From assembly GCA_938027655.1 (NCBI GenBank), contig CALJAP010000085.1, positions 1 to 62,709 of the forward strand: a stretch of DNA of 62,709 bases, read 5' to 3'. Source of the DNA: an uncultured bacterium. GTDB lineage: Bacteria; Armatimonadota; HRBIN16. Under the pieces are notes generated by a model that saw only the letters and a list, made by a program, of their open reading frames with translations, had not been told where the DNA came from and made no database searches. Positions within the stretch are counted from its first letter, which is position 1. The number at the start of each line of letters is the position of its first letter. The translations under genes were made by a program, and so were the position numbers. Of the stretch, positions 1 through 62,709 are shown piece by piece.

Positions 1-3000
1 AACACCAGGTAGCGCAGGTCTTCGGGGCGCACGCGCAGGGTCTTCAGCTCGCGCGGGCTTTTGATGACGGGGCGCAGCCAGTCGGTTTCGATCTCGCCTT
101 GCCAGCCTGCGCCGTTCTTCACGCGCACGGTCGCGCCCGCCTTGCCCTGCATCACCTGCGCCACAGTGGCTTCGACTGGCTCCAGATAGAAAAACTCGTT
201 CGCGCCTGTGGTGAATCCGCGGCGTACCTCGGCGATGTGGCCCAACCGAACCAGCTTGCCCTTGCCCTTCTCCAGTACGGTGAAATAGATATCGGGCGCT
301 CGCAGATACTTACCGCCCCACTTGCTGCCCTCGTACGGTGCGTGTTGTAACAAGCCGTTCTGCTCTTCTTCCGTTGCTGCTGTCCCTTCGGCGTACAGGT
401 CGGCGTGCGTTCGGGCAATCAGGCGAAACTCTGGGCGCAGCAGTTGGTCGGTTGTCTCGTCGATCTCGATGAACACTACAGGAGAGAGCACTTCCTCGAA
501 GGGAACTCGAAACATGACAAAGCGGGCGATGCGAGAAGGGTCTACCTCTTTGTCCTCCGGCGGGGCAAGCAACACGATGACCGTGTTTACGTCCGCCTGC
601 GCAAACGACCGGCGTGCAGAATTGTCCAGAACCATTTTGATGTGACTGTGTTTGAGCAGGAACTCTTGCAGGTCTTTCCCGAAGCCCACGTCCAGCCACG
701 AATTGGAGGTGATGAAGCAGAACGAGCCTTTAGGATTAAGCAGGGACAAGCCGTGCAGGTAGAAGTAGACGTACAGGTCGTTGCGCTTGTCCCACTCACG
801 CGCAGGATTGCCCCTACGCTCTACCTGGGCGGGGTTATAGCCGAAGAAGCGGGGATAGGTAGTCCATAGCGAGCGTATCAACCTGTCTTTGTACTGTTGC
901 TTCTCATACCTCCCCAGCGGGTCTTTGATATTCTCCTGGCGTACGTAAGGCGGGTTACCGATAACGATATCGAAGCCTCCTTTCCCGCTCTCGAATATCT
1001 CCACGAAGGCGACATCCCAGACGAAGGGAACGGTCTGGGGCGAGGTAAGCGCTTTTAGTGCGCTGTCTATTCGTGCCTGCTCCGCCTGCTTCTGCTCCAA
1101 TTCCCGTCTCCACGCCTGTATCTGCTGCTGTTGAGCCGGCGACATGGTGGACGAGCCGTCCAGCGCCAGCTGCTGAGAAGCGGATTCAATCTGTCGTTCG
1201 AGGCCTTGCATCTGCTCGGTCAAGTAAAGCTTGCGATCCTGCATAATTTCGCGGAAAAGCTGTAGCTCTTCCTGTTTTAAACATTTTTCATCCAGTCCTT
1301 GCTCATTCTGGTAGAAGCGCAGCTTTTTGCCTTTCAACTGGGTGATTTTGCCCTTTAGTGAAGCGCGCAGGTCTACATGCTGTCGGTGCAGGTTGAAGTT
1401 CACGCCGCCCACCTCCTGCAGTAGGCTATCGCCGGGGCGCACTTTAAAAGTGAGGTTTGGCAGCAAGGGACGCACCCAGATCTCGCCCGGTTGCAGTTCC
1501 GTCTCCACCACCAGCTGCAGCCACAGACGCAGCTCCGCCACATGCACCGCCCAGTCCATCACGTCCACCCCGTACAGGCTCTCCCCAATGATGCGCCTCC
1601 TGCGTTCGTAGGCGGTCTCCTCGATGCCTAACTGGTAGTTAGCGCGCTCTATCAGGTCGTCCAGTACCAGTAACATCCCTACCAGAAAAGAGCCTGAACC
1701 GCACGCAGGGTCGCACACCGTGACCGACCGAAGGAGGTCGTGTAAGGATGCCCACAGATTGTGACGCGCAAGCAGTGCGTCGGCTTCCTGCTTCTCCTCC
1801 TGTTCGTAGGCAAAGACCGCCTGATAGAGCAGCTGCTTATGTTGCGCCCCCAGATGGTTGGTCAGATAGTCCACCAGGCTCAGTCGGCACATGAGGTCGA
1901 TCTCCACGCGGGGGGTGTAGAAGATACCCGCTTCACCGCGTCTGTCCTCATCAAAGGAGGAGGCATTTATCAAGCTCTCGTATACCTTGCCAATCATCTC
2001 GGGGTCTACCGCGACCTCCAGGTCGAAGGGGGTCGACTCGCTGATGGTGAAGTTGTAGCGTTCTAGAAAGCCAGGAGTGGAATCGGCGTACTTGTCGAAC
2101 AGTTGCTCGAAGAGTTCATCCGGGATTTTGACATCGAATTGGGTGTCGATGCGGTTTCTGGTGAAGAGTCCCCCGTTGAGGTAGGGCGCTACAGCTAGGG
2201 CGCTGCGTATATCTTCAGGCAGGTAAGCCCGGTAGGATGCTTCCGCTTGGAATCGGCGGTTGAACGCCTCGAAAAAGAGCACCGAGAGCCAATCCTCGTA
2301 GAAGCGATCTGGCTGGTCAGCCTGCCGTTTGTAGCTCTTCCAGAAGTGGCTAAGGAAGTCGGGGCGGTTGCCCAACCAATGTTTGCGTTGGATAAAGTAG
2401 AGAAACATCAGACGGTTAAGCAGTTGCAAGGCGTAATCGTGCGCCCACTGGGCATCGTTGTGCTGCTGTGTCAGCCGGCTTTGCAGACCAGTGAAGATAG
2501 CTCGATACCCCTCGAAGAATTGTTCGGTGACGGCTTGTACATCGAAGGCGCGGTTCAGTCGGTCGGTTACCTCCGTAACAGCAGGCTCACCGAAAAGACC
2601 TAGCGAGGCGACATCGAAGTGCAGCTCAGCAATACGTTCGACGGTGGTTCGTGCTGGCAACGCTGCGTGAAAAGAAAGAGTGCGTAGCTCGGCTTTACGC
2701 CCCTCTTTACCACGTCGCCTGGCCCACACAAACGCAATCTGATTCTGGTCCTCAGTGACGTAGCAAAGCAGGTGCTCGACATTGCGAGACGATAAAGCAC
2801 GGTACACAGCGCGCCGTTGCGTGAGTGTGGGTAACTGGCTGCCCCAAGGCACACGAAACACCGGTACCCCGCCCATCTCAGCGAGCGGTTCAAAGGAGAC
2901 TTCCCGTCCTACCGGAGAGGGCACTGTCAAAACAATCGGGTGAGACGAACTGGGCTTGCCCCAGCGAAGTATGTTGGTGAAAAGCGTGTGTAATGATTGG

Positions 3001-3056
3001 TTGGACGTCGTACGCAAGGTTTGATCGATTCTGTGAAATAGTGCAGCATCTGCCAT
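1..3056 (-). CDS. Large N6-adenine DNA methyltransferase (Eco57I/TaqI-like, gamma class); 3' end beyond the left edge
   Basis: Manual translation gives one open frame from ATG 3056 (GGAGG RBS, just after the helicase stop) to the window edge, >1018 aa. Motifs seen: PYLNGGLF, VDPEMIGKVYESL, GIFYTP, motif I DPACGSGSFL, YGVD, AELRLWL, motif IV GFDIVIGNPPY, FITSNSWLD, RGFTTGANEFFY. Absent from the ORF track because no stop lies in the window. Confidence 0.93.
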   Translation of the reverse strand, partial: MADAALFHRIDQTLRTTSNQSLHTLFTNILRWGKPSSSHPIVLTVPSPVGREVSFEPLAEMGGVPVFRVPWGSQLPTLTQRRAVYRALSSRNVEHLLCYVTEDQNQIAFVWARRRGKEGRKAELRTLSFHAALPARTTVERIAELHFDVASLGLFGEPAVTEVTDRLNRAFDVQAVTEQFFEGYRAIFTGLQSRLTQQHNDAQWAHDYALQLLNRLMFLYFIQRKHWLGNRPDFLSHFWKSYKRQADQPDRFYEDWLSVLFFEAFNRRFQAEASYRAYLPEDIRSALAVAPYLNGGLFTRNRIDTQFDVKIPDELFEQLFDKYADSTPGFLERYNFTISESTPFDLEVAVDPEMIGKVYESLINASSFDEDRRGEAGIFYTPRVEIDLMCRLSLVDYLTNHLGAQHKQLLYQAVFAYEQEEKQEADALLARHNLWASLHDLLRSVTVCDPACGSGSFLVGMLLVLDDLIERANYQLGIEETAYERRRRIIGESLYGVDVMDWAVHVAELRLWLQLVVETELQPGEIWVRPLLPNLTFKVRPGDSLLQEVGGVNFNLHRQHVDLRASLKGKITQLKGKKLRFYQNEQGLDEKCLKQEELQLFREIMQDRKLYLTEQMQGLERQIESASQQLALDGSSTMSPAQQQQIQAWRRELEQKQAEQARIDSALKALTSPQTVPFVWDVAFVEIFESGKGGFDIVIGNPPYVRQENIKDPLGRYEKQQYKDRLIRSLWTTYPRFFGYNPAQVERRGNPAREWDKRNDLYVYFYLHGLSLLNPKGSFCFITSNSWLDVGFGKDLQEFLLKHSHIKMVLDNSARRSFAQADVNTVIVLLAPPEDKEVDPSRIARFVMFRVPFEEVLSPVVFIEIDETTDQLLRPEFRLIARTHADLYAEGTAATEEEQNGLLQHAPYEGSKWGGKYLRAPDIYFTVLEKGKGKLVRLGHIAEVRRGFTTGANEFFYLEPVEATVAQVMQGKAGATVRVKNGAGWQGEIETDWLRPVIKSPRELKTLRVRPEDLRYLV

Positions 3057-3059
3057 TGT

Positions 3060-6000
3060 TTACCTCCATCGGATACCTAGCGAGCACAGGATTTGCGGTT
3101 CCATCGGCTGCTCGGTCCGGATGACCTGGCATAATCGGTCATCTTGATGCAGCTGCCAAGCGAGGCGTAGCAGCTCATGGTCAGGTATACCTAGTTTCAT
3201 TTGGCGTGAAACAACATCTCTTGCGCTCTCGCGCAGAGGATAGCGGTAAATCTGTTCCAAAAGAGTGTCCAGATGTGCTATCTCCTCTTGGTTGAAAAGC
3301 GTGGGTTGCTGTCGCATCCGTTCTCGATAGCTCTTCAAACGCTCATAAAGCTTCCTGCGGATGCTGCGCAGGGTGCCCAGCTGCCCGCCGAGCGTTTGTA
3401 CCTCTTGCAGGGCGTTTTCTACACTCTTGGCAACCAGTTCATGATGGTTTTTCAGCGGGGTGATAGCTGGTGTTTCAGGGGAACAGGCGGCTGCCTGAAA
3501 GATGGTGGCGAGCGACTGCGAGAGCACGTTGCCTTTTTCATCCAGCCGCACCAGTACGTCGATATCCTCATTATCCCTGTGGAAGCGTAGGTAGGAGATA
3601 ACGCCTGGCGCATCTCCATCTGCCTGAGCTGGGCGCGTTGCATAGACAACGGGAGGTAGATTCTTCGCCTGCTCTTGCAGTTGTACGGGAGCGCTATTCC
3701 ATACCTCTAAGGCAATGCTCGTCAGGTCAACATCCTGGTCGTCGCTGTCGTCGTCCAACACGCCAGCTTTCTCCGTATACAGGTCACGTAGTTTATCTTG
3801 GGCTTCCTCGCCAAGGAAAACCTCATCGGTGCCGACAACTTCTTGGTTCTGCTTCAGGCGCTGTATCAATCTCTTGCGCAAACGGATAATCGTCTCTACT
3901 CCGTCGGCAGGCATGAAAGAGTAAACTAGGATGTTCTCGTGCTGCTGTCCGATACGGTCTACTCGCCCCGCACGTTGAATCAGGCGAATGATAGCCCAAG
4001 GCAGGTCATAATTCACCACGATATGGCAATCTTGAAGGTTTTGTCCTTCCGCTAGTACATCGGTAGCGATAAGCACGCGCAGCTCGGTCTCGCCCTCGCG
4101 CAAGCCTCCGTTGCTTCTGGGACTAAAGCGCCTGGCAACCTCGACAGGGTCGGGCGTTTGGCTAGTTACCGCCTGCACATCGGTCATCCCTTGCGCGGTC
4201 AGGTGTTGTTCAAGATATAGGGCTGTGTGGGCGAATTGTGTAAAGATAAGCACTTTTTCTTCACGATGTTTGTGGTAGACCAAGTGAACCAGCTGACGCA
4301 GCTTTTGGTCATTTTGCGCGCACCACCGCCCCGCCATGTGAAGGATGTTGAGAAGTTTCTCTGCATCCGCCTGTAAGTCCTGTTTGAGTTGTTCTTTGTG
4401 GAAGAACTTAGGGGGTATCCATTTGAACCGTGTAGCGTACTGCTGCTCATACGCGGAGTAGGCGATTGCTGCCCTCTGACGATAAGATTGGAGATCATCA
4501 GCGTCTTCTGGGGTGACCTCCGGTATCGGATCGTTGGTCAACTCATCGTCTGCGAGGTCATCATCTTCTATATCGTTGAGTGCAGTGTCCAGCAAGCTAG
4601 CATCCTGTGTGCCTACGGGAATAGGCTTCTCCTGCTCCAGAGCATACAGAGTGACCATATTGCGCAGGATATGTCGCTTGATAGAGAACAGGAAGCTGTA
4701 ACCGCAGGATTCCAGCCTCTTGAAGAGGTTCGTTCGACAAAAGCCGATCAGCCTTTTTCCAGCACGATTCAGGTTTTCGAGTAGCTGTTTTTCCGCCGCG
4801 TTAGCCATGCGTTCAGCGTCCGGCACTAAATACAGCGCCAAGCCGTATCGGGGAAGCGCGAGCGATTCTATAACGCCAACTACTGGCTCCGCAAATAACC
4901 GGGCATATTGGTCTGTAGCGTCCTGCTTGCTCATGGGGAAGGACAGGGTATGAGGTACCCGGATAGGAAAATACTGTCGTTTGTTGTTCATCATTACATA
5001 GTATCGCCCTTTTTCGGCGTCGTAATGCGCATAATTGCGTAGGATGAACTGGCGAGTCCTGCGTACCATGAACAGACGCATCAGGTCGCGCCAGTCTTCT
5101 GTGTAGGCGCTCTGTTCAAACGCCCGCAACGAGCGTGGAGATGTCTGGTACCTCCTGATAAAGTCTGCCTCATTAAACCCTTGGGCGCTCCACCACTGGA
5201 AAAACCTTTCCGGTCTGATGCCGATATCCTGTTCTTCATCCACAAACAGCCGAACCTGGTTGCTGATGTCATTGAAATGTTTGTTGTACGGCGTGGCGGT
5301 TAGAAGGACAACACGAGGCTCGTTGACCTCTATATAATTTCGAATGATGCGGTAGCGCTTGCCCTCGCGGTTGCGCAAATTATGACTCTCATCAATGATC
5401 ACCGTGCGGAAACGGGGCATGTGAGGCAGTTCCTCTATCACTCTGCCCAAGGAAAGCACCCTCGCTGCCAAGCCATATTCCGAGGCATGCCTGTCCCAAA
5501 TTTGTTGTAACTTGGGCGGACAGATAATAAGTGTGTTACTTCCGTCGTCTTCTTGGAAGATTTTGGCAACCGCAGTTGCCATTAACGTTTTACCTAAACC
5601 AACGACATCGCCCAGCAAAACACCTCCCCGCTTGTAAAGGATGCGCGCACATAGCTGCACCGCTGCTGCCTGAAAATCCAGAAGGTCAGATTGCAGGTCT
5701 TTGGGCAGCTTGAACTGGCGTGCGCCGAGTCGAGCGTCTTCAGAGAGATGATACGCCATCTTCAGATAAACAAGGTATGGGGAGAGGAGTTCTTCGCGCG
5801 CCCAGCTAGTCTCGATAAGCTGAGCAAGCTGCTCGGAGATATCTAAGGAGTACTCGTCGTTCCACCTTGTTTCGAACCATTCGCTAAGTTTGCGGGCAGC
5901 GTCCTGCTCCACTACGTCAACGTTTAGTTCACCTTGCTCCGACAATCCAGCGAAGGTGAGGTTGCTACTACCTACGAATCCGATGATAGGTGTAACACGG

Positions 6001-6446
6001 TCAGAGCGGTACACCAGATAGAGTTTGGCATGAAGGGGATAACGCAAAAACAACTTCACGCGAACCTTGCCTTCTCGAATCTGGCGAGCCAGTTTCCTCA
6101 GGTTAGCTTCTGCACTGGATGTTGGAACGCCAAACTCTATCTGTTCCTTGAAGTTGTTGACGATTTCGCCATAGAGCCTTGCAACTTCACGGCTGTCTAC
6201 GTTCTTTTCTGCCCTCCACGCTGATTGCATTTCACGCATCTGCGCTTCGGGAGGCTTTTGCATGCCAACGAGTACTCTGCAGCAGGAGCCGTTTTTACCT
6301 GTGAAGAGGTCAATATACTCCGCAAGTCGCCCCCACCCCCGTAAGTGAAAATAGCCTACACAGAAGTCCGCACGGTAAGCATCGATAAGGACCTCCTCGA
6401 GGGCGCTTAGCAAGGTATCTTGCACGTTGTCCAGTATCCGGGGCAT
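3060..6446 (-). CDS. PLD-family nuclease fused to SNF2-like SF2 helicase (restriction/defence partner of the methyltransferase)
   Basis: N-terminal HAKLYL...GSSNLT PLD motif. Helicase motifs GDVVGLGKT, DESHN, TATP, EGQNLQ, QRAGRVDRIGQ. 1128 aa. Confidence 0.9.
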   Translation of the reverse strand: MPRILDNVQDTLLSALEEVLIDAYRADFCVGYFHLRGWGRLAEYIDLFTGKNGSCCRVLVGMQKPPEAQMREMQSAWRAEKNVDSREVARLYGEIVNNFKEQIEFGVPTSSAEANLRKLARQIREGKVRVKLFLRYPLHAKLYLVYRSDRVTPIIGFVGSSNLTFAGLSEQGELNVDVVEQDAARKLSEWFETRWNDEYSLDISEQLAQLIETSWAREELLSPYLVYLKMAYHLSEDARLGARQFKLPKDLQSDLLDFQAAAVQLCARILYKRGGVLLGDVVGLGKTLMATAVAKIFQEDDGSNTLIICPPKLQQIWDRHASEYGLAARVLSLGRVIEELPHMPRFRTVIIDESHNLRNREGKRYRIIRNYIEVNEPRVVLLTATPYNKHFNDISNQVRLFVDEEQDIGIRPERFFQWWSAQGFNEADFIRRYQTSPRSLRAFEQSAYTEDWRDLMRLFMVRRTRQFILRNYAHYDAEKGRYYVMMNNKRQYFPIRVPHTLSFPMSKQDATDQYARLFAEPVVGVIESLALPRYGLALYLVPDAERMANAAEKQLLENLNRAGKRLIGFCRTNLFKRLESCGYSFLFSIKRHILRNMVTLYALEQEKPIPVGTQDASLLDTALNDIEDDDLADDELTNDPIPEVTPEDADDLQSYRQRAAIAYSAYEQQYATRFKWIPPKFFHKEQLKQDLQADAEKLLNILHMAGRWCAQNDQKLRQLVHLVYHKHREEKVLIFTQFAHTALYLEQHLTAQGMTDVQAVTSQTPDPVEVARRFSPRSNGGLREGETELRVLIATDVLAEGQNLQDCHIVVNYDLPWAIIRLIQRAGRVDRIGQQHENILVYSFMPADGVETIIRLRKRLIQRLKQNQEVVGTDEVFLGEEAQDKLRDLYTEKAGVLDDDSDDQDVDLTSIALEVWNSAPVQLQEQAKNLPPVVYATRPAQADGDAPGVISYLRFHRDNEDIDVLVRLDEKGNVLSQSLATIFQAAACSPETPAITPLKNHHELVAKSVENALQEVQTLGGQLGTLRSIRRKLYERLKSYRERMRQQPTLFNQEEIAHLDTLLEQIYRYPLRESARDVVSRQMKLGIPDHELLRLAWQLHQDDRLCQVIRTEQPMEPQILCSLGIRWR

Positions 6447-6486
6447 CCAGCTCCTCCTGACAGGCTGCCTTCATGCGTTTTATGGA

Positions 6487-6515
6487 ATCATAGCGTATAC
6501 GTCAACAGAGGTCAA
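6487..6515 (-). promoter_or_regulatory. sigma70-type promoter for the helicase-methyltransferase operon
   Basis: Minus strand TTGACC-N17-TATGAT, ~40 nt upstream of the start codon. Confidence 0.6.
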
Positions 6516-6591
6516 CTTGCCGTTTTCGAAATTTTTTGAGAATTCTCCTGTGCAGCACGCCGTGTCTCGAAAAACGATTCCATGCGCAATT

Positions 6592-7329
6592 TTAGCGACG
6601 GTCTCCCCTTGCATCCAGCGGCTCGTGCGCTACCGTGTAGGCAAATACCCGCGACGCGCCTGCAGCCAGCAGTGTCCGAGCCGCTTCGTTCAGCGTGCTA
6701 CCCGTTGTCCACACGTCGTCAATGAGCAGTACACTCTTGCCTGCTACTGCCTGCGGTTTTACCACGCGAAAGGCGTCTTTCACGTTCTCACGACGCTCCT
6801 CCCCACCTAGCCCGACCTGAGGCTGGCGGTAGACCGTGCGCTCCAGCGCATCCCACAACAGGAGCAGCCCTGTGCTCCGGCAGAACTCTCTGGCAAGCAG
6901 CGCGCTCTGGTTGAAGCCGCGCTCCCGTTCACGCTGTGGGTGAATAGGAATGGGAACGACCACATCCGCCATGTGTAGCGGCTCGGTCAACGGGCTGTGC
7001 CAGCCCTGATTCAGCAGTCGTGCCAGTGCGGGAGCCAGCGAGGCATGTTTCTGATACTTGAAGCGGTGAATCGCCGCCCGTATCACACCATCATAGTAGG
7101 CAACCGCACGAACCGCTTCAGGCACAAGCGAATGCACGGGGCAGGAGGTGCAGAAGCCTTCAGGGTCAACCGGTGTGCCACATCGAGCGCAGACGGGTGG
7201 GGTAACGTAGGTGATGCTGTCGGCGCACTCGTCGCACCAGCCGTCGCATCCCACCAGCGCACAGGCAGCACAGCGCGGCGGGTACAGAGCGTCCAGAATC
7301 TCGTCCCAGATGAGCCGTACCCATCTCAT
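6592..7329 (-). CDS. comF: ComF family protein (double zinc ribbon + phosphoribosyltransferase domain)
   Basis: Four CxxC pairs, RGFNQS, LLIDDVWTTGSTL PRPP-binding motif. Confidence 0.9.
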   Translation of the reverse strand: MRWVRLIWDEILDALYPPRCAACALVGCDGWCDECADSITYVTPPVCARCGTPVDPEGFCTSCPVHSLVPEAVRAVAYYDGVIRAAIHRFKYQKHASLAPALARLLNQGWHSPLTEPLHMADVVVPIPIHPQRERERGFNQSALLAREFCRSTGLLLLWDALERTVYRQPQVGLGGEERRENVKDAFRVVKPQAVAGKSVLLIDDVWTTGSTLNEAARTLLAAGASRVFAYTVAHEPLDARGDRR

Positions 7330-7877
7330 AACGCACGCGCGATAATCGCCATACTGCGAGAATCCAGTTTGGTCGTATCGGGGATTTCGAAGCGGTTGCC
7401 GTCCATATCGGTGATAATCAGGCGCGTGGGGGTTACCTCCTGCACATTATCGCGCAGGTGGCGCACCTGGTACACTCGTCGCCCGCGGTTGGTCTGTACG
7501 TCCCAGGTGATGGTACCGTACTCCTCGCGTACCGAGTATACCTTCTGCACCACCGGCACGAAGTACCGCCTGTCCAGTTCCTCCTCGATGATACGGCGCG
7601 ATTCGGCGTCCAAACCGTGCAACGATTTGAGGATACCTATCTCCTGATCCATGCCGTCGCGCAAACTGAGGAAGTGATTGGGGTCGGAGAGGGGAAAACA
7701 GCGCACCACATGCACCCGCAAGACGCTCCGCTCGCCCTCGATGGTCATGCGAATCTGGCTGGAACCGGGCGTGCGGAACAGTCGTATCTGGGACGGCTCC
7801 AGAAAACGCACCTCAAAGGTAGGCACGTCCCGGAAGCGCAACATATCTAGACTGACGCCACGACTATCTACATCCAT
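7326..7877 (-). CDS. DUF1854 domain-containing protein
   Basis: RCFPLSDP...EIG...EEELDRRYFVP...WDVQTNRG...DMDGNRFEI pattern as I recall it for DUF1854. 4-nt overlap with comF. Confidence 0.75.
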   Translation of the reverse strand: MDVDSRGVSLDMLRFRDVPTFEVRFLEPSQIRLFRTPGSSQIRMTIEGERSVLRVHVVRCFPLSDPNHFLSLRDGMDQEIGILKSLHGLDAESRRIIEEELDRRYFVPVVQKVYSVREEYGTITWDVQTNRGRRVYQVRHLRDNVQEVTPTRLIITDMDGNRFEIPDTTKLDSRSMAIIARAL

Positions 7878-7909
7878 TGTTTTATCCCCTCTAAAGACGA
7901 TCTCTCGGC

Positions 7910-8027
7910 TGAACCATCCGTGCTAATCCGTCTCATCCGTGTTCATCCGTGTCCTTCGGAAACAGCCCACAGATTGGCACGGATGCAACGGATACACACC
8001 GAGTGAACCATCCGCGCCTATCCGTGT
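7910..8027. repeat. Intergenic cluster of ATCCG(T) units at ~10-bp spacing, arranged as an imperfect palindrome
   Basis: ATCCG at 7916, 7926, 7935, 7945, 8010, 8020. Inverted copies at 7970, 7980, 7989. TGAACCATCCG direct repeat at 7910 and 8004. Confidence 0.75.
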
Positions 8028-8131
8028 GCTATGATAACTTACGCGGTCACACGATATTATACCTCTCAGAAAAAGGAGCACAGCCGCCGACAGGGAAGTT
8101 TATAACGAATACCGCATATCGACAGGAGCAT

Positions 8132-11100
8132 ATGATGAAACGACGGCACACGCTGGTGGCATTACTTGGACTATGCTGTCTGACGTGTATGGCACAGAAC
8201 CCTGTGACCAACGGCGGTTTCGAGGTGCTGGACGCGCAGGGACGACCTGTTGACTGGCAACTTCTGGGCGAAACCGTTGCTGTGACCACCGATGCCCATT
8301 CCGGCAAGTTTGCCCTGCGCTTCGAGCGGGGCAGTGGGCGCGATGTGCCGCCCGAAATCGGCTTGAACCGTGAGTGGGCTCCCGACAGCGGGCAGCAGGG
8401 CAGGATGCTTGCCGAGCGTAAAGGGGGTATCCTCTTCTGGTACAAGCTGGTATCCGTCTCGCCGGGCGCGTCGGTGAGCGTTCAGGTTATCCCCATGAGC
8501 GCACGACCATTCGAGGACACCGGTTCCTCCCGCGCCATCTATCAGATACCGCGCCAGCACGCCGGAGACGGTCGCTGGCATCAGGGCAAGCTGGTATATG
8601 ACTTCACCGACAACCCGAAGGTGAAATGGGTACAGGTGGGCGTGCGCCTGACGGGTGGTCCCGCCGTGCTGATTGTGGACGACATGGAGTACGTGGAGCG
8701 CGTCGGGGCGGTGCTACAGTTTGAAAAGATGCATTTCTATCCTGATAAATCCGCCCCGGACAAAGGGGGTATGTTCACGTTCTCTGTCACCAACGCGGGC
8801 GATACCCCTTCTCAACCGGTGCAGGTGGCGGTTCGTGCTCCTGAGGGCTGGCGTGTGCAGCCGTTGCGCGTGCCCCAAGCTCGAGCGGTCGCGCCGGGCG
8901 ACGGGGTCACGTATCGCTGGCAGGTGCAGGGGGTGCTCAAGCCATCCGCGCTGCGCCTTACCGCTACCGATGGCGAGGAGACGACAGAGGAGACCTTTCG
9001 CCTCGTGCCCGGCGTGGAGCTGGAGAGCGTGTTGATGAAGCCGGCGATGGTTGCGCCCGGAGCGACCGCTGAAATCGTGGCAACGGTGCGCAACCGGGGC
9101 AATGCGATTGCTGAAGGGGTACAGTTACGCTGTACGCTTCCCAACGCCTCCGCCCCTGTCGCTTTTCTCTCGAGCAGCGCACAGAAGGCTCCGCCCATCG
9201 CGCCCGGAGGGAAAACGGTGGTGCGCTGGAAGGTGCGTGCAGGTTCCCGATTGGGCGAATGGCAGGTGGATTGCGGTCTGCAAGCGCCGGAGACATTTCC
9301 TCAAACCGCACGAAGCACGCTCATCATCACCGACGCGCTCAAACGACCGGCGCAACCGGTGGTGGGTGCGTTGTGGATGCGACGCGGCTCCGACCGCATG
9401 GTCGGCGAACTGCGCGTGGGCAATCGTGTGGTGGCGCGGATGCCCCATCTGGGCAGTGTGGTGGTGCGGTTGCCCGACGGCTCGGTGCAGAGGTTGTTCC
9501 CGCGATATGGTCTGCCTCGGTACGGACATGGACGAACGCCCCCACGACTATTCACCGGGACCGCTCGCGACCGTGCCGGGGCACGGTGGACCTTCACGCT
9601 CACCGTACAACCGGTGGATTCTCATACCTTGCGTATGGAATACGCCTGCGTTGCCGATAAACCTCGCGATGTGCTGGTATTCGAGGGACCGACTTTGCTG
9701 GTGGGGGACGGCAGCACCGCTGATACCAAGAGCGAGGCGCTGTTGCCCGGACTGGAGTGGTTGACCGCCGACGAGGTGAGCAGCAGCGATTTAGACATCG
9801 CCAAAGACCACCCCGACCGAATACGCTTCGTTCCCCACCCGCATAAAGTGACCATCCCCGTGATGGGGGTAAAGACGCCTGCGGCGGTGGTAGGGCTACT
9901 GTGGAACGTGCATGACCGCTGGGGCAAGGGAGAGGAGCTCCCGCAACCGGTGTTCGCCGTGCCCGACAGACTGAAGGGAACCGCCACGCACCGGTTGGGG
10001 CTGATTGCACCGAACGTACCCGCCGGACTGGGCGAGAACCGGTTGACCGCCGAGAAACCCTTCCGCGTAACGCCCGACGGCTACCTGCGCCTGAGTGCGC
10101 TCGTCGTTGTCAACCCGCAGGCGAAGGACCTGTTGAGCGTGGTGGATACGTGGTTCGCACGTTTTTCCCCCGACCCGCCTCTGCCCGCACCGCAGGGCAG
10201 TGACCTTGAGCAGATAGCGTGGAGCATGAAGGCGTATACCGATTCGCTATGGGTATCGGATGAGCAGGGATGGCTACCATTTCAAGGAGGACCCGCGATA
10301 TGGTCGCAACCGGCGTTTCGTGCGGACTATGTATATGACCTGTTGAAGGCGTTGACCGTTTTGCCGGGTCACCCCGAATCGCCGAAGTGGCGTGCGCTGG
10401 CGGACAAAACACTGCCTCGCATAGGCACGCCTCAGGGGGAGGACATGCAATTTGAATATGGTGATGCAGAGATCAGCCTCTCTTTCCTGCGCGCGCGTGC
10501 GCTGGATCTGATACAGTCGCAAAACCCCGACGGCTCGTGGGGCTTTGACGCCGACCGTCGCGACCAGGGAGTGTTTAAGGGCTACGACTACCACCGGCTG
10601 GGACCGCCCGATGCGGTAGAACTGGGTACCTGCGCTCGTAACGCCTACGAGATACTGCGCTACGCCCGAATCTCCGGTAACGAGGAGGCGTACCGCGCCG
10701 GAGCAAGGACGCTGGAATTCATGCGTCGCTTCACCGTGCCGCGTGCTGCACAGGTGTGGGAAGTTCCCGTGCATACGCCTGATATCCTCGCCGCGGCAGA
10801 CGCAGTAGACGCCTATATCGAGGGTTACTGGTTCAGCGGGGACGGAAGATGGCTGGCAGAAGCGCGTCGTTGGGCGAGGGCAGGACTGCCGTTCGTGTAC
10901 GTATGGAACGCACCGGGAAAGCCGTGGATGCGCTATGGCTCCATTCCCGTTTTTGGATCGAGCTTATACATCGTGAGCTGGTTTGGCAACATCGTGCAGT
11001 GGAACGGTTTGCGCTATGCCTACGCCTTGCTGAAGCTGTGCGAAGCGGACAGGAACGCCCCGCCGCTGTGGAAGCAGGTCGCATTGGGCATCACACGCTG

Positions 11101-12004
11101 TGCCATGTACCAGCAGTCCACCTCCGGCAAGAACCTCGCCCTCTGGCCCGACAGCTACCATACCATTATCGACATGCGCGCGGCATGGGACTTCGCCCCG
11201 CGTCAGATACTGAAGAACGTGTACCACTTCCTCGGGCACGAGGAAGAGCCGAGAACCGTACGCCTGCCAAGCGGTATCCGTGTCAGCAGTCGCGCGGTGA
11301 CGATGCAGGCGAGTGAGGCGGGCGATACCCTGCGCGTGGTGTTGAAACACCCAGAAGGAGAGCGGGGGAACCTGCTCATCAGCGGCGTATCGCGTCCGGC
11401 GCAGGTTCTCTTGCAGGAACAGCCTTTGCCGGAGGTAGAGCGCCTCACGCCCGAACCCCAGCGACAGAGCAGCTGGAAGTACTCGCAGGCACACTGTGCG
11501 CTCATTGTATGGCTCGCCACCGACGCGGAAGTTGCGATAGAGGTGCGCGGCGTGCAGAGGGCGAACCCGCCCGCTTTCCCCCGCCCGATTACCGACTTGC
11601 GCTTCGAGTTTGGAGAGGACACGGAAGGGTGGGAACCTGCTAACGACTTAGAGCCGTTGCATCTGCGAAACGGCGTGCTGTCGACCCGCTCCACCGGCAG
11701 CGACCCGTATATGATACGCCCGTTGTGTCGGTTTGACGGCAGCTCCATTCAACGCATTCGCGTTCGCCTGCGCGGCAGCGGTGGGCGTGGGGGGCAGTTC
11801 TACTGGACGACCGCCAGCTCGCCCGGCTTCGATGAGACAAAGGTCGTGCAGTTCGAGTTACCCCTAGACGGCGAGTGGCACGAGGTGGTGATTCCTGTCG
11901 GAGAACACCCCCTCTGGCATGGGCAAACGATTACCACCATTCGTTTAGACCCCGGCTCCGCGCCGGGCACGGTGGTGGAGATAGACTGGATACGGGGGGA
12001 GTAA
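8132..12004 (+). CDS. Large secreted multidomain protein, putative carbohydrate-active enzyme (CBM-like, two Ig-like domains, alpha-helical barrel, C-terminal CBM-like)
   Basis: Likely start ATG 8132 (CAGGAG RBS) with signal peptide MMKRRHTLVALLGLCCLTCMA. NPVTNGGFE CBM4/9-like start, VTNAG/VRNRG Ig-like repeats, QSQNPDGSW helical-barrel repeat, C-terminal DGEWHEV...IRLDP module. Confidence 0.65.
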   Translation: MMKRRHTLVALLGLCCLTCMAQNPVTNGGFEVLDAQGRPVDWQLLGETVAVTTDAHSGKFALRFERGSGRDVPPEIGLNREWAPDSGQQGRMLAERKGGILFWYKLVSVSPGASVSVQVIPMSARPFEDTGSSRAIYQIPRQHAGDGRWHQGKLVYDFTDNPKVKWVQVGVRLTGGPAVLIVDDMEYVERVGAVLQFEKMHFYPDKSAPDKGGMFTFSVTNAGDTPSQPVQVAVRAPEGWRVQPLRVPQARAVAPGDGVTYRWQVQGVLKPSALRLTATDGEETTEETFRLVPGVELESVLMKPAMVAPGATAEIVATVRNRGNAIAEGVQLRCTLPNASAPVAFLSSSAQKAPPIAPGGKTVVRWKVRAGSRLGEWQVDCGLQAPETFPQTARSTLIITDALKRPAQPVVGALWMRRGSDRMVGELRVGNRVVARMPHLGSVVVRLPDGSVQRLFPRYGLPRYGHGRTPPRLFTGTARDRAGARWTFTLTVQPVDSHTLRMEYACVADKPRDVLVFEGPTLLVGDGSTADTKSEALLPGLEWLTADEVSSSDLDIAKDHPDRIRFVPHPHKVTIPVMGVKTPAAVVGLLWNVHDRWGKGEELPQPVFAVPDRLKGTATHRLGLIAPNVPAGLGENRLTAEKPFRVTPDGYLRLSALVVVNPQAKDLLSVVDTWFARFSPDPPLPAPQGSDLEQIAWSMKAYTDSLWVSDEQGWLPFQGGPAIWSQPAFRADYVYDLLKALTVLPGHPESPKWRALADKTLPRIGTPQGEDMQFEYGDAEISLSFLRARALDLIQSQNPDGSWGFDADRRDQGVFKGYDYHRLGPPDAVELGTCARNAYEILRYARISGNEEAYRAGARTLEFMRRFTVPRAAQVWEVPVHTPDILAAADAVDAYIEGYWFSGDGRWLAEARRWARAGLPFVYVWNAPGKPWMRYGSIPVFGSSLYIVSWFGNIVQWNGLRYAYALLKLCEADRNAPPLWKQVALGITRCAMYQQSTSGKNLALWPDSYHTIIDMRAAWDFAPRQILKNVYHFLGHEEEPRTVRLPSGIRVSSRAVTMQASEAGDTLRVVLKHPEGERGNLLISGVSRPAQVLLQEQPLPEVERLTPEPQRQSSWKYSQAHCALIVWLATDAEVAIEVRGVQRANPPAFPRPITDLRFEFGEDTEGWEPANDLEPLHLRNGVLSTRSTGSDPYMIRPLCRFDGSSIQRIRVRLRGSGGRGGQFYWTTASSPGFDETKVVQFELPLDGEWHEVVIPVGEHPLWHGQTITTIRLDPGSAPGTVVEIDWIRGE

Positions 12005-12018
12005 CACTCTGCAAGATG

Positions 12019-12987
12019 TTACGGCTCGGTTTCTGTGGATAATGGGTAATGGCAGGCAACCTGGTGACCCTCACCTGCCGCCCGCAGCTCCGGCTCTTCC
12101 ACCCGACAACGCTCCTGCGCGTACGGGCAACGTGTGTGAAAACGACAGCCAGCAGGAACGCGAAGCGCGGTAGGAACATCTCCGGCAGGCAGGTTCCTCG
12201 GTCGTCGCGCCAGCGACGGTTTCGGTTCCAGTACCGCGTCCAGCAGGGCGTGCGTGTAGGGGTGGGCAGGGGCAGTAAACAACCTGTCTGCGGGCGCGCT
12301 CTCTACCATTTTGCCCAGATACATCACCAGCACCCGTGAGCACACCTGTCGCACCGCATGTAGGTCATGTGTGACAAACAGGATTGCCATGTTCAGCTCG
12401 CGCTGCAGGTCTCGAAGCAGGGCGTGGATCTGTGCCCGGATAGAGAGGTCTAATGCCGAAGTGGGTTCATCCGCTACCAGCAGGCGAGGCTGCGTGGCGA
12501 TGGCACGGGCGATACAGATGCGCTGGCGTTGACCGCCTGAAAACTCGTGCGGGTAGCGGTTCAGATACTCCGGCGACAGCCCCACACGCTCCAGCAAACG
12601 ACCCGCCTGTTGCCACGCCTGCTTGCCTCGCGCCAACCCGTGCACCTCCAGCGGCTCGGTGAGAATGTGCCCGATGCGCAGCCGAGGGTTCAACGACGCC
12701 ATCGGGTCCTGAAACACGATTTGCATCTGCCGGCGTAAAGGGCGCAGCTCCCGTTCGGGCAAGCGGTGCAACGGTTTGCCGTCAAACCACACCTCACCTG
12801 CGCTCAGCGGAACCAGCCGCAGCAACGCCCTCGCCAGCGTGCTTTTGCCACAACCGCTCTCGCCCACCAGACCAACCGCTTCTCCTGGCGCCAGCGTCAG
12901 GTTCGCGCCATCCACCGCACGCACCGTCTCGCCACGCTGCAGCGGAAAATGTACCATCACCTCGCGCATCTCCACCAGTTCCTGCAT
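12019..12987 (-). CDS. Oligopeptide/dipeptide/nickel ABC transporter ATP-binding protein (OppF-like)
   Basis: GESGCGKS, FSGGQRQR, ADEPTSALD, HPYT, C-terminal GCRFHTRCP...C...VACHY. Confidence 0.92.
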   Translation of the reverse strand: MQELVEMREVMVHFPLQRGETVRAVDGANLTLAPGEAVGLVGESGCGKSTLARALLRLVPLSAGEVWFDGKPLHRLPERELRPLRRQMQIVFQDPMASLNPRLRIGHILTEPLEVHGLARGKQAWQQAGRLLERVGLSPEYLNRYPHEFSGGQRQRICIARAIATQPRLLVADEPTSALDLSIRAQIHALLRDLQRELNMAILFVTHDLHAVRQVCSRVLVMYLGKMVESAPADRLFTAPAHPYTHALLDAVLEPKPSLARRPRNLPAGDVPTALRVPAGCRFHTRCPYAQERCRVEEPELRAAGEGHQVACHYPLSTETEP

Positions 12988-12989
12988 GG

Positions 12990-13772
12990 CTACGCTACCG
13001 CCTCCAGCAGCCGTTGCGTGTAGGGATGGCGCGGGTGCTCCAGCACCTCGTACACGCTCCCCGATTCCACGATTTGCCCCTCGTGCATCACCAGCACCCG
13101 ATCGCAGGTGTACGCCACGACGCCGATGTCGTGCGTAATCAGCAATACTGCAGTGCGCTGCTGTTGCTGCATCTCCCGCATGAGATGGAGTATTTGCAGT
13201 TGCACCGTCACGTCCAGCGCGGTGCTGGGCTCGTCCGCAATCAACAGGCGAGGATGGCAGATAAACGCCATCGCAATCATCACCCGCTGTCTCTGCCCTC
13301 CGGACAGCTCGTGCGGATAGCGACGTGCAATGCGGTCGGGGTCAGGCAGATGTACTGCCCGCAGCATCTGCAGGGCAAGGTCGTACGGGTCGCCCTCGGC
13401 TCGGTCGCGATGCAGGCGCGCCGCCTCCGCCACCTGTTCGCCGATGCGCATGACGGGGTTCAGGCAGGTGAAGGGGTCCTGAAAAACCATCGAGATGTCG
13501 CCACCGCGCACCTGCCTCATCTGCGCCTCGCTATACTGATGCAGAGGTGTTCCAGCGAACAGGATGCTACCGCGAACAATCCGTCCCCCCGGTGGGAGCA
13601 GGCGCATGATGGATAGTGCGGTCATCGTCTTGCCGGAGCCGCTCTCCCCCACGATGCCTACCGTTTCACCGGGCATCACCTCGAAACTCACCTCGCGCAC
13701 CACAGGCGGTTCCTGCCCGAACGCTACCGTCAGTCCGTCCACCCGCAGCAGAGGTTCAAAAGCCGTACTCAT
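12990..13772 (-). CDS. Oligopeptide/dipeptide/nickel ABC transporter ATP-binding protein (OppD-like, short C-terminus)
   Basis: Start re-called at ATG 13772 (MSTAFEPLL). GESGSGKT, LSGGQRQR, ADEPSTALD. Ends just after HPYT. Confidence 0.9.
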   Translation of the reverse strand: MSTAFEPLLRVDGLTVAFGQEPPVVREVSFEVMPGETVGIVGESGSGKTMTALSIMRLLPPGGRIVRGSILFAGTPLHQYSEAQMRQVRGGDISMVFQDPFTCLNPVMRIGEQVAEAARLHRDRAEGDPYDLALQMLRAVHLPDPDRIARRYPHELSGGQRQRVMIAMAFICHPRLLIADEPSTALDVTVQLQILHLMREMQQQQRTAVLLITHDIGVVAYTCDRVLVMHEGQIVESGSVYEVLEHPRHPYTQRLLEAVA

Positions 13773-14841
13773 GCGCCTTTGCCAGTCGCTCCTCCACGTA
13801 AGCGTAGAATTTGCGGTTGGGAATGCCCTCATGTGCCAGCACCATCGGCGCGTAGGGGCGTCGCTGGATGTATAGCAGGTGGCTCTCCAGCGCGCACTGG
13901 TCGTGCTTGCGGTCCACACGCAGCAAGTGACGCAGGCTACTGTCGGGCACTTCGTCGCGCCGTTCTATCGGCACCGCTGCCAGAAAGGTCAGGCGGTATA
14001 CGTCCTCCCAATCCATCTGCAGCTCTTTGAAGTTCTGGCGGATATACTCGGCAATCTCGCGGTCTTTATCGCCGTACTCCAGCACATACTTCTCCAGCGT
14101 GTCTACCGCGTCCGCCAGAAAGACGCCTACCGCCACGCCCAGATTCCACACTTTACCCGCCATCACCATCGCCGCATCGTCGGAGGCACCGGGTCCCACG
14201 CGATGACGGATATACATGTAGTGTACGTGCGGGGCGTGCGCGTGTTCCGCACCCACAATCAACCCCTTCCTGCGGAACTCGTCCAGCTCGTGCTCGTGTG
14301 CCTCCTTTGCCAGTCGGTAGCCGTCCAACCCCATCTGCTCCATAACCACTGTATTTACCAGATAGCCTCTGCCCCCGCCGATCGTCCAGCCGGTACGCTC
14401 TTCCACCACCTTGCGCACATCAGGGTCATCTCGAAAGCCACCAAGAAACAGCCCGCGCAACACGTCCTCTGGCGCGACGTGCAGATGCCGTAGCGTGCCG
14501 ACGGTCAACAGGGGCACACCCTCTTCGTCCATCAGCTCGGGGCGTTCGCCGGCTACCACCCGTTGCGCGTAGCGTCGGATGTCGTCAATCAACGCTTGTC
14601 GGGCGGCGCGGATGGCATGCGGGTCACGACGCAGGGCGCGGGCGATGTGGTCAATAGTTGTGTTTGGGTAGCGGTGTCCGTGAAACGCACCGTGCCCCTC
14701 ATGAGCATGCCCCTCTATCGCCTGCATCAACAGCAGCTCTTCTACATCCCAGCTGCATCGCAGGGTCTCCTCCGCGTCCATCTCCGCAAAGTCACGCCGA
14801 ACGATGTCAGGTGGAGCCACCAGGTCGTGCTTATGGCTCAT
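13756..14841 (-). CDS. Hypothetical His-rich cytoplasmic protein (361 aa)
   Basis: Start re-called at ATG 14841 (GGAGG RBS). Host-like codon usage. His clusters HAHEGHGAFHGH, AHEHE, EHAHAPHVH. No family recognised. Confidence 0.75.
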   Translation of the reverse strand: MSHKHDLVAPPDIVRRDFAEMDAEETLRCSWDVEELLLMQAIEGHAHEGHGAFHGHRYPNTTIDHIARALRRDPHAIRAARQALIDDIRRYAQRVVAGERPELMDEEGVPLLTVGTLRHLHVAPEDVLRGLFLGGFRDDPDVRKVVEERTGWTIGGGRGYLVNTVVMEQMGLDGYRLAKEAHEHELDEFRRKGLIVGAEHAHAPHVHYMYIRHRVGPGASDDAAMVMAGKVWNLGVAVGVFLADAVDTLEKYVLEYGDKDREIAEYIRQNFKELQMDWEDVYRLTFLAAVPIERRDEVPDSSLRHLLRVDRKHDQCALESHLLYIQRRPYAPMVLAHEGIPNRKFYAYVEERLAKAHEYGF

Positions 14842-14899
14842 TGGTTCAGCCTCCATATCGTAGAAAGTGGTTTCATCATAACACAAATGCGGGCAGTAT

Positions 14900-15460
14900 T
14901 TAGCGGGAAAGGCTCCTGCGCCTCCACCATAACACCGCCAGATAGCCACACATTGCCCCCACCAGCGCGCCCGCCAGCACATCCGAGGGGTAGTGCACCC
15001 CGCGATACACTCGTGATAGCATCACCAGCAGAGCCACCACCCACCCTCCCAACACCACGCCCGGGTACCGCTTCCAGAAGACCAGCGTCAACACCATCGC
15101 CATCGCGGCAGTGGTACAGGAATGCCCGGATGGAAAGGACTTGCTGAAAATGCGCTCATCCGCCGCCACCAGCGCACCCGGCAGATTGGACGGGCGAGGA
15201 CGCTCCCACACTCGCTTCAGCACCTGAACCAGCACCCCCGAAGCCAGCCACGCCACCAGAAGCGGGATGAAAGCCCCCCGATACAGCGAAGCCCATACCC
15301 TGTCGCCGGCTCGCCTCGCCGCCCACAGCACCAGCAGGGCAAGCAGAACCTGCACCCACCCCACCCCTAACCAGGTCAACGCGCCGAACAGGTCGTTCAG
15401 CCAGGGGTGATGCCAGCCCCGGTTAATCCAGAAGAACAGGGCACGGTCTGCTTCTGCCAT
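14900..15460 (-). CDS. PAP2 family membrane phosphatase
   Basis: KRVWERPRP, SFPSGH, SRVYRGVHYPSDV motifs. Confidence 0.92.
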   Translation of the reverse strand: MAEADRALFFWINRGWHHPWLNDLFGALTWLGVGWVQVLLALLVLWAARRAGDRVWASLYRGAFIPLLVAWLASGVLVQVLKRVWERPRPSNLPGALVAADERIFSKSFPSGHSCTTAAMAMVLTLVFWKRYPGVVLGGWVVALLVMLSRVYRGVHYPSDVLAGALVGAMCGYLAVLWWRRRSLSR

Positions 15461-16912
15461 TTAGTCCAGCCCTAGCTGCTGCCAAATCTGGTCAATGCGC
15501 TGTTTGACTTCGGGCGACATCTGGATTACGTTGGGCCATTCGCGGGTGAAGCCCTCGGACGCCCACTTGCGCGTGGCGTCAAAGCCGATTTTGGAGCCGT
15601 AGCCCAATATCCGTGACGCATGGTCCAGCACGTCTATCGGTCCGCGCGTGACCAGCATGTCGCGTTCGGGATCGATATTGTTCGTAAACCGCCACATCAC
15701 CTCGTACATATCCTGCACGTTCACGTCGTCGTCCACCACAATGATAATCTTGGTGAACATCAGCTGCCCCAGTCCCCACAGCGCGTTCATCACCTTGAAA
15801 GCGTGCCCGGGGTATCGCTTCTTGATCGAGACAATCGCCAGATTGTGGAAACACGCTTCCACCGGCAGGTTGATGTCCACAATTTCGGGCACCATTAGCT
15901 TGATGAACGGCAGGAAGATACGCTCGGTGGCTTTGCCCAGCCAAGCGTCCTCCATCGGGGGACGCCCTACGATGGTAGCAGGGTAGACTGGGTTCTTACG
16001 GTGCGTTATGGCGGTGACATGCAGTGCAGGGTATAGGTCGGCGAGGCTATAGTAGCCAGTGTGGTCACCGAAGGGTCCCTCCATCACGCGCTCGGCAGGG
16101 TTCACATACCCTTCCAGCACGATCTCCGCATCGGCAGGAACCCACACGTCGAGGCTCTTGCACTTGACCAGCTCCACCGGTTGCCTGCGCAGGAACCCAG
16201 CGAACATCATCTCATCGATTCCAGGGGGTAGGGGGGCGGTAGCCGAGTAGGTCAAAGCCGGGTCGCCTCCCAGTACCACTGCAACCTGTATCGGCTGTTG
16301 CTTCTCCTCCGCGACGCGATAGTGCTCTGCGCCCACCTTATGCATCTGCCAGTGCATGGCGGCGGTGTTGCGGTCCAGAATCTGAATACGGTACATCCCC
16401 ACATTGCGCTTGCCTGTGTTGGGGTCATGGGTGAACACCAGCGGCAGGGTGATGTAACGCCCACCATCTAGCGGCCAGCACTTCAGATGAGGCAGTTTCT
16501 CGATATCTACCTCGTCGCCCGTTAGCACCACCTGCTGGCACAGTCCGTCTCCGCTCCGTTTCTTGGGGGGCATATCCGCCAGACGCAGCAATTTGGGCAA
16601 CAGACCGATTTTCTCGATGAAGCGTTCGGGGATTTCAGGCTTGAGTAGTTGCTCTATCTCGCGGGCAATCTCTTCAAAGTCGTTCACGCCCAGAGCCATG
16701 CTCATCCGCTTGCGCGAGCCGAAGGTGTTTATCGCCACAGGAATATCGTAGCCCTTCGGTTGCTGTATCAACAGTGCCGGTCCGCCCGATTTCATCACAC
16801 GGTCCGCTACCTCTGTAATTTCCAGTACGGGGTCTAAGGGGTAGGAGATGCGCCGAAGTTCCCCTTGCTCCTCCAGAACGCTCAGGAAATGCTGGAAATC
16901 GCGATACGCCAT
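15461..16912 (-). CDS. ubiD: UbiD family decarboxylase (menaquinone-pathway type)
   Basis: Start re-called at 16912 (MAYRDFQHF). DGGRYIT, NVGMYRIQ, EIVLEG, EGPFGDHTGYY, GRPPMED. Confidence 0.92.
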   Translation of the reverse strand: MAYRDFQHFLSVLEEQGELRRISYPLDPVLEITEVADRVMKSGGPALLIQQPKGYDIPVAINTFGSRKRMSMALGVNDFEEIAREIEQLLKPEIPERFIEKIGLLPKLLRLADMPPKKRSGDGLCQQVVLTGDEVDIEKLPHLKCWPLDGGRYITLPLVFTHDPNTGKRNVGMYRIQILDRNTAAMHWQMHKVGAEHYRVAEEKQQPIQVAVVLGGDPALTYSATAPLPPGIDEMMFAGFLRRQPVELVKCKSLDVWVPADAEIVLEGYVNPAERVMEGPFGDHTGYYSLADLYPALHVTAITHRKNPVYPATIVGRPPMEDAWLGKATERIFLPFIKLMVPEIVDINLPVEACFHNLAIVSIKKRYPGHAFKVMNALWGLGQLMFTKIIIVVDDDVNVQDMYEVMWRFTNNIDPERDMLVTRGPIDVLDHASRILGYGSKIGFDATRKWASEGFTREWPNVIQMSPEVKQRIDQIWQQLGLD

Positions 16913-16937
16913 CCTTTTCACCTCGTCTGTTGGGATA

Positions 16938-16966
16938 AATGTACCAGAAATGGGCAGAAATTTCAA
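16938..16966 (-). promoter_or_regulatory. sigma70-type promoter for ubiD
   Basis: Minus strand TTGAAA-N17-TACATT upstream of the RBS. Confidence 0.45.
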
Positions 16967-17082
16967 ACGAAAGACACCACGCCCCTAGCAGGAACGCGCA
17001 CCGAGACAACGAATCTTGGTCTAAATCGGGTGCATAAAACCGCTGTGTACCAGCCAATCATGCGAAGGTGAGGGGAGAAACC

Positions 17083-19377
17083 ATGCTTAGAAGAGCATTC
17101 GTCAGTGCAGCAGCCTTATTTGCTGCTCCGGTCGCAGTCAGTGGTAATCAACCCATGCTGGTTAAAAAGGGAGAGGCGAAGGCGGTTATAGTAGTTGGTG
17201 AGAAGGCTTCGGGGTTCGAGCGATGGGTAGCCACAGAACTGCAGGAGTACATCAAGAAGCTGTCGGGAGCCGAACTGCCCATCACAGATAATCCCCAGGT
17301 AGCAGGCAAAAAGCTACTCGTGCTCGTTGGTACTCTGCAAAGCCATCCGCTGATAGCCGAAGCCCAGCAAAAAGGGTTGGTAGACATCGCTACCCTTAAG
17401 CCAGATGGATTTGTGTTGAAAAGCACAACACTGGCAGGGCGTCCTTGTCTGATTGTTGCTGGCAACGACGAGGCGGGCGCCATGTATGCAGTGTATGAAT
17501 TATTGGAGCGGCTGGGCATCGTGTTCCAGTACACCAACGACATCATCCCTTGGCAGAAACGCGACCTTGCCCTGCCGCCTCTAGACGTGCGCATGGAGCC
17601 TGCGTTCAAATATCGAGGTACGCACTGCTGCCACGGCATCCGCTGGTATATGGGGCTGGACGACTTCCGCAAGGAGATTGACCAGATGGCAAAGTTAAAA
17701 ATGAACGTTCTGCAGTTCTTCTGGGGCATGGGAGCGCCGTGGGTGGAGTTCTCCTACAAAGGGAAGAAAGCCGAAATCCTCTACCCCGCAGAGTCTGGAT
17801 ACTGTGCTTGGGAATACAACTACGGTACCGCTGCCAGTGTGAAGGTGGGGCGGGAGTGTTTCCCGCAGGAGTATCTTGGTCCGCCGGAGTTTGCGCATGT
17901 GCAGACGCAGGAGGAAGCGTACGCTACTGCCCGCGAGTTTCTCAAAAAGATTATTCGGCACGCTCACCAGAGAAAGGTGCAGGTCTGGTTGGCAGTTGGG
18001 GAGATGACCTATGTTCCGCCAAACTTAGTACCTCCGCCAGAGAAGAGGCTGGGGTTTGACCCCTTCTACTGCGGGGTTGCCGTTCCGCACGGAGACCCTG
18101 CTGCACTGGATATCTATGAAGCAGCGCTGTTAAGCATGATTGAGAATTACCCAGAGGCAGACCGCTACTGGGTAGTGACAGGCTCGGAAGCCCATATTTC
18201 AGCGGAAGACCCACGTACGCAGGAGATGATTCGTGAATATGCCCATCTACGCCCTTTGATTCCTTCTAAATCGGAGGCACAGATGGACATCGATGTGGCT
18301 GATGTCGCCTGTGCCGATAAACTGGTGCGCCGCATCAAGGCGCGCTATCCCCATGCAAAACTTGGGGTCGAGCTCATTTTCCGAGGTGGGCAAATCAAAG
18401 CGCTAGACGCAGTGCTGCCCAAAGACGTTTGGCTGATGAACATGGTGAACTGGGAAGGGGAAGCACATGTCGACTACTTTCAGGGCATCGAAGGCAGAGA
18501 GATGGTTGTCTGGCCCCGCCTGACAGACGATGGGGGCGAGCTGCACATGCAACTCAACGCCATGATGTACGACGCGGAGGAGACCATCAGCGGCGCTTTC
18601 CGCTACGGTGTGAGCGGGATTGTTGGGCAATTGAACAAAGCGCGCGGCGCTGAACCAAATGTACGCTATATCGCCGAGGGCGCGTGGAATCCGGACATCC
18701 GCTGTGACACTTTCTATGAAAGCTACCTGTCTCGCCTGTTCGGCCCGGATGCCAAAGAGCTGCTTGTAAAAGCCTACTTGCTTCTTGAAGAGAACGAGAA
18801 GGCGTTAGGCTGGCACGGAAGGATGGGGTTGTTTGGCACTTACCACCACGGTAATGCCTTTGGCATTGACCTGAGGCAGGTTGACTACAAACAAGAGCAG
18901 CTGCAAGTCAATCGGGAGGAGCTGGACAGAGCTGTTCAGTCAGCCGAGCAGGCGCGTCGCTTCTGGGAAGAGCGTGCGGCGCATTGTCGCAAAGCGCTGG
19001 AGTTGATGCGGCAGGCTTATGACAAGGTGCTGCCCGGCTCGCGTGAGGAACTGGATTACGTCATCTATAAGACGAAGAACTTCGTCACGCTTCTCGATGA
19101 ATTGGTCGCTGCGCACGAGTGCAAGGCGGCCTTCGACAGGGCGTTGCTGGCAATCAGTGCCGGCGAAATGGCTCAAGCAGAACAACACTTGCAGCACGCT
19201 CAGCAAGCTTTGAACAAGGCGAACCGGCTGGTGGTGGAAGCTGCCAAGCAGATGATACCTTACGCCCACCACATCCCTACCGAAAGGCACATCCTGTACC
19301 TTTTCAACGATGCCATTCCGTCGCATGAATACGCACAGAGCTACTTGAGCGAGTTCATCCGGTTCTACAAGAGATAG
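17083..19377 (+). CDS. Exported glycoside-hydrolase-like protein with GH67/GH20-type N-terminal domain
   Basis: Twin-arginine-like signal MLRRAFVSAAALF. AxELQEYIKKLSGAELPI...DGFVL...G.MYAVYELLERLG N-domain. P.FKYRG...DQMAKLKMNVLQ barrel start. Confidence 0.65.
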   Translation: MLRRAFVSAAALFAAPVAVSGNQPMLVKKGEAKAVIVVGEKASGFERWVATELQEYIKKLSGAELPITDNPQVAGKKLLVLVGTLQSHPLIAEAQQKGLVDIATLKPDGFVLKSTTLAGRPCLIVAGNDEAGAMYAVYELLERLGIVFQYTNDIIPWQKRDLALPPLDVRMEPAFKYRGTHCCHGIRWYMGLDDFRKEIDQMAKLKMNVLQFFWGMGAPWVEFSYKGKKAEILYPAESGYCAWEYNYGTAASVKVGRECFPQEYLGPPEFAHVQTQEEAYATAREFLKKIIRHAHQRKVQVWLAVGEMTYVPPNLVPPPEKRLGFDPFYCGVAVPHGDPAALDIYEAALLSMIENYPEADRYWVVTGSEAHISAEDPRTQEMIREYAHLRPLIPSKSEAQMDIDVADVACADKLVRRIKARYPHAKLGVELIFRGGQIKALDAVLPKDVWLMNMVNWEGEAHVDYFQGIEGREMVVWPRLTDDGGELHMQLNAMMYDAEETISGAFRYGVSGIVGQLNKARGAEPNVRYIAEGAWNPDIRCDTFYESYLSRLFGPDAKELLVKAYLLLEENEKALGWHGRMGLFGTYHHGNAFGIDLRQVDYKQEQLQVNREELDRAVQSAEQARRFWEERAAHCRKALELMRQAYDKVLPGSREELDYVIYKTKNFVTLLDELVAAHECKAAFDRALLAISAGEMAQAEQHLQHAQQALNKANRLVVEAAKQMIPYAHHIPTERHILYLFNDAIPSHEYAQSYLSEFIRFYKR

Positions 19378-19387
19378 CATCTCCAAC

Positions 19388-19454
19388 TCTGGAGGGCAAA
19401 CCTCTCGGTGAGCCGAAACACTATGATGGCTCGGCGGGAGCCTCGCCCTCCAGA
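19388..19454. repeat. REP-like palindromic element (inverted pair)
   Basis: Left arm TCTGGAGGGCAAACCTCTCGGTGAGCC and right arm GGCTCGGCGGGAGCCTCGCCCTCCAGA are imperfect reverse complements. The right arm recurs at 59622 and 62656. Confidence 0.8.
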
Positions 19455-19561
19455 AAAACGAACCTTGGCAAAACGCGAGCCACCGCACCTCGTACAGCGC
19501 GGCGGGAATGGGTTCTCTGGAGGTATGTTCGCTTTAAGAAACTATGTTCTCAGGAGGCACT

Positions 19562-21169
19562 ATGCAAGAGCACTTTCAGGAGTTTCTGGAAAAGCATGTG
19601 AGCGAGGTTCGTCCGCTCGCCAGGGAGACCGCGCTAACTTGGTGGGAGGCGAACGTCACAGGTAGCGAAGAGGCTTTCGAGCGGGGCGCTGCTCTGCAGG
19701 CGCAGCTGATGAAGATATACGCTCGCGAAGATGAGTACCGCCTGTTGCAAAGCATCCCCAGCGAGAGCCTTTCCAATCCTCTCTTACGTCGCCAGCACAA
19801 GCTGCTGCTGGACGAATACCGCGGACACCAAATGTCCGAGAAGACTATCGACGAAATCGTGCAGCGCGAAAAGGAGATTGAAAAGGAGTACAATACCTAC
19901 CGCGCGCTCTTTGGTGGCGAGCGTGTGAGCGACAACACCTTACGCGAAATCCTGCTGAAGAGCGACGACAGCGAGCAACGACGCGAGGCGTGGGAAGCTA
20001 CCAAACAAATCGGGGAGCGTGTGGCAGAGGCGGTACGCGATTTGGTGCGCATCCGCAACCGCGAGGCGCGACGGCTGGGCTTCCGCGACTACTATGCCAT
20101 GCAGCTGGAACTGCAAGAGCTGGACGAGGGCCGCCTGTTCGCCCTGCTCGAGGAGCTGCATCGGCTCAGCGACGAGCCCTTCCGCCGATACAAGCAGAGA
20201 CTGGACGAACGCCTCGCCCAGCGTTTCGGGGTGACGGTGGAGGAGCTGCGCCCATGGCACTACACCGATCCCTTCTTCCAGAGCCCTCCGCCCGGCGAGG
20301 TAGACTTGAACCCGCTGTTCGAAGGCAAGGACATCGAAGCCATTTCGCGCGCCTTCTACGCCTCTGTCGGTCTGCCGGTGGAACCCATCCTGGAGCGCAG
20401 CGACCTCTACGAGAGAGAAGGCAAAAGCCAGCACGCCTTCTGCACCGACATCGACCGCGAGGGCGACGTGCGTGTGTTATGCAACCTCCGTCCCAGCGAA
20501 CGATGGATGGGCACAATGCTGCACGAGCTGGGACATGCGGTGTACGATTACTATATTGACCGCTCTCTGCCCTATCTGCTGCGTACGCCAGCACACACGC
20601 TCAGCACCGAAGCCATTGCCATGCTGTTCGGCAGGATGCACCGCAACGCCGAGTGGCTGAAGCGTTACGTGGGCATCTCCGATGAACAGGCGCAGCAGGT
20701 GGTGCGCCCCGCTGTTGAGGAGATGCAGGCACAGCTGATTGTGTTTACCCGCTGGGTGCTGGTCATGACGCACTTCGAACGCGCCCTGTACGCCGACCCC
20801 GATGGCGACCTGAATAGCCTCTGGTGGCAGCTGGTGGAGAAATACCAGTGGCTGCGCAAACCTGAGGGACGCAACGCCCCCGATTGGGCGGCGAAGATAC
20901 ATATCGCGCTGGCGCCGGTATACTACCAGAACTACATTCTCGGCGAGATGGAGGCGTCGCAACTTGTACATGTGCTGCGCAATCAGGTGCTGGCAGGCGA
21001 GCCGAAGCACGCACTGGTTTCCAGCCCCAAGGTGGGCACGTTCCTGAAGCAGAAAGTGTTCTCTACCGGTGCGTCACTGCCCTGGGAAGAGGCTCTGGAG
21101 TATGCCACCGGCGAGCGGTTGAACCCGGCTTACTTCGTGGCACAGATGGAGGCAGAGGAACCGATTTGA
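19562..21169 (+). CDS. Zinc metallopeptidase, M3/M2-like (oligoendopeptidase)
   Basis: Start ATG 19562 (AGGAGG). HELGH zinc motif, downstream E in LSTEAIAM, HI...YYQNY. Confidence 0.88.
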   Translation: MQEHFQEFLEKHVSEVRPLARETALTWWEANVTGSEEAFERGAALQAQLMKIYAREDEYRLLQSIPSESLSNPLLRRQHKLLLDEYRGHQMSEKTIDEIVQREKEIEKEYNTYRALFGGERVSDNTLREILLKSDDSEQRREAWEATKQIGERVAEAVRDLVRIRNREARRLGFRDYYAMQLELQELDEGRLFALLEELHRLSDEPFRRYKQRLDERLAQRFGVTVEELRPWHYTDPFFQSPPPGEVDLNPLFEGKDIEAISRAFYASVGLPVEPILERSDLYEREGKSQHAFCTDIDREGDVRVLCNLRPSERWMGTMLHELGHAVYDYYIDRSLPYLLRTPAHTLSTEAIAMLFGRMHRNAEWLKRYVGISDEQAQQVVRPAVEEMQAQLIVFTRWVLVMTHFERALYADPDGDLNSLWWQLVEKYQWLRKPEGRNAPDWAAKIHIALAPVYYQNYILGEMEASQLVHVLRNQVLAGEPKHALVSSPKVGTFLKQKVFSTGASLPWEEALEYATGERLNPAYFVAQMEAEEPI

Positions 21170-21188
21170 GGAGGGAACGAGGAAGGCT

Positions 21189-21524
21189 CTATCTGCTCTC
21201 GCGCTGTATCTCCTCGCGGCGAGCCCGAAACGGCTCGCCCAATGCGTCTTCAAACGGTGGCAGCTAGCGGCTGATATAGCCCTCGTCCGGGTTCGGGTTC
21301 TCCAGCACCAGCAGGTCACGAAACATAAACACTCTCTCCGCCCTTGCCTTGACGGGGATGTTCTCGAACGCATCCTCCTGCGGAAGGACACCCAGCAGCA
21401 ACGCTTCTTCCCATAGTGCCTCTACAAGGCGCAGGTTGCGCTCATAATCCGCCGGCTGACTACGACAGAGGTTATCCTCCCACCCGCGCCAGCAGGCGGT
21501 GTCGGCAATCATTGTTCTCACCAC
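21189..21524 (-). pseudogene. Small hypothetical gene fused to a probable nucleotidyltransferase remnant
   Basis: Small ORF (DYERNLRLVEALWEEALLLGVLP) runs into MFRDLL-VLENPNPDEGYISR*LPPFEDALGEPF. The in-frame TAG sits where Trp would be expected. Family assignment from recollection only. Confidence 0.45.
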
Positions 21525-21533
21525 ATCACGATT

Positions 21534-22358
21534 CTACCCTGTCTGCAACCGTCCTGTTCGGCTCAGTCGGGGGTAGTTCGGCTCTCCCTCACCGGTGTAA
21601 CGCGCCCGCGTGCTGATGAAATCGAGCACAAATGCCCAGCGCGGATGCGGCGAGCGATTGGGCGCAGAATAGTGCAGCACCATACCATCGTGCAATACCA
21701 CATCACCCGCCTTAGCCTCCACCATCACCGCTCGCGAGGGGTCTATCCGCGACTCGTCCACAGCCAGATGGGCCACGCTCTCTGTCCATGTGGTTGCGGT
21801 GGTCAAGTTGCCCCACCGGTGACTGCCCGGAATATATTGCATACAGCCGTTTTCGGCGGTGGCATCGTCCAGCGCCATCCACACTGCCACGTGCAGATAG
21901 GGTTCCTTCGGCTCGAAGGGAAAGTAGGGAATGTCCTGGTGCCAGGGCTTCTCCACGCCGATATACGGGGGCTTCAAGAGCGACTTGTCGGCAAAGAACC
22001 ACACTTCGTCGCCCAGAATGGGGGTTATCAGGGAGAGAATACGCTCGTCCTGCGCTATGCGGGTGATTAGAGCATCATTGCCAAACAAATTCCAGACCTT
22101 GCGTGCTGCCATCGCGGGGTCTTCCACTTGCACTTTCCCCGACAGCACGGCAGGCTCAAGCTGGATGAACACCCCGTTGTGGCTGACGGTGCCGTCTTCT
22201 GGCACGTGCCCGGAGCGAAGCATCGCAAGACCTGCATGTAAATATTCTGCTAGGGTGCGCTTGATGGAATCTACCTCTTCCTGCGTGAGTACGCCACGCA
22301 CTGCGAGAAAACCATCCCTTTCGTATTGCGCTTTCTGCTCGGAAGACAGGCTCATCAT
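21534..22358 (-). CDS. Phytanoyl-CoA dioxygenase (PhyH) family Fe(II)/2-oxoglutarate oxygenase
   Basis: WHQD HxD motif, WMALDDATAENGCMQYIPGSH, distal H and R (LHYSAPN...R). Confidence 0.92.
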   Translation of the reverse strand: MMSLSSEQKAQYERDGFLAVRGVLTQEEVDSIKRTLAEYLHAGLAMLRSGHVPEDGTVSHNGVFIQLEPAVLSGKVQVEDPAMAARKVWNLFGNDALITRIAQDERILSLITPILGDEVWFFADKSLLKPPYIGVEKPWHQDIPYFPFEPKEPYLHVAVWMALDDATAENGCMQYIPGSHRWGNLTTATTWTESVAHLAVDESRIDPSRAVMVEAKAGDVVLHDGMVLHYSAPNRSPHPRWAFVLDFISTRARYTGEGEPNYPRLSRTGRLQTG

Positions 22359-22491
22359 CTCTCTTTTCCTCCCTGACTCGGTTGGTACTTTTAGTTTAGC
22401 AAAAGGTTACTCATGGGTCAATCCCCTTTCCCTCCTCCCCCGCAGGAAAACAGCCATCTTGCGCGTATCTATTTCTCAGGGGGAATAGCTT

Positions 22492-22935
22492 ATGATACAA
22501 CGTATCCTTCTGGCAACCGACGGCTCGGAGACCGCGCTGAAAGCCACGCGCTGGGCGGCGGAGCTGGCAAAGAAGTATGGAGCAAGGGTAACGGTGCTTC
22601 ACGTGGTGCACATCCCTGCCGCGCTGGCAGGCTCTACGGTGTTGCCCGGAGGCGCAACCGACGTAGCAGTTGTCACCCGGCTAATGGAACAGGCAGCGGA
22701 AGGGGTTCTCACAATCACCACGCCCCTGCTGGAAGAGGCGCAGGTAGAATACAGCACGCGCGTGGAGTACGGTCATACTGCAGAGACGATTGTAAAAGTA
22801 GCCAACGAAGAGGGTGCCGACCTGATTGTGATGGGCTCGCGCGGTTTGACTGCGGCTTCGGCGTTGCTGCTAGGCAGTGTGTCGCACAAGGTGCTCCACG
22901 CGGTGCACGACAAGCCCGTTCTCATTGTGCGATGA
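22492..22935 (+). CDS. Universal stress protein (UspA family)
   Basis: ILLATDGS, DLIVMGSRG...LLGSVSHKV. Confidence 0.95.
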   Translation: MIQRILLATDGSETALKATRWAAELAKKYGARVTVLHVVHIPAALAGSTVLPGGATDVAVVTRLMEQAAEGVLTITTPLLEEAQVEYSTRVEYGHTAETIVKVANEEGADLIVMGSRGLTAASALLLGSVSHKVLHAVHDKPVLIVR

Positions 22936-23546
22936 GAGACGAACACACACAACGCTGGCAGCAGCGTTATCGCGAATCACCGCCAGAACAGATGCCCTGG
23001 CACCGCGAGCAACCGGCGGAGTCACTGGTGGAAGCGGTACGTCGCGGGCTTCTGCCGAAGGGAGTGACGGTAGACCTGGGGTGCGGCACCGGAACCGACC
23101 TGATGTATCTTGCCCAGCAAGGCTACCGTGTTATCGGCGTGGATATCGCCATCGAGCCCTTGCGCTTTGCCCGACAACGGTTTCGACAGGCAGGGCTGGA
23201 TATTCCCTTAATTCAGGCGGATGCACGGTTCTTGCCCTTTCGCGACGCCAGCATCAACCTGATTTGCGATTCCGGTTGTTTCCACTCTTTCGATCCGGAG
23301 ATACGCCCGATGTACGCCCGTTCGGTGGCGCGGGTGCTGAAGCCCGGGGGCATCCTGTTCATGCGGGAGTTTCACGCCGACCAGCCCCAACCCCCGGAGG
23401 GTGGTCCCTATCGGCTGAAGCTGGAGGAGTTCGTTGAGGTGTTTACACCCTACTTCCGCTTTCTCAGCGTGGGGGAAACGTATCACCACGACCTCCCGCC
23501 TGACCGTCGCAGGCTGCATGTGATTCACCTCCAGCGCAAGCGATAA
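22932..23546 (+). CDS. Class I SAM-dependent methyltransferase
   Basis: Start ATG 22932 overlaps the usp stop (ATGA). VDLGCGTG, GVDI, DSGCFH, LKPGG. Confidence 0.88.
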   Translation: MRDEHTQRWQQRYRESPPEQMPWHREQPAESLVEAVRRGLLPKGVTVDLGCGTGTDLMYLAQQGYRVIGVDIAIEPLRFARQRFRQAGLDIPLIQADARFLPFRDASINLICDSGCFHSFDPEIRPMYARSVARVLKPGGILFMREFHADQPQPPEGGPYRLKLEEFVEVFTPYFRFLSVGETYHHDLPPDRRRLHVIHLQRKR

Positions 23547-23601
23547 CCTGTTTTGAGGTATAATTGGGCAAAAGGAGTGGGAGCACTCACGGGAAGCATT
23601 T

Positions 23602-24420
23602 ATGCTCTATCGTTTAGGCATCTTGTTCTTGTTGCTGCACGCACTGGTTGCGGGCTTTAGCTGCGCCGGCACCTGGGCGCTGTACAACCTGTCAGAGATA
23701 CCGAACTGGGATTACACTGCCGTTACCTTCTGGCTGGGCATCGCCAACGTGGTAACGGGCGTCCTTACCGCTCTCTTGCTCATGGCATATCGGGAGGGCT
23801 GGAAAGCCACGTTGACGTTGCTGGCTCTGTGTATCGTTCTGGCGGGCGGCATGGAACTCCTGGGCACTACCACTGGCATTCCGTTCGGAAAGTATTCCTA
23901 TACCGACCTGCTCGGTCCGAAACTGCTGGGGCATGTTCCCTACCTGATCCCTCTCTCGTGGATGATGATGCTGTACCCTTCGATGATGCTGGCACAGATC
24001 TTTTCATCCCCAGTATGGCTGCGTCCGGTGCTGGCAGGGTTCATCCTAACCGTCTGGGATTTCGCGATGGACCCCGCCATGACTACCGGCTTCGCCTATT
24101 GGCAGTGGCACACAGAAGGCGGCTTCTACGGCATGCCCTACGTCAACTGGTTGGGATGGTGGCTGACCGGCACACTGTTGGCAGCGGCTTTCTGGAAAGT
24201 CAGTAGGGAGTGGCAAGGGCACTGGGAACCCGCTGCGCTCGCTCTTTACCTGATACAAGGTGCATTTATGGCAGGGTTGGCGTGGCTGTACATGCGCCCT
24301 CTGGCTTCGTCGCTGTGGCTGGTGTCGGTGGTGGTGCTGATGTGGCTCGTGTGGAGAAAACGACGCAGGCAAACGGTCTTATCGGGGGAGGTTCCGGCAT
24401 GGCGCACGTCCTCGTCGTAG
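23602..24420 (+). CDS. cruF: Carotenoid biosynthesis membrane protein (CruF-type 1',2'-hydratase family)
   Basis: ELLGTTTGIPFGKYSY, VPYLIPLSW, WDFAMDP, YWQW...FYGMPYVNWLGW. First gene of the crt cluster. Confidence 0.8.
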   Translation: MLYRLGILFLLLHALVAGFSCAGTWALYNLSEIPNWDYTAVTFWLGIANVVTGVLTALLLMAYREGWKATLTLLALCIVLAGGMELLGTTTGIPFGKYSYTDLLGPKLLGHVPYLIPLSWMMMLYPSMMLAQIFSSPVWLRPVLAGFILTVWDFAMDPAMTTGFAYWQWHTEGGFYGMPYVNWLGWWLTGTLLAAAFWKVSREWQGHWEPAALALYLIQGAFMAGLAWLYMRPLASSLWLVSVVVLMWLVWRKRRRQTVLSGEVPAWRTSSS

Positions 24421-25871
24421 GCGCAGGGATTGGCGGATTGGCGTCGGCGGCTCGTCTGGCGCACGCCGGTCATCAGGTTACCCTGATAGAACAGCGCGAC
24501 CAACTGGGCGGGCGGGTCGGACAGCTGGAGCGCGATGGGTTTCGATTTGATACCGGTCCTACCCTCCTGATGATGCTCGACCCGCTGGAGAAGCTGTTTC
24601 GCGACCTGCACCGGCGTCTGGAAGATTACCTGCAGCCGGTACTGCTCACCCCTTCCTATCGCGTGTTCTACGCCGACGGCACACGCTTTGACTCCTCTCC
24701 CTGCATTGCCAGCATGGTGCGCGAAATCGCCCAGAAGATGTCGCCGGACGAGGTACCGGGCTACCTGCGCCTCATGGCGGACCTGTCGGCGATGCTTCAC
24801 GAGGTCGTGCCTGCTTTCGTTCGCCGGAACTATCGCTCTGTCGCCGACCTGCTGGGAGCGAAGCAGATTAGTTTGCTACTGAAACATCACCTGCTGGCGA
24901 ACCTTTACCGGCGCATTGCCCGCTACGCTCGCGACCCACGCCTCAGGATGCTGTTCACCTTCCAAACGATGTATCTGGGCTTATCGCCGCTCGAGGCGCC
25001 GTGGGTGTATGCCATTCTGACCTACATGGAGTCGGGGGAGGGCGTATGGTTTCCGCGTGGAGGCATGTATCAGCTGGTGCGCGCGCTGGAGACGGTCGTC
25101 CGCGAAGAGGGAGTGCAGATACGCACGGGGGAGCGCGTGGAAGAGGTGCTCATCGACGCGGGTAGGGCGAAGGGAGTATGCCTCGCCTCCGGCGAAAAGG
25201 TGAACGGTGACCTTGTGGTGCTGAACGTTGACGTGCCCACTGCTTACAACAAGCTCTTGCCGCCGACCAAACAGGCACGGCGCAGGTGGCGCAACTCGTG
25301 CAGCGCACTGGTGCTTTGTATAGGCTACGAGCGCCGTCTTCCCACGTTGCTGCACCATAACGTGCACTTCAGCGGGGATTTCGAGCGCAACCTGCAGGAG
25401 ATTTTCGTGCACCAGGTGATCCCCGAAGAGCCTTCCTTCTACACCTGCCTTTCGGCGCGAACCGAGCCTTCCGACGCGCCGGAGGGATGCGAGAACCTCT
25501 ACGTGCTGATTCCCGTACCCAACCGGTCGGGAGAGGACGTCTCCGTGCACAAAGAGGAGGTGATAGACAAAGTTTTCAGCCGATTGGAACGGGAAGCAGG
25601 CTTGCGTCGCGAGGGCGTTCGCTTTGTGGAGAGCCTCGCGCCGGCGGAGTGGGAAGCGATGGGACTGTGGCAGGGAGCCGCTTTTGGGCTTAGCCATCAC
25701 TTTTTCCAGTCCACCTGTTTTCGTCCGTCCAATCGCGCCCCGTTCGATGGGGTGTACTTTGTCGGCGCAAGCACCGTGCCTGGCAACGGCATCCCGATGG
25801 TGCTCATCTCGGCGGAGCTGTTGCAACAGCGGATAGAGCAGGAGGTCGTCGCTCCGCGAGGCAAGGGATAA
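24399..25871 (+). CDS. crtI: Phytoene desaturase family protein
   Basis: Start ATG 24399. GAGIGGL FAD motif, FRFDTGP, FPRGGM, YFVGASTVPGNGIPMVLISA. Confidence 0.88.
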   Translation: MAHVLVVGAGIGGLASAARLAHAGHQVTLIEQRDQLGGRVGQLERDGFRFDTGPTLLMMLDPLEKLFRDLHRRLEDYLQPVLLTPSYRVFYADGTRFDSSPCIASMVREIAQKMSPDEVPGYLRLMADLSAMLHEVVPAFVRRNYRSVADLLGAKQISLLLKHHLLANLYRRIARYARDPRLRMLFTFQTMYLGLSPLEAPWVYAILTYMESGEGVWFPRGGMYQLVRALETVVREEGVQIRTGERVEEVLIDAGRAKGVCLASGEKVNGDLVVLNVDVPTAYNKLLPPTKQARRRWRNSCSALVLCIGYERRLPTLLHHNVHFSGDFERNLQEIFVHQVIPEEPSFYTCLSARTEPSDAPEGCENLYVLIPVPNRSGEDVSVHKEEVIDKVFSRLEREAGLRREGVRFVESLAPAEWEAMGLWQGAAFGLSHHFFQSTCFRPSNRAPFDGVYFVGASTVPGNGIPMVLISAELLQQRIEQEVVAPRGKG

Positions 25872-25875
25872 AAGG

Positions 25876-26994
25876 ATGATGGCGCAATGGATACTGCCCG
25901 TCCTGCTGGTGCAGACCGTTATCTTGCTGGCTAACATCCTGCACTGGAAAAGGCGCAGAGCAGCGCTGATTACACAGCGGTCGGACGACCTGCCGAAGGT
26001 CAGCGTGCTGATACCTGTGCGCAATGAGCGACAGCGGTTGCCGGAGCTGGTGCGCATGCTCCAGTGCCAGAACCCTGCCCCTTCTGAAATCATCCTCTGC
26101 GACGATGGCTCCGATGATGGCAGTACCCAGTGGCTACAGCAGAATCTGCCTGTCCACCCCGCTCAGCGGATAAGCTGGTTCCCTGCGCCGCCAAAACCAC
26201 CCGGTTGGGTCGGCAAGAACTGGGCATGTCATCAGCTGGCACAGCGCGCACAGGGCGACTGGCTACTGTTTCTGGATGCAGATCTGACAATGGAGCCGCA
26301 CAGCATCGCCTCGCTGGCTCGGATTCTAGCAGGGTGCGACCAGGCACAACTGGTCACCGCAATCCCCAGCCTGCAAGCACGCAGTCTGCCCATTGGTCTA
26401 CTCAAGCTGATGGTTCCGTTTTCGGTATTCACCTTGTTGCCGCTGACTTTTGCCGAGAAGCACCCGCATCCTTCGTTTGGCTTCGCCAACGGCCAGGTGA
26501 TGGCTTTCCCACGCGAATACTATCGGCGTTTTCAGCCACACTACCTCGCGCATTATACTGTGCTCGAGGACGTAAGGATAGCGCGAGAGGTGAAAAAGCA
26601 TGGGGCGACGGTGCGTATTCTGGATGCGCGCGAGCTGTTCCGCGTGAGCATGTACGATACCGTGCGTCAGGCGGTAGACGGCTTCTCCAAGAACGGCGTT
26701 GCTATCTGCGGTTCGGTTCCGAGTGCTATCGCTGTTGCGCTCGCCCTGCTGGCAGTCTACCTGTTACCGATTGCCGAAGGTGTGCGGTTTGGCTTTACCG
26801 TCTGGCATGGCGCCGATTACCTGTTGAGTATCAGCCTGTTTGCTGTGTCGGGGTGGATGGCAGGCTTGCCCCCATGGTACGGGCTTCTCTACCCGTTCAG
26901 CATAGCGGTCGGCGAGTTCGTATTGTGGCGCTCCATTGTCTGGTATATCCGGGGGGAGGTATGGTGGAAAGGACGCACATACCCGCTACGATAA
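25876..26994 (+). CDS. GT2 glycosyltransferase (carotenoid glycosyltransferase-like)
   Basis: SVLIPVRNE, DDGSDDG, GWVGKNWAC, FLDAD, ANGQ, LEDV. Located in the crt cluster. Confidence 0.88.
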   Translation: MMAQWILPVLLVQTVILLANILHWKRRRAALITQRSDDLPKVSVLIPVRNERQRLPELVRMLQCQNPAPSEIILCDDGSDDGSTQWLQQNLPVHPAQRISWFPAPPKPPGWVGKNWACHQLAQRAQGDWLLFLDADLTMEPHSIASLARILAGCDQAQLVTAIPSLQARSLPIGLLKLMVPFSVFTLLPLTFAEKHPHPSFGFANGQVMAFPREYYRRFQPHYLAHYTVLEDVRIAREVKKHGATVRILDARELFRVSMYDTVRQAVDGFSKNGVAICGSVPSAIAVALALLAVYLLPIAEGVRFGFTVWHGADYLLSISLFAVSGWMAGLPPWYGLLYPFSIAVGEFVLWRSIVWYIRGEVWWKGRTYPLR

Positions 26995-27689
26995 CGGCAG
27001 TAGCCCGGTGGATGGCGGACAGGCTCATCTGTCGCAGCATGGCTTCGCACTTTCGGGCGGTATATGCCCGGCTCGTGCAACCGCCGGTACCGAACCGCCC
27101 TGCTATCGTGTTCGCTAATCACCACTACTGGTGGGATGGCTACCTGTGTTATCTGTTAGGCAAGGGGTGGGGTCAGCCGATGAACCTGTGGATGGAGGAG
27201 TGGCGATGGTTTCCGCCCTTCTGGGCGCTCGGCGCGCTGCCGTATCCTGCGGGTGATACAACAGCGAGGGCACGCACCCTGCGCCATACATTACGATTAC
27301 TTCAGGAGCCGCCGCGTGTGTTGTTCCTCTTCCCAGAAGGCGTCATCCATACCGGCTACCATCTGCTTCCTTTCCAGAGGTCGCTGTTCTGGCTGGCACA
27401 GCACGTTCCCCAATTGCAGTTACTGCCGTTGGCTATCGTCATCACCCCGACCCTGCACCAGTACCCTCGCGCTTTCCTGCATCTGGACGCCCCATTCCAA
27501 CCGCATAGCACTGCTCCTGAGGCATGGCTGGCGGAAGCGCAGGAGAGGGTGGCAGAGCTGGTGGAGGCGCTGCGTCAAGAGGCGGAATGTTTGGACACGG
27601 CGGAGAAAGCTCAGGAGGCAGGTTTTGTTTTGCTGGTGAGAGGCAAAACATCGGTCAACGAGCGATGGTGGGCAAGGATGATGCCATGA
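26961..27689 (+). CDS. Lysophospholipid acyltransferase family protein (carotenoid glycoside acyltransferase-like)
   Basis: Start ATG 26961 (GGAGGT). NHHYWWD (NHxxxxD) and FPEG motifs. Confidence 0.82.
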   Translation: MVERTHIPATITAVARWMADRLICRSMASHFRAVYARLVQPPVPNRPAIVFANHHYWWDGYLCYLLGKGWGQPMNLWMEEWRWFPPFWALGALPYPAGDTTARARTLRHTLRLLQEPPRVLFLFPEGVIHTGYHLLPFQRSLFWLAQHVPQLQLLPLAIVITPTLHQYPRAFLHLDAPFQPHSTAPEAWLAEAQERVAELVEALRQEAECLDTAEKAQEAGFVLLVRGKTSVNERWWARMMP

Positions 27690-28546
27690 GGGACTCTTCT
27701 CTAATAGCAGACTACCGTGCCTGTCAGGCGATACAGCGACGTTTTGGCAAAAGCTACTATTTCGCCACACGCTTCTTTCCGGCTGAGCTGCGTCCCCATG
27801 TGCATGCCCTGTACGCCTTTGTGCGACTACCCGACCAGTGGGTAGACGAACCCGCGCGAAAGGAGCTGCACGAGATAGTCCGCCACATCGACGAATACGA
27901 AAGCGCCCTGAGTCGTGCGCTCGCAGGTGAGTGGGTGGATGAACCGGTGCTGCGTGCTTTCGCGCATACCGCACGGCTGTTTGAAATCCCTGAAAACTAC
28001 ATGCACGACTTCCTGAACGCGATGCGGCAGGACCTCTCCCGCACTCGGTATCTCACCTACACCGAGCTCCAACAATACATGTGGGGCAGTGCGGCGGTGG
28101 TCGGAGCGATGATGTTGTGCCTATTCCGTTGCCATCACGAGAGTCTGTTGCCGCCCGCCACACGCATGGGTGAAGCCATGCAGATGACCAACTTCTTGCG
28201 CGACGTCGGCGAAGATTGGCGCAGAGGCAGGATTTATCTGCCGCTGGAGGACATGGAACGCTTCGGGGTGACCGAGAAAGATATTGCGGAGGGTCGGGTA
28301 ACCGAGCCGGTAGTTCAACTGTTGCGATTCGAGATTGAACGCACGCGAGCCCTCTACCGCGAGGCAGAAGCAGGCATTCCTTTACTACCCCGTGAATACC
28401 GCTACCCGGTTCTGCTCGGCAGTCGCCTCTATGCCCGAATCCTGCACCGGATTGAAACGGATGGCTACGATGTGTTTCGCCGGCGGGCACATACCAGCCT
28501 GCTGGAGAAAGTGTACATCGCGTGGCAGTGTCGGGGGGAGATATGA
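27686..28546 (+). CDS. crtB: Phytoene synthase
   Basis: KSYYFA, LYAFVRLPDQWVD, MQMTNFLRDVGED, GRIYLP. Start overlaps the upstream stop (ATGA). Confidence 0.93.
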   Translation: MRDSSLIADYRACQAIQRRFGKSYYFATRFFPAELRPHVHALYAFVRLPDQWVDEPARKELHEIVRHIDEYESALSRALAGEWVDEPVLRAFAHTARLFEIPENYMHDFLNAMRQDLSRTRYLTYTELQQYMWGSAAVVGAMMLCLFRCHHESLLPPATRMGEAMQMTNFLRDVGEDWRRGRIYLPLEDMERFGVTEKDIAEGRVTEPVVQLLRFEIERTRALYREAEAGIPLLPREYRYPVLLGSRLYARILHRIETDGYDVFRRRAHTSLLEKVYIAWQCRGEI

Positions 28547-28550
28547 AACG

Positions 28551-28580
28551 AAAAAGCCCCTCTCCACAAGGAAGAGGGGC
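28551..28580 (-). terminator. Rho-independent terminator of degP (possibly bidirectional)
   Basis: GCCCCTCT-N9-AGAGGGGC hairpin followed by T5 on the minus strand, between convergent crtB and degP. Confidence 0.8.
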
Positions 28581-28597
28581 CCGATAGCGGTTACTGC

Positions 28598-30127
28598 TTA
28601 CGGCACTTCCACACGCACGCGACGGGTAATCGCGCCTTCGTCGGTGTTGCTTCGCACGATAAAGATGACCGAGTCACCCGACTTGTGCCCGGAAACGATG
28701 CGATGCACCTCATCTACGGTGGTGACCCTCTGCCCGTCTACTTGCAGGATGACATCGCCCACAGCCAGCCCTGCGTCATCCGCTGCGCTGCCAGGCACCA
28801 CCTCAGTAATCACCACGCCCTGCGTGCTGCGTGGAAGCTTGTAGCGCTCCGCCAGCTCAGGCGTCAACCGCTCGATGCTGATGCCCAGCTTGCGCCCGCT
28901 CTCCTGCGGCTGCTCGCGCTGGCGCCCTTGCTCGTCAACCGGTGGTGCTTCACCTACCTTCACACGCAAGGTTATCTCACGCCCGTTACGCACCACCTTG
29001 ACAGGCACCACCGTACCCGGCTCGGTGCGAGCGACCATGTCGCGGAAGTCCAGCTCGCCCTTGACCGGCTTCCCGTTATACTCCACCACGACATCCTCTA
29101 CCTGTATACCCGCCTGCGCTGCGGGCGAACCCTCCGTCACGGAGGTAATCAAAGCGCCCTGCTTTACCTTCAGTCGCTGGGCGTCTTCAGGAGTGACATC
29201 GGCAGGCATGACCCCGAAGAAACCACGCACCACCTTCCCGCGCGTGATGAGCTGCTCCATCACGAAGCGAGCGGTGTTAATCGGCACGGCGAAACCGATG
29301 CCCGCGAAGCTGCCCGTCGGTGACTCGATGGCGGTGTTGATACCGATGACCTCGCCGCGAATGTTCAGCAGCGGTCCGCCCGAGTTGCCCGGATTGATCG
29401 AGGCGTCTGTCTGGATGAGGTTCGGGTAGTAGCGCTGACCCTGCATGATGCTTCCGATAGCCTCGCGGCGCCCCAGTGCGCTGACCACGCCCACCGTCAT
29501 CGTGTTCTCTTTGCCGAAGGGGCTACCGAGCGCAATCGCCCACTGTCCCACTCGCACCGCATCCGAGTCGCCCAGCCGCGCGGTCGGCAATCCGGTGGCG
29601 TTCACCTTCACCACCGCGATGTCACTGCGAAAGTCGCGCAGCACCTTGCCTTCCAGCCTGCGCCCGTCGCTGAGCACTACTTCCACACGCTCTGCCCCAG
29701 CCACAACGTGGTCATTGGTCAGGATATATCCATCGCTGCGCACGATGACGCCGGAGCCGACTCCCCGTGTGGGAATAGGAACCGGTTCAAACGTGCGTCC
29801 ACCCCGTCGGGGCTGGAGGTCGAACGGAAGGGGAATATCATTCGGTATCTCAAAGCGCAGGCTGGGGCGGCTGACGTTTCTGCGGGCGTAGATGGTAACC
29901 ACCGCCGGTGATACCTCTTCTGCCACCCGTACGAATGCGCTCTCCATCGCCTCTGCCGCGCTGAGCGCTTCTGTTTTGGATACAGTGGTTGCAACCGTGC
30001 GCATCGCGCTCTGCGCCAACGTTACCACCGGTCGTTGAAAGGCGGTTCCTAAGAACGCGCCTAGCGCTACGCTAAACAGAATCATCACCGTAAGCATCCA
30101 CGCTCGCGGCTGTGGGGTCATCATCAT
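28598..30127 (-). CDS. degP: HtrA/DegP serine protease with two PDZ domains
   Basis: TNDHVV, DIAVVK, IQTDASINPGNSGGPL catalytic triad. Two PDZ repeats. N-terminal TM/signal segment. Confidence 0.93.
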   Translation of the reverse strand: MMMTPQPRAWMLTVMILFSVALGAFLGTAFQRPVVTLAQSAMRTVATTVSKTEALSAAEAMESAFVRVAEEVSPAVVTIYARRNVSRPSLRFEIPNDIPLPFDLQPRRGGRTFEPVPIPTRGVGSGVIVRSDGYILTNDHVVAGAERVEVVLSDGRRLEGKVLRDFRSDIAVVKVNATGLPTARLGDSDAVRVGQWAIALGSPFGKENTMTVGVVSALGRREAIGSIMQGQRYYPNLIQTDASINPGNSGGPLLNIRGEVIGINTAIESPTGSFAGIGFAVPINTARFVMEQLITRGKVVRGFFGVMPADVTPEDAQRLKVKQGALITSVTEGSPAAQAGIQVEDVVVEYNGKPVKGELDFRDMVARTEPGTVVPVKVVRNGREITLRVKVGEAPPVDEQGRQREQPQESGRKLGISIERLTPELAERYKLPRSTQGVVITEVVPGSAADDAGLAVGDVILQVDGQRVTTVDEVHRIVSGHKSGDSVIFIVRSNTDEGAITRRVRVEVP

Positions 30128-30196
30128 TCATCCCTCCTTGTGTTCGAATAGTGTGGATTGAAGCAGAGGCAGCGTAGCATACCTCTGCTTTTGCGT

Positions 30197-30724
30197 TCAC
30201 CGATAGTATCGGACGGAGACGAGCGAAGTCCGGTTATCATAGGGGTATAGCGGTATTTCCGCTGGGATGTAAGGTTGTTTGCGCAGATGCAACTTGCCGG
30301 ACAGGTAAGCATCCAGGGTAGCGCGGTCTACCTCGCCTGCCAGTCCTGCTGCAGCAGCAAAGCCCTCATCCTCTATGGGCAAACGAGCCTGCACCCCAAA
30401 GTACCACGCCCCCAGCGTGACCGCTCCCAGCGCAGCAGCTATCGCCAGCGGGCGCGCCAGCTGCCTAGGTATGGGTAAAGCCCACTTGCTGGAAGGGGCT
30501 GGAGAATGCAGTACCCTTTCTACCAGCCGGTGCTCCAGGGAAGCAGACGGGGGGACGACCGGCATTTCGCTAAGTAGACGCTTTACCTGCAGAAGCGTCT
30601 GATATTCGCGCCGGCACTCAGAGCATCCATCCAGATGTCTCTGGATAGAAAGCATATCGACGCCCGGCAGCTCCCGGTCAATGTAGCAGGAAAGCAGGTT
30701 TTGTACTTTGCCACAGTTCATCAT
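30197..30724 (-). CDS. Zinc-binding membrane anti-sigma factor (zf-HC2)
   Basis: MNC...LLSCYIDREL...HLDGCSEC (HxxxCxxC) plus a single TM helix. Start overlaps the sigma stop. Confidence 0.88.
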   Translation of the reverse strand: MMNCGKVQNLLSCYIDRELPGVDMLSIQRHLDGCSECRREYQTLLQVKRLLSEMPVVPPSASLEHRLVERVLHSPAPSSKWALPIPRQLARPLAIAAALGAVTLGAWYFGVQARLPIEDEGFAAAAGLAGEVDRATLDAYLSGKLHLRKQPYIPAEIPLYPYDNRTSLVSVRYYR

Positions 30725-31320
30725 TCGGTCACCTCTCCACGCGCTTTGGCTTGTTGGTACGCTTCGATGCGTTGGCGAAGAAATCGCCTGCCTCGATGCA
30801 AGCGCGAGCGTACCGTGCCCAGCGAACAATGCATCGCCTCGGCAATCTCTTCGTACGATAACCCCTGGATGTCCGCCAGCACCACTGTGGTGCGAAAGTC
30901 GGGTGGCAGGGCATCCAGAGCGCGCTGGATGTAGTCCTCCAATTCCTCAGACATAACGATTGTCTCGGGATTAGAGGCTGCGTCGGGTATCTCGAACTGC
31001 ACGTCCCTGTCCGAATCCTGCAAATTGAGCGGCTGGTCCAGCGACTGTACCTGCAACTTCGGTCTCCGACGCAGCATATCGATAAAGGCGTTGTTGACGA
31101 TACGGTACATCCAGTTTTCAAAGGGCATATCGCGGTTGTACCGGTCAAAGAACCGGAACGCGCGAATGAACGCTTCTTGCGTCAGGTCCTCCGCATCGTC
31201 TCTATTGCCGGTCAGGCGGTAGGCGATATTATATACCGTGCGGTGATGGCGACGCATCAGCGTCTCAAACTCCGCATGAGTGTCCTGCCAACCGGCAGCT
31301 GCCTCTTTCGTCCATTCCAT
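30721..31320 (-). CDS. ECF RNA polymerase sigma factor (SigE/SigW-like)
   Basis: DAEDLTQEAF, FENWMYRI, GLSYEEIAE...GTVRSRLHRGR. Confidence 0.95.
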   Translation of the reverse strand: MEWTKEAAAGWQDTHAEFETLMRRHHRTVYNIAYRLTGNRDDAEDLTQEAFIRAFRFFDRYNRDMPFENWMYRIVNNAFIDMLRRRPKLQVQSLDQPLNLQDSDRDVQFEIPDAASNPETIVMSEELEDYIQRALDALPPDFRTTVVLADIQGLSYEEIAEAMHCSLGTVRSRLHRGRRFLRQRIEAYQQAKARGEVTE

Positions 31321-31344
31321 TCTGGATTGTCCTCCTGTTGCTTA

Positions 31345-31372
31345 TTACGCCTGTATCGGTGGCGTCGGTTCC
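31345..31372 (-). promoter_or_regulatory. Candidate autoregulated ECF promoter
   Basis: Minus strand GGAACC-N17-CGTAA just upstream of the AGGAGG RBS of the ECF gene. Confidence 0.55.
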
Positions 31373-31385
31373 CGATAGTTAGACT

Positions 31386-31415
31386 CACCGCCGCGGTTTT
31401 CGTTCCGCGGCGGTG
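31386..31415. terminator. Strong GC hairpin after nuoI (terminator-like, no U tract)
   Basis: Perfect 11-bp inverted repeat CACCGCCGCGG-N8-CCGCGGCGGTG. Confidence 0.55.
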
Positions 31416-31420
31416 CCAGT

Positions 31421-31897
31421 TCATTCCTCTTTGGGGGTGGGTATCGGTTCTAGGAGCATCTCTTTCGTGTAGATGAAGTCACTGCGGTGGTAATCGGCGA
31501 GTTCATAGTCGTCACGTAACACGATAGCTCCCGTCGGGCACGCCTCTTGGCAGTAACCGCAGAAGATACAGCGCAACATGTTGATCTCATATCGCACTGC
31601 ATACCGCTCGCCGGGCGAGTAGCGGTTTTCATCGCTGTTCTCGGCAGCCTCCACGTAGATGCAACGCGCCGGACAAGCCCCTGCGCACAGCGAACAGCCG
31701 ATGCACCGCTCCAGCCCGTTGTCGTAGCGACGCAGCACGTGCCGCCAGCGCGCGCGTGGATACATCGGACGCTTCTGCTCGGGGTATTGCACGGTAATGG
31801 GTTCATGGAAGGGGGGCTGATGCCGAAAGGTAATGCTCAGTCCCTGAGCCAGCGGTAGCACCGTCTTCACGAATCGCTTGGCAACCTGCGTAATCAT
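31421..31897 (-). CDS. nuoI: NADH-quinone oxidoreductase subunit I
   Basis: [20 protein letters not shown] and [13 protein letters not shown] 2x[4Fe-4S] motifs. Confidence 0.95.
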
Positions 31898-32460
31898 CCG
31901 GTAGCCACCTCCTCGCGCCTCAACGGTGCCAGCTCGATAATCATCCCCCGATGTTGCTGACGTATCTTGCGCTGCAGCTGCAGAAGACCGTAAAGCAGGG
32001 CATCGGGCGAGGGCGGACAGCCCGGTACATACACGTCCACCGGCACAATCTGGTCCACTCCCTGCAGGATGGCGTAGTTGTTAAACACTCCTCCGCAGGA
32101 GGCGCATGCCCCCATCGAGATGACCCACTTGGGGTTGGGCATCTGGTCGTACAGCTGACGCAAGACAGGGCCCATCTTCTTCGACACACGCCCCGCCACA
32201 ATCATCACGTCCGCCTGTCGCGGGCTGGGGCGGAAGACCTCCGAACCGAACCGCGAGATGTCGAACCGCGCCGACACCGTAGACATCATCTCGATAGCGC
32301 AACACGCCAAGCCGAAGGTCAGCGGCCAGAGGCTATTGACCCGTCCCCAGCGCACCAGGTCCTCGAGCTTCGCCAGCAGGATGTTCCCCTGTTGCTGGAC
32401 GCCGGGTATTTGCGGCGTTGTCGAATCATGCGCGGCTATCTCCATAATGCGCTTCGCCAT
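31894..32460 (-). CDS. nuoB: NADH-quinone oxidoreductase subunit B
   Basis: [38 protein letters not shown]. Start re-called at 32460. Confidence 0.95.
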
Positions 32461-32520
32461 TGTTCCGCTCCTTTGGTGTTTCAGCGATATCAAGAGTTTC
32501 TTGCAACTACATTATACCCC

Positions 32521-33474
32521 TTAGAACGGCAATGCGTGTCCAATGCCCTGCGCCAGCGCTTTGCGGTACACCACGTGTGCTACCGCCACGTCCTCCAGCG
32601 CGACCCCCAGGCTCTTAAACAGCGTGACCTCAGCGGGGTCGGTACGCCCCGGCACGCGCCCAACCACGATGTCTGCCAGCTCTACCACCTGTCTCCAGTT
32701 CAGCTTACGCGCCTCGATAGCCGTGGCAAGCTCGCCCGACTCCACCTTCGCCTGCTCACGGTCATCCACTGCCACCGTCCGGCATCGCGCGAACACGCTC
32801 ACATCCAGTTCGCGGCGCGAAAAAGCGTTTGTGCCGATGGCGTTGATGTGCGTACCATCGTCTATCCACTCCCCAAAGAGCACCGGCTCGCGCGCTGTGG
32901 TAGCGCAGACCACAATAGCGCTTCCCCGCGTAGCTTGCTCGGCGGTGTCTGCAGGCACGACGGAGACGCCCAGACGCTGGCTCATATAGTCGGCAAACTG
33001 CTCCCGCCTTTCGGGGTGGCGCGAGTACACTTTCACGCGCGCGATAGGGCGCACGGTGCACACCGCTTCTACCTGTGTCTCCGCCTGCCAGCCTGCGCCG
33101 ATGATGCCCAGGGTACGAGCGTCATGCCGTGCCATATAGCGAGTGGCTACTCCCGATGCCGCTCCTGTACGCACCTGCCCCAGCTTGTCTGCCTCCATCA
33201 CGCATAGCAGGTTGCCGTTATCGGCGTCGTACAGGAAGAAGAGGAAGCGCGTCTTCGGCGCGAAGGAAGCATACGCCTTGAATCCGAACACGCCCTCGCT
33301 GAGTACCGCTGCGCTCATGATATGGAACACGCCATCGGGCAAATAGAGGCGCTGGCGCGGGTTGTTGAGCACTTCCGCCTGCCCTTCTGCCGCGAAAACA
33401 CGCTCTACCGCGTCCAGCGCCTCCGGCATCGTGAGCAAACCGTTCACCTGCGCTTCGGTCAGGAAGAACGCCAT
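32521..33474 (-). CDS. Ornithine cyclodeaminase/mu-crystallin family protein
   Basis: RTGAASGVAT, GAGWQA, GTHINAIG, LFKSLGVALED. Confidence 0.92.
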   Translation of the reverse strand: MAFFLTEAQVNGLLTMPEALDAVERVFAAEGQAEVLNNPRQRLYLPDGVFHIMSAAVLSEGVFGFKAYASFAPKTRFLFFLYDADNGNLLCVMEADKLGQVRTGAASGVATRYMARHDARTLGIIGAGWQAETQVEAVCTVRPIARVKVYSRHPERREQFADYMSQRLGVSVVPADTAEQATRGSAIVVCATTAREPVLFGEWIDDGTHINAIGTNAFSRRELDVSVFARCRTVAVDDREQAKVESGELATAIEARKLNWRQVVELADIVVGRVPGRTDPAEVTLFKSLGVALEDVAVAHVVYRKALAQGIGHALPF

Positions 33475-33505
33475 CGAAGATTCCCCTCTGAGAATACCGC
33501 TGTGC

Positions 33506-34636
33506 CTATTCGCGTTCCTCCATCGGCACCCACGGCAGGTCGCGTGCTCCCACGTACTCCGCGCGCGGGCGAATCAATCGGTTATCCGCCATCTGCTCCA
33601 TGACGTGTGCTGTCCAGCCGACGATGCGGCTGCTGGCGAAGAGGGGCGTGAACATATCGATGGGAATACCCAGCATGTACTGCACTGACGCGGAGTAGAA
33701 GTCCACGTTGCAGTACAGCCCCTTCTCGCGGAGCATGACCTCTTCTACTTTCTCGGAGATGAGATACCACTTGAGATTGCCCTGACGCTCGCCGAGCTCG
33801 CGGGAGAGCCGCTTCAGGTGCTTGGCGCGTGGGTCCTCGGTCTTGTACACGCGATGTCCGAACCCCATGACGCGCTGTTTCTGCATCAGTAAGCCCTTGA
33901 CGTAATCTTCTGCGCGTGAGGCATCGCCGATATCGATCAACATACGCATGACGCGCTCGTTCGCCCCACCGTGCAACGGTCCGGCAAGCGCACCGATAGC
34001 GCCCACTACCGCCGAATACATGTCCGAAAGTGTGGAGGTGATTACGCGGGCGGTAAACGTGGAGGCGTTGAACTCGTGGTCCGCCTGCAGAATGAGCGCA
34101 ACATCCATAGCCCGCACACTCAGCTCATCGGGTATTGTGCCCTTCAGGGTGTACAGATAGTTTGCGGCATGGCTCAGCTCGGGGTTGTTTTTCAGCGGGA
34201 GTTCACCGCTTCGGATGCGCTCGATGGAAGTGATGATGGTGGGAATACGCGCCGTGAGCCGAATCGCCTTGCGCAAGTTGGCATCCGGCGAATTATCACC
34301 AGCGTCGGGGTCGTATACAGCCAATGCGGAGACGACCGTACGCAGCAAATGCATGGGATTGGCTCGTGGGGGCAAATCAAACAACAGCTTCATTACCTGT
34401 ACCGGCAGCTCCCTGTTAGCGACGAGCTGTTCACGTAGCTGGTCATACTCTGCCTTGTTGGGCAGCTTGCCATACCACAGCAGGTAGGCGACCTCTTCGA
34501 AGGTAGCGTATCGCGCCAGGTCATCGATGTCGTAACCGCGGTAAATCAACTGCCCTGTCTGACCGTTCACGTCGCATATCGAAGAGGTACCAGCAATGAC
34601 ATCTTCCAGTCCCTTTGCAGCTATCATGGTGCTCAT
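33506..34636 (-). CDS. Citrate synthase (short type; 2-methylcitrate synthase not excluded)
   Basis: GLEDV, DHEFNASTF, GPLHGGAN, MGFGHRVYK, NVDFYS. Confidence 0.93.
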   Translation of the reverse strand: MSTMIAAKGLEDVIAGTSSICDVNGQTGQLIYRGYDIDDLARYATFEEVAYLLWYGKLPNKAEYDQLREQLVANRELPVQVMKLLFDLPPRANPMHLLRTVVSALAVYDPDAGDNSPDANLRKAIRLTARIPTIITSIERIRSGELPLKNNPELSHAANYLYTLKGTIPDELSVRAMDVALILQADHEFNASTFTARVITSTLSDMYSAVVGAIGALAGPLHGGANERVMRMLIDIGDASRAEDYVKGLLMQKQRVMGFGHRVYKTEDPRAKHLKRLSRELGERQGNLKWYLISEKVEEVMLREKGLYCNVDFYSASVQYMLGIPIDMFTPLFASSRIVGWTAHVMEQMADNRLIRPRAEYVGARDLPWVPMEERE

Positions 34637-34694
34637 CTCCTATCTGTGTAGTACCTCGCTCATCTTCTTTCGCGAGGCGATGAATACCATAAGG

Positions 34695-34723
34695 ATTGTA
34701 CATCCTTTGTCTAAGGAAGTCAA
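34695..34723 (-). promoter_or_regulatory. sigma70-type promoter for citrate synthase
   Basis: Minus strand TTGACT-N17-TACAAT. Confidence 0.65.
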
Positions 34724-34740
34724 CTTGCATTGTGCCTGAC

Positions 34741-36014
34741 TTACAAATCCTCTGGCTTTAGAGGCTCTTCGCAGTCTATCCCGGCACCGTACTCGCGTGG
34801 CATGGGTGGCTGTGACGCGCCAGGCTGGGTCCACAGCGCCTCGTTGCGGGCAAAAGGCAGACCCTCGGGATAGACATCTTTACCCCCCGTGTCACAGAAC
34901 AGCCCCAGACACAGCGCACGCTCGCGCAGGCTACCTCGCGCTCCAATGTTACTGCGCCCCAGCGTGATGGAAGGTTGCACTTCGTAACGGTCATCTCCCC
35001 AAGCGTCCCAGAAGATGCCGATACCGTTTGCGTTGCCGGCGCCAAGGCTGAGGCTCGGAGCGCGATAGATGTCGTTACCGCCCGATTCTATCAGCCAGCC
35101 CAGCGAGAAATCATGCCCCGCTCCTTGCGCCATATTCATGGTTGCCAGGTAGCGGTCGTCTCCCGAAACATCCTCCAGAATCCCCACCGCGAAGTGCGCC
35201 GACGCACCCTGTACATACCAGATGCCCTCGTACGTGTCATCGCCCCCGCCGTCGGAGAGGATGCCCAGCCCGTACCAGTAGCCAACACCCTGCCCGAACA
35301 CACCGCACGAGTAACGGTCGTTGCCCGCGCCGTCTACCAGTACACCGACGCCCCCTGCCAGCGAGTGCCCATCGGTGTAATCCGCACGCCTGCCGTAGCC
35401 GGCCCCCTGTGCCATGCTCACGTTGTGCTTGTCTGTTTGTGGCGAAGGGAAGTCCAGAACCCGGTCGTCGGCAATATAGACATCGTTTCCGTCCACATCC
35501 AGCAGTAAGCCGTAACCTTTGGTGCCGCCGTAGCCCTGCGCCATGCTGAAACCGGTACGGCGGCTATCTGCTTCTTCCACGTGGCATCCGGGCGCATCTT
35601 CTGCCCTGCGGCGAGGTATATCTCCGCAATCGCCTCATACAGGGGCTGCTGAAACCCGTCCGCTTTGCGTTTTATCGCTTCGGTAGGATCGCCGATTAGC
35701 GTCCGGCGTGTGCCTTCCGACAGGCGCAGGCTCGCAATAGAAAAGAGGCTTGCCGCGTTGCCCGCGTTCTGTAGACAATCCCGCCGCAGAACCCCTACCA
35801 CAAACGGCACGCGCCAGGGGTCCAGGTGCAGGCTATCGAAAAAGGACAGTCGGTATTCACCTCCGCCGTACAGTTGCAGGTCCAGCGAGTTGAAACGCGC
35901 CGCTTGTTTGTTCAAACCGAGTTGTGCCAGAGCGCGGTCAAAGGCATCGGCGTTACCCCATACGGGCAGGAACAGACATCCTGCAGCGAGTAAGATAATT
36001 TGAAAGGCATGCAT
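34741..36014 (-). pseudogene. Frameshifted or internally deleted secreted protein with GxLxDxxGxDxY beta-roll-like repeats
   Basis: The signal-peptide-bearing N-terminal frame (MHAFQIILLAAGCLF..., start 36014) loses sense at ~35555. The repeat-containing C-terminal frame (34741-~35555) has no convincing start or RBS. Confidence 0.65.
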
Positions 36015-36063
36015 GGTTTTCTCACAATCATGCTTACATTCCTCTTTCTGGGAGATAAGGGAG

Positions 36064-36681
36064 ATGTCCTGCCTGCAGGGTGAGATACGGACGGCACAAC
36101 AGGAAGACGCTGCCGCGCTGGCGCGTCTGTACGTGGAAGCGTTCGGCTCGAAACTGCACTGGGCGTTCGGTAGATATGTTGATGCGATGCCTGCGGTTGT
36201 GCAGGAGATGTTGATAGCTGAGCAGATGCGCTTGAGCGAGACGCTGGTCGCGGAGGTAAACGGGCAGGTAGCGGGCATGGCAGTACTGCGCCGTGACCCC
36301 ACCCATCGACCGAGATGGCTCATGATATGGCGGCTGGTGCGTCGCCATGTGAAGGGCTGGCGTATCCTCACCGCAACATTCATCATGACCGCTATGTGCA
36401 GTAACCTGTGTACGCCCACCCGTTCCTATCTAGAATCGCTGGCGGTGGACGCACGCTATCGTGGGCAGGGCATCGGTACGTTGCTTCTGGAACGATGCTT
36501 CGAGGAGTCGCGTCAGGCGGGGAAGCGAGAAATCTCGCTGCATGTCGTGGACACCAACCCCCACGCCAAGCGGCTATACGAAAGGATGGGGTTCCGCACC
36601 GTACGGGTGGAGCGTTTCGGGTGGATTGCCTCGCGCTGGATGGGTTTCAGCGCACAGTATTTCATGGTGCGCCCCCTGTGA
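36064..36681 (+). CDS. GNAT family N-acetyltransferase
   Basis: LAVDARYRGQGIGTLLL, N..AKRLYERMGF. Start re-called at 36064. Confidence 0.9.
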   Translation: MSCLQGEIRTAQQEDAAALARLYVEAFGSKLHWAFGRYVDAMPAVVQEMLIAEQMRLSETLVAEVNGQVAGMAVLRRDPTHRPRWLMIWRLVRRHVKGWRILTATFIMTAMCSNLCTPTRSYLESLAVDARYRGQGIGTLLLERCFEESRQAGKREISLHVVDTNPHAKRLYERMGFRTVRVERFGWIASRWMGFSAQYFMVRPL

Positions 36682-37569
36682 CTACGCACGCGGGTGATGC
36701 TTCCTGTATACTTCGCGCAGGTGGTCGATGCTCACTCGCGTGTAGATTTGGGTGGTATTGATGCTGGCATGTCCCAGCATCTCCTGCACCGCCCGCAGGT
36801 CTGCCCCACCTTGCAACAGATGCACCGCAAACGAGTGGCGCAAGGTGTGGGGGCTAACTGGGTGGGGGATACCGGCGCGTTGTGCATACTGTTTCAGACG
36901 CAGCCAGAACTGCGTTCGCGATAGCGGTGTGCCGCGCTCGCTGAGGAAGAGGTAGTCCTCGCTACGTTTGCCCAGCAACTTCGGGCGGGCAAGGCGCAGG
37001 TAATCCTGCAACGCCGATTTCGCGCTGTCCCCAAAGGGTACCCACCGTTCTTTTGCCCGTTTGCCGAACACGCGCACGAAGCCCTCGCGCAGGTCGATAT
37101 CCTGCAGGCGCAGTGCTACCACCTCTGACACACGCAACCCGGCGGCGTACGCCAGCTCCAGCATCGCCCGGTCGCGCAATCCGATGGGCGTTCCGGTGTC
37201 TGGCTGTGACAGAAGGCTCTCCACCTCCTGACGCGAGAGGGCGCTGGGCAGTTTGCGAGGTATGCGGAACGTGGAAACGGAAGCGATGGTCTGCTCGGGT
37301 AAAACGCCTTCCTGTCGCAGGAAGCGTGCGAACGCTCGCGCCGCACACAGCTTGCGTTCGATGCTGACCTCTGCCAGCCCGCGCTTGCGCAGATGTTGGG
37401 AGAAAGCCAGCAGACCGTTCTCACCCAGAGCCTCGTGCAGGCAATACCCTCGTTTCCGGGAGAACTCGGCGAGCTGGCGCAGGTCACGCGAGTAAGCGTC
37501 CTGCGTGTGGGCAGAGGCGCCTCGCTCCACACGCAGGTAGTGCAGAAATCGGGCAATCTGTTCGTTCAT
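36682..37569 (-). CDS. xerD: Site-specific tyrosine recombinase XerD
   Basis: RDRAMLELAYAAGLRVSE, GKRAKER, SPHTLRHSFAVHLLQGGADLRAVQEMLGH, TTQIYT, HHPRA end. Confidence 0.9.
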   Translation of the reverse strand: MNEQIARFLHYLRVERGASAHTQDAYSRDLRQLAEFSRKRGYCLHEALGENGLLAFSQHLRKRGLAEVSIERKLCAARAFARFLRQEGVLPEQTIASVSTFRIPRKLPSALSRQEVESLLSQPDTGTPIGLRDRAMLELAYAAGLRVSEVVALRLQDIDLREGFVRVFGKRAKERWVPFGDSAKSALQDYLRLARPKLLGKRSEDYLFLSERGTPLSRTQFWLRLKQYAQRAGIPHPVSPHTLRHSFAVHLLQGGADLRAVQEMLGHASINTTQIYTRVSIDHLREVYRKHHPRA

Positions 37570-38363
37570 TTAGCCGCAGGCTGACCGATGCGGGGCTGCG
37601 GGTTCCTGATGATACCCAGCGCCCAGCGGATGCCCCCCAGCATGTGCTGTTTATACCATTCGCTTTCGATAACATCCTCGCGATGCCCCAGGCCAGTATA
37701 GAACACACGCCCCTTGCCGTAGGGCTTGCACCATATCAACAGGTAGTCGCCCGGCTGCCCCGCTTGTGGATGCCCATCGTTGGGATGCTTGTCCATCGAT
37801 CCCAGCACGTGCAGTTTGGCGCGGTCGTTGTTCTTGAACTCGTAGATTTCGTCAAACACCCTGAAGCGCGGGGCAAGATGCGCCATCGCCGGGTGCTTGG
37901 CGTCCTCTACAATCACCTCCACCTCGCACTGCGCCCCGTGCGTCAGGAACTCTCCACCTAGCATGTCGATGAAAGCGGGTTCATCGTGATAGGTATCCGC
38001 CGCCGCGTGCAGACCGATCACCGCTTTACCCGACTTCACCCAGTTGAGAAACGCCTGCAGGTCGGGAATGCCGATGTTGCCGGTGGTGTTCGAGAAAATC
38101 ACCCCGTCGTACTTTTTCAATCCTTCTGGCGACATCATCTGCTTGACATCCTCGGCGGTGCGGCAGTATTCCACCGTGAACTGCCCAGACCTGTCTGCCA
38201 GCTCGGCAATGACTTTGTCAAAGCTCTTAATCGCTCCCTCGTGACGGAAGCCAGCGGTATGCGATACCACCAGCAGGCGCTTCTTCGCGCGTTGTGCTTC
38301 CGCAGGCACGCTGAAAAGCACCATGACGCCACAGAGCACCAGTATCCACCATGTTCCGTTCAT
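37566..38363 (-). CDS. Secreted ThuA-like domain protein
   Basis: Start re-called at 38363 (AGGAGG). Signal peptide. TAGFRH, GLHAA, DEIY, GKGRVFYTGLGH, GIRWA. Confidence 0.85.
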   Translation of the reverse strand: MNGTWWILVLCGVMVLFSVPAEAQRAKKRLLVVSHTAGFRHEGAIKSFDKVIAELADRSGQFTVEYCRTAEDVKQMMSPEGLKKYDGVIFSNTTGNIGIPDLQAFLNWVKSGKAVIGLHAAADTYHDEPAFIDMLGGEFLTHGAQCEVEVIVEDAKHPAMAHLAPRFRVFDEIYEFKNNDRAKLHVLGSMDKHPNDGHPQAGQPGDYLLIWCKPYGKGRVFYTGLGHREDVIESEWYKQHMLGGIRWALGIIRNPQPRIGQPAAK

Positions 38364-38516
38364 GCTTCTACCTCCTGCTTGAGGGACGGTTGTTTGTCTA
38401 CCGTGCGAATCTTCCGTTTTCAAAAGGGGGAGTCCTGCAGCTTTAGGAAACGCTTCCTGCATGGGTATAATATTTTATCACACGTGATTATCTAGATACG
38501 AGCGGAGCAGTTCCGT

Positions 38517-38676
38517 TTGCTGTCATTCCTGTAGCCGCAACCTTCAGGTTGCGTGCCTCTGGCGCAGGCGACGCGGATTATTTGGATGTTGGCAGCAAGA
38601 TTGCTGTCACTCCTGTAGCCGCAACCTTCCGGTTGCGTGCCCCTGGCGCAGGCGACGCGGATTATTTGGATGTTGG
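38517..38676. repeat. Tandem duplication, two 76-bp copies (84-bp period), each containing a GTAG-led palindrome
   Basis: 38517-38592 and 38601-38676 differ at 3 positions. The core GTAGCCGCAACCTTC(A/C)GGTTGCG folds as a hairpin. Confidence 0.9.
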
Positions 38677-38843
38677 GTTGAAATGGTGGGCTATGGTGAG
38701 CAGAAACCTATCTTCACAGGTTTTCCAATCCGCGCAGGCGGATTTTGCTTCCTTCATCGCCCATGATTTCCATCGTGGGGTTCAGCATGGTGAAGACGTA
38801 AAACGGGCTTGCCTGCATCCAAATAACCACGTGTGGCGAACTA

Positions 38844-40181
38844 TCAGTCCCTCGGCATGGTGACTGCAATCGCCACGTTCTGCAGGTACTTTTCCGCCGA
38901 GCGCAACACGTCTTCCCGCTTCACTGCAGCCACTCTGTCCGCAAACTGCCGGTCAAACTGATAGCCCAGCCCAATGCACTCGTACCAGCCGAGGAAATAG
39001 GCACGGTCGCGCACGCGCTGGTGGCGCAGCGCATAAGAACCAATCACCAGCTTCTTGGCTCGCTCCACCTCCTGTTCGGTGGGTGGATTGGTGCGCACCG
39101 ATTGCATCTGTTGCACCAGCGCCTTCTGGACATCATCCACAATCAACACAGGCACTCCCGTTGCGCTGATGCGGTAGGGCGCAATCTCCACAAAGCCAAG
39201 CAGGCAGCTCCCTCCTGCCAGCGGCGGATAAAAAGAGCCAATCTCGTAGCCGATACCCGCCGCATCGCGCAGGTTGGTGAAAATGCGCGAACTCTTGCCC
39301 CGTCCCAGGATGGCGTCCAGCACCGTCAAGGTGGGGTACTCCACAGAAGTGATACCCGGTGCAGGATACCCTGCCATAATATAGGCGGTATTGCCCGCCT
39401 GCTCACGCACCTTGCTGAGGGGTTCGCGCAGGGGGGTAGACGTCAGGCTCGGGCGACGCACCGCACTGCGCGCCTCCCAGCTGCCGAACAGGGTGGTGAA
39501 CTTCTCCACAACGCGCTCAGCAGGCACATTGCCCACCACCACAATCACCAGATTGTCCGGTGTGTAGAAACGGCGGTGAAACTCCTGTAACTCCTGCACA
39601 GTGGCTCGCCGGATATAAGCCGGGTCGCCGGTGAACGGGTAAGCGTAAGGATGGTCCGGCGGATACAACAGCGTTCGCAACGCCATGAAAGTGCTGCGGA
39701 ACTTAGCGGTACGCTCCGCCTGCGCCTCTGCCAGCGTCTCCTGCTTCGCCCGTTCCACCACCTCCGGCTCGAACTGCGCGTTCTTGATACCTTCTGCCAG
39801 CAGCCACGCCGCGTCGTCAAACGCCTCGGCAACAGTGGTAATGGAAATCTCCGTATAGTCGGGCTGCCAGTAGGAGCGTATCTCTCCACCGACGCGCTCG
39901 ATCTCCTGCGCAAGAGTCTGCATAGTCTCGTTGGTGGTGCTGCCGAACAGACTGCGTGAGGTCAGCAAGCCGATGCCGCGTTTATCCTCCGGCTCTGCCC
40001 ACATGCCTACCTTCAGAAACGCCTCCAGAGCAACCACCCGCGCGGATGGCTCGTGTGAGACCACAATCACCATGCCGTTGCTGAGGATGCGCTTCACCGG
40101 CTCGGCGGCAACCCGGTACTGACCCCAAAGCAGTGCTACCCAGAGTGTGCACAGCAGTCTGCCTTTACTCACCACCCGCAT
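38844..40181 (-). CDS. M16 family peptidase, non-catalytic subunit
   Basis: LSNGM, FYTPDNLVIVVVG, SSRIF, RHQR. HxxEH is replaced by LLTSR. Confidence 0.85.
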   Translation of the reverse strand: MRVVSKGRLLCTLWVALLWGQYRVAAEPVKRILSNGMVIVVSHEPSARVVALEAFLKVGMWAEPEDKRGIGLLTSRSLFGSTTNETMQTLAQEIERVGGEIRSYWQPDYTEISITTVAEAFDDAAWLLAEGIKNAQFEPEVVERAKQETLAEAQAERTAKFRSTFMALRTLLYPPDHPYAYPFTGDPAYIRRATVQELQEFHRRFYTPDNLVIVVVGNVPAERVVEKFTTLFGSWEARSAVRRPSLTSTPLREPLSKVREQAGNTAYIMAGYPAPGITSVEYPTLTVLDAILGRGKSSRIFTNLRDAAGIGYEIGSFYPPLAGGSCLLGFVEIAPYRISATGVPVLIVDDVQKALVQQMQSVRTNPPTEQEVERAKKLVIGSYALRHQRVRDRAYFLGWYECIGLGYQFDRQFADRVAAVKREDVLRSAEKYLQNVAIAVTMPRD

Positions 40182-40214
40182 TTTTTGACAAGCTCCCTTC
40201 CATCCGTTATCGCC

Positions 40215-41519
40215 CTACTCCTTTACCAGCGTCACCACTACCCGCTTTTCGGGGTCGAGGTACTTTTCCACTGTGCGGCGGATATCCTCGGCAGTCACCG
40301 CCAGTACGTTCTTTTCGTACTCGGTGGCGAAGAGGTAGGTATCTATCATTTCGTAGAAGCCCAGCGCGTTCGCTTGCCCTTCGGTAGTCTCTATGCTGAA
40401 GAGATAGTTGCCCAGTATCTCGCGCTTGGCGCGCGCCAGCTCTGTCTCCGTAATCGGCGTCTTCGCCAGCTGCTGTAACGCGCCCACCACCATCGCCTCC
40501 GCCTGCTGGGGATTGCCGCCTTCGGGCAGCTCCACGACAATGCTGAACAGCCCCGGATATCGCTGGGTCAGAAACTCGGTGGTAACGCGCGTGGCAACTC
40601 CCTGTCCGACCAGCAGGCGGGTCAACAGCCCGTCGCGTTGCCCCAGCAGGGCAAGGAGCAGGTCACACGCGCAGACGTCCCTCACCTCTGTCACCGATGG
40701 CGCCATGAAGCCGATGCCCACCACCGGGAAGCCCCTGCGCACCTTGAACTGGGCGTGGCGAGGCGAGTCGGGTGGCGGTTCGGGTTGGGGTTCGGGATCG
40801 GTGATGTCGCGCCTCTGCCACTTGCCGAAGAGCTTCTCTGCCACTGCAAACACTTCCGCTTCGGCGACATCCCCCACGACAACCAGCGAGGCGTTGTTTG
40901 GCACGTAGTACTTGCGGTAGAACTCCACCACTTGCTCGCGCTGGATGCGGATAATGGAATCGCGCGTGGCAGCGACAGGCAGGCGATAGGGATGCTTTTG
41001 AAAGAGCAGTTCTGCCAGCCGCTGGTTCGCATCGCGCACGGGGTCGTCGGCGGCGCGCGCCAGCTCGTCTAGAATAATCATCTGTTCGCGTTCCACATCT
41101 TCGGGGCGCAGCGCGCTGTTTTGCACCGCATCAGCCACCACCTCCAGCGCATTTTGCCAGTATCGGCTGGCGACGGTGGTATACAGGTGCATCCAGTCGC
41201 GCGAGGTGGTGGCATTGAGGGTGGCGCCCAGCTCCTCGATGTCGCGGTCTACCTCACCTCTGCCTCGCTTCGCCGTGCCACGAAACAGCAGATGCTCCAT
41301 GAAGTGCGCTACACCGTTGGTTTCAGCGGTCTCTCGCGCGGAGCCCGCACGCACCCACAGGTCTATCGTCACCAGCGGCGCTTCATGCGCCTCGCGCACC
41401 AGCACGCGCAACCCGTTTGGAAGGGTCTTCAGTTTGATCGATTCAGCAGGCAGGCTATCTGCCGCGGCAACAACCGCCGCCAGCAGCAGAAACCAGCAGA
41501 CGACCACAGATTTGACCAC
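40215..41519 (-). CDS. M16 family zinc peptidase, catalytic subunit
   Basis: LPNGL, GVAHFMEHLLF (HxxEH), ILDE, YYVPNNASLVVVGD. Signal peptide. Confidence 0.92.
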   Translation of the reverse strand: MVKSVVVCWFLLLAAVVAAADSLPAESIKLKTLPNGLRVLVREAHEAPLVTIDLWVRAGSARETAETNGVAHFMEHLLFRGTAKRGRGEVDRDIEELGATLNATTSRDWMHLYTTVASRYWQNALEVVADAVQNSALRPEDVEREQMIILDELARAADDPVRDANQRLAELLFQKHPYRLPVAATRDSIIRIQREQVVEFYRKYYVPNNASLVVVGDVAEAEVFAVAEKLFGKWQRRDITDPEPQPEPPPDSPRHAQFKVRRGFPVVGIGFMAPSVTEVRDVCACDLLLALLGQRDGLLTRLLVGQGVATRVTTEFLTQRYPGLFSIVVELPEGGNPQQAEAMVVGALQQLAKTPITETELARAKREILGNYLFSIETTEGQANALGFYEMIDTYLFATEYEKNVLAVTAEDIRRTVEKYLDPEKRVVVTLVKE

Positions 41520-41665
41520 AAAACGACTCCTAAGAGAGGATATTCTATAGCCTTATTTATTTCGGCAAGAACAGTGGTTTCACCTGTCTGACGTTTGCTT
41601 GCTTCAGGGGCAGAGGATATGTTATCATCTTTAATCGGATTCCAACTGCCGATAATGAGAGTGCC

Positions 41666-44305
41666 ATGTTAGCTCAGGAGTTACGCGAAAAATACCTGCG
41701 GTTCTTTGAGAGCAAAGGACACAGACGGTTTCCTTCAGATAGCCTTGTGCCCAACGACCCGTCGTTGCTGTTCACCAGCGCGGGCATGGTACAGTTCAAG
41801 CCCTACTTCCTCGGGCTGGCAACCCCGCCCCACACACGGGTCACAACGGTGCAGAAATGCCTGCGCACCACCGACATCGAGTCGGTGGGCGACCACTCGC
41901 ATCTCACCTTCTTCGAGATGCTGGGTAACTTCAGCTTCGGCGACTACTTCAAGCGCGAGGCTATCCTGTGGGCGTGGGAGTTCCTCACTGAGTGGCTGCA
42001 TATCTCACCTGACCGCCTGCGCGTTACCATCTACTTGGACGACGACGAGGCGTACGAGGTGTGGAATCGTGAGGTGGGCGTGCCCGACCGCAAAATCTTC
42101 CGCTTCGGTGAGAAGAGCAACTACTGGCCCGCCAACGCCATCTCGGAGGGTCCGAACGGTCCATGTGGTCCCTGTTCGGAAATCTTTTACGATACCCGTC
42201 CCGACCTGCCTCCCACCCCTGACGGTGTGTGGGACGACGTACGCTGGCTGGAAATCTGGAATCTGGTGTTTATGCAGTACGAACGGCACGACGGCGGCAG
42301 ACTCACCCCTCTGCCACGTAAGAATATCGACACGGGCATGGGGCTGGAACGCACCGCCGCCATCCTCGCGGGCAAGGCGAGCGTGTTCGATACCGACCTC
42401 TTTCAACCACTCATTGCGCGCATTGCCGACCTGAGCGGGCACGCCTACAGCGGTAGCGACTCCACAGAAGATGTTGCCTTCCGCCTGATTGCCGACCACA
42501 TCCGCGCTACCACCATGTCCATCGCCGACGGAGTGCTCCCCTCCAACGAGGGGCGTGGTTACGTGATACGGCGACTCCTGCGCCGGGCGATGCTGCGCGG
42601 GCAGAACGTACTGGGCTTTGACCGTCCCTTCCTCGCCGATGTGGCAACAGCGGTGATCGAAACGCTGGGCGAGGTGTATCCCGAGGTGCGCGAGCGACGC
42701 GATTATGTGCTGCGCACCATTCGCAGCGAGGAAGAACGCTTCCGCCAGACCATTCAGGTTGGTTCACAACGGCTGGCGGAGATGCTTGGGGCGTCCGAAG
42801 TGCAGAGGAGCAAGGTACTGCCCGGCGAGCAGGCGTTCATGCTATACGACACCTACGGTTTCCCCCTGGAGCTGACACAGGAGGTCGCCGCCGAGGCGGG
42901 TATCGGGGTCGATGTAGAGGGCTTCCGTCGGGCGATGGAGGAGCAGCGTCGGCGTGCTCGTGAAGCCAGCGGTATTGCCACACAGTTGTTCGCCATCGCG
43001 GGCGACGCTGCCACCGAACTGCAGAAAACGCTTCCGCCGACAAAGTTCCTGGGCTACCGGCAGCATGAGGCGGAAGCGAAGGTGCTCGCCATTATCCGGC
43101 AGGGAGAACCTGCCACTTTTGCCAGCGAGGGCGAAGAAGTGGAACTGGTGCTAGACCAGACCCCCTTCTACGCTGAGGCAGGCGGTCAGGTGGGCGACAC
43201 CGGATGGATACAGGGAAAAGACTTCCGGTTTGAAGTCAAAGATACCCAGAAGGTGGGCGACCTGTACCTGCACATCGGCATGGTGACGCGCGGACGTGTG
43301 GAGGTGGAAGCCCCCGTTTCCGCCCGCATCGACACGCAACGTCGCTGGCACATCATGCGCAACCACACCGCTACGCATTTGCTACATGCGGCGTTACGCC
43401 AGGTGCTGGGTTCGCATGTGCATCAAGCTGGTTCGCTGGTAGCACCCGACCGCCTGCGTTTCGACTTCACCCATACCAGCGCGATGAGCGAGGAGCAAAT
43501 CGCCGAGGTGGAACGTCTGGTGAACGAGCGTATCCTAGAAGACAAGCCGGTCATGGTACATTGGGACGTGCCGCTTGCGGAGGCGCGGGCGCGCGGCGCG
43601 ATGGCGCTGTTCGGGGAGAAGTACGGCGACACCGTGCGCATGATCGAGGTGCCCGGCGTGAGCCTGGAATTGTGCGGTGGCACGCATCTGGAACGCACCT
43701 CGCAGGTCGGGCTGTTCAAGATAGTGTCGGAGGAAAGTGTGGCGGCGGGCGTGCGCCGCGTCGAGGCGGTCACGGGTTGGGGCGCGTATCAGCTGATGCG
43801 CCAGCAACAGGAGCTGCTGGAGGAAGCGGCGGCGCGTCTGAAATGCGCGGTGTCCGACATCCCTGCGGCGATCGAACGTCTGCAGGCGCAGCGTCAGGAG
43901 ATGGAGAGGCAGATTCAGCAGCTACGCACCGGTGCGGCTGCCCGCTCCATGCAGTTCGAACCCGTCGAGCTGGCGGGGTTGCAAGTGGTTACCGGACGAG
44001 CCGACGGTGCAGACGCGCAGACGTTGGCTTCTCTGGCGGACCAGGCGGCACAGAAGGCATCAGTGGACCTGGTGGTGCTCGCTGCAGCAACCGACGGCAA
44101 GGCGCTGTTCGTGGCGAAGGCGAAACCCTCGGCGGTGGCAAAGGGGGTTCATGCCGGCAACCTGGTGCGCGAGCTGGCGAAAATCAGCGGGGGCGGCGGC
44201 GGCGGGCGTGCCGAGTTCGCTCAGGCAGGCGGGCGCGATGCTAGCAAAATCCCGCAAGCTTTGCAGCAGTTGCCCCTCCTGCTACAGCAGATGGTGGGAA
44301 GATAG
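41666..44305 (+). CDS. alaS: Alanine--tRNA ligase
   Basis: LLFTSAGMVQFK, FFEMLGNFSFGDYFK, IDTGMGLER, NHTATHLLH, ELCGGTH, GGGGG..AQAGG. Confidence 0.98.
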   Translation: MLAQELREKYLRFFESKGHRRFPSDSLVPNDPSLLFTSAGMVQFKPYFLGLATPPHTRVTTVQKCLRTTDIESVGDHSHLTFFEMLGNFSFGDYFKREAILWAWEFLTEWLHISPDRLRVTIYLDDDEAYEVWNREVGVPDRKIFRFGEKSNYWPANAISEGPNGPCGPCSEIFYDTRPDLPPTPDGVWDDVRWLEIWNLVFMQYERHDGGRLTPLPRKNIDTGMGLERTAAILAGKASVFDTDLFQPLIARIADLSGHAYSGSDSTEDVAFRLIADHIRATTMSIADGVLPSNEGRGYVIRRLLRRAMLRGQNVLGFDRPFLADVATAVIETLGEVYPEVRERRDYVLRTIRSEEERFRQTIQVGSQRLAEMLGASEVQRSKVLPGEQAFMLYDTYGFPLELTQEVAAEAGIGVDVEGFRRAMEEQRRRAREASGIATQLFAIAGDAATELQKTLPPTKFLGYRQHEAEAKVLAIIRQGEPATFASEGEEVELVLDQTPFYAEAGGQVGDTGWIQGKDFRFEVKDTQKVGDLYLHIGMVTRGRVEVEAPVSARIDTQRRWHIMRNHTATHLLHAALRQVLGSHVHQAGSLVAPDRLRFDFTHTSAMSEEQIAEVERLVNERILEDKPVMVHWDVPLAEARARGAMALFGEKYGDTVRMIEVPGVSLELCGGTHLERTSQVGLFKIVSEESVAAGVRRVEAVTGWGAYQLMRQQQELLEEAAARLKCAVSDIPAAIERLQAQRQEMERQIQQLRTGAAARSMQFEPVELAGLQVVTGRADGADAQTLASLADQAAQKASVDLVVLAAATDGKALFVAKAKPSAVAKGVHAGNLVRELAKISGGGGGGRAEFAQAGGRDASKIPQALQQLPLLLQQMVGR

Positions 44306-44353
44306 CAAAAATCGAAATGTTTTTTTGCTACAATCCTGCAAAAACCGCCTCAG

Positions 44354-44369
44354 TGGTACGATTCTTGCT
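44354..44369 (+). promoter_or_regulatory. sigma54 (-24/-12) promoter, copy 1
   Basis: TGGTACGATTCTTGCT fits TGGYAC-N5-TTGCW with exact GG-N10-GC spacing. Intergenic. Confidence 0.75.
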
Positions 44370-44379
44370 ATATATATGG

Positions 44380-44592
44380 AATGGAAACCCCGCAAGGCGG
44401 GGTGGGGTCAGGCACACCGCCGGTAACAATGACCGACGGTCTGTGCTGATAGGGCGCGAAAGCACTGGGTTTCGCGCCGGTGCGCCTGGACGCGCTTGGC
44501 GTCGGGCTGCGAAAGGGTGAAACATCACCCTTTCGCCTAACGGTGCACTCGCAATGCCGCCGGATGTTTCCATCCGGCGGTCTTCCCTTTTC
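44380..44592 (+). ncRNA. Candidate structured non-coding RNA (~210 nt), family not recognised
   Basis: Bounded by a sigma54 promoter and an intrinsic terminator. At least 5 hairpins, including perfect 9-bp (44453-44478) and 12-bp (44509-44536) stems. No credible ORF or RBS. Confidence 0.6.
44556..44592 (+). terminator. Rho-independent terminator
   Basis: GCCGCCGGATG-TTTC-CATCCGGCGGT followed by CTTCCCTTTTC. Confidence 0.75.
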
Positions 44593-45740
44593 TATACATG
44601 TACGTTGAACAGCACGCCGATTAGATAGGTCAACACACCCACCACAAAAGCGATGGCAGTCATCTCCAGCCCGCTGACCCACCACTTGCGCGTAGTCACC
44701 AGACTCTTAGCTGCCCCCACCGCGAAGTGCGCCAGCACGCTTACGAACGCCGACCAGAATACCGCCATCCACCCCCGTGCGAAGAAGAACGGCAGCACCG
44801 GTATCAACCCACCAACGGCAGTGGATACCATCGACGACAGAAGCGAGACCCACGGATTGGGGAAGCTGGCTTCGGATAGTCCCAGCTCCTCATGCGCCAT
44901 CAGGCGCAGCATCTGGTCAGGCTTCTCTGCCAGCCGACGCGCCATTGCCTCCGCTTCCTCTTCGGAAAAACCCTTGAGCTGGTAGAACAGGCTCATCTCC
45001 TCAATCTCTTCTTCCGGGTTCTCGTGAAGCTCTCCGCGCTCGCGGGCAAGCTCCGCCTCGTACACCTCACGCTCTGACTTCGCTGCCAGAAAGGCGCCGG
45101 AGCCCATCGATAGCGCGCTGGCCAAAGTGCCCACCAGCCCAGCAATCAGCACCGTCTGGTGTCCAGCCGCGCTGCCCGCGCTGTAGCCCGCCATACCGGA
45201 TACAATGCCGAATACCGCGCCTAACCCATCGTTGATGCCGTAGATGGCATCGCCTATCCACGAGCCGCCGCGCACGTGCCAGTGTTCCCGCCGCAGGATG
45301 CGCTCCACCGGATGCTCCGTGCCCGAGGCGGAGTACAAAGCGTGTGTCATGTGAGCATGTTCCTCTTCATCTCGCATCACCCGCTGCGCGAGTTCTGCGG
45401 TACGTTCGTCGCCCATGTGCTGCATCTGCAGGTAGCGTGCCACTGCCTCGTCTTCATGTTCCTCCATCCGTCGCAGCACCATCTCAGGGCTTGCCAGATA
45501 CGCCTGCCAGCCGAACAGCGGTTTCACCTTACGAACCTGCGGCGGTTTGCCTCCCAACTCTACCAGTCGCTGGCTCCACTCCTCTGCGTGGCGGTCTTCC
45601 ACTTGCGCCAGCTGCTCCAGTATCTTCTTTTTGCGCGGGTCTTTCTCGCGTTTCGCCAGCAGGCGGTAGGTCTCTGCGCTGGACAGCTCGCCCCGAATCA
45701 CCTCTTCAATTGAAGCCTTCAATTTTGCATCGGCACCCAT
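44592..45740 (-). CDS. Ferritin/rubrerythrin-like domain fused to VIT1/CCC1 metal transporter
   Basis: Start re-called at 45740 (AAGGAG). Di-iron ExxH motifs (EDRH, DEEEH). DAIYGINDGL, SALSMGSG.FL, HEELG VIT1 motifs. Confidence 0.88.
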   Translation of the reverse strand: MGADAKLKASIEEVIRGELSSAETYRLLAKREKDPRKKKILEQLAQVEDRHAEEWSQRLVELGGKPPQVRKVKPLFGWQAYLASPEMVLRRMEEHEDEAVARYLQMQHMGDERTAELAQRVMRDEEEHAHMTHALYSASGTEHPVERILRREHWHVRGGSWIGDAIYGINDGLGAVFGIVSGMAGYSAGSAAGHQTVLIAGLVGTLASALSMGSGAFLAAKSEREVYEAELARERGELHENPEEEIEEMSLFYQLKGFSEEEAEAMARRLAEKPDQMLRLMAHEELGLSEASFPNPWVSLLSSMVSTAVGGLIPVLPFFFARGWMAVFWSAFVSVLAHFAVGAAKSLVTTRKWWVSGLEMTAIAFVVGVLTYLIGVLFNVHV

Positions 45741-45761
45741 CGAACCGTCTTTTCTCCTTTT

Positions 45762-45780
45762 AATAATGATTCGCGTTATT
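45762..45780. promoter_or_regulatory. Fur-family operator-like site
   Basis: AATAATGATTCGCGTTATT matches GATAATGATAATCATTATC at 13/19 positions. It lies between the minus-strand TGxTATAAT (-10 at 45781-45786) and the RBS. Confidence 0.55.
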
Positions 45781-45837
45781 ATTATATCACATCCCCTGTG
45801 AAAAAGGGAACAGAGGATAGAAGAGTGGCTCTTTCTG

Positions 45838-45867
45838 TTGACAATCTCCTGTTTAAACCTGTACAAT
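45838..45867 (+). promoter_or_regulatory. sigma70-type promoter for the DUF2905-queA operon
   Basis: TTGACA-N18-TACAAT. Confidence 0.65.
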
Positions 45868-45891
45868 TTGCACGCAGGAGGATGAGAACAG

Positions 45892-46128
45892 ATGCTGGCA
45901 TCGTTTGGCAAAGGGTTGATTCTTCTCGGTGTGATGCTTGTCCTGCTCGGTGCGCTCATGTGGGCGATGGAGCGGTTCACCGGCGCACGGGGCGGTGGTT
46001 TGTTGCCCGGCGACCTCGTGTGGCGTAAAGGCAACTTCACTATCGGCATCTTTCTGGGAACCAGCATCGCCCTCAGCATCCTGCTAACGGTTATTCTCTG
46101 GGTGATTGGATGGTTGAGCAGACGATAG
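45892..46128 (+). CDS. DUF2905 family small membrane protein
   Basis: GKGLILLG...LPGDLVW.KGNFT...LGTSIALSILLT. Typical position upstream of queA. Confidence 0.85.
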   Translation: MLASFGKGLILLGVMLVLLGALMWAMERFTGARGGGLLPGDLVWRKGNFTIGIFLGTSIALSILLTVILWVIGWLSRR

Positions 46129-47144
46129 AAGAGGCAGTACGGCTGCTGGAAGAGTACCGTTACGACCTGCCGGAAGAGCGCATCGCGCAACAGCCGGTGG
46201 AGCCGCGCGATAGCTCGCGCTTGCTGGTGCTGCACCGTGACGCCGGCAGCCGCGAGCACCGCATCTTCCGCGACATTGTGCAATATCTCCACCCGGGCGA
46301 TACACTGGTACTGAACAACACGCGCGTGAGCGCGCGTCGCCTACGCGGTTTCAAGAGTACCGGCGCACAGGTAGAGGCATTGCTGCTGCGCGAGGTTCAA
46401 CCGGGTGTGTGGGAAGCGATTGTGCGCCCGGGCAGGCGATTGCTGGTGGGCAGTCAGGTGCTTCTGGAGGGACACCTGAGGGCGGAAGTGATTGCCTGTC
46501 TGCCACAGGGGATGCGCTTGCTACGCTTTGAGCACCCTCAGTTGGTACATCACCAGCCGCTGGGCGAGATACCGTTGCCCCCTTACATCCGGCACAAGCT
46601 GGAGAACGAGGAGCGTTATCAGACGGTATACGCAGCGGTTAACGGCTCGGCGGCAGCTCCGACAGCAGGGCTACATTTCACCCCGGAACTGCTACAACGC
46701 ATCCGCGAGATGGGCGTGCGTATCGTGACCATCACCCTGCACGTGGGTATCGCCACCTTCCGCCATCCCGAGCCAGAGCAGCTGGTGCAGGGACGCCTGC
46801 ACCCGGAGTGGTACACCATCTCCGAAGAAGCTGCCGAAGTCATCAACAGTACGCCCGGGCGTATCGTGGCGGTGGGCACAACCTGTGTGCGTGCGCTGGA
46901 GAGCGCGGCGTCAGGCGAACGGCGGGTAGAGGCACGGCACGGCAGCACCGACCTGTTCATTCTGCCGGGCTTCCGGTTCCGGGTTGTGGAAGCGCTCGTG
47001 ACGAACTTTCACCTGCCTGCTTCCACGCCGCTCTTGCTCACCTGCGCCTTCGCAGGCAAAGAAAGAGTTTTCGAAGCCTATCGCGAAGCGTTGGCGATGG
47101 GCTACCGATTCCTGAGTTTTGGAGACGCCATGCTGATACTTTAG
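46110..47144 (+). CDS. queA: S-adenosylmethionine:tRNA ribosyltransferase-isomerase
   Basis: LPEERIAQQP, PLPPYI, RYQTVYA, AAPTAGLHFT, TNFHLP, YRFLSFGDAM. Confidence 0.97.
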   Translation: MVEQTIEEAVRLLEEYRYDLPEERIAQQPVEPRDSSRLLVLHRDAGSREHRIFRDIVQYLHPGDTLVLNNTRVSARRLRGFKSTGAQVEALLLREVQPGVWEAIVRPGRRLLVGSQVLLEGHLRAEVIACLPQGMRLLRFEHPQLVHHQPLGEIPLPPYIRHKLENEERYQTVYAAVNGSAAAPTAGLHFTPELLQRIREMGVRIVTITLHVGIATFRHPEPEQLVQGRLHPEWYTISEEAAEVINSTPGRIVAVGTTCVRALESAASGERRVEARHGSTDLFILPGFRFRVVEALVTNFHLPASTPLLLTCAFAGKERVFEAYREALAMGYRFLSFGDAMLIL

Positions 47145-47156
47145 GGGGATTGCACC

Positions 47157-48050
47157 GTGAGAACGTTAGAGGACTGGTTCAAATATCTGGAACAGCAGTA
47201 CGTGGACGAGAAAGCGCAAAAGGAGTCTGGGCCACCACAAGAGCAAACGCCGCAGAGACAGCAACCGGCGCAACCAGAGCCGATGACCAGCCGGGTGACA
47301 GCACCTTCTGTTCAGGAACAGAGGCAGCAGGAGGTACCCAAAGGGCGTCCGTCTGCTGTGCCGCCCTCACTGGAGCAGGTGCAGGTGGTGAACGTATCCG
47401 TGCCCGACCCTGCGGATTATATCTTCACACTGCGCCGCCCGACGAGCGAGCCTGCCACGCCTGCAGATGCCGAAGAGGAGACGAAGCGGGAAAAGCGCAC
47501 GGAGGCAGTATCGGAGGCAAAACAACCTGATGAGCAGATGGCGACGCCGGCAGAGCCGGAGCAGGTAACGTCTCCTGCCGCGGAGTCGATTGCCGAAGAG
47601 ACACCACCTGAGGAGGCTCCATCCGAAGCCGTCGTCGGGCAAACAGAACGTGCTCAGCGTGCAAAGCCCGTAAAACGTGCTCCTTATACCCGCAGCGTGC
47701 GTCCGGTTCCACCGCCTCAGTCTATTGAAGACCTCTGGAAACGTGTGCCGAAGCATGTGCGCCTGCTGGTGGAACTCGGCGATGACGAGGTGACGCAAAA
47801 GTACTACGACCGACAGTTTAAGGAGAGCCGACAGGAGCTGGTGGAACGCCTGCTGAACCCGTCGCTGACGCTGGAGGATACCGCCCGCCTGCTGGGGGTG
47901 TGTCCGACGACGGTGCGCCGCTACACCGAGCGCGGGCTGCTGAACCACTATCGCACGCCCGGCAACCAGAGGCGGTTCCGCCTGTCCGACGTTATCGCCT
48001 TCCTGGAGGCGAGGCAGCAAGCGCAGGAAGCCCGACGACGAAAGCGGTAA
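47157..48050 (+). CDS. MerR/excisionase-type HTH protein with long disordered N-terminal region
   Basis: C-terminal LTLEDTARLLGVCPTTVRRYTERGLL..YRTPGNQRRFRLSDV. About 170-aa E/P/Q/A-rich linker. Confidence 0.85.
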   Translation: MRTLEDWFKYLEQQYVDEKAQKESGPPQEQTPQRQQPAQPEPMTSRVTAPSVQEQRQQEVPKGRPSAVPPSLEQVQVVNVSVPDPADYIFTLRRPTSEPATPADAEEETKREKRTEAVSEAKQPDEQMATPAEPEQVTSPAAESIAEETPPEEAPSEAVVGQTERAQRAKPVKRAPYTRSVRPVPPPQSIEDLWKRVPKHVRLLVELGDDEVTQKYYDRQFKESRQELVERLLNPSLTLEDTARLLGVCPTTVRRYTERGLLNHYRTPGNQRRFRLSDVIAFLEARQQAQEARRRKR

Positions 48051-48056
48051 GGCACG

Positions 48057-49226
48057 GTGCATATCGCTATCTTCTCCGAGTCGTATCCGCCTGTTACCAA
48101 CGGGGTGGCGGTATCCGTCAGCACCCTGCGCCGCGAGCTGTTGCAAAAGGGGCATCGTGTGACGGTGGTCACCGTACGTCACATACAGGCTTCCCCGCAG
48201 GAAGAGGACGTCATCCGAGTGCCCGCGTTCACTTGGCCGTTTGCTCCCGATTATCCCTTACCCCAACCGCGCCCTCTGCCCCAACTGCATCGTTTCTTTC
48301 GGGAGAACCGCGTGGACGTGATTCATACACAAATCCCGTTCCTGCTGGGGGTCGTCGGCTTGCGGATGGGCAGGCGATATGGGATACCGGTTGTGGCGCA
48401 CTATCACACATTATACGATCGCTATCTGCACTACGCGCCTATTGCCCCTCAAGGAGCGCTTCGCGCCCTGCTATGGTGGCACCTGCGACGGTTCTACCGA
48501 CGCGCACAGGTGACGATTGTACCTTCGCGTTTCGCCGGTCAGTATCTGCGGCGATTTGGGGTACAATCTCGTGCCGTAGAGGTCATCCCGACGGGCGTGG
48601 GGTTTCATCCGCTCACGGTGGAACGCGAAGAGGCGAGGGCGCGCTACGGTTTGCCCCCGGAGAGTCCGATACTGGTATATGCAGGCAGGCTGGCTCGGGA
48701 AAAGAACCTGAGCCTGCTGCTGGAGATGCTTCCGCTGGTGCAGCGCGAGGTGCCGAAGGTTTTGCTGTGGCTGGTAGGCAGCGGCAATGCAGCAGAGGCA
48801 ATCCAGAGGGCTGTCCAGCATCGTGGTCTATCGGCAACGGTGCGCCTGCAGGGCAGGGTTCCACACGAGCACATCAGCGCGGTGTATATGGCAGCGGACC
48901 TGTTCGTCTTCCCGTCGGTCACCGAGACGCAGGGGCTGGTGCTGTGGGAGGCGCAGGCACATGGCTTGCCCTGTGTGGTGGTGAACGAAGGTGGTGCGCC
49001 GGAGTCGGTGCGCGACGGTGTGGATGGATTGCTAGTGCCGAACGAAGCAGAAGCGTTTGCGCAGGCGGTAGTCCGTTTGTTGAAAGACGATGCCCTTCGC
49101 CAACGGATGAGCCAGAACGCCCTGTGCTCGCCGCGGCTGACGCCGGGCGAAATGGCGGACAGAGTGCTGGAAGTGTATCGGCGGTTGCTAATGCACCCGC
49201 GCGTGAACGAGAAAACAGGAGGTTGA
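48057..49226 (+). CDS. GT4 glycosyltransferase (glycolipid synthase-like)
   Basis: SESYPPVTNGV, YHT, GRLAREKN, ETQGLVLWEA. Confidence 0.9.
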   Translation: MHIAIFSESYPPVTNGVAVSVSTLRRELLQKGHRVTVVTVRHIQASPQEEDVIRVPAFTWPFAPDYPLPQPRPLPQLHRFFRENRVDVIHTQIPFLLGVVGLRMGRRYGIPVVAHYHTLYDRYLHYAPIAPQGALRALLWWHLRRFYRRAQVTIVPSRFAGQYLRRFGVQSRAVEVIPTGVGFHPLTVEREEARARYGLPPESPILVYAGRLAREKNLSLLLEMLPLVQREVPKVLLWLVGSGNAAEAIQRAVQHRGLSATVRLQGRVPHEHISAVYMAADLFVFPSVTETQGLVLWEAQAHGLPCVVVNEGGAPESVRDGVDGLLVPNEAEAFAQAVVRLLKDDALRQRMSQNALCSPRLTPGEMADRVLEVYRRLLMHPRVNEKTGG

Positions 49227-49227
49227 G

Positions 49228-49863
49228 TTGGTAGATAGCATCCTGAAGCCCATCGCCGAATGGGTAATCAGCGTCATCTCCTCGATGGGGTATCCGGGCA
49301 TTGTGCTCCTGATGGCAATAGAGAGCGCGTGTATCCCGCTCCCCAGTGAGATCATCATGCCTTTCTCGGGGTATCTGGTCTACACCGGGCGATTTGACCT
49401 ACACGCGGCATCCCTCGCAGGCGCGCTGGGTTGCGCCGTCGGTTCGGCAGCCGCTTACTGGGTGGGTATCTGGGGCGGTAGACCGTTCTTAGAGAAGTAC
49501 GGTCGTTACGTGTTGATTCGGCGCAAGGACCTGGACGCCGCCGACCGTTTCTTCGAGCGGTGGGGGATGTGGGCGGTGTTTATTGCCAGACTACTGCCCA
49601 TCATCCGCACGTTCATTTCCCTGCCGGCGGGCATCAGCCGGATGCCGTTTATTCCGTTTCTGGTGCTCTCTTTCGTGGGATCGGTGCCGTGGTGCTACCT
49701 GCTGGCGTATGTGGGCAAAGTGCTGGGTGAGAACTGGCAAAGCATTCGGAACTACTTCCATGGGGCGGATATGGTCGTTGGCATCGCGCTGGTAGTCGGC
49801 TTCGCCTTCTGGCTGTGGCATCACCTGAAGCCCGAGCCGGTGGAGACTGGAGCTGGAAAGTAG
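49228..49863 (+). CDS. DedA family membrane protein
   Basis: LMAIESACIPLPSEIIMPFSG, ARLLPIIRTFISLPAG. Confidence 0.93.
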   Translation: MVDSILKPIAEWVISVISSMGYPGIVLLMAIESACIPLPSEIIMPFSGYLVYTGRFDLHAASLAGALGCAVGSAAAYWVGIWGGRPFLEKYGRYVLIRRKDLDAADRFFERWGMWAVFIARLLPIIRTFISLPAGISRMPFIPFLVLSFVGSVPWCYLLAYVGKVLGENWQSIRNYFHGADMVVGIALVVGFAFWLWHHLKPEPVETGAGK

Positions 49864-49872
49864 TATCGCAAA

Positions 49873-49901
49873 TTGACGCGCATATGACCTGCTGTTATAA
49901 T
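49873..49901 (+). promoter_or_regulatory. sigma70-type promoter
   Basis: TTGACG-N17-TATAAT upstream of the Uma2-wzm-wzt genes. Confidence 0.7.
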
Positions 49902-49920
49902 AAGCAGAGGGGTGGTGAGC

Positions 49921-50532
49921 ATGGGATTACCGCAGGCAGCAGAAACCGGACGCAGGAAAATGACTTTTGAGCAGTTTCTGGATGCACTGGACGAAGACAT
50001 CCGAGCCGAGCGGATAGATGGAGAGGTGGTAACTTTGAGCCCAGCAAGTGCGCTGCGTGAAAGTGTCGGAGGATTCTTGTACTTACTGCTGCGAGCGTAC
50101 GTGGAGCAGAAAGGTTTGGGACGTGTTCTTATCGCGCCGTCTGTCATGCGACTGCCCAAATCGAACAGGGGTCGCGAGCCGGATATCCTGTTCGTGAAGC
50201 GGGAGAATCTCGCGCGTCTAAAGGACACCTATCCGGATGGAGCGGCTGACCTGGTGGTGGAAATCACCTCCGCGGAGAGCCGGTTGCGAGACAGAGGCGA
50301 AAAGTACACAGAGTACGAATTGGAAGGGGTCCCCGAATACTGGACCATCGCCCCAGAGGAAAAGAGGGTAGATTTCTTCGTCCTGAGCGCAAGAGGGTTG
50401 TATGAACGCCATCGGGAAGACGCTCAGGGAGTCTATCTCAGCCAGGCAATATCGGGGCTGGCACTGCCTGTGCATTGGTTATGGGAGTGCCCCCCGCTGG
50501 TAGAAGCGATACGGAAGCTGGGGCGGGTCTAA
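49921..50532 (+). CDS. Uma2 family putative endonuclease
   Basis: E.IDG, REPDILFV, ADLVVEITS, DRGEK...GVPEYW. Confidence 0.88.
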   Translation: MGLPQAAETGRRKMTFEQFLDALDEDIRAERIDGEVVTLSPASALRESVGGFLYLLLRAYVEQKGLGRVLIAPSVMRLPKSNRGREPDILFVKRENLARLKDTYPDGAADLVVEITSAESRLRDRGEKYTEYELEGVPEYWTIAPEEKRVDFFVLSARGLYERHREDAQGVYLSQAISGLALPVHWLWECPPLVEAIRKLGRV

Positions 50533-50547
50533 ACCGTTCACGTGCCC

Positions 50548-51405
50548 ATGTGGAACGAGCTGCGTGAGCTATACCGCTATCGTGAACTGCTCTGGACGCT
50601 GGTTCTGCGCGAGCTACGCGTGCGCTATAAGAACTCCTATCTGGGCTTCTTCTGGTCATTGATTGTCCCTCTCGTGACGGTTGCGGTACTCACCATCGTT
50701 TTCAAGCGCGTGATGGGCATGGTCATCCCGAACTACTCGGCATATGTGCTGGCAGCGTTTTTACCCTGGATGTACTTCCAGACGGCGTTACTGGATTCAT
50801 CGCAGTCGGTGCTGGCTCAGATACAGCTGGTCAAGAAGGTATACTTTCCGCGTGAGGTGTTGCCTCTGGCGGCGGTGCTGGCGAACCTGATCCACTTTGT
50901 GCTTGCGTTGCTGGTGTTCTTTGTCTACCTGCTGGGTTACGTGGGTGCGCCGCTGTTGCCCAGCGTCGTGCTGTTGCCCGTGCTGGTATTCTTCCAGACG
51001 TTGTTGATTGCAGGGCTGAGCTTGATTATCTCCTGCCTCAACGTGTTCTACGAGGATACCAAATATATCGTCAGCATCGGTTTGCAGCTGATGTTTTATC
51101 TGGTGCCGGTTATCTACTTTTCCGAGCAGGTCTATCATGCGCAGCTCGCCTCGCCCGAGTGGCAGCGCTGGATATATCTGGTGTATCATCTGAATCCTAT
51201 CGCCATGCTGATGACCGCCTATCGCAAGATTCTGCTGCCTCCCATTACCGTCCAGCAGATAGGAGCGGTGCAGAAGCAAACGTTCGCCTCTCTACCGATG
51301 GACTGGGGGTTGCTGGCGGTAGCGTGTGGTGTTTCGGTGCTTATCTTCGTGCTGGGTTACGCCTTCTTCAACAAACGCAAGTGGGATTTTGCGGAGCAGC
51401 CATGA
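50548..51405 (+). CDS. ABC-2 polysaccharide export permease (Wzm-like)
   Basis: RELRVRYKNSYLGFFWS, KKVYFPRE, LNP, FAE end. Confidence 0.92.
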   Translation: MWNELRELYRYRELLWTLVLRELRVRYKNSYLGFFWSLIVPLVTVAVLTIVFKRVMGMVIPNYSAYVLAAFLPWMYFQTALLDSSQSVLAQIQLVKKVYFPREVLPLAAVLANLIHFVLALLVFFVYLLGYVGAPLLPSVVLLPVLVFFQTLLIAGLSLIISCLNVFYEDTKYIVSIGLQLMFYLVPVIYFSEQVYHAQLASPEWQRWIYLVYHLNPIAMLMTAYRKILLPPITVQQIGAVQKQTFASLPMDWGLLAVACGVSVLIFVLGYAFFNKRKWDFAEQP

Positions 51406-52160
51406 AAGATACCGCTATTTTACTGGAACACGTGTCCAAGAGCTATCGTCTATCTCATCAGCCGTACTCATCGCTGAAGGGTATTTTGCTGTCGATGTTC
51501 CGGTATCGGCGGCGGATTGAGGTGCACCAGGCGTTAAACGATGTGAGCTTGACCATCCGGCACGGCGAGACGGTGGGCTTAATCGGTGTGAACGGCAGCG
51601 GCAAATCCACCCTGTTGGCGATTATCGCACGGGTCATCCGCCCCAACGCGGGCAGGATTGAGGTAAATGGGCGAGTCGCACCGCTATTGCAGCTGGGCGT
51701 CGGTTTTCATCCCGACCTGACAGGGCTGGAAAATGTGTATTTTAACGGCATCATTCTGGGGTTGACACGCCAGCAGATTGCCGAGAGACTGCCCTCTATC
51801 GTCCGATTTGCGGAACTAGAAGAGTTCATCGACACGCCGGTACGCGCCTACTCGTCGGGGATGGTGCTCCGGTTGGGCTTTGCGGTGGCGGTGCATACCG
51901 ACCCAGAGATTATCTTGATGGACGAGGTGCTGGCAGTGGGCGATGAAGCATTCCAGCATAAATGCTTGCGAAAAATACAGGAATTCCAACATGAAGGGAG
52001 AACAATCCTATTGGTATCACATGACATGAATCAGGTACGCCAGGTGGCTACGCGCACCGTGTGGTTGCACCAGGGACGTGTGATGGCTGATGGTGCACCC
52101 GAAGAGGTGGTAACACAATACCTGGCATTTACTGAGGAGATGGAAAGGCGAGCGATATAG
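51402..52160 (+). CDS. Polysaccharide export ABC ATPase (Wzt-like, no C-terminal carbohydrate-binding domain)
   Basis: Start ATG 51402. GVNGSGKST, YSSGM..RLGF, DEVLAVGD..FQ.KC. 252 aa. Confidence 0.92.
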   Translation: MKDTAILLEHVSKSYRLSHQPYSSLKGILLSMFRYRRRIEVHQALNDVSLTIRHGETVGLIGVNGSGKSTLLAIIARVIRPNAGRIEVNGRVAPLLQLGVGFHPDLTGLENVYFNGIILGLTRQQIAERLPSIVRFAELEEFIDTPVRAYSSGMVLRLGFAVAVHTDPEIILMDEVLAVGDEAFQHKCLRKIQEFQHEGRTILLVSHDMNQVRQVATRTVWLHQGRVMADGAPEEVVTQYLAFTEEMERRAI

Positions 52161-52188
52161 TAAAGACCCGTGTTTGCATTGCCGATAC
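52161..52188 (+). promoter_or_regulatory. Candidate sigma28 (FliA/SigD) promoter
   Basis: TAAA-N16-GCCGATAC in the 67-nt gap upstream of the kinase. Consensus is TAAA-N15/16-GCCGATA. Confidence 0.55.
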
Positions 52189-52227
52189 CACAGTGTGCAC
52201 CGTTCAGAAATAAGAAGGCTGATTGCG

Positions 52228-54873
52228 ATGGACAACCATTCGTATACTGTCGAGACGCATTACGCTTTTATCCAGCGGCTACTTCATCAGATTGCATCGC
52301 GCACGGCGGACGCGGTGAGTGAGGCGCTGCTGGCGGAGGCTCAACAGTACTTTGTCGCCGTGCAGGCAGCGTTGTGGACGGTAGACGCCAGTACACACCA
52401 GGCGGTGCTGGTGAGCGTTGCGCCTTACCCCTTCTCCGACGACCACCTGCCCTTCGATGTGCTCATGGAGGCGGTGACAAAAGCAGCAAAAAAGGACGGT
52501 CCCTGTTGCGTCGAGCTGGGTGAACGGTATGGGTGGTTGCATTCTTTCAAGATAGAGCCTTACCGCGCGGTGTACGTGGTTAGCCTTGTCACCGAGGAGC
52601 CTTTGCCGGAATGCTTGCAGGAGGTGCTGCAGACATGGCTCATTCTTCTGCGCACCTCGGTTGCGCAGCTGCAGGCGCAGGCTCACCTCCGCCGGGTGCA
52701 AAAGCACAACGATAAGCGTCTGCAGGAGGTCACCGCGCTCTACGAGATCGGGCAGGCGATGGAGGGTGGCGACCTGCAGGTTCTGCTGGACATGATTACC
52801 CGCAAAGCGGCAGAGGTCATGGAAGCACAGGCGTGCTCGCTGATGCTTCTGGATGAGGACGGTCAAACGCTGGTCATTCGCTCCAGCTACGGCTTACCTA
52901 ATACGGTTATCGAGCAAACGCGCGTGCCGTGGGGACAGGGGATTGCGGGCAGGGTGGTCGCCAGCGGTCAAGCCATGTTGATTACCGACCCGCGTAAAGA
53001 CCCTCGCCTCGCCGGTGAAGACGTGCCGTACCGCGAGGACATCCAGGCGTCGCTCTGTGTGCCGTTGCGGGACAGCCATGGCGGGGTAATTGGGGTACTG
53101 AATATCCATCGGCGCAAGCCTGCTCCACTCTTTACCCAGCAGGATATGCGCCTGTTTAGCGTGTTCGCCATGCAGGCGGCGTCCGTTATCAAGTACGCAC
53201 AGATCCGCCGTGCCCTCATGTATCGGGTGCATGAGCTTTCGGTACTCTCCGAACTGAGCGCGGCGGTAAACTCCACGCTGGAGCTGGAACAGATACTGCA
53301 GCAAACCGCAGAGGGCATTGTGGAAACCGTGCGGTTCGACCGCTGCGCGATATTTCTGCTGGACGAGTCGGGTAAGCTGGTAACGCCCCGCGCGGTGCGT
53401 GGTTATCGCCCCGAAACACTGGGTAGCACGCCGGTTCGCGTGGCGGACGGCGTCATCGGGTTAGCGGTACGCAATAAGGAGCTGGTGCTGGTAGAGAACG
53501 CCCAGCAATCCAGCCAGCCCGCGCGAGGGTTTGGCAGGATGCTGGGCACCAATGCGTTTCTGGTCGCGCCCATTCTGGCACGCAACCGCGTAATTGGAGT
53601 GGTGGTTGCCGACAACAAACCCTCCGGGCGCCCTATTGACCGTGCTAATATCCAGCTGCTCACCACCTTCATCAACCAGGCGGGCATGGCTATCGAGAAC
53701 GCCCGTCTGTATCACGACCTGGACCGGCGATTTAACGAACTGCATAACCTGTGGGAGTACACGCGCAACCTGCTCAGCAGCATTGGTGTGGGCGTTGTGA
53801 GCATCGATAGAGAGGAGATTGTACTGACCTGGAACGATGCCGCCGAACGCATCACCACTGTACCTCACGAGAAAGCGCTGGGATACAAACTGGAGGACCT
53901 GTTTGCCCACTTTTTCCTGCCGGAAGAAGAGAAGAACATGCTTCTGGAGATTATCCGCTTCCCCTTCCAGACGGGCGAAAGACACTCGCGTTTCAAATGT
54001 GCTCTGCATCCCTATCAGCGCGGTGAGATGTACTTCAATTTTGAAAGTTCTCCCCTGCGTGCTCCCAACGGTTCCGTTCAGGGTGTGGTGTTTATTTTTG
54101 AAGACATCACGCACGAAGTGCGGATGGAGATGGAGGTGCAGCGCATCGGGCAGCTGGCAGCGGTTGGGCAGCTCGCCTCTACCATCGCCCACGAGTTGCG
54201 CAACCCGCTCAGCTCCATCCGTGCTTCCGCCCAGCACCTGCGCGGCGAATACGCCAGCAACCCCGAGCTGTGTGAGTTTCTGGACATTATCATCAACGAG
54301 GTGGATGTGCTGAACACCAAAGCCACCGAGTTCCTGCGGTTCGCCCGTCCTGTGGAACCGGTATTCCAGGAGGTGAACCTGTCCGACCTGATGAGCAGTA
54401 CCGTCCAGTTCATGCACTCCTATATCGAGGAGCAGGGGGTGCAGGTGGAGGTGGACGTTTCCGTGCCGTTTACCATCAAGGCGGACCCAAACCAGCTGAA
54501 AGAAGCTCTTCGCAATCTGATTATCAACGCGGTGCAAGCCATGCCGGAAGGTGGAACCTTGTCGCTTATCGCCACACCCGCCCCAGGCGACACGGTAAAT
54601 ATTATCGTCAAGGACACGGGAGTTGGGATACCGCCCGAAAATATGGACCGTATCTTTACGCCGTTTTACACTACCAAAGCCAAAGGGTCGGGGCTGGGGC
54701 TGGCAAACGTCCAGAAGATTGTGGAAAGCCACGGCGGTACTATTCGCGTGCACAGCCGGGTGGGTGAAGGAACCGAGATGCGTATCACTCTGCCGGTGCA
54801 CCCGGTGCGTCGCATCCGCCGCATTGAGCTGGGAGACGATGACAATCTGCGCACCAGAATACCAGACCTCTAA
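52228..54873 (+). CDS. Cytoplasmic GAF-GAF-PAS sensor histidine kinase (NtrB/AtoS-like)
   Basis: Two GAF repeats, PAS (WNDAAERIT), H-box AHELRNPL, N/G/F boxes NLIINAVQA, DTGVGI, FTPFYTTK, GSGLGL. No obvious TM helix. Confidence 0.92.
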   Translation: MDNHSYTVETHYAFIQRLLHQIASRTADAVSEALLAEAQQYFVAVQAALWTVDASTHQAVLVSVAPYPFSDDHLPFDVLMEAVTKAAKKDGPCCVELGERYGWLHSFKIEPYRAVYVVSLVTEEPLPECLQEVLQTWLILLRTSVAQLQAQAHLRRVQKHNDKRLQEVTALYEIGQAMEGGDLQVLLDMITRKAAEVMEAQACSLMLLDEDGQTLVIRSSYGLPNTVIEQTRVPWGQGIAGRVVASGQAMLITDPRKDPRLAGEDVPYREDIQASLCVPLRDSHGGVIGVLNIHRRKPAPLFTQQDMRLFSVFAMQAASVIKYAQIRRALMYRVHELSVLSELSAAVNSTLELEQILQQTAEGIVETVRFDRCAIFLLDESGKLVTPRAVRGYRPETLGSTPVRVADGVIGLAVRNKELVLVENAQQSSQPARGFGRMLGTNAFLVAPILARNRVIGVVVADNKPSGRPIDRANIQLLTTFINQAGMAIENARLYHDLDRRFNELHNLWEYTRNLLSSIGVGVVSIDREEIVLTWNDAAERITTVPHEKALGYKLEDLFAHFFLPEEEKNMLLEIIRFPFQTGERHSRFKCALHPYQRGEMYFNFESSPLRAPNGSVQGVVFIFEDITHEVRMEMEVQRIGQLAAVGQLASTIAHELRNPLSSIRASAQHLRGEYASNPELCEFLDIIINEVDVLNTKATEFLRFARPVEPVFQEVNLSDLMSSTVQFMHSYIEEQGVQVEVDVSVPFTIKADPNQLKEALRNLIINAVQAMPEGGTLSLIATPAPGDTVNIIVKDTGVGIPPENMDRIFTPFYTTKAKGSGLGLANVQKIVESHGGTIRVHSRVGEGTEMRITLPVHPVRRIRRIELGDDDNLRTRIPDL

Positions 54874-54901
54874 AGACTCAGAGGCAGGCTTGAAGGGGGG
54901 T

Positions 54902-56122
54902 ATGACAATGAAGGTAAAAACAGCGACAGAGAAACCAACACCGTTGACCCTGCTTATCGTGGAAGACCAGGCCAGTCACCGTCGTGTACTGGAGGCGCAC
55001 TTCTCTAAGCAATACGATGTGCTCACCGCCGAGCACGGTCAGCGTGCGCTGGAAATCGCTTCACAGCGGCCTGTTGACCTGTTGATTGTCGATCTGATTC
55101 TGCCCGGTGCGATGAACGGAATGGAGGTGCTGCAAAAGATTCGCGAGATGTATCCGGACGTAATGGCTATCATGATTACCGCGCATCCTACCGTTCGCAC
55201 AGCGGTACAGGCGATGAAAGATGGCGCGATAGACTATATCGAAAAGCCTATCGACCTAGACGAGCTGAAAACAATGGTGGACAGAGCAGCCGAGCAGTAT
55301 CGCCGCAAGCAGGAGGAAGCTCTACTCCAGCCTCAACACAGCGGCACTCTCGATCTGCAAGGTATTGTGGGCACCAGCGAGGCGATGCAGAAAGTGTATA
55401 GGATGATTGCGAAGGTCGCGGCGAGTAATGCAACCGTACTGATTCGCGGTGAAAGCGGTACCGGAAAGGAGCTGGTCGCCAAAGCCATTCATCGCAATAG
55501 CAATCGGGCGAACGGGCCGTTTATCGCCGTGTCCTGCGCCGCGCTACCGGAGACCTTGCTCGAAAGCGAGCTGTTCGGGCACGAGAGGAACGCTTTCACC
55601 GGCGCAACGTCACAAAAGCCGGGCCGGTTCGAACTGGCACACAAGGGCACCCTGTTCCTTGATGAAGTGGCAGAGATTAGTCCTGCTATTCAGGTGAAAT
55701 TGCTGCGCGTGCTGCAGGAACAAGAGTTCGAGCGGCTGGGTGGCACCAAGCCGATTAAAGTGGATGTACGCCTGCTCGCCGCCACGAACAAAAACCTAAA
55801 GGAGATGGTGAACAACAAAACCTTCCGCGATGACCTGTACTATCGCCTGCACGTCATCGAGATTTACCTGCCTCCCTTGCGCGAACGAACGGAAGACATT
55901 CCGCTTCTGGTGGAACACTTTCTGAATCATTACGGCAGGGAGAACGGCAAACGGCTCAAATCCGTTGCCCCCGAAGCGATGCACATCTTGAGGAACTACC
56001 ACTGGCCCGGCAACGTGCGCGAGCTGGAAAACGTCATCGAACGGGCGGTTGTGCTCGCTGACAGAGACACAGAACTGCTTACGCCCGACCTCTTGCCGGA
56101 TTCTATCACCAAGACAGTGTAA
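54902..56122 (+). CDS. sigma54-dependent response regulator (REC + AAA+), lacking the C-terminal Fis-type HTH
   Basis: REC (IVED, D, T, KP), GESGTGKE, ESELFGH, NAFTGA, LFLDEV, FRDDLYYRL, WPGNVRELEN. Stop 21 aa after ERAVVL. 406 aa. Confidence 0.92.
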   Translation: MTMKVKTATEKPTPLTLLIVEDQASHRRVLEAHFSKQYDVLTAEHGQRALEIASQRPVDLLIVDLILPGAMNGMEVLQKIREMYPDVMAIMITAHPTVRTAVQAMKDGAIDYIEKPIDLDELKTMVDRAAEQYRRKQEEALLQPQHSGTLDLQGIVGTSEAMQKVYRMIAKVAASNATVLIRGESGTGKELVAKAIHRNSNRANGPFIAVSCAALPETLLESELFGHERNAFTGATSQKPGRFELAHKGTLFLDEVAEISPAIQVKLLRVLQEQEFERLGGTKPIKVDVRLLAATNKNLKEMVNNKTFRDDLYYRLHVIEIYLPPLRERTEDIPLLVEHFLNHYGRENGKRLKSVAPEAMHILRNYHWPGNVRELENVIERAVVLADRDTELLTPDLLPDSITKTV

Positions 56123-56165
56123 ATCGCTTAGATTTTTTTGCAAATACCGGCAAAAACGCGCCGAA

Positions 56166-56181
56166 TGGTACGGAACTTGCA
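56166..56181 (+). promoter_or_regulatory. sigma54 (-24/-12) promoter, copy 2
   Basis: TGGTACGGAACTTGCA fits TGGYAC-N5-TTGCW. Lies directly downstream of the activator gene and upstream of the REC-PilZ gene. Confidence 0.8.
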
Positions 56182-56298
56182 GCTATATATGGACGGATAT
56201 GCTTTTGCAAGGATACCTGTTAAGAATGCAGGAATTGTATATTATCCTTAAAATCGCAACAGATGCCTGGTCCATGCTGAAAGGGGAAGTCTGATCCC

Positions 56299-57312
56299 AT
56301 GCCCAGAGTGCTGATAGCGGACGATGAGACGAACCTGTGTAAGGTGCTGGCTGCAAGGTTGCAGCAAAGTGGATTGCAGTGCGTGATTGCGCATGACGGT
56401 ATGCAGGCGCTGGAACTCCTCCGCTCACAACCCATCGATGTGGCGGTGCTGGACGTACGGCTCCCGCGCAAGAACGGTGTGCAGATACTGCGCGAAATCC
56501 GGCGAGACAATCCGCAGCTCCCTTGCGTGCTCATCACTGCTTTCGAGGACATCGAGTTACACGAGGAAGCGGCGCGTCTGAGAGCGAATGCTGTTTTGCA
56601 GAAGCCGTTTGACCTGGAAGCGTTCACCGAGCTTATCTGGAGGGAGATCAGCGCCCCTGCCTCCACGACGGGAGCGCCCATGCTGCTGCAGAACGGCGAG
56701 AAGGTGATTGTGGACATCCGGCGAGGCGAGTGGTCGTATACCTATGCACCGCGCGTCATTTCGCAAGACGACCGCATACTGGAGATCGAACCGCCGCTGG
56801 CAGTAGTGGATACAGAGGTGTTGTCGCAAGGGGTAGCTATTGTTCAGTTTACGCGTGGGGATGGCGTATACCAGTTTCGTTCGCGCATCGAGTTGGCTAC
56901 CACTCCCCGACAAGCGTTGTATCTGCGCAAGCCGGTCGCCATTCGTCGCCTGCAACGCCGCAAGCACCCACGCATTGCGGAAGAGGGACAGGTCAGCATC
57001 GTGTTTTCGTTCCGGGAGGAACGTGAGGCTGCTCCACTGACGCTTACGGGCGAACTGTACGACCTGAGTCACGGTGGTTTCTCCGTGTTGTTGTCGCAGG
57101 CGCCGCCCGTTGGCGAAGAGGTCTCCTTCCAGATGGCGCTACCCGAGGCAAACCTTACCCTCATCGGGCAAGCGCGGGTGGTGCATGTGGGCGGGATGAT
57201 TGCCGACAGGGTACCGGCGGTTTATCACGCAGGGCTGAGGTTCACCCGACTCGCGCCCGCCATGCGGCAAGCACTGGCGGAATGGGTGGAGAGGCTGTTG
57301 AAACAGGCGTGA
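56299..57312 (+). CDS. Response regulator receiver fused to YcgR-like PilZN + PilZ c-di-GMP-binding domains
   Basis: REC (IADDE, LDVRLP, ITA, QKP). PilZ motifs QRRKHPR (RxxxR) and DLSHGG (DxSxxG), GLRF. Confidence 0.85.
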   Translation: MPRVLIADDETNLCKVLAARLQQSGLQCVIAHDGMQALELLRSQPIDVAVLDVRLPRKNGVQILREIRRDNPQLPCVLITAFEDIELHEEAARLRANAVLQKPFDLEAFTELIWREISAPASTTGAPMLLQNGEKVIVDIRRGEWSYTYAPRVISQDDRILEIEPPLAVVDTEVLSQGVAIVQFTRGDGVYQFRSRIELATTPRQALYLRKPVAIRRLQRRKHPRIAEEGQVSIVFSFREEREAAPLTLTGELYDLSHGGFSVLLSQAPPVGEEVSFQMALPEANLTLIGQARVVHVGGMIADRVPAVYHAGLRFTRLAPAMRQALAEWVERLLKQA

Positions 57313-57337
57313 ACACAAAATCTTGAGGAGGCCTGCG

Positions 57338-58873
57338 TTGCTGGTTCGTGTACTTTCGGGCACCGTACACGGGATTGAACCGCATACTATCGAAGTGGAA
57401 GTGGACATGCAGCCGGGCGGGGTGCCGGCATTTACCCTCGTGGGTTTACCGGACCGCGCGGTGCAAGAAGCGATTGACCGCGTTCGCCTGGCTATTCGCA
57501 ACTCAGGACTGCACTGGCCCATGCGCCGTATCACCGTCAACCTGGCTCCTGCCGACCTGCGCAAGGAGGGGCCCGCTCTGGACTTGCCTATCGCCATCGG
57601 CATCCTGGCGGCAGCAGGGCAGGTAGACGGCGAATGGCTGGGCGAAACGTTTGTACTGGGTGAACTATCGCTGGACGGCACCGTGCGCCCGGTCACCGGG
57701 GTGTTGCCCACCGCCATTCACGCCCGCGAGCAGGGCGTGAAGCGCATGATTGTGCCCGCACCCAATGCCCCTGAGGCGGCAATTGTGGGCAATGTTCAGG
57801 TATACCCTGTTGCCAGCCTTGCGGAGGCAGTGGCGCTATTAAACACGCGCGACGGCATTACCCCGCTCAGCAACGACCCCGAACAGCTATTACAGCAACC
57901 GCCGAAGTATGAGGTGGATTTCGCCGATGTGAAAGGACAGCACCACGTCAAGCGCGCGCTGGAGGTTGCCGCAGCGGGAGGGCATAACGTGGTGATGATT
58001 GGTCCGCCGGGTTCCGGCAAGACGATGCTGGCGCGCCGTGTACCCACCATCTTGCCGCCGATGACGGTGGACGAAGCTATCGAGATTACCAAGCTGTACA
58101 GCGTCGCCGGGTTGTTGCCTCCGAACACCGGGCTATTGACCACGCGCCCCTTCCGCTCACCACACCATACCAGCAGTAACGCCGCACTGGTAGGGGGCGG
58201 AAGTGTGCCTCGCCCGGGCGAGGTGAGCCTGGCGCACAACGGGGTGCTTTTCCTCGACGAGCTGCCGGAGTTTCGTCGCGAAGTACTGGAGGTGCTGCGT
58301 CAGCCGCTGGAGGACGGCGTGGTGAGCATCGCGCGGGTGCAAGCCAGCATCGCCTACCCGGCCCGCTTCATGCTAATCGCCGCCATGAACCCCTGCCCGT
58401 GCGGATACTTCGGTGACCCCCAACATGGGTGTACCTGCTCGCCCACGCAAATCCGCAAATATCAACAGCGAGTGTCAGGACCGCTGCTCGACCGCATTGA
58501 CATCCATATCGAAGTGCCGCGCCTCACCCCCGACGACCTGCTGCGCACCCAACCGGGCGAGCCGTCGGAAGCCATTCGCGAGCGGGTGGTGCGTGCACGA
58601 GAGATTCAGCAGAGGCGGTTTGAAGGCACAACCGTCCGCTGTAACGCGCAGATGAGCACGCGCATGCTGCGCCAGTTCTGTCCGCTCTCGGAGGATGTGA
58701 AAGCGATGCTACGGCAGGTGAGCCAGCAGATGGGCATCAGCGCACGCGCCTTTGACCGCATCGTGAAACTGGCGCGCACCATCGCCGACCTTGCCGGTGA
58801 GGAGCAAATCGGCTTGACGCACGTGGCAGAAGCCATCCAGTACCGCAGTCTGGACAGGCGTATCTGGCTGTAA
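57338..58873 (+). CDS. comM: YifB/ComM family Mg-chelatase-like AAA ATPase
   Basis: LVGLPD, ITVNLAPADL.K, GPPGSGKTMLA, RPFRSPHH, LFLDELPEF, NPCPCG, SGPLLDRID. Confidence 0.92.
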   Translation: MLVRVLSGTVHGIEPHTIEVEVDMQPGGVPAFTLVGLPDRAVQEAIDRVRLAIRNSGLHWPMRRITVNLAPADLRKEGPALDLPIAIGILAAAGQVDGEWLGETFVLGELSLDGTVRPVTGVLPTAIHAREQGVKRMIVPAPNAPEAAIVGNVQVYPVASLAEAVALLNTRDGITPLSNDPEQLLQQPPKYEVDFADVKGQHHVKRALEVAAAGGHNVVMIGPPGSGKTMLARRVPTILPPMTVDEAIEITKLYSVAGLLPPNTGLLTTRPFRSPHHTSSNAALVGGGSVPRPGEVSLAHNGVLFLDELPEFRREVLEVLRQPLEDGVVSIARVQASIAYPARFMLIAAMNPCPCGYFGDPQHGCTCSPTQIRKYQQRVSGPLLDRIDIHIEVPRLTPDDLLRTQPGEPSEAIRERVVRAREIQQRRFEGTTVRCNAQMSTRMLRQFCPLSEDVKAMLRQVSQQMGISARAFDRIVKLARTIADLAGEEQIGLTHVAEAIQYRSLDRRIWL

Positions 58874-58876
58874 AGG

Positions 58877-59533
58877 CTATATCTGGCTGGGGTCAATTCC
58901 CATCTCGCGCAGCTTCGCCGCGAGGCGTTCGGCACGGTGGTGCTCAGCTTCTGCCAGTTGCCCCAGCTCCAGAAAGCTCAGGAACTTGCGTCCGTCTGGG
59001 TAGAACAGGCCCACCTCCGCGTCCTTGCCTTTCTCGAAGCGAATGCCCAGACGTGGACTGCGCCAGCCTTCCATCTGAGAAACAGGGGTCAGCCTCCCTT
59101 CTTGGCGCGTCCAGCCGTCCCATTCACCGCTTTCCGGGTAGTACAGGTAATATTCCTCCACACCGTAGCGGTCGTAGAAAGCCAGTTTCTCCAGCATCTG
59201 TGACACCCGGTTGCCGGGCGACCACACCTCGAACACCACCTGCGGGGGGATATTGCCCTCTTCCCACTGCTTGTACGACCGGCGGTGCCCCTTGGGACGA
59301 CCGAACGCCACCATCACATCCGGGGCTTGCCGAATCTCCGGATTCCCCTCTACGGGATACCAGAGCAGGTCTCCCGCTACGAAAACATCGGCGTTTTCGG
59401 CAAAGAGTAGTTCCAGATTGCCCTTGATGGTCACAATGCATTCGAACTGTATCGTATTGTCCGCCATCGGTTGACCGTCCGAGTCAGGATAGAACACCTT
59501 TCGCTCTGTTTGCACCGCTGTGGACATCGCCAT
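58877..59533 (-). CDS. Uma2 family putative endonuclease
   Basis: YPDSDGQPMADNTIQF, APDVMV, PQVVFEVWSPGN, YGVEEYYLY, RAERLAAKLRE.GIDP. Confidence 0.92.
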   Translation of the reverse strand: MAMSTAVQTERKVFYPDSDGQPMADNTIQFECIVTIKGNLELLFAENADVFVAGDLLWYPVEGNPEIRQAPDVMVAFGRPKGHRRSYKQWEEGNIPPQVVFEVWSPGNRVSQMLEKLAFYDRYGVEEYYLYYPESGEWDGWTRQEGRLTPVSQMEGWRSPRLGIRFEKGKDAEVGLFYPDGRKFLSFLELGQLAEAEHHRAERLAAKLREMGIDPSQI

Positions 59534-59621
59534 CAACCTCCGGGGTGCAGGGTGTATTCAGCATACCATAGTGCCCCATCTCTCTGCAAGCTGGCACGGG
59601 TTCACGACTGCCGTGACCATA

Positions 59622-59648
59622 CGGCTCGGCAGGAGCCTCCCCCTCCAG
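59622..59648. repeat. REP-like element, single arm
   Basis: CGGCTCGGCAGGAGCCTCCCCCTCCAG, near-identical to 19428-19453 and 62656-62682. Confidence 0.8.
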
Positions 59649-59712
59649 TGCGTTGCGCGAACATGCTTTGCAATCGTCCTCACCATCTGCTACAATCAGT
59701 ACAGGAGCGACG

Positions 59713-61083
59713 ATGAGCCTGTTTGAGCAGAAAAACCTATACGAAACGGAAGCGGAGGCACCGCTGGCGGCGCGGATGCGTCCCCGCACACTGGAGGAGT
59801 TCGTCGGGCAGGAGCATCTGGTCGGTGAGGGGACGGCGATTCGCAAAGCCATCGAGAACGACCAGCTCGGCTCGGTCATCTTCTGGGGACCGCCCGGCTG
59901 CGGCAAGTCCACGCTGGCGCGTATTATCGCCGCGCACACCAGATGCCACTTTGTGGAATACAGCGCGGTGACCAGCGGTGTCGCCGAAGTGCGCCGGGCT
60001 ATCGAGGAGGCACGCAGCCGTCGCCAGCTGCACGGTCAGCGCACCATCCTATTCGTAGACGAGATACACCGCTTCAACCGTGCCCAGCAAGACGCCTTTC
60101 TGCCCCACGTGGAGAACGGCACGATTATCCTGATGGGCGCGACCACCGAGAACCCCTACTTCGCCATCAACGCGCCGCTGCTCAGCCGCTCACGGGTGTT
60201 GCGCTTCGAGCCGTTGAACGAGGAGCACCTGCGCCTCATCGTGGAGCGTGCGCTTGTTGACGAGGAACGCGGGCTGGGCAAACTGCACGTGCATCTTCCG
60301 CCAGAGTGCATGGACTATCTGCTGCGGATCGCCAACGGGGATGCCCGCGTGGCGCTGAACGTGCTGGAGGCGGCAACCGCCCTCGCCGAACCCGACACGC
60401 AGGGCAGGCGCATCGTTACACTGGAGATGCTGGAACAGGTGGTACAACAGCGCGCCGCGCGTTACGACCGTGAAGGCGACGAGCACTACGACACCATTTC
60501 CGCTTTCATCAAGTCGGTTCGCGGTTCCGACCCCGATGCGGCGCTACATTACCTCGCCCGTATGATTCGCGCGGGAGAAGACCCCCGTTTCATCGCCCGT
60601 CGGCTGGTTATCCTCGCCAGCGAGGACATCGGCAACGCTGATCCCCATGCCCTGCTGGTGGCGGTGGCGGCGATGGAGGCGGTGCAGTTCATCGGGCTGC
60701 CGGAGGCGCAAATCACGTTAGCGCAAGCCACCACTTACCTTGCCTGTGCGCCCAAGAGCAATGCCAGCTACATGGCACTGAATAAAGCCATGCACGACCT
60801 GGAGACACAGCCTTTAGCCCCCGTGCCCCTGCACCTGCGAGACGCCAGTTATCCGGGCGCACAGCAACTGGGGCACGGTAAGGAGTACATCTACCCGCAC
60901 CACTACCCGGGACACTGGGTACCCCAGCGTTACCTGCCCGAAGGCAACTGGAACCTGCCCTACTATGAGCCTTCCGACAGCGGGCTGGAGCGCAAAATCG
61001 CGGAACGCCTGCGGCAGCTGCGCGAGCGTCTGGAACGCCCTTCCGCCCCCCGTGAGGAAGACGAAACCGCGCCGAACCCTTGA
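59713..61083 (+). CDS. rarA: Replication-associated recombination protein A (RarA/MgsA)
   Basis: [61 protein letters not shown]. Confidence 0.96.
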
Positions 61084-61108
61084 CAAAGCGCGGGTTGTTG
61101 GGCATAAT
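61080..61108 (+). promoter_or_regulatory. sigma70 promoter of the tRNA gene
   Basis: TTGACA-N17-CATAAT, 13 nt before the tRNA. Confidence 0.8.
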
Positions 61109-61121
61109 ATATAGCGGTTGC

Positions 61122-61195
61122 TGCGGGGTCGTTCAGCGGCAGGACGCCTGGCTCTGGACCAGGTAACGGTGGTTCGAATCCATCCCCCGCAGCCA
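61122..61195 (+). tRNA. tRNA-Gln (anticodon CTG)
   Basis: Acceptor TGCGGGG/CCCCGCA + G + CCA. Anticodon arm CCTGG-CTCTGGA-CCAGG. T arm GGTTCGAATCC. Confidence 0.96.
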
Positions 61196-61204
61196 GTTTT
61201 GTTT

Positions 61205-62371
61205 TTACGCCACACCCAGCAGCAGGTCTATCACCAGCTGGTCCAGCTTCTCATAGCCCAGCCCTTTCCTGCCCAGTGCTTCGATATCGAACTGTTTCTG
61301 ACGCAGAGCCTGCGCGTTTTGGGGAGAGTAGCTGCTCATCAGGCTCTCCAACTCGGCGTCGCGAGGCTGAATCTGTGCCAGCAGTTCCTGAATGGCGGGG
61401 TGTTCGTTAAATTGCTTCGCCTTCTCCTTGAGAATCAGATAGGTGCGCATACAACCCTTCGCGAACTCCCACACGCCCTCTTCGTCTTCGGTGCGATAGG
61501 CGTGCGCGTCGAAGTGGCGCGGACCGTTGTAGCCGTGGTCCTCCAGCAGTTTCACCAGGAAGAACGCGCCTTTGATGTCCTCCGAGCCGAAGCGCAGGTC
61601 CTGGTCGTAACGGTTGAGCTTCTGGGCGTTCAGGTCGATGTGGAACAGCTTGCCCGCTTCCAGCGCCTGCCCGACGGCGTGCGCGAAGTTCAAGCCCGCC
61701 ATATGCTCATGGGCGACCTCGGGATTGACGCCCACCATGTCGGGGTCATCCAGCGTGTTGATAAACGCCAACATCGCGCCCACGTTGGGCAGGAAAATGT
61801 CGCCACGCGGCTCGTTGGGTTTGGGCTCCATCGCGAAGCGCAGGTTGTACTTGCGGTCTTTCACATAGTGAATCAGGAAGTTGATGCACTCGCGATAGCG
61901 TTTGATAGCGTCGGTGGGGTCTTTGGCGGCGTCCGTTTCAGTGCCTTCTCGCCCGCCCCAGAAGACATATATCTCCGCGCCCAGTTCCACCGCCAGGTCT
62001 ATCGCCTGCATGGACTTCTGCAGGGCATATGCGCGCACCTTCGGGTCGTTGGAGGTGAACGCGCCATCCTTAAAGACGGGGTGGTAGAACAGGTTGGTCG
62101 TGCCCATCACCAGCTTCATTCCGTAGTCGTCGAGAGCCTTTTTGAACTCCTTCACGATACGGTCGCGCTCGGCAGGGGAGGCGTCGACGGGCACGAGGTC
62201 GTTATCGTGCAGGTTCACCCCGTATGCGCCCAGTTCAGACAGCTTCTGCACCGCGCGGATGGGAGTGACCACATCGCGCACCACATCGCCGAACGGGTCG
62301 CGCCCGCGGTTGCCCACCGTCCACAATCCGAAGGTGAACTTGTGTTCCTTGCGAGGGGTATAGGCGTCCAT
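61205..62371 (-). CDS. xylA: Xylose isomerase (short Thermus/Streptomyces-type)
   Basis: [47 protein letters not shown]. Start re-called at 62371. Confidence 0.96.
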
Positions 62372-62475
62372 AGCGGAACCTCCTTTCAACGAATGTACTC
62401 TTGCTTTCGCGAGGGGAGGGGGATATTCCTGTCAGGGCACCGCAGAGGATTGTGCCCCACCCCGTAAAGCAACCT

Positions 62476-62577
62476 TCTATGGCTGACCGGCTACCTTCTG
62501 ACACCGATGTGTGGCAAGCGACAGTGCATGAGCAGCAATTCCCTCATCACTCAAGATGTGGAGTTCGGCGACCTCTC
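62476..62577 (+). pseudogene. Possible decayed DUF5615 (PIN-like) gene fragment
   Basis: Joining frames across two shifts gives LTGY-SDTDVWQATVHEQQF-LITQDVEFGDL, resembling the DxxVW...R.LITxDxDFG pattern. No intact ORF. Confidence 0.35.
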
Positions 62578-62655
62578 CCCCTTGCGCACCGCCCTCGCCC
62601 GCGAGCCGGTGGTACGCTTACAACCGCTTTGGCAGAGGAGGAGGTAGGCGCGAAC

Positions 62656-62682
62656 CGCTCGGCAGGAGCCTCGCCCTCCAGA
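62656..62682. repeat. REP-like element, single arm
   Basis: CGCTCGGCAGGAGCCTCGCCCTCCAGA, third copy of the family. Confidence 0.8.
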
Positions 62683-62709
62683 GAGGTTGTGCGTGGTATA
62701 CTCTACGTG

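Follow-up and report, generated by a model that had tools for sequence, protein, structure and literature searches.

A predicted enhancer-less sigma-54 regulon with putatively curved, UP-element-like A/T tracts in an uncultured Armatimonadota bacterium

The window analyzed in this study is a stretch of 62,709 nt from an uncultured bacterium of the Armatimonadota (contig CALJAP010000085.1). It contains two sites with the features of sigma-54 promoters (sites 1 and 2), the locus of a structured small RNA, and genes for a sensor histidine kinase, a sigma-54 activator and a response regulator, as follows.

44307..44344, + strand: upstream A/T-tract module of site 1 (A5 at 44307-44311; AAAT then T7 at 44320-44326; A5 at 44340-44344), with a predicted bend of 54.7 degrees
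44322-44344, + strand: inverted repeat of site 1, TTTTTGC..GCAAAAA
44354..44368, + strand: predicted sigma-54 core of site 1, TGGTACGATTCTTGC, with GG at -24 and GC at -12 (PWM score, 25.8 bits)
44378..44594, + strand: structured small RNA of ~215 nt, lacking a conserved ORF and outside all Rfam families
44556-44581, + strand: intrinsic terminator hairpin of the small RNA, with a T-rich tail
44592-46292, convergent with the small RNA: VIT1/ferritin gene
52174..54873, + strand: gene for a sensor histidine kinase (GAF-GAF-PAS-HisKA-HATPase), the presumed partner of the activator; start codon uncertain
54903..56122, + strand: gene for a sigma-54 activator with REC and AAA+ domains, a NAFTGA loop and no DNA-binding domain, ending right after the AAA+ lid
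56133..56156, + strand: upstream module of site 2 (T7 at 56133-56139; A5 at 56152-56156), with a predicted bend of 55.1 degrees
56135-56156, + strand: inverted repeat of site 2
56166..56180, + strand: predicted sigma-54 core of site 2, TGGTACGGAACTTGC (PWM score, 24.3 bits; predicted start, ~56190-56193)
56299..57312, + strand: gene for a REC-PilZ response regulator, predicted to be driven by site 2

A first-pass annotation of this DNA had reported that the two sites share a composite architecture, and both copies were found letter for letter at the positions claimed. On the + strand, copy 1 is composed of AAATCG (44309-44314), N5, TTTTTTTGC (44320-44328), N9, GCAAAAA (44338-44344), N9, TGGTACG-N4-TTGC (44354-44368) and TATATATGGA (44371-44380). 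Copy 2, also on the + strand, reads AAATCG (56121-56126), N6, TTTTTTTGC (56133-56141), N8, GCAAAAA (56150-56156), N9, TGGTACG-N4-TTGC (56166-56180) and TATATATGGA (56184-56193). The description of the two as a conserved motif with differing spacers is borne out by N5/N9 in copy 1 versus N6/N8 in copy 2 and by unrelated flanks; segments of 111 nt spanning the two sites, aligned pairwise, had a mean column identity of 78%. The distance from the inverted repeat to the -24 element was also as claimed, N9 separating the A-run from TGG in both copies. When both strands of the entire genome (3,527,397 bases) were searched for TTTTGC-N6-12-GCAAAA-N6-12-TGG-N9-TGC, copies 1 and 2 were the only two matches, and TATATATGGA was likewise confined to these two places in the 3.53-Mb genome. 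This recurrence of the composite pattern is far beyond chance. The core of site 1 is followed by an AT-rich stretch (44369-44377) and a predicted start at ~44378-44381, and AAAT at site 2 (56121-56124) overlaps the stop codon of the activator gene. The site 1 core is kept in 12/12 orthologous genus loci, and that of site 2 is almost invariant in 12/12 genus orthologues.

The proposal that both sites are sigma-54 promoters depends on the presence of rpoN, and the gene was found on contig C46 (PF04552, E = 5.7e-33). The sigma-54 consensus has GG and GC doublets 10 bp apart in TGGCACG-N4-TTGCW, and the match of both cores to it supports the prediction of sigma-54 promoters. The scope of the original observation is corrected here: the core with its A/T-tract upstream architecture is common to ~19 promoters of the genome, not two. 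A motif scan of the genome and its relatives, as the first-pass annotation had recommended, identified ~19 sites in the genome under study (G000), and the architecture recurs in 12/12 other genus genomes searched. Sites 1 and 2 belong to a set of ~19-20 stereotyped candidate promoters with a TGGYACGAWTCTTGCA core, an AT-rich stretch from -10 to -1 and GTGGA near +1. Nineteen G000 sites were curated from the PWM list; C92:3025, C59:13781, C106:26129, C77:5392, C21:52713 and all lower-scoring sites were left out by eye for a GC-rich -10 to -1 stretch, a non-consensus -12 element or an intragenic position. A same-strand ORF lies downstream of 16/19 curated sites and none follows 2/19; at the remaining site, on C197, the contig end is too near to show an ORF. 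Across the 13 genus genomes, the core pattern TGGYACGRWWCTTGC occurred in 5–23 copies per genome, compared with 0–1 for the reversed control.

These promoters had been suggested to define a regulon, and the genes behind them point to one. The downstream products in G000 include Wza/SLBB and Wzz/kinase, exosortase and EpsI (C187), PEP-CTERM proteins (C156 and C21), an S8 protease, dockerin/LVIVD proteins, a DUF1559 pilin-like protein, CspA and, at site 2, the REC-PilZ regulator, whose gene has a 107-nt leader with a conserved hairpin (CCTGTTAAGAATGCAGG, 56216-56232). The regulon of a second genome, G009, mirrors that of G000, with weak PEP-CTERM C-terminal matches in 5/11 tested products, two of them above the Pfam cut-off. 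Beyond sites 1 and 2, the regulon appears to build the cell surface through exosortase, PEP-CTERM proteins, polysaccharide export and secreted proteases.

A similar association has been described for the PrsK/PrsR/PrsT system, where PEP-CTERM genes are mostly single-gene units behind sigma-54 promoters under NtrC-type two-component control (Haft et al., 2006; PMC1569441). In that account, PrsR binds DNA as a Fis-type protein and has an upstream motif 1, "motif 2" is that of sigma-54, and the motifs are presented as shared by Proteobacteria only. The present genome resembles this system in having PEP-CTERM genes and exosortase under predicted sigma-54 promoters, but the regulator scored 414.7 bits against PrsR (TIGR02915; cut-off, 502.6), with an alignment that ends at position 374 of 445 and no HTH, and the kinase scored 103.9 bits against PrsK (TIGR02916; cut-off, 300), with the catalytic core alone matching. 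A literature search on sigma-54 in Armatimonadetes returned nothing relevant, and the main text of a 2025 sigma-54 regulon survey (PMC12316311) contains none of the terms "Armatimonad," "exosortase," "PEP-CTERM," "UP element" and "A-tract."

The RNA downstream of site 1 has a structure of 68 pairs, 26 of them with compensatory changes. In this structure, 95% of cells were paired, compared with at most 51% in slid registers, and 0/500 shuffles reached its score. The RNA also has a CCUAAC stretch that is invariant and unpaired. A single copy was found in 12/13 genus genomes, and 27/28 other relatives had none, with one marginal match. Rfam returned nothing at gathering thresholds, and in the permissive scan the best matches by E-value scored 8.6–16.7 bits against thresholds of 37–110, so a known RNA family was rejected for this transcript. 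A role as a CsrA sponge was set aside, as the invariant GGA is predicted to lie inside a stem. CsrA is encoded in the genome. These results suggest that site 1 drives a new, covariation-supported small RNA that was previously undescribed. Sigma-54-dependent small RNAs include Qrr of Vibrio and GlmY of E. coli. As with these, the sole recognizable promoter of the site 1 RNA is of the -24/-12 type and the activator is of the response-regulator type. In contrast, the site 1 RNA is larger than Qrr (~215 nt, at least six helices) and differs from both in being confined to one genus and in lacking an Rfam sequence or structure match.

The activator gene is located directly upstream of site 2, and its start codon (ATG at 54903) was inferred from a GGGGG Shine-Dalgarno-like run. 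PF00158 gave one strong match in G000 (E = 6.4e-75) and four others that are weak and generic for AAA+, and a single strong match was present in each of 12/13 genus genomes; the REC-AAA+ protein is thus predicted to be the sole true sigma-54 activator of the genome. It had been described as HTH-less, and the protein indeed stops after the AAA+ lid, 178–187 residues past ELFGHE in 12/12 genus loci and in the related outgroup genome G036, leaving no C-terminal HTH to bind a UAS. A separate Fis-type partner was also considered and rejected, as HTH_8 was not found anywhere in G000; the genus relatives have weak HTH_8 matches only, in open frames of ~110 aa located elsewhere. The best NCBIfam match of the activator was AtoC, and a related-locus search for close orthologues yielded only generic NtrC-family loci with 44–63% identity, which were left out of the analysis.

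Sigma-54 transcription is known from textbooks as "enhancer-dependent." To our knowledge, natural systems in which the sole activator is unable to bind DNA are few and mostly from pathogens. FlgR of Helicobacter and Campylobacter is enhancer-independent. Chlamydia CtcC is reported to "lack a DNA-binding domain" and to be most similar to AtoC (PMC7482065). The system described here is like CtcC and FlgR in combining a REC-AAA+ protein without an HTH, a paired kinase and a small sigma-54 regulon of which this protein is the only or main activator. It differs in its phylum, in a regulon of surface polysaccharide, exosortase and PEP-CTERM genes instead of flagellar or developmental genes, in a NAFTGA loop instead of GAFTGA, and in the phased A/T tracts on its promoters.

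Upstream of the cores, only a T-run and an A-run recur, at fixed positions within phased A/T tracts. The T-run starts at -35 to -32 from the T of TGG at 14/19 sites in G000, 15/20 in G009 and 1/16 in G036, and the A-run ends at -9/-10 at 10/19, 12/20 and 0/16 sites, respectively. The T-run and A-run of site 1 keep the distances to TGG seen at most other sites. Across genus orthologues (71–92% protein identity), tract positions are kept while the spacers between them drift. At five sites, an A-run replaces the T-run, so either orientation will do, which is what readout through the minor groove or DNA shape would predict. Enhancer-less activation can dispense with the tracts, since they are missing from G036, which shares the core and the HTH-less activator.

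The first-pass annotation had offered an A-tract bending element as an alternative to a binding site, and this idea fits the wedge-model prediction. The median maximum bend was 50.5 and 53.5 degrees, compared with 23 degrees in G036, 26 in shuffles and 27 in AT-matched DNA, with wedge-model parameters that were given a sanity check only (A4T4 repeats curved, T4A4 straight). The concentration of bend direction was R = 0.93 and 0.90 (shuffle mean, ~0.3; shuffle maxima, 0.80 and 0.65), although these R values, like the site counts above, overstate independence because some promoters of a genome belong to paralogues and the genus genomes are kin. The tracts are thus predicted to bend DNA by ~50–65 degrees, in a direction that stays constant with respect to the core, the net bend from phased A-tracts being that of intrinsically curved DNA in the model only. 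Curved DNA or IHF bends occur at the sigma-54 promoters nifLA and Pu, where the bend brings an activator bound at its enhancer to the polymerase. The predicted phased A-tract bend directly upstream of the -24/-12 core is similar, but here no DNA-bound activator exists for it to bring in.

The same A4T4/A-run module was found upstream of sigma-70-type promoters. Genome-wide, 26 A4+T4+ loci were identified, with six before sigma-54 cores and 11 others before sigma-70-like -35/-10 elements; the latter elements thus follow 11/20 non-sigma-54 loci, compared with 36/3000 random positions (1.2%). Distances from the block to the -35 element cluster at 11, 20–23 and 32–33 nt, in helical phase. Among 153 strict sigma-70-like matches, 11 had an adjacent A-run and six had both elements, which indicates that only a subset of promoters carries the module; the informative direction is to start from A4T4 blocks, not from strict sigma-70-like matches. 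The module lies ~3–4 bp nearer the predicted start at sigma-54 than at sigma-70 promoters. Because it also precedes sigma-70-type promoters, the element neither sets activator specificity nor defines the regulon, contrary to what had been suggested.

UP-like action is known at the sigma-54 Pu promoter. In the genome under study, which encodes alpha-CTD, the A/T tracts occupy ~-40 to -60 and positions farther upstream and include A-then-T blocks, and they are present at another promoter class (sigma-70-type), a matter of occurrence and not of function. A source whose description of core promoter structure sets sigma-54 promoters apart (PMC3326320) describes UP elements as A- and T-tracts in alternation that are recognized by their shape, an "A-tract followed by T-tract" being typical of distal subsites. 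The module shares with the UP elements of sigma-70 and ECF promoters its A/T tracts at ~-40 to -70, A-then-T blocks, a proximal A-run, orientation-tolerant readout and occurrence at promoters of different sigma factors; it differs in preceding -24/-12 promoters. Since A4T4 blocks are phased upstream of sigma-70-type promoters, the tracts are interpreted as a UP-element-like curved module and not as an enhancer or a regulon-specific operator.

The inverted repeat had instead been proposed as a site for a separate DNA-binding cofactor or repressor; the T-run and A-run would then be the operator of a dedicated dimeric protein that works with, or gates, the HTH-less activator. Such a protein has a precedent in BosR, a separate DNA-binding protein that can be needed at the Rrp2/sigma-54 promoter of Borrelia rpoS, according to PMC3037356. 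In favor of an operator, the arms are perfectly symmetric over 7 bp in the two copies of the window and the A-run has a fixed distance to the core, and some orthologues of sites 1 and 2 keep arm complementarity with other letters (TTTTCGCG..CGCGAAAA, TTTTTTGCCCC..GGGGCAAAAA), a hint that these two sites may hold a local palindrome. However, GC extension of the arms by at least 2 bp was found in 3/17 two-run sites, compared with 20% in a cross-paired null, so that no sequence-specific dyad is common to the co-regulated promoters. The A-run in the T-run place at five sites, the module at sigma-70-type promoters, its absence from G036 and the lack of any candidate protein also argue against a dedicated operator, which we consider improbable. 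Somewhat more plausible, though still unlikely, is binding of the module by a global architectural (nucleoid) protein instead of alpha-CTD, as a lineage-specific HU/IHF substitute. HU/IHF (PF00216) had no match in G000 or in 17 other family genomes, two of them single-contig, and tract-less G036 has an HU homologue, a contrast based on one outgroup genome; the occurrence of the module in helical phase at sigma-54 and sigma-70-type promoters alike would also suit such a protein. Nevertheless, no such protein was found, a large bend is predicted from intrinsic curvature alone, and the tract grammar is that described for UP elements.

Inheritance could also account for the resemblance if a promoter cassette had been copied with its genes and the tracts were functionless passengers. 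Promoters of paralogous genes are indeed alike far beyond the core (L168/L173/L179 in G009; C197/C88 in G000), but sites 1 and 2 differ in spacers and have unrelated flanks, tract positions persist among orthologues as the spacers drift, and unrelated sigma-70-type promoters carry the module, which makes this explanation very unlikely. Even less credible is a transcript hairpin, that is, a terminator or processing site for alaS and the activator gene that abuts the promoters. Both repeats begin 15–20 nt past a stop codon; yet the fold is weak (-5 kcal/mol, z = -1.07; 24/200 shuffles fold as well), the minimum-energy fold of copy 2 does not use the repeat, and most sister promoters are without any stem. 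This reading was rejected, as the terminator scan was also empty there and the stem lacks a following T-run on both strands.

Overall, the best explanation, with a probability of roughly 0.6, is a single, global sigma-54 regulon with an HTH-less activator, UP-element-like curved tracts, and small RNA and REC-PilZ outputs. The GAF/PAS histidine kinase would phosphorylate the single enhancer-binding-type activator of the genome, which, lacking a DNA-binding domain, would act from solution on promoter-bound sigma-54 RNA polymerase with no enhancer. Without an enhancer, specificity would reside in the polymerase-binding DNA itself, namely the near-perfect core TGGYACGAWTCTTGCA, an easily melted AT-rich stretch from -10 to -1 and the conserved GTGGA start. 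The phased tracts, with A4-5T4-5 blocks ~54–74 nt before the start and an A5 run at ~-40 to -36, would form a curved module that may bind the alpha C-terminal domains and/or wrap DNA onto the polymerase, raising closed-complex occupancy. This module would be a general promoter accessory, also used at sigma-70-type promoters, and would not serve the activator or a dedicated cofactor as an operator. Site 1 would give the ~215-nt structured small RNA, and site 2 the REC-PilZ (c-di-GMP-type) response regulator.

More tentatively, in this family, in which none of 18 genomes yielded an HU/IHF homologue, upstream DNA bending may be hard-wired in cis, with sigma-54 serving as a one-kinase, one-activator, enhancer-less master switch whose ~20 promoters are recognized purely via the near-perfect core and the phase-locked curved UP-like module. 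Such a switch might turn on the exosortase/PEP-CTERM surface program and also a downstream regulatory layer formed by the genus-specific small RNA and the PilZ response regulator.

This lineage provides a clean comparative example, with one activator and ~20 near-identical promoters per genome in 13 species of an uncultivated environmental group. It raises the testable question of how an enhancer-less activator achieves sufficient and selective promoter firing, and whether cis-encoded occupancy (core strength, UP-like contacts and curvature) stands in for the enhancer. The findings also point to a promoter accessory common to sigma-54 and sigma-70 promoters, and they offer a structured small RNA that is new, as well as a regulon map with which these genomes can be annotated. 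The predicted surface/biofilm regulon would extend the link between PEP-CTERM and sigma-54 past Proteobacteria.

Re-reading of the window bore out the two look-alike promoter copies described by the first-pass annotation, and every element assigned to them was present at its coordinates. Copy 1 (site 1) lies directly 3' of the stop codon of alaS, and copy 2 (site 2) directly 3' of the stop codon of a REC-AAA+ sigma-54 activator gene; a REC-PilZ gene follows copy 2 after 107 nt.

41666-44305, alaS
44354-44368, + strand, core of site 1
~44378-44381, + strand, predicted start of site 1
44556-44581, hairpin followed by a T tail, strong terminator of site 1
54903-56122, + strand, activator gene
56166-56180, + strand, core of site 2
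56299-57312, REC-PilZ gene downstream of site 2

The copies share 78% identity over 112 aligned columns, and their flanks are unrelated. In the whole draft genome containing the window (G000; 3.53 Mb, 219 contigs, 59% G+C), the composite pattern "T-run GC ... GC A-run ... TGG-N9-TGC" matched only these two sites, which places their resemblance beyond chance; the decamer TATATATGGA also occurred only there. The observation on both copies is real, and the annotation's interpretation of it holds in part.

Both cores match the -24/-12 consensus, and rpoN, on whose presence the annotation had made its reading depend, is encoded in G000, so the assignment of both sites as sigma-54 promoters is upheld. 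The strict core TGGTACG-N4-TTGC gave 16 matches in G000, 14 of which, judged by eye, combined an AT-rich -10 to -1 region with upstream A/T tracts and with (G/A)TGGA close to the predicted start. A looser core seed gave 37 matches, and the 17 with at least 7/10 A/T after TTGC were the source of a PWM that set approximately 20 G000 sites apart from background. For later counts, 19 promoters were retained, the dropped sites being chosen by inspection of the PWM list; all 19 are oriented towards a gene or non-coding DNA downstream, and the C197 promoter is too near its contig end to reveal the gene.

Features downstream of sigma-54 promoters, by contig of G000 (C85 is the window)
C13, Wza-like exporter, then Wzz/P-loop kinase
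C187, XrtA-like exosortase, then EpsI
C156 and C21, PEP-CTERM proteins
C122 and C115, LVIVD / dockerin / CarboxypepD_reg secreted proteins
C183, S8 subtilase
C90, DUF1559 prepilin-like protein
C45, CspA
C172, RHS-associated protein
C77, weaker sigma-54-like site (TGGAAC), 164-aa ORF, then rpoD-like sigma-70 gene
C85 site 2, REC-PilZ
C85 site 1 and C43, no ORF

These 19 sites and their downstream products support the claim that a regulon of sigma-54 promoters exists; functional statements on promoters and regulon are inferred throughout, and kin genomes and paralogues inflate the counts. The weaker C77 site (~31553-31567, - strand, TGGAACGATTCTTGC) has no A/T tracts and a predicted bend of 22.7 degrees. 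On C116, the tmRNA gene (1354-1712, - strand, of extracted locus L008) is convergent with the 239-aa gene driven by the C116 sigma-54 promoter and lies approximately 230 nt downstream of that gene. Between the two window promoters, 47157-48050 (+ strand) encodes a 297-aa protein in which a C-terminal HTH_17/MerR-type helix-turn-helix is the sole domain recognised; no link between it and the two promoters was found.

A scan of the genome and its relatives, as the annotation had proposed, found the core to recur in all 13 genomes of the genus. The core pattern TGGYACGRWWCTTGC occurred 5-23 times per genome in 13/13 genus genomes, 16 times in G036, an outgroup genome from another family of the phylum, and 0-3 times in the 27 other relatives searched (reversed-pattern control, 0-1 matches). 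All 13 genus genomes encode rpoN; it is absent from all three genomes of genus g2, where the core motif is likewise absent save for one match. The site 2 promoter was found upstream of the REC-PilZ orthologue (proteins 71-92% identical) in all 12 genus genomes having that gene. Among these orthologues, its core TGG(T/C)ACGGAACTTGCA is almost invariant and the block "GC-AAAAACGCGCCGA" is well conserved, and the spacer from T-run to A-run varies. The complete site 1, together with its transcript, is present in 12/13 genus genomes, and the linkage of the two sites, at approximately 11.7 kb, is preserved in several. The regulon of a genus relative, G009, parallels that of G000, both non-coding loci included; of its 11 newly tested products, five had weak C-terminal PEP-CTERM matches, only two of which exceed the Pfam cut-off.

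A PF00158 search of G000 returned one convincing sigma-54 activator, the gene ending at 56122, and four weak generic AAA+ matches. The activator (probable start, ATG 54903) consists of REC, AAA+, and lid, and then stops. Its alignments to the top NCBIfam matches AtoC, NtrC, and PrsR, all scoring below cut-off, end at profile positions 371-392 of 445-463, indicating that the C-terminal HTH is missing, and no HTH_8 was found anywhere in G000. These results agree with the earlier description of the activator as HTH-less. A single strong PF00158 hit was found in 12/13 genus genomes, the exception being 77% complete, and the C-terminus lies 178-187 residues past ELFGHE in 12/12 genus loci. The sigma-54-contacting loop, canonically GAFTGA, reads NAFTGA in 10/12 genus orthologues (54903-56122 and L102-L113); of the other two, one has SAFTGA and one NAYTGA, and the G036 loop is GSFTGA. 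In sister genus g3, a canonical activator carrying HTH_8 is encoded beside rpoN. Judged by its sequence, the window activator is unable to bind DNA, and since it has no DNA-binding HTH, the upstream element cannot be its enhancer. FlgR is one activator without a DNA-binding domain. Chlamydia CtcC is another, according to PMC7482065.

The inverted repeat TTTTTGC..GCAAAAA consists of a T-run, an A-run, and two flanking G/C pairs. Counted from the T of TGG, the T-run starts at -35 to -32 in 14/19 G000, 15/20 G009, and 1/16 G036 sites, and the A-run ends at -9/-10 in 10/19, 12/20, and 0/16, respectively. Additional A-runs at -48 to -43 and -37 to -33, each followed by a T-run, give A4-5T4-5 blocks approximately 10 bp apart. 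Promoters without the -14 to -9 A-run frequently have one at -26 to -18 in its place, and at five sites (C43, C183, L169, L171, and L184) an A-run substitutes for the T-run. Both runs occur in 17/39 sites. Inward complementarity of at least 2 bp was seen in 3/17 of these (sites 1 and 2 of the window and, in G009, the orthologue of site 1) versus 20% in the cross-paired null, which argues against a specific palindromic site. A minority alternative takes as its model Borrelia BosR, which acts at a sigma-54 promoter as a DNA-binding protein distinct from the activator (PMC3037356), and would make the element the site of such a partner. Folded as RNA, the repeat gives a weak structure (-5 kcal/mol, z = -1.07), and the preferred fold of copy 2 does not use it; no terminator-like or sigma-70-like site was called at the repeats.

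The annotation's alternative of an A-tract bending element gained support from a wedge model, which predicts a bend. With the assumed parameters, the model returns curvature for A4T4 repeats and straight DNA for T4A4 repeats, as in the classic experiments. The modelled maximum bend over 31 bp had a median of 50.5 degrees for G000 sites, 53.5 for G009, 23 for G036, 26 for shuffled sites, and 27 for AT-matched genomic 70-mers. Bend direction in the core frame clusters tightly (R = 0.93 and 0.90; shuffles mean ~0.3, maxima 0.80 and 0.65). HU/IHF (PF00216) was found in none of the 18 family f1 genomes (G000-G017), two of them single-contig, and was present in 11 other genomes of the phylum, G036 included. 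Such absence is unusual among bacteria; it may be linked to cis-encoded DNA curvature.

Only 26 A4+T4+ blocks occur in G000. Six lie upstream of sigma-54 cores, with 27-30 or 38 nt from block end to TGG, and 11 others lie upstream of sigma-70-like -35/-10 elements (at least 5/6 and 4/6 matches, respectively) on one or both strands, against 36/3000 (1.2%) random positions. Block to -35 distances cluster at 11, 20-23, and 32-33 nt, in one-helical-turn steps. The annotation had proposed that the element gives specificity to the activator; the blocks before sigma-70-type promoters speak against this. At several of these sigma-70-type promoters, such as those on C32, C94, C162, and C61, "GCAAAAA(T/C)GC" immediately precedes TTGACA, and the gap to the A/T block is again 14 nt. 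An A-run adjoins just 11 of the 153 strict sigma-70-like matches, so the module marks a subset of promoters. It lies approximately 3-4 bp nearer the predicted start at -24/-12 promoters.

Blocks 11, ~21, and ~32 nt upstream of good TTGACA-N17-TAnnnT promoters were observed on C6, C32, C38, C61, C84, C89, C94, C108, C113, C162, C197, and others. A single block on C6 serves promoters that diverge on the two strands. Four near-identical copies, on C17, C73, C181, and C195, precede TTGCAT-N17-TAGAAT near the contig ends and may belong to repeated RNA operons.

DNA curvature and UP-like effects are known from the sigma-54 promoters nifLA and Pu. G000 encodes an alpha-CTD. In our reading, the architecture common to these promoters is a general accessory, UP-like and apparently curved, because the module is not sigma-54-specific and its grammar fits that of UP elements, in which alternating A- and T-tracts, A-then-T distally and an A-run proximally, are read by groove shape and not by bases (PMC3326320). 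In G036, the core is the same, an HTH-less activator stands beside a REC-PilZ gene, and the set of secreted-protein genes is similar, but the tracts are missing; they thus appear to be an addition that enhancer-less activation does not require. Three paralogous secreted-protein genes of G036 (L151, L158, and L164) have a common promoter and conserved leader (GGAACAAATCGGCACGCC...), which indicates that promoter and gene were duplicated jointly.

From its predicted start to the terminator, site 1 precedes approximately 215 nt without a conserved ORF; the only candidate start codon reads ATG-TAG in one orthologue, and the following gene is convergent. The consensus fold of 12 orthologues has 68 pairs, 26 with compensatory changes. 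In it, 95% of cells are paired versus 37-51% with slid partners, doubly changed pairs number 26 versus 4-10, and the covariation score was attained by 0/500 shuffles. A covariance model found a single copy in 12/13 genus genomes and, at E <= 1e-3, none in 27/28 other relatives, with one marginal hit of 29.6 bits. No Rfam family matched, and GCGCCUGGACGCGC..GCGUCGGGCUGCG and CGCCUAACGGUGCA are invariant. Site 1 is predicted to yield a new, genus-specific small RNA, and we would guess that it is a base-pairing regulator acting via an unpaired CCUAAC.

Another sigma-54 promoter without an ORF behind it, on C43 (core 8355-8369, - strand; L007 ~3120-3370, - strand) and also in G009 (L171), precedes approximately 230 nt ending in a GC hairpin and T-run, with a convergent gene next; this region is a candidate second sigma-54-dependent small RNA. 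The REC-PilZ leader (56193-56298) carries the genus-conserved CCTGTTAAGAATGCAGGAATTGTAT at 56216-56232, which forms a hairpin of 5 bp followed by a T-rich tail, and several GGA motifs as far as the Shine-Dalgarno region (AAAGGGGA). An attenuator or a site for a protein may lie here. G000 encodes CsrA, on C205.

A search of one literature collection for sigma-54 in this phylum found nothing. Haft et al. (2006) described sigma-54 motifs before PEP-CTERM genes, with the PrsK/PrsR/PrsT system; in that paper (PMC1569441), these motifs are confined to Proteobacteria and occur with a Fis-type DNA-binding PrsR, whereas the window proteins score below the PrsK/PrsR family cut-offs. The present findings would represent a new combination of known kinds: a surface regulon under enhancer-less sigma-54 control in a non-proteobacterial lineage, a putatively curved, UP-like module common to sigma-54 and sigma-70 promoters, and a predicted genus-specific small RNA.

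Follow-up and report, generated by a model that had tools for sequence, protein, structure and literature searches.

A structured small RNA downstream of alaS in an uncultivated Armatimonadota genus carries the promoter module of a probable sigma-54 regulon

We describe a structured small RNA gene of about 210 nt, located at about 44380-44590 on the plus strand of the window, which is the whole 62,709-nt stretch of DNA analysed here (contig C85 of an assembly of 3.5 Mb in 219 contigs, 99% complete, labelled G000). The gene, its structure, its conservation, its promoter motif and its membership of a regulon through a common module are established by computation, and we hold with high confidence that the RNA is non-coding and independently transcribed. 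The RNA family was previously undescribed; its kind, the sigma-54-driven small RNA, is already known. From sequence comparison, the sigma-54 promoter of the RNA probably belongs to a genus-wide module that is switched by a single kinase/activator pair. The full explanation that we consider best, in which a member RNA of this regulon has a role that depends on binding at its three-way junction, is plausible but somewhat short of probable. Gene regulation in the Armatimonadota is almost unstudied, and the genus is known from metagenomes only; our findings add a well-supported new RNA family and a testable picture in which one sigma-54, one activator devoid of a DNA-binding domain and one promoter module serve a surface regulon and two small RNAs.

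The RNA locus and its fold

The original prediction, made from the letters of the window alone, had placed a series of stems and an intrinsic terminator in the 286-nt gap between alaS and a convergent gene encoding a ferritin-like/VIT1 fusion, and we found each of them where it had been placed, the gap holding a promoter, the RNA and the terminator (Table 1). The stop codon of the VIT1 gene abuts the terminator tail. Because this next gene is convergent and no gene follows on the strand of the RNA, the view that the RNA is not a 5′ leader is upheld. No sigma-70-like promoter was found between 44000 and 45000. On the plus strand after alaS, the sole terminator is that of the RNA, and none lies between alaS and the RNA; since alaS thus lacks a terminator of its own, its transcripts probably end at the RNA's terminator too. 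Part of the RNA pool may be alaS 3′ UTR that is independent of sigma-54.

Table 1. Features of the RNA gene, its neighbours and the presumed regulatory genes, in window coordinates.
Feature	Position	Strand	Evidence or remark
alaS	41666-44305	+	Pfam tRNA-synt_2c
A-tract/T-tract inverted repeat GCAAAAATCGAAATGTTTTTTTGC, upstream element of the module	44305-44330	+	starts at alaS stop codon
Conserved stretch GCAAAAACCGCCTCAG, just 5′ of -24	44337-44353	+	module consensus gCAaAAACccC; conserved in homologues
-24/-12 promoter TGGTACGATTCTTGCT	44354-44369	+	one mismatch to consensus TGGCAC-N5-TTGC
Inferred transcription start and TATATA melting region	44370-44386 (start ~44379-44381)	+	usual -12 to +1 spacing
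Initial transcribed motif GGAATGGAAA, common to regulon promoters	after inferred start, within 44370-44386	+	module consensus
P1 hairpin, CCCCGC/GCGGGG (ACCCCGC/GCGGGGT at 44387-44403)	44388-44402	+	double compensatory changes at 4 of 6 pairs
P2, long interrupted hairpin	44411-44447	+	double changes at 9 of 15 pairs
P3 hairpin, GGCGCGA/TCGCGCC (GGCGCGAAA/TTTCGCGCC)	44453-44478	+	double changes at 2 of 7 pairs
Three-way junction core (Pa, Pb, Pc and junction strand)	44480-44546	+	alignment, covariation
Pa, closing helix, GUGC with GUGC	44480-44483 with 44543-44546	+	varies only from G-U to A-U or C-G
Pb, with bulged G	44484-44507	+	5 of 10 pairs never vary
GACGC/GCGTC helix, part of the three-way junction	44489-44503	+	
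Pc, 12-bp stem	44509-44536	+	double changes at 7 of 11 pairs
Junction strand CUAACG	44537-44542	+	invariant in genus
Single-stranded linker ACUCGCAAU	44547-44555	+	moderately conserved; AYUCGC in most sequences
Intrinsic terminator, 11-bp GC-rich stem (44556-44581) and T-rich tail TCTTCCCTTTTC	44556-44592	+	double changes at 3 of 11 pairs
Ferritin-like/VIT1 fusion gene, convergent	44592-46292	-	Pfam
Sensor histidine kinase, GAF-GAF-PAS-HisKA-HATPase, presumed regulon input	52228-54873	+	Pfam
Response regulator, only true sigma-54 activator of the genome (receiver, AAA+ and lid, no HTH)	54923-56122	+	Pfam
Receiver-PilZ gene, module-bearing	56299-57312 (promoter at 56166)		

The region had been described as almost wholly base-paired, and its minimum free energy agrees with this description: it amounts to -117.9 kcal/mol compared with -85.7 ± 4.5 kcal/mol in shuffled sequences (n = 200; z = -7.2), none of which folded as well. 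Folding energy cannot assign the strand, because the minus strand is equally foldable (z = -8.0). The plus strand is identified as the RNA strand by conserved G-U pairs, such as U118-G137 in 18 of 18 distinct sequences, since these would become C-A mismatches on the minus strand.

The RNA itself may be expressed, as hinted by a metatranscriptome contig of 163 nt (depth 5.4) that maps entirely within the copy of the RNA in a relative; this contig shows neither the ends nor the strand of a transcript, and in such a library it could be DNA carry-over. Over 78 nt it matches 44470-44547 with two differences, and its preceding 81 nt resemble the P2/P3 region of the relative. Uncovered flanks in that library carry no weight as evidence. 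A hot-spring DNA run and one other DNA run contain relatives that are about 92% alike.

Conservation, covariation and distribution

BLAST detected one full-length copy in the source genome; recurrences elsewhere in it are limited to the initial ~47 nt of the query, corresponding to the promoter module. In 11 of the 12 other genomes of the genus, all of them Armatimonadota MAGs, there is again one copy, always directly 3′ of alaS; the sole genus genome without the RNA is 77% complete. With one full-length copy per genome, the locus is not a repeat or MITE, which the original prediction had named as a possible artefact. A covariance model of the RNA (R1) likewise gave a single copy per genus genome and detected no RNA in five genomes of two sister genera, where protein genes follow alaS directly and no such element is present. 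The RNA was not found by BLAST in 28 genomes besides the genus. When R1 was run over 151 genomes of the phylum, matches outside the genus were weak (≤32 bits, in 18 genomes), and the ten that were inspected proved to be terminators of other genes (CCGCCGG...CCGGCGG followed by a T-run) with no sigma-54 motif. As far as searched, the RNA occurs in a single uncultivated genus only.

Two public collections, scanned for an exact pattern, yielded a further 8 loci in a genome collection and 14 in metagenomes, for a total of 34 sequences, of which 18 are distinct (12 from genus genomes and 6 others). All six of the latter have the promoter and the end of alaS upstream, and one of them (L088) has a different downstream neighbour. 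The pattern used to retrieve these six imposes the two invariant blocks, and invariance is tested without bias only in the 12 genus genomes, whose copies came from BLAST or the model.

Conservation and covariation, proposed at the outset as checks on the RNA, are both present in the genus: RNAalifold on the 12 genus sequences returned 68 pairs, 26 of them with double compensatory changes. In the set of 18 distinct sequences, where double changes again affect 26 of 68 pairs, the paired fraction of pair cells is 95.0%, compared with 90.1% in shuffles and 37-53% when partners are slid by 1-3 columns, and all five structure measures beat 500 of 500 shuffles, statistics that overstate significance because all sequences are close kin from one genus. 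Covariation is found in P1 and P2, within the body of Pc and at the top of the terminator, and P3 is missing in one species. The genus shows no variation in the junction strand, in the base of Pc, in Pb or, apart from the replacements given in Table 1, in Pa. A constant Pa and Pb would be equally in keeping with an extended base-pairing surface that unfolds. Comparison of the homologues revealed no conserved reading frame on either strand.

Alternative folds that had been suggested for the RNA are not supported by comparison of the homologues. The long-range pairing 44409-44418/44479-44488 has 79% of its cells paired, yet 126 of 500 shuffles equal this value and no covariation was seen; the pairing of GTGCT with AGCAC is present in the G000 sequence and paired in 56% of cells across homologues, again with no covariation. 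Complementarity between the 5′ ATGGAAAC and the terminator loop is not conserved, the loop being GTTTCC in G000 and GGAAAC in the two closest relatives. A helix at 44404-44407/44585-44588 in the RNAalifold structure showed no double changes.

Rfam 15, with its riboswitches, gave no match to the RNA region when the whole window was searched at the gathering score, in agreement with the earlier failure to recognise tmRNA, RNase P, SRP RNA or 6S RNA. At E ≤ 10, the best sub-threshold match of the region scored 16.7 bits and covered the terminator only; at E ≤ 5, no family recurred on the RNA among five divergent homologue loci, and a match to ar14 (24.3 bits versus 58.8) was confined to one homologue and regarded as noise. 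There is no sequence relation to the ~205-nt aspS-adjacent RNA of the same genome. Literature searches of main texts with limited sets of terms, covering small RNAs of Armatimonadota/HRBIN16 or of the exosortase system, returned nothing relevant.

The sigma-54 module and its activator

The -24/-12 promoter lies exactly where it had been predicted and is kept in all 18 distinct homologues, that is, in the 12 genus sequences and the six further metagenome sequences, and the genome encodes one rpoN (115 bits). Within the window, the motif TGGYACGNNNNTTGCW occurs twice against an expectation of 0.02, a count of two being reached in none of 100 shuffles. Genome-wide, the core motif occurs 19 times compared with about 4 expected, and 15 of these sites are intergenic, face a gene and carry the same flanking module of about 100 nt. 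This module consists, in order, of an inverted repeat (at about -75 to -50 in the 15 sigma-54 promoter sites), GCAAAAACCCC, TGGTACGAtTCTTGCA, TATATA and a GGTGGAAA-like transcript start. The inverted repeat may act by bending the DNA, as an IHF-like or UP-like site, or as the site of a regulator. Fourteen other units carry the same full module as the RNA, with inverted repeat, -24/-12 element and TATATA. In both sister genera, the core motif is not above chance. The rpoN gene is absent from three genomes of one sister genus and present in two of the other.

The units that bear the module point to the cell surface. Three encode proteins with PEP-CTERM-type ends, one of which exceeds the TIGR02595 cut-off (23.7 bits). 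Another encodes an exosortase (TIGR02602, 172.7 bits, over the cut-off), and a PEP-CTERM-system EPS export protein scores 150.9 bits, under the cut-off of 180. Further units encode H-X9-DG pilin-like, choice-of-anchor B, RHS-core and large secreted proteins, the receiver-PilZ protein listed in Table 1, and a cold-shock protein assigned from its N-terminal sequence only.

A second non-coding unit with the module is located on the minus strand of contig C43 (from about 8369 to 8125), between a GFO/IDH/MocA oxidoreductase gene and rhaA. It has a variable 5′ domain, a conserved core (GCACUGCUGGUUCUACGC...GACGCCGCAG) and a C-rich terminator loop, and its core and terminator are kept in 12 of the 12 genus genomes from which it was extracted. 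This RNA looks more like an ordinary base-pairing small RNA. Pairing between the two sigma-54 small RNAs was considered and dismissed, as inspection by eye showed a 7-8-nt match in the closest relatives only, absent in genome G009.

As to what may activate these promoters, PF00158 has a single strong match in the genome (251.5 bits), the next four scoring 24-32 bits and including an Mg-chelatase-like ATPase. The strong match is the response regulator of Table 1. It ends two residues past the AAA lid, so that it has no DNA-binding domain, and its sigma-54 contact loop reads NAFTGA rather than the canonical GAFTGA. Alignments of this protein to the NCBIfam models AtoC, NtrC and PrsR end at about position 375-392 of models 445-469 long, some 70 positions short of the model ends, all below cut-off. 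Exactly one strong activator per genome was found in 12 of 13 genus genomes, encoded by open frames of 406-507 aa.

Ten other genus genomes contain both the RNA and the kinase gene that neighbours the activator gene; in seven of them the kinase gene lies about 7 kb from the RNA on the same contig, and in G009, G001 and G004 it is on another contig than the RNA. The link of the RNA to this pair is stronger than proximity would make it, because no true sigma-54 activator other than the response regulator occurs in the source genome or in 12 of the 13 genus genomes. Given a single sigma-54 and a single activator, the kinase/activator pair would be needed at all sigma-54 promoters of the genus. 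The suggestion that the RNA is an output of the pair at 52228-56122 is thereby supported, if indirectly.

Possible functions and related systems

We propose the following mechanism. The GAF-GAF-PAS kinase (52.2-54.9 kb) would phosphorylate the activator (54.9-56.1 kb), which would then work from solution, in the manner of the enhancer-independent activators FlgR and CtcC. Since there is one sigma-54 and one activator lacking a DNA-binding domain, the whole module set, the RNA included, should be switched on together. The RNA may serve as the post-transcriptional arm of a cell-surface/biofilm programme, acting in trans, with a protein or small ligand binding the invariant three-way junction so that the RNA would function as a decoy, a scaffold or a sensor. 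If the RNA is indeed such an arm, PEP-CTERM sorting, which is widespread and poorly understood, would be tied to RNA-based control, and the invariant junction would offer a defined handle toward the partner.

A binding-type role of this sort, as opposed to action through a short linear seed, is our tentative first choice. Little of the RNA is single-stranded, conservation is strongest in Pa, Pb and the junction, and the peripheral stems covary or are lost; we favour binding because invariant helices and an invariant junction with a dispensable periphery are typical of RNAs recognised in three dimensions. A more specific version, in which the junction is a domain dedicated to recognising a regulatory protein or a small molecule and the RNA acts on its own as a sensor or decoy with feedback on the PEP-CTERM/exosortase programme, is speculative and, on balance, doubtful. 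If true, it would be the first RNA component described for the PEP-CTERM/exosortase sorting system, and the two small RNAs would form the output layer of a one-sigma, one-activator switch in the Armatimonadota. A CsrA sponge of the CsrB/RsmZ type would be expected to expose many GGA motifs in loops; by inspection, GGA occurs in the 5′ leader, the Pb helix and the terminator stem and in none of the loops, and we set this candidate aside.

Searches for mRNA targets covered the genome and the orthologous leaders of relatives, and no conserved complementary mRNA target was found. Exact complements of at least 10 nt to 44531-44556 numbered about 45 genome-wide, mostly inside coding regions, and a duplex-energy scan of 3960 crude start regions gave only long, GC-driven duplexes. 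A site in the 5′ UTR of the kinase gene (GTGCACCGTT at 52195, complementary to AACGGUGCAC) was rejected because, of 11 aligned sequences, only that of G000 has it in full and those of the two closest relatives have part of it. The leader of an H-X9-DG pilin-like gene on contig C26, with a complementary site about 45 nt from the start codon, may be a target, a weak lead from sequence matching: among nine orthologous leaders, the complement extends over 11 nt in three genomes, 8 bp in four and 5 bp in two, and it neither co-varies nor recurs at other genes.

These searches bear on the explanation that we rank second, behind the decoy, scaffold or sensor role, and consider rather unlikely, namely that of an Hfq-assisted base-pairing small RNA whose seed would lie either in the CUAACGGUG/ACUCGCAAU stretch (44537-44555), some of which is unpaired, or in the UGGGGUCA junction and which would act on mRNAs of surface and lifestyle genes. 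Classical seed pairing is possible because the genome encodes Hfq and CsrA; the terminator hairpin with its U-rich tail, the invariance of CGCCUAACGGUGCA in the 12 genus genomes and the complement of 8-11 bp in the pilin-like leader in seven of nine genomes would all suit such a role, and the sigma-54 small RNAs Qrr, GlmZ and NfiS act by base pairing. However, the RNA is mostly paired and most of its invariant bases are inside helices, the pilin-leader match shrinks to 5 bp in the remaining two of the nine genomes with no co-variation and no recurrence, the kinase 5′ UTR complement is limited to the closest relatives and the energy scan amounts to noise.

Other explanations fare worse. In 18 of 18 distinct sequences the RNA immediately follows alaS in the same orientation with no terminator between, as would be expected if it were a cis-acting alaS 3′ UTR, that is, an element stabilising or terminating the mRNA next to a promoter-like motif that contributes little. 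We nevertheless judge this improbable, given that the promoter module is intact over its full length and shared with 14 other units, that the sister genera have alaS with no such element, and that a simple terminator needs neither five covarying helices nor an invariant junction. Even less probable is a role in regulating the gene for the ferritin-like/VIT1 metal transporter by antisense action or convergent transcription. This gene does run toward the RNA gene and meet it end to end, and the minus-strand terminator hairpin lacks a T-run, making read-through from VIT1 possible, yet the RNA does not overlap the coding region, another sequence lies downstream of the RNA in the metagenome homologue L088, and covariation preserves an RNA fold that antisense action would not need. 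That there is no RNA gene at all, only a repeat or MITE, a small protein gene or a chance cluster of GC-rich palindromes, is hardly credible; the minus strand does fold equally well and part of the promoter recurs in the genome, but a single full-length copy per genome, the lack of a conserved reading frame, the compensatory changes and the conserved G-U pairs all contradict it.

Small RNAs that depend on sigma-54 and are controlled by two-component systems include Qrr of Vibrio (LuxO), CrcZ of Pseudomonas (CbrAB) and GlmY/GlmZ (GlrKR). Like these, the RNA described here is a stand-alone gene with a -24/-12 promoter, an intrinsic terminator and a presumed input from a kinase and an NtrC-type activator, and, as with Qrr and GlmY/GlmZ, a genome holds more than one RNA of this sort, the second being that on C43. 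Unlike GlmY/GlmZ, Qrr and CrcZ, it has no Rfam match, is more fully paired with an invariant three-way junction, shows by inspection no repeated GGA or CA-rich loop motifs, and has as its presumed activator the only one in the genome, a protein that lacks a DNA-binding domain. The raiA motif is an orphan structured bacterial RNA that came from comparative genomics. The Armatimonadota RNA resembles orphan RNAs of this type in its length of about 200 nt, its covarying multi-helix fold, its conserved junction and its own promoter and terminator, and it differs from raiA in having a far narrower distribution and a defined regulatory input, the sigma-54 module. MicL and DapZ are small RNAs located in 3′ UTRs that have their own promoters and share the terminator of the mRNA. 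The RNA is like them in lying immediately 3′ of a coding gene in the same orientation, with its own alternative-sigma promoter and with the sole terminator in common; unlike theirs, its promoter follows the stop codon instead of lying inside the coding region.

The regulon also has a counterpart. In Proteobacteria, PEP-CTERM genes have upstream of them a motif in two parts that includes a sigma-54 site (Haft, 2006; PMC1569441). As far as that account goes, the PEP-CTERM box regulon of PrsK/PrsR/PrsT resembles the present one in its sigma-54 module, exosortase, EPS export and one dedicated kinase and response regulator, and differs in phylum and in that RNA genes do not appear among its members in PMC1569441. 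Unlike PrsR (TIGR02915), the regulator scores 414.7 bits against a cut-off of 502.6, aligns to positions 1-374 of 445 and has no Fis-type HTH; unlike PrsK (TIGR02916), the kinase is of the soluble GAF-GAF-PAS type (104 versus 300 bits). Passages in Francke (2011; PMC3162934) give GlmY as sigma-54-dependent and describe FlgR of Helicobacter/Campylobacter and CtcC of Chlamydia as enhancer-independent activators with no DNA-binding domain. To judge from these passages, the activator of the genus is like FlgR and CtcC in combining a receiver with an AAA+ domain, in lacking a DNA-binding domain and in being the sole or nearly sole activator; it differs from them in phylum, in its NAFTGA loop and in its regulon, which comprises surface/EPS genes and small RNAs rather than flagellar or late chlamydial genes.

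Sigma-54 promoter module and the sole sigma-54 activator

The units of the regulon share a promoter module made up of an A/T inverted repeat, GCAAAAACCCC, TGGTACGAtTCTTGCA, TATATA, and a GGTGGAAA start. Among the units that it precedes are a pilin-like gene, a cold-shock gene and the genes encoding PEP-CTERM proteins, the exosortase and the EPS exporter. The genome encodes a single sigma-54 activator, whose chain stops right after the AAA lid without an HTH and whose sigma-54 contact loop reads NAFTGA rather than GAFTGA. Immediately after the activator gene, a sigma-54 promoter drives expression of a receiver-PilZ protein, which suggests that the regulon is linked to c-di-GMP and includes a feed-forward step. 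Among five genomes of two sister genera (G013-G017), rpoN was absent from all three representatives of one genus, two of which are single-contig assemblies, and the second genus has it, so that the family as a whole shows a patchy distribution of sigma-54.

Coordinates of features in the window and on other contigs of the same genome (G000); L numbers denote extracted loci
Feature	Location	Strand	Remarks
Shared promoter module	Window 44305-44386 and 56120-56200; 13 other G000 sites		~100 nt
Sole sigma-54 activator	Window 54923-56122		
Sigma-54 promoter and receiver-PilZ gene	Window 56166-57312		
Second sigma-54-driven small RNA	G000:C43 ~8369 down to 8125 (L063 2620-2900)	minus	Promoter module, conserved core, terminator
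C197 unit	G000:C197, from position 6035 of reverse strand	minus	
RNA adjoining aspS	G000:C21 (L064 ~600-940)	minus	~205 nt, structured
Terminator loop of alaS-adjacent RNA	Window 44566-44571		
VIT1 fusion gene	Window 44592-46292	minus	
Upstream region of H-X9-DG pilin-like gene	G000:C26 ~1100-1240 (L120)	minus	Conserved sigma-70 promoter and leader

Further RNAs and candidate RNAs

The second small RNA, flanked by an oxidoreductase gene and rhaA, is preceded by the same promoter module as the alaS-adjacent RNA. Its 5′ domain is variable, the core (GCACUGCUGGUUCUACGC..GACGCCGCAG) is conserved, and the terminator loop is rich in C. Core and terminator were kept in all 12 genus genomes from which the RNA was extracted, 10 of which also showed a promoter motif upstream of it. 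On contig C197, the sigma-54 module is followed by ~170 nt without a reading frame, 3′ of which lies a sigma-70-like promoter (TTGACA..TACAAT). This order is kept in two relatives (loci L016 and L026), and the ~170-nt stretch may encode a third RNA, or else form a long leader. The structured RNA adjoining aspS is unrelated in sequence to the alaS-adjacent RNA, and a search for the sigma-54 motif on its contig found none.

Terminator loop, VIT1 fusion and pilin-like leader

The terminator loop of the alaS-adjacent RNA reads GTTTCC in the window versus GGAAAC in the close relatives G008 and G003, with an unchanged stem; the difference looks like a hairpin-tip inversion. The VIT1 gene encodes a ferritin-like/rubrerythrin domain fused to a VIT1 transporter. 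Since the N-terminal ~190 residues of the listed 566-aa frame have no domain match, the true start may lie further in. The conserved leader of the H-X9-DG pilin-like gene (GTAACTAAC..CGTTATAGAA) is near-palindromic in G000, where it may serve as an operator. The query matched over 40 paralogous pilin N-termini in each genome.
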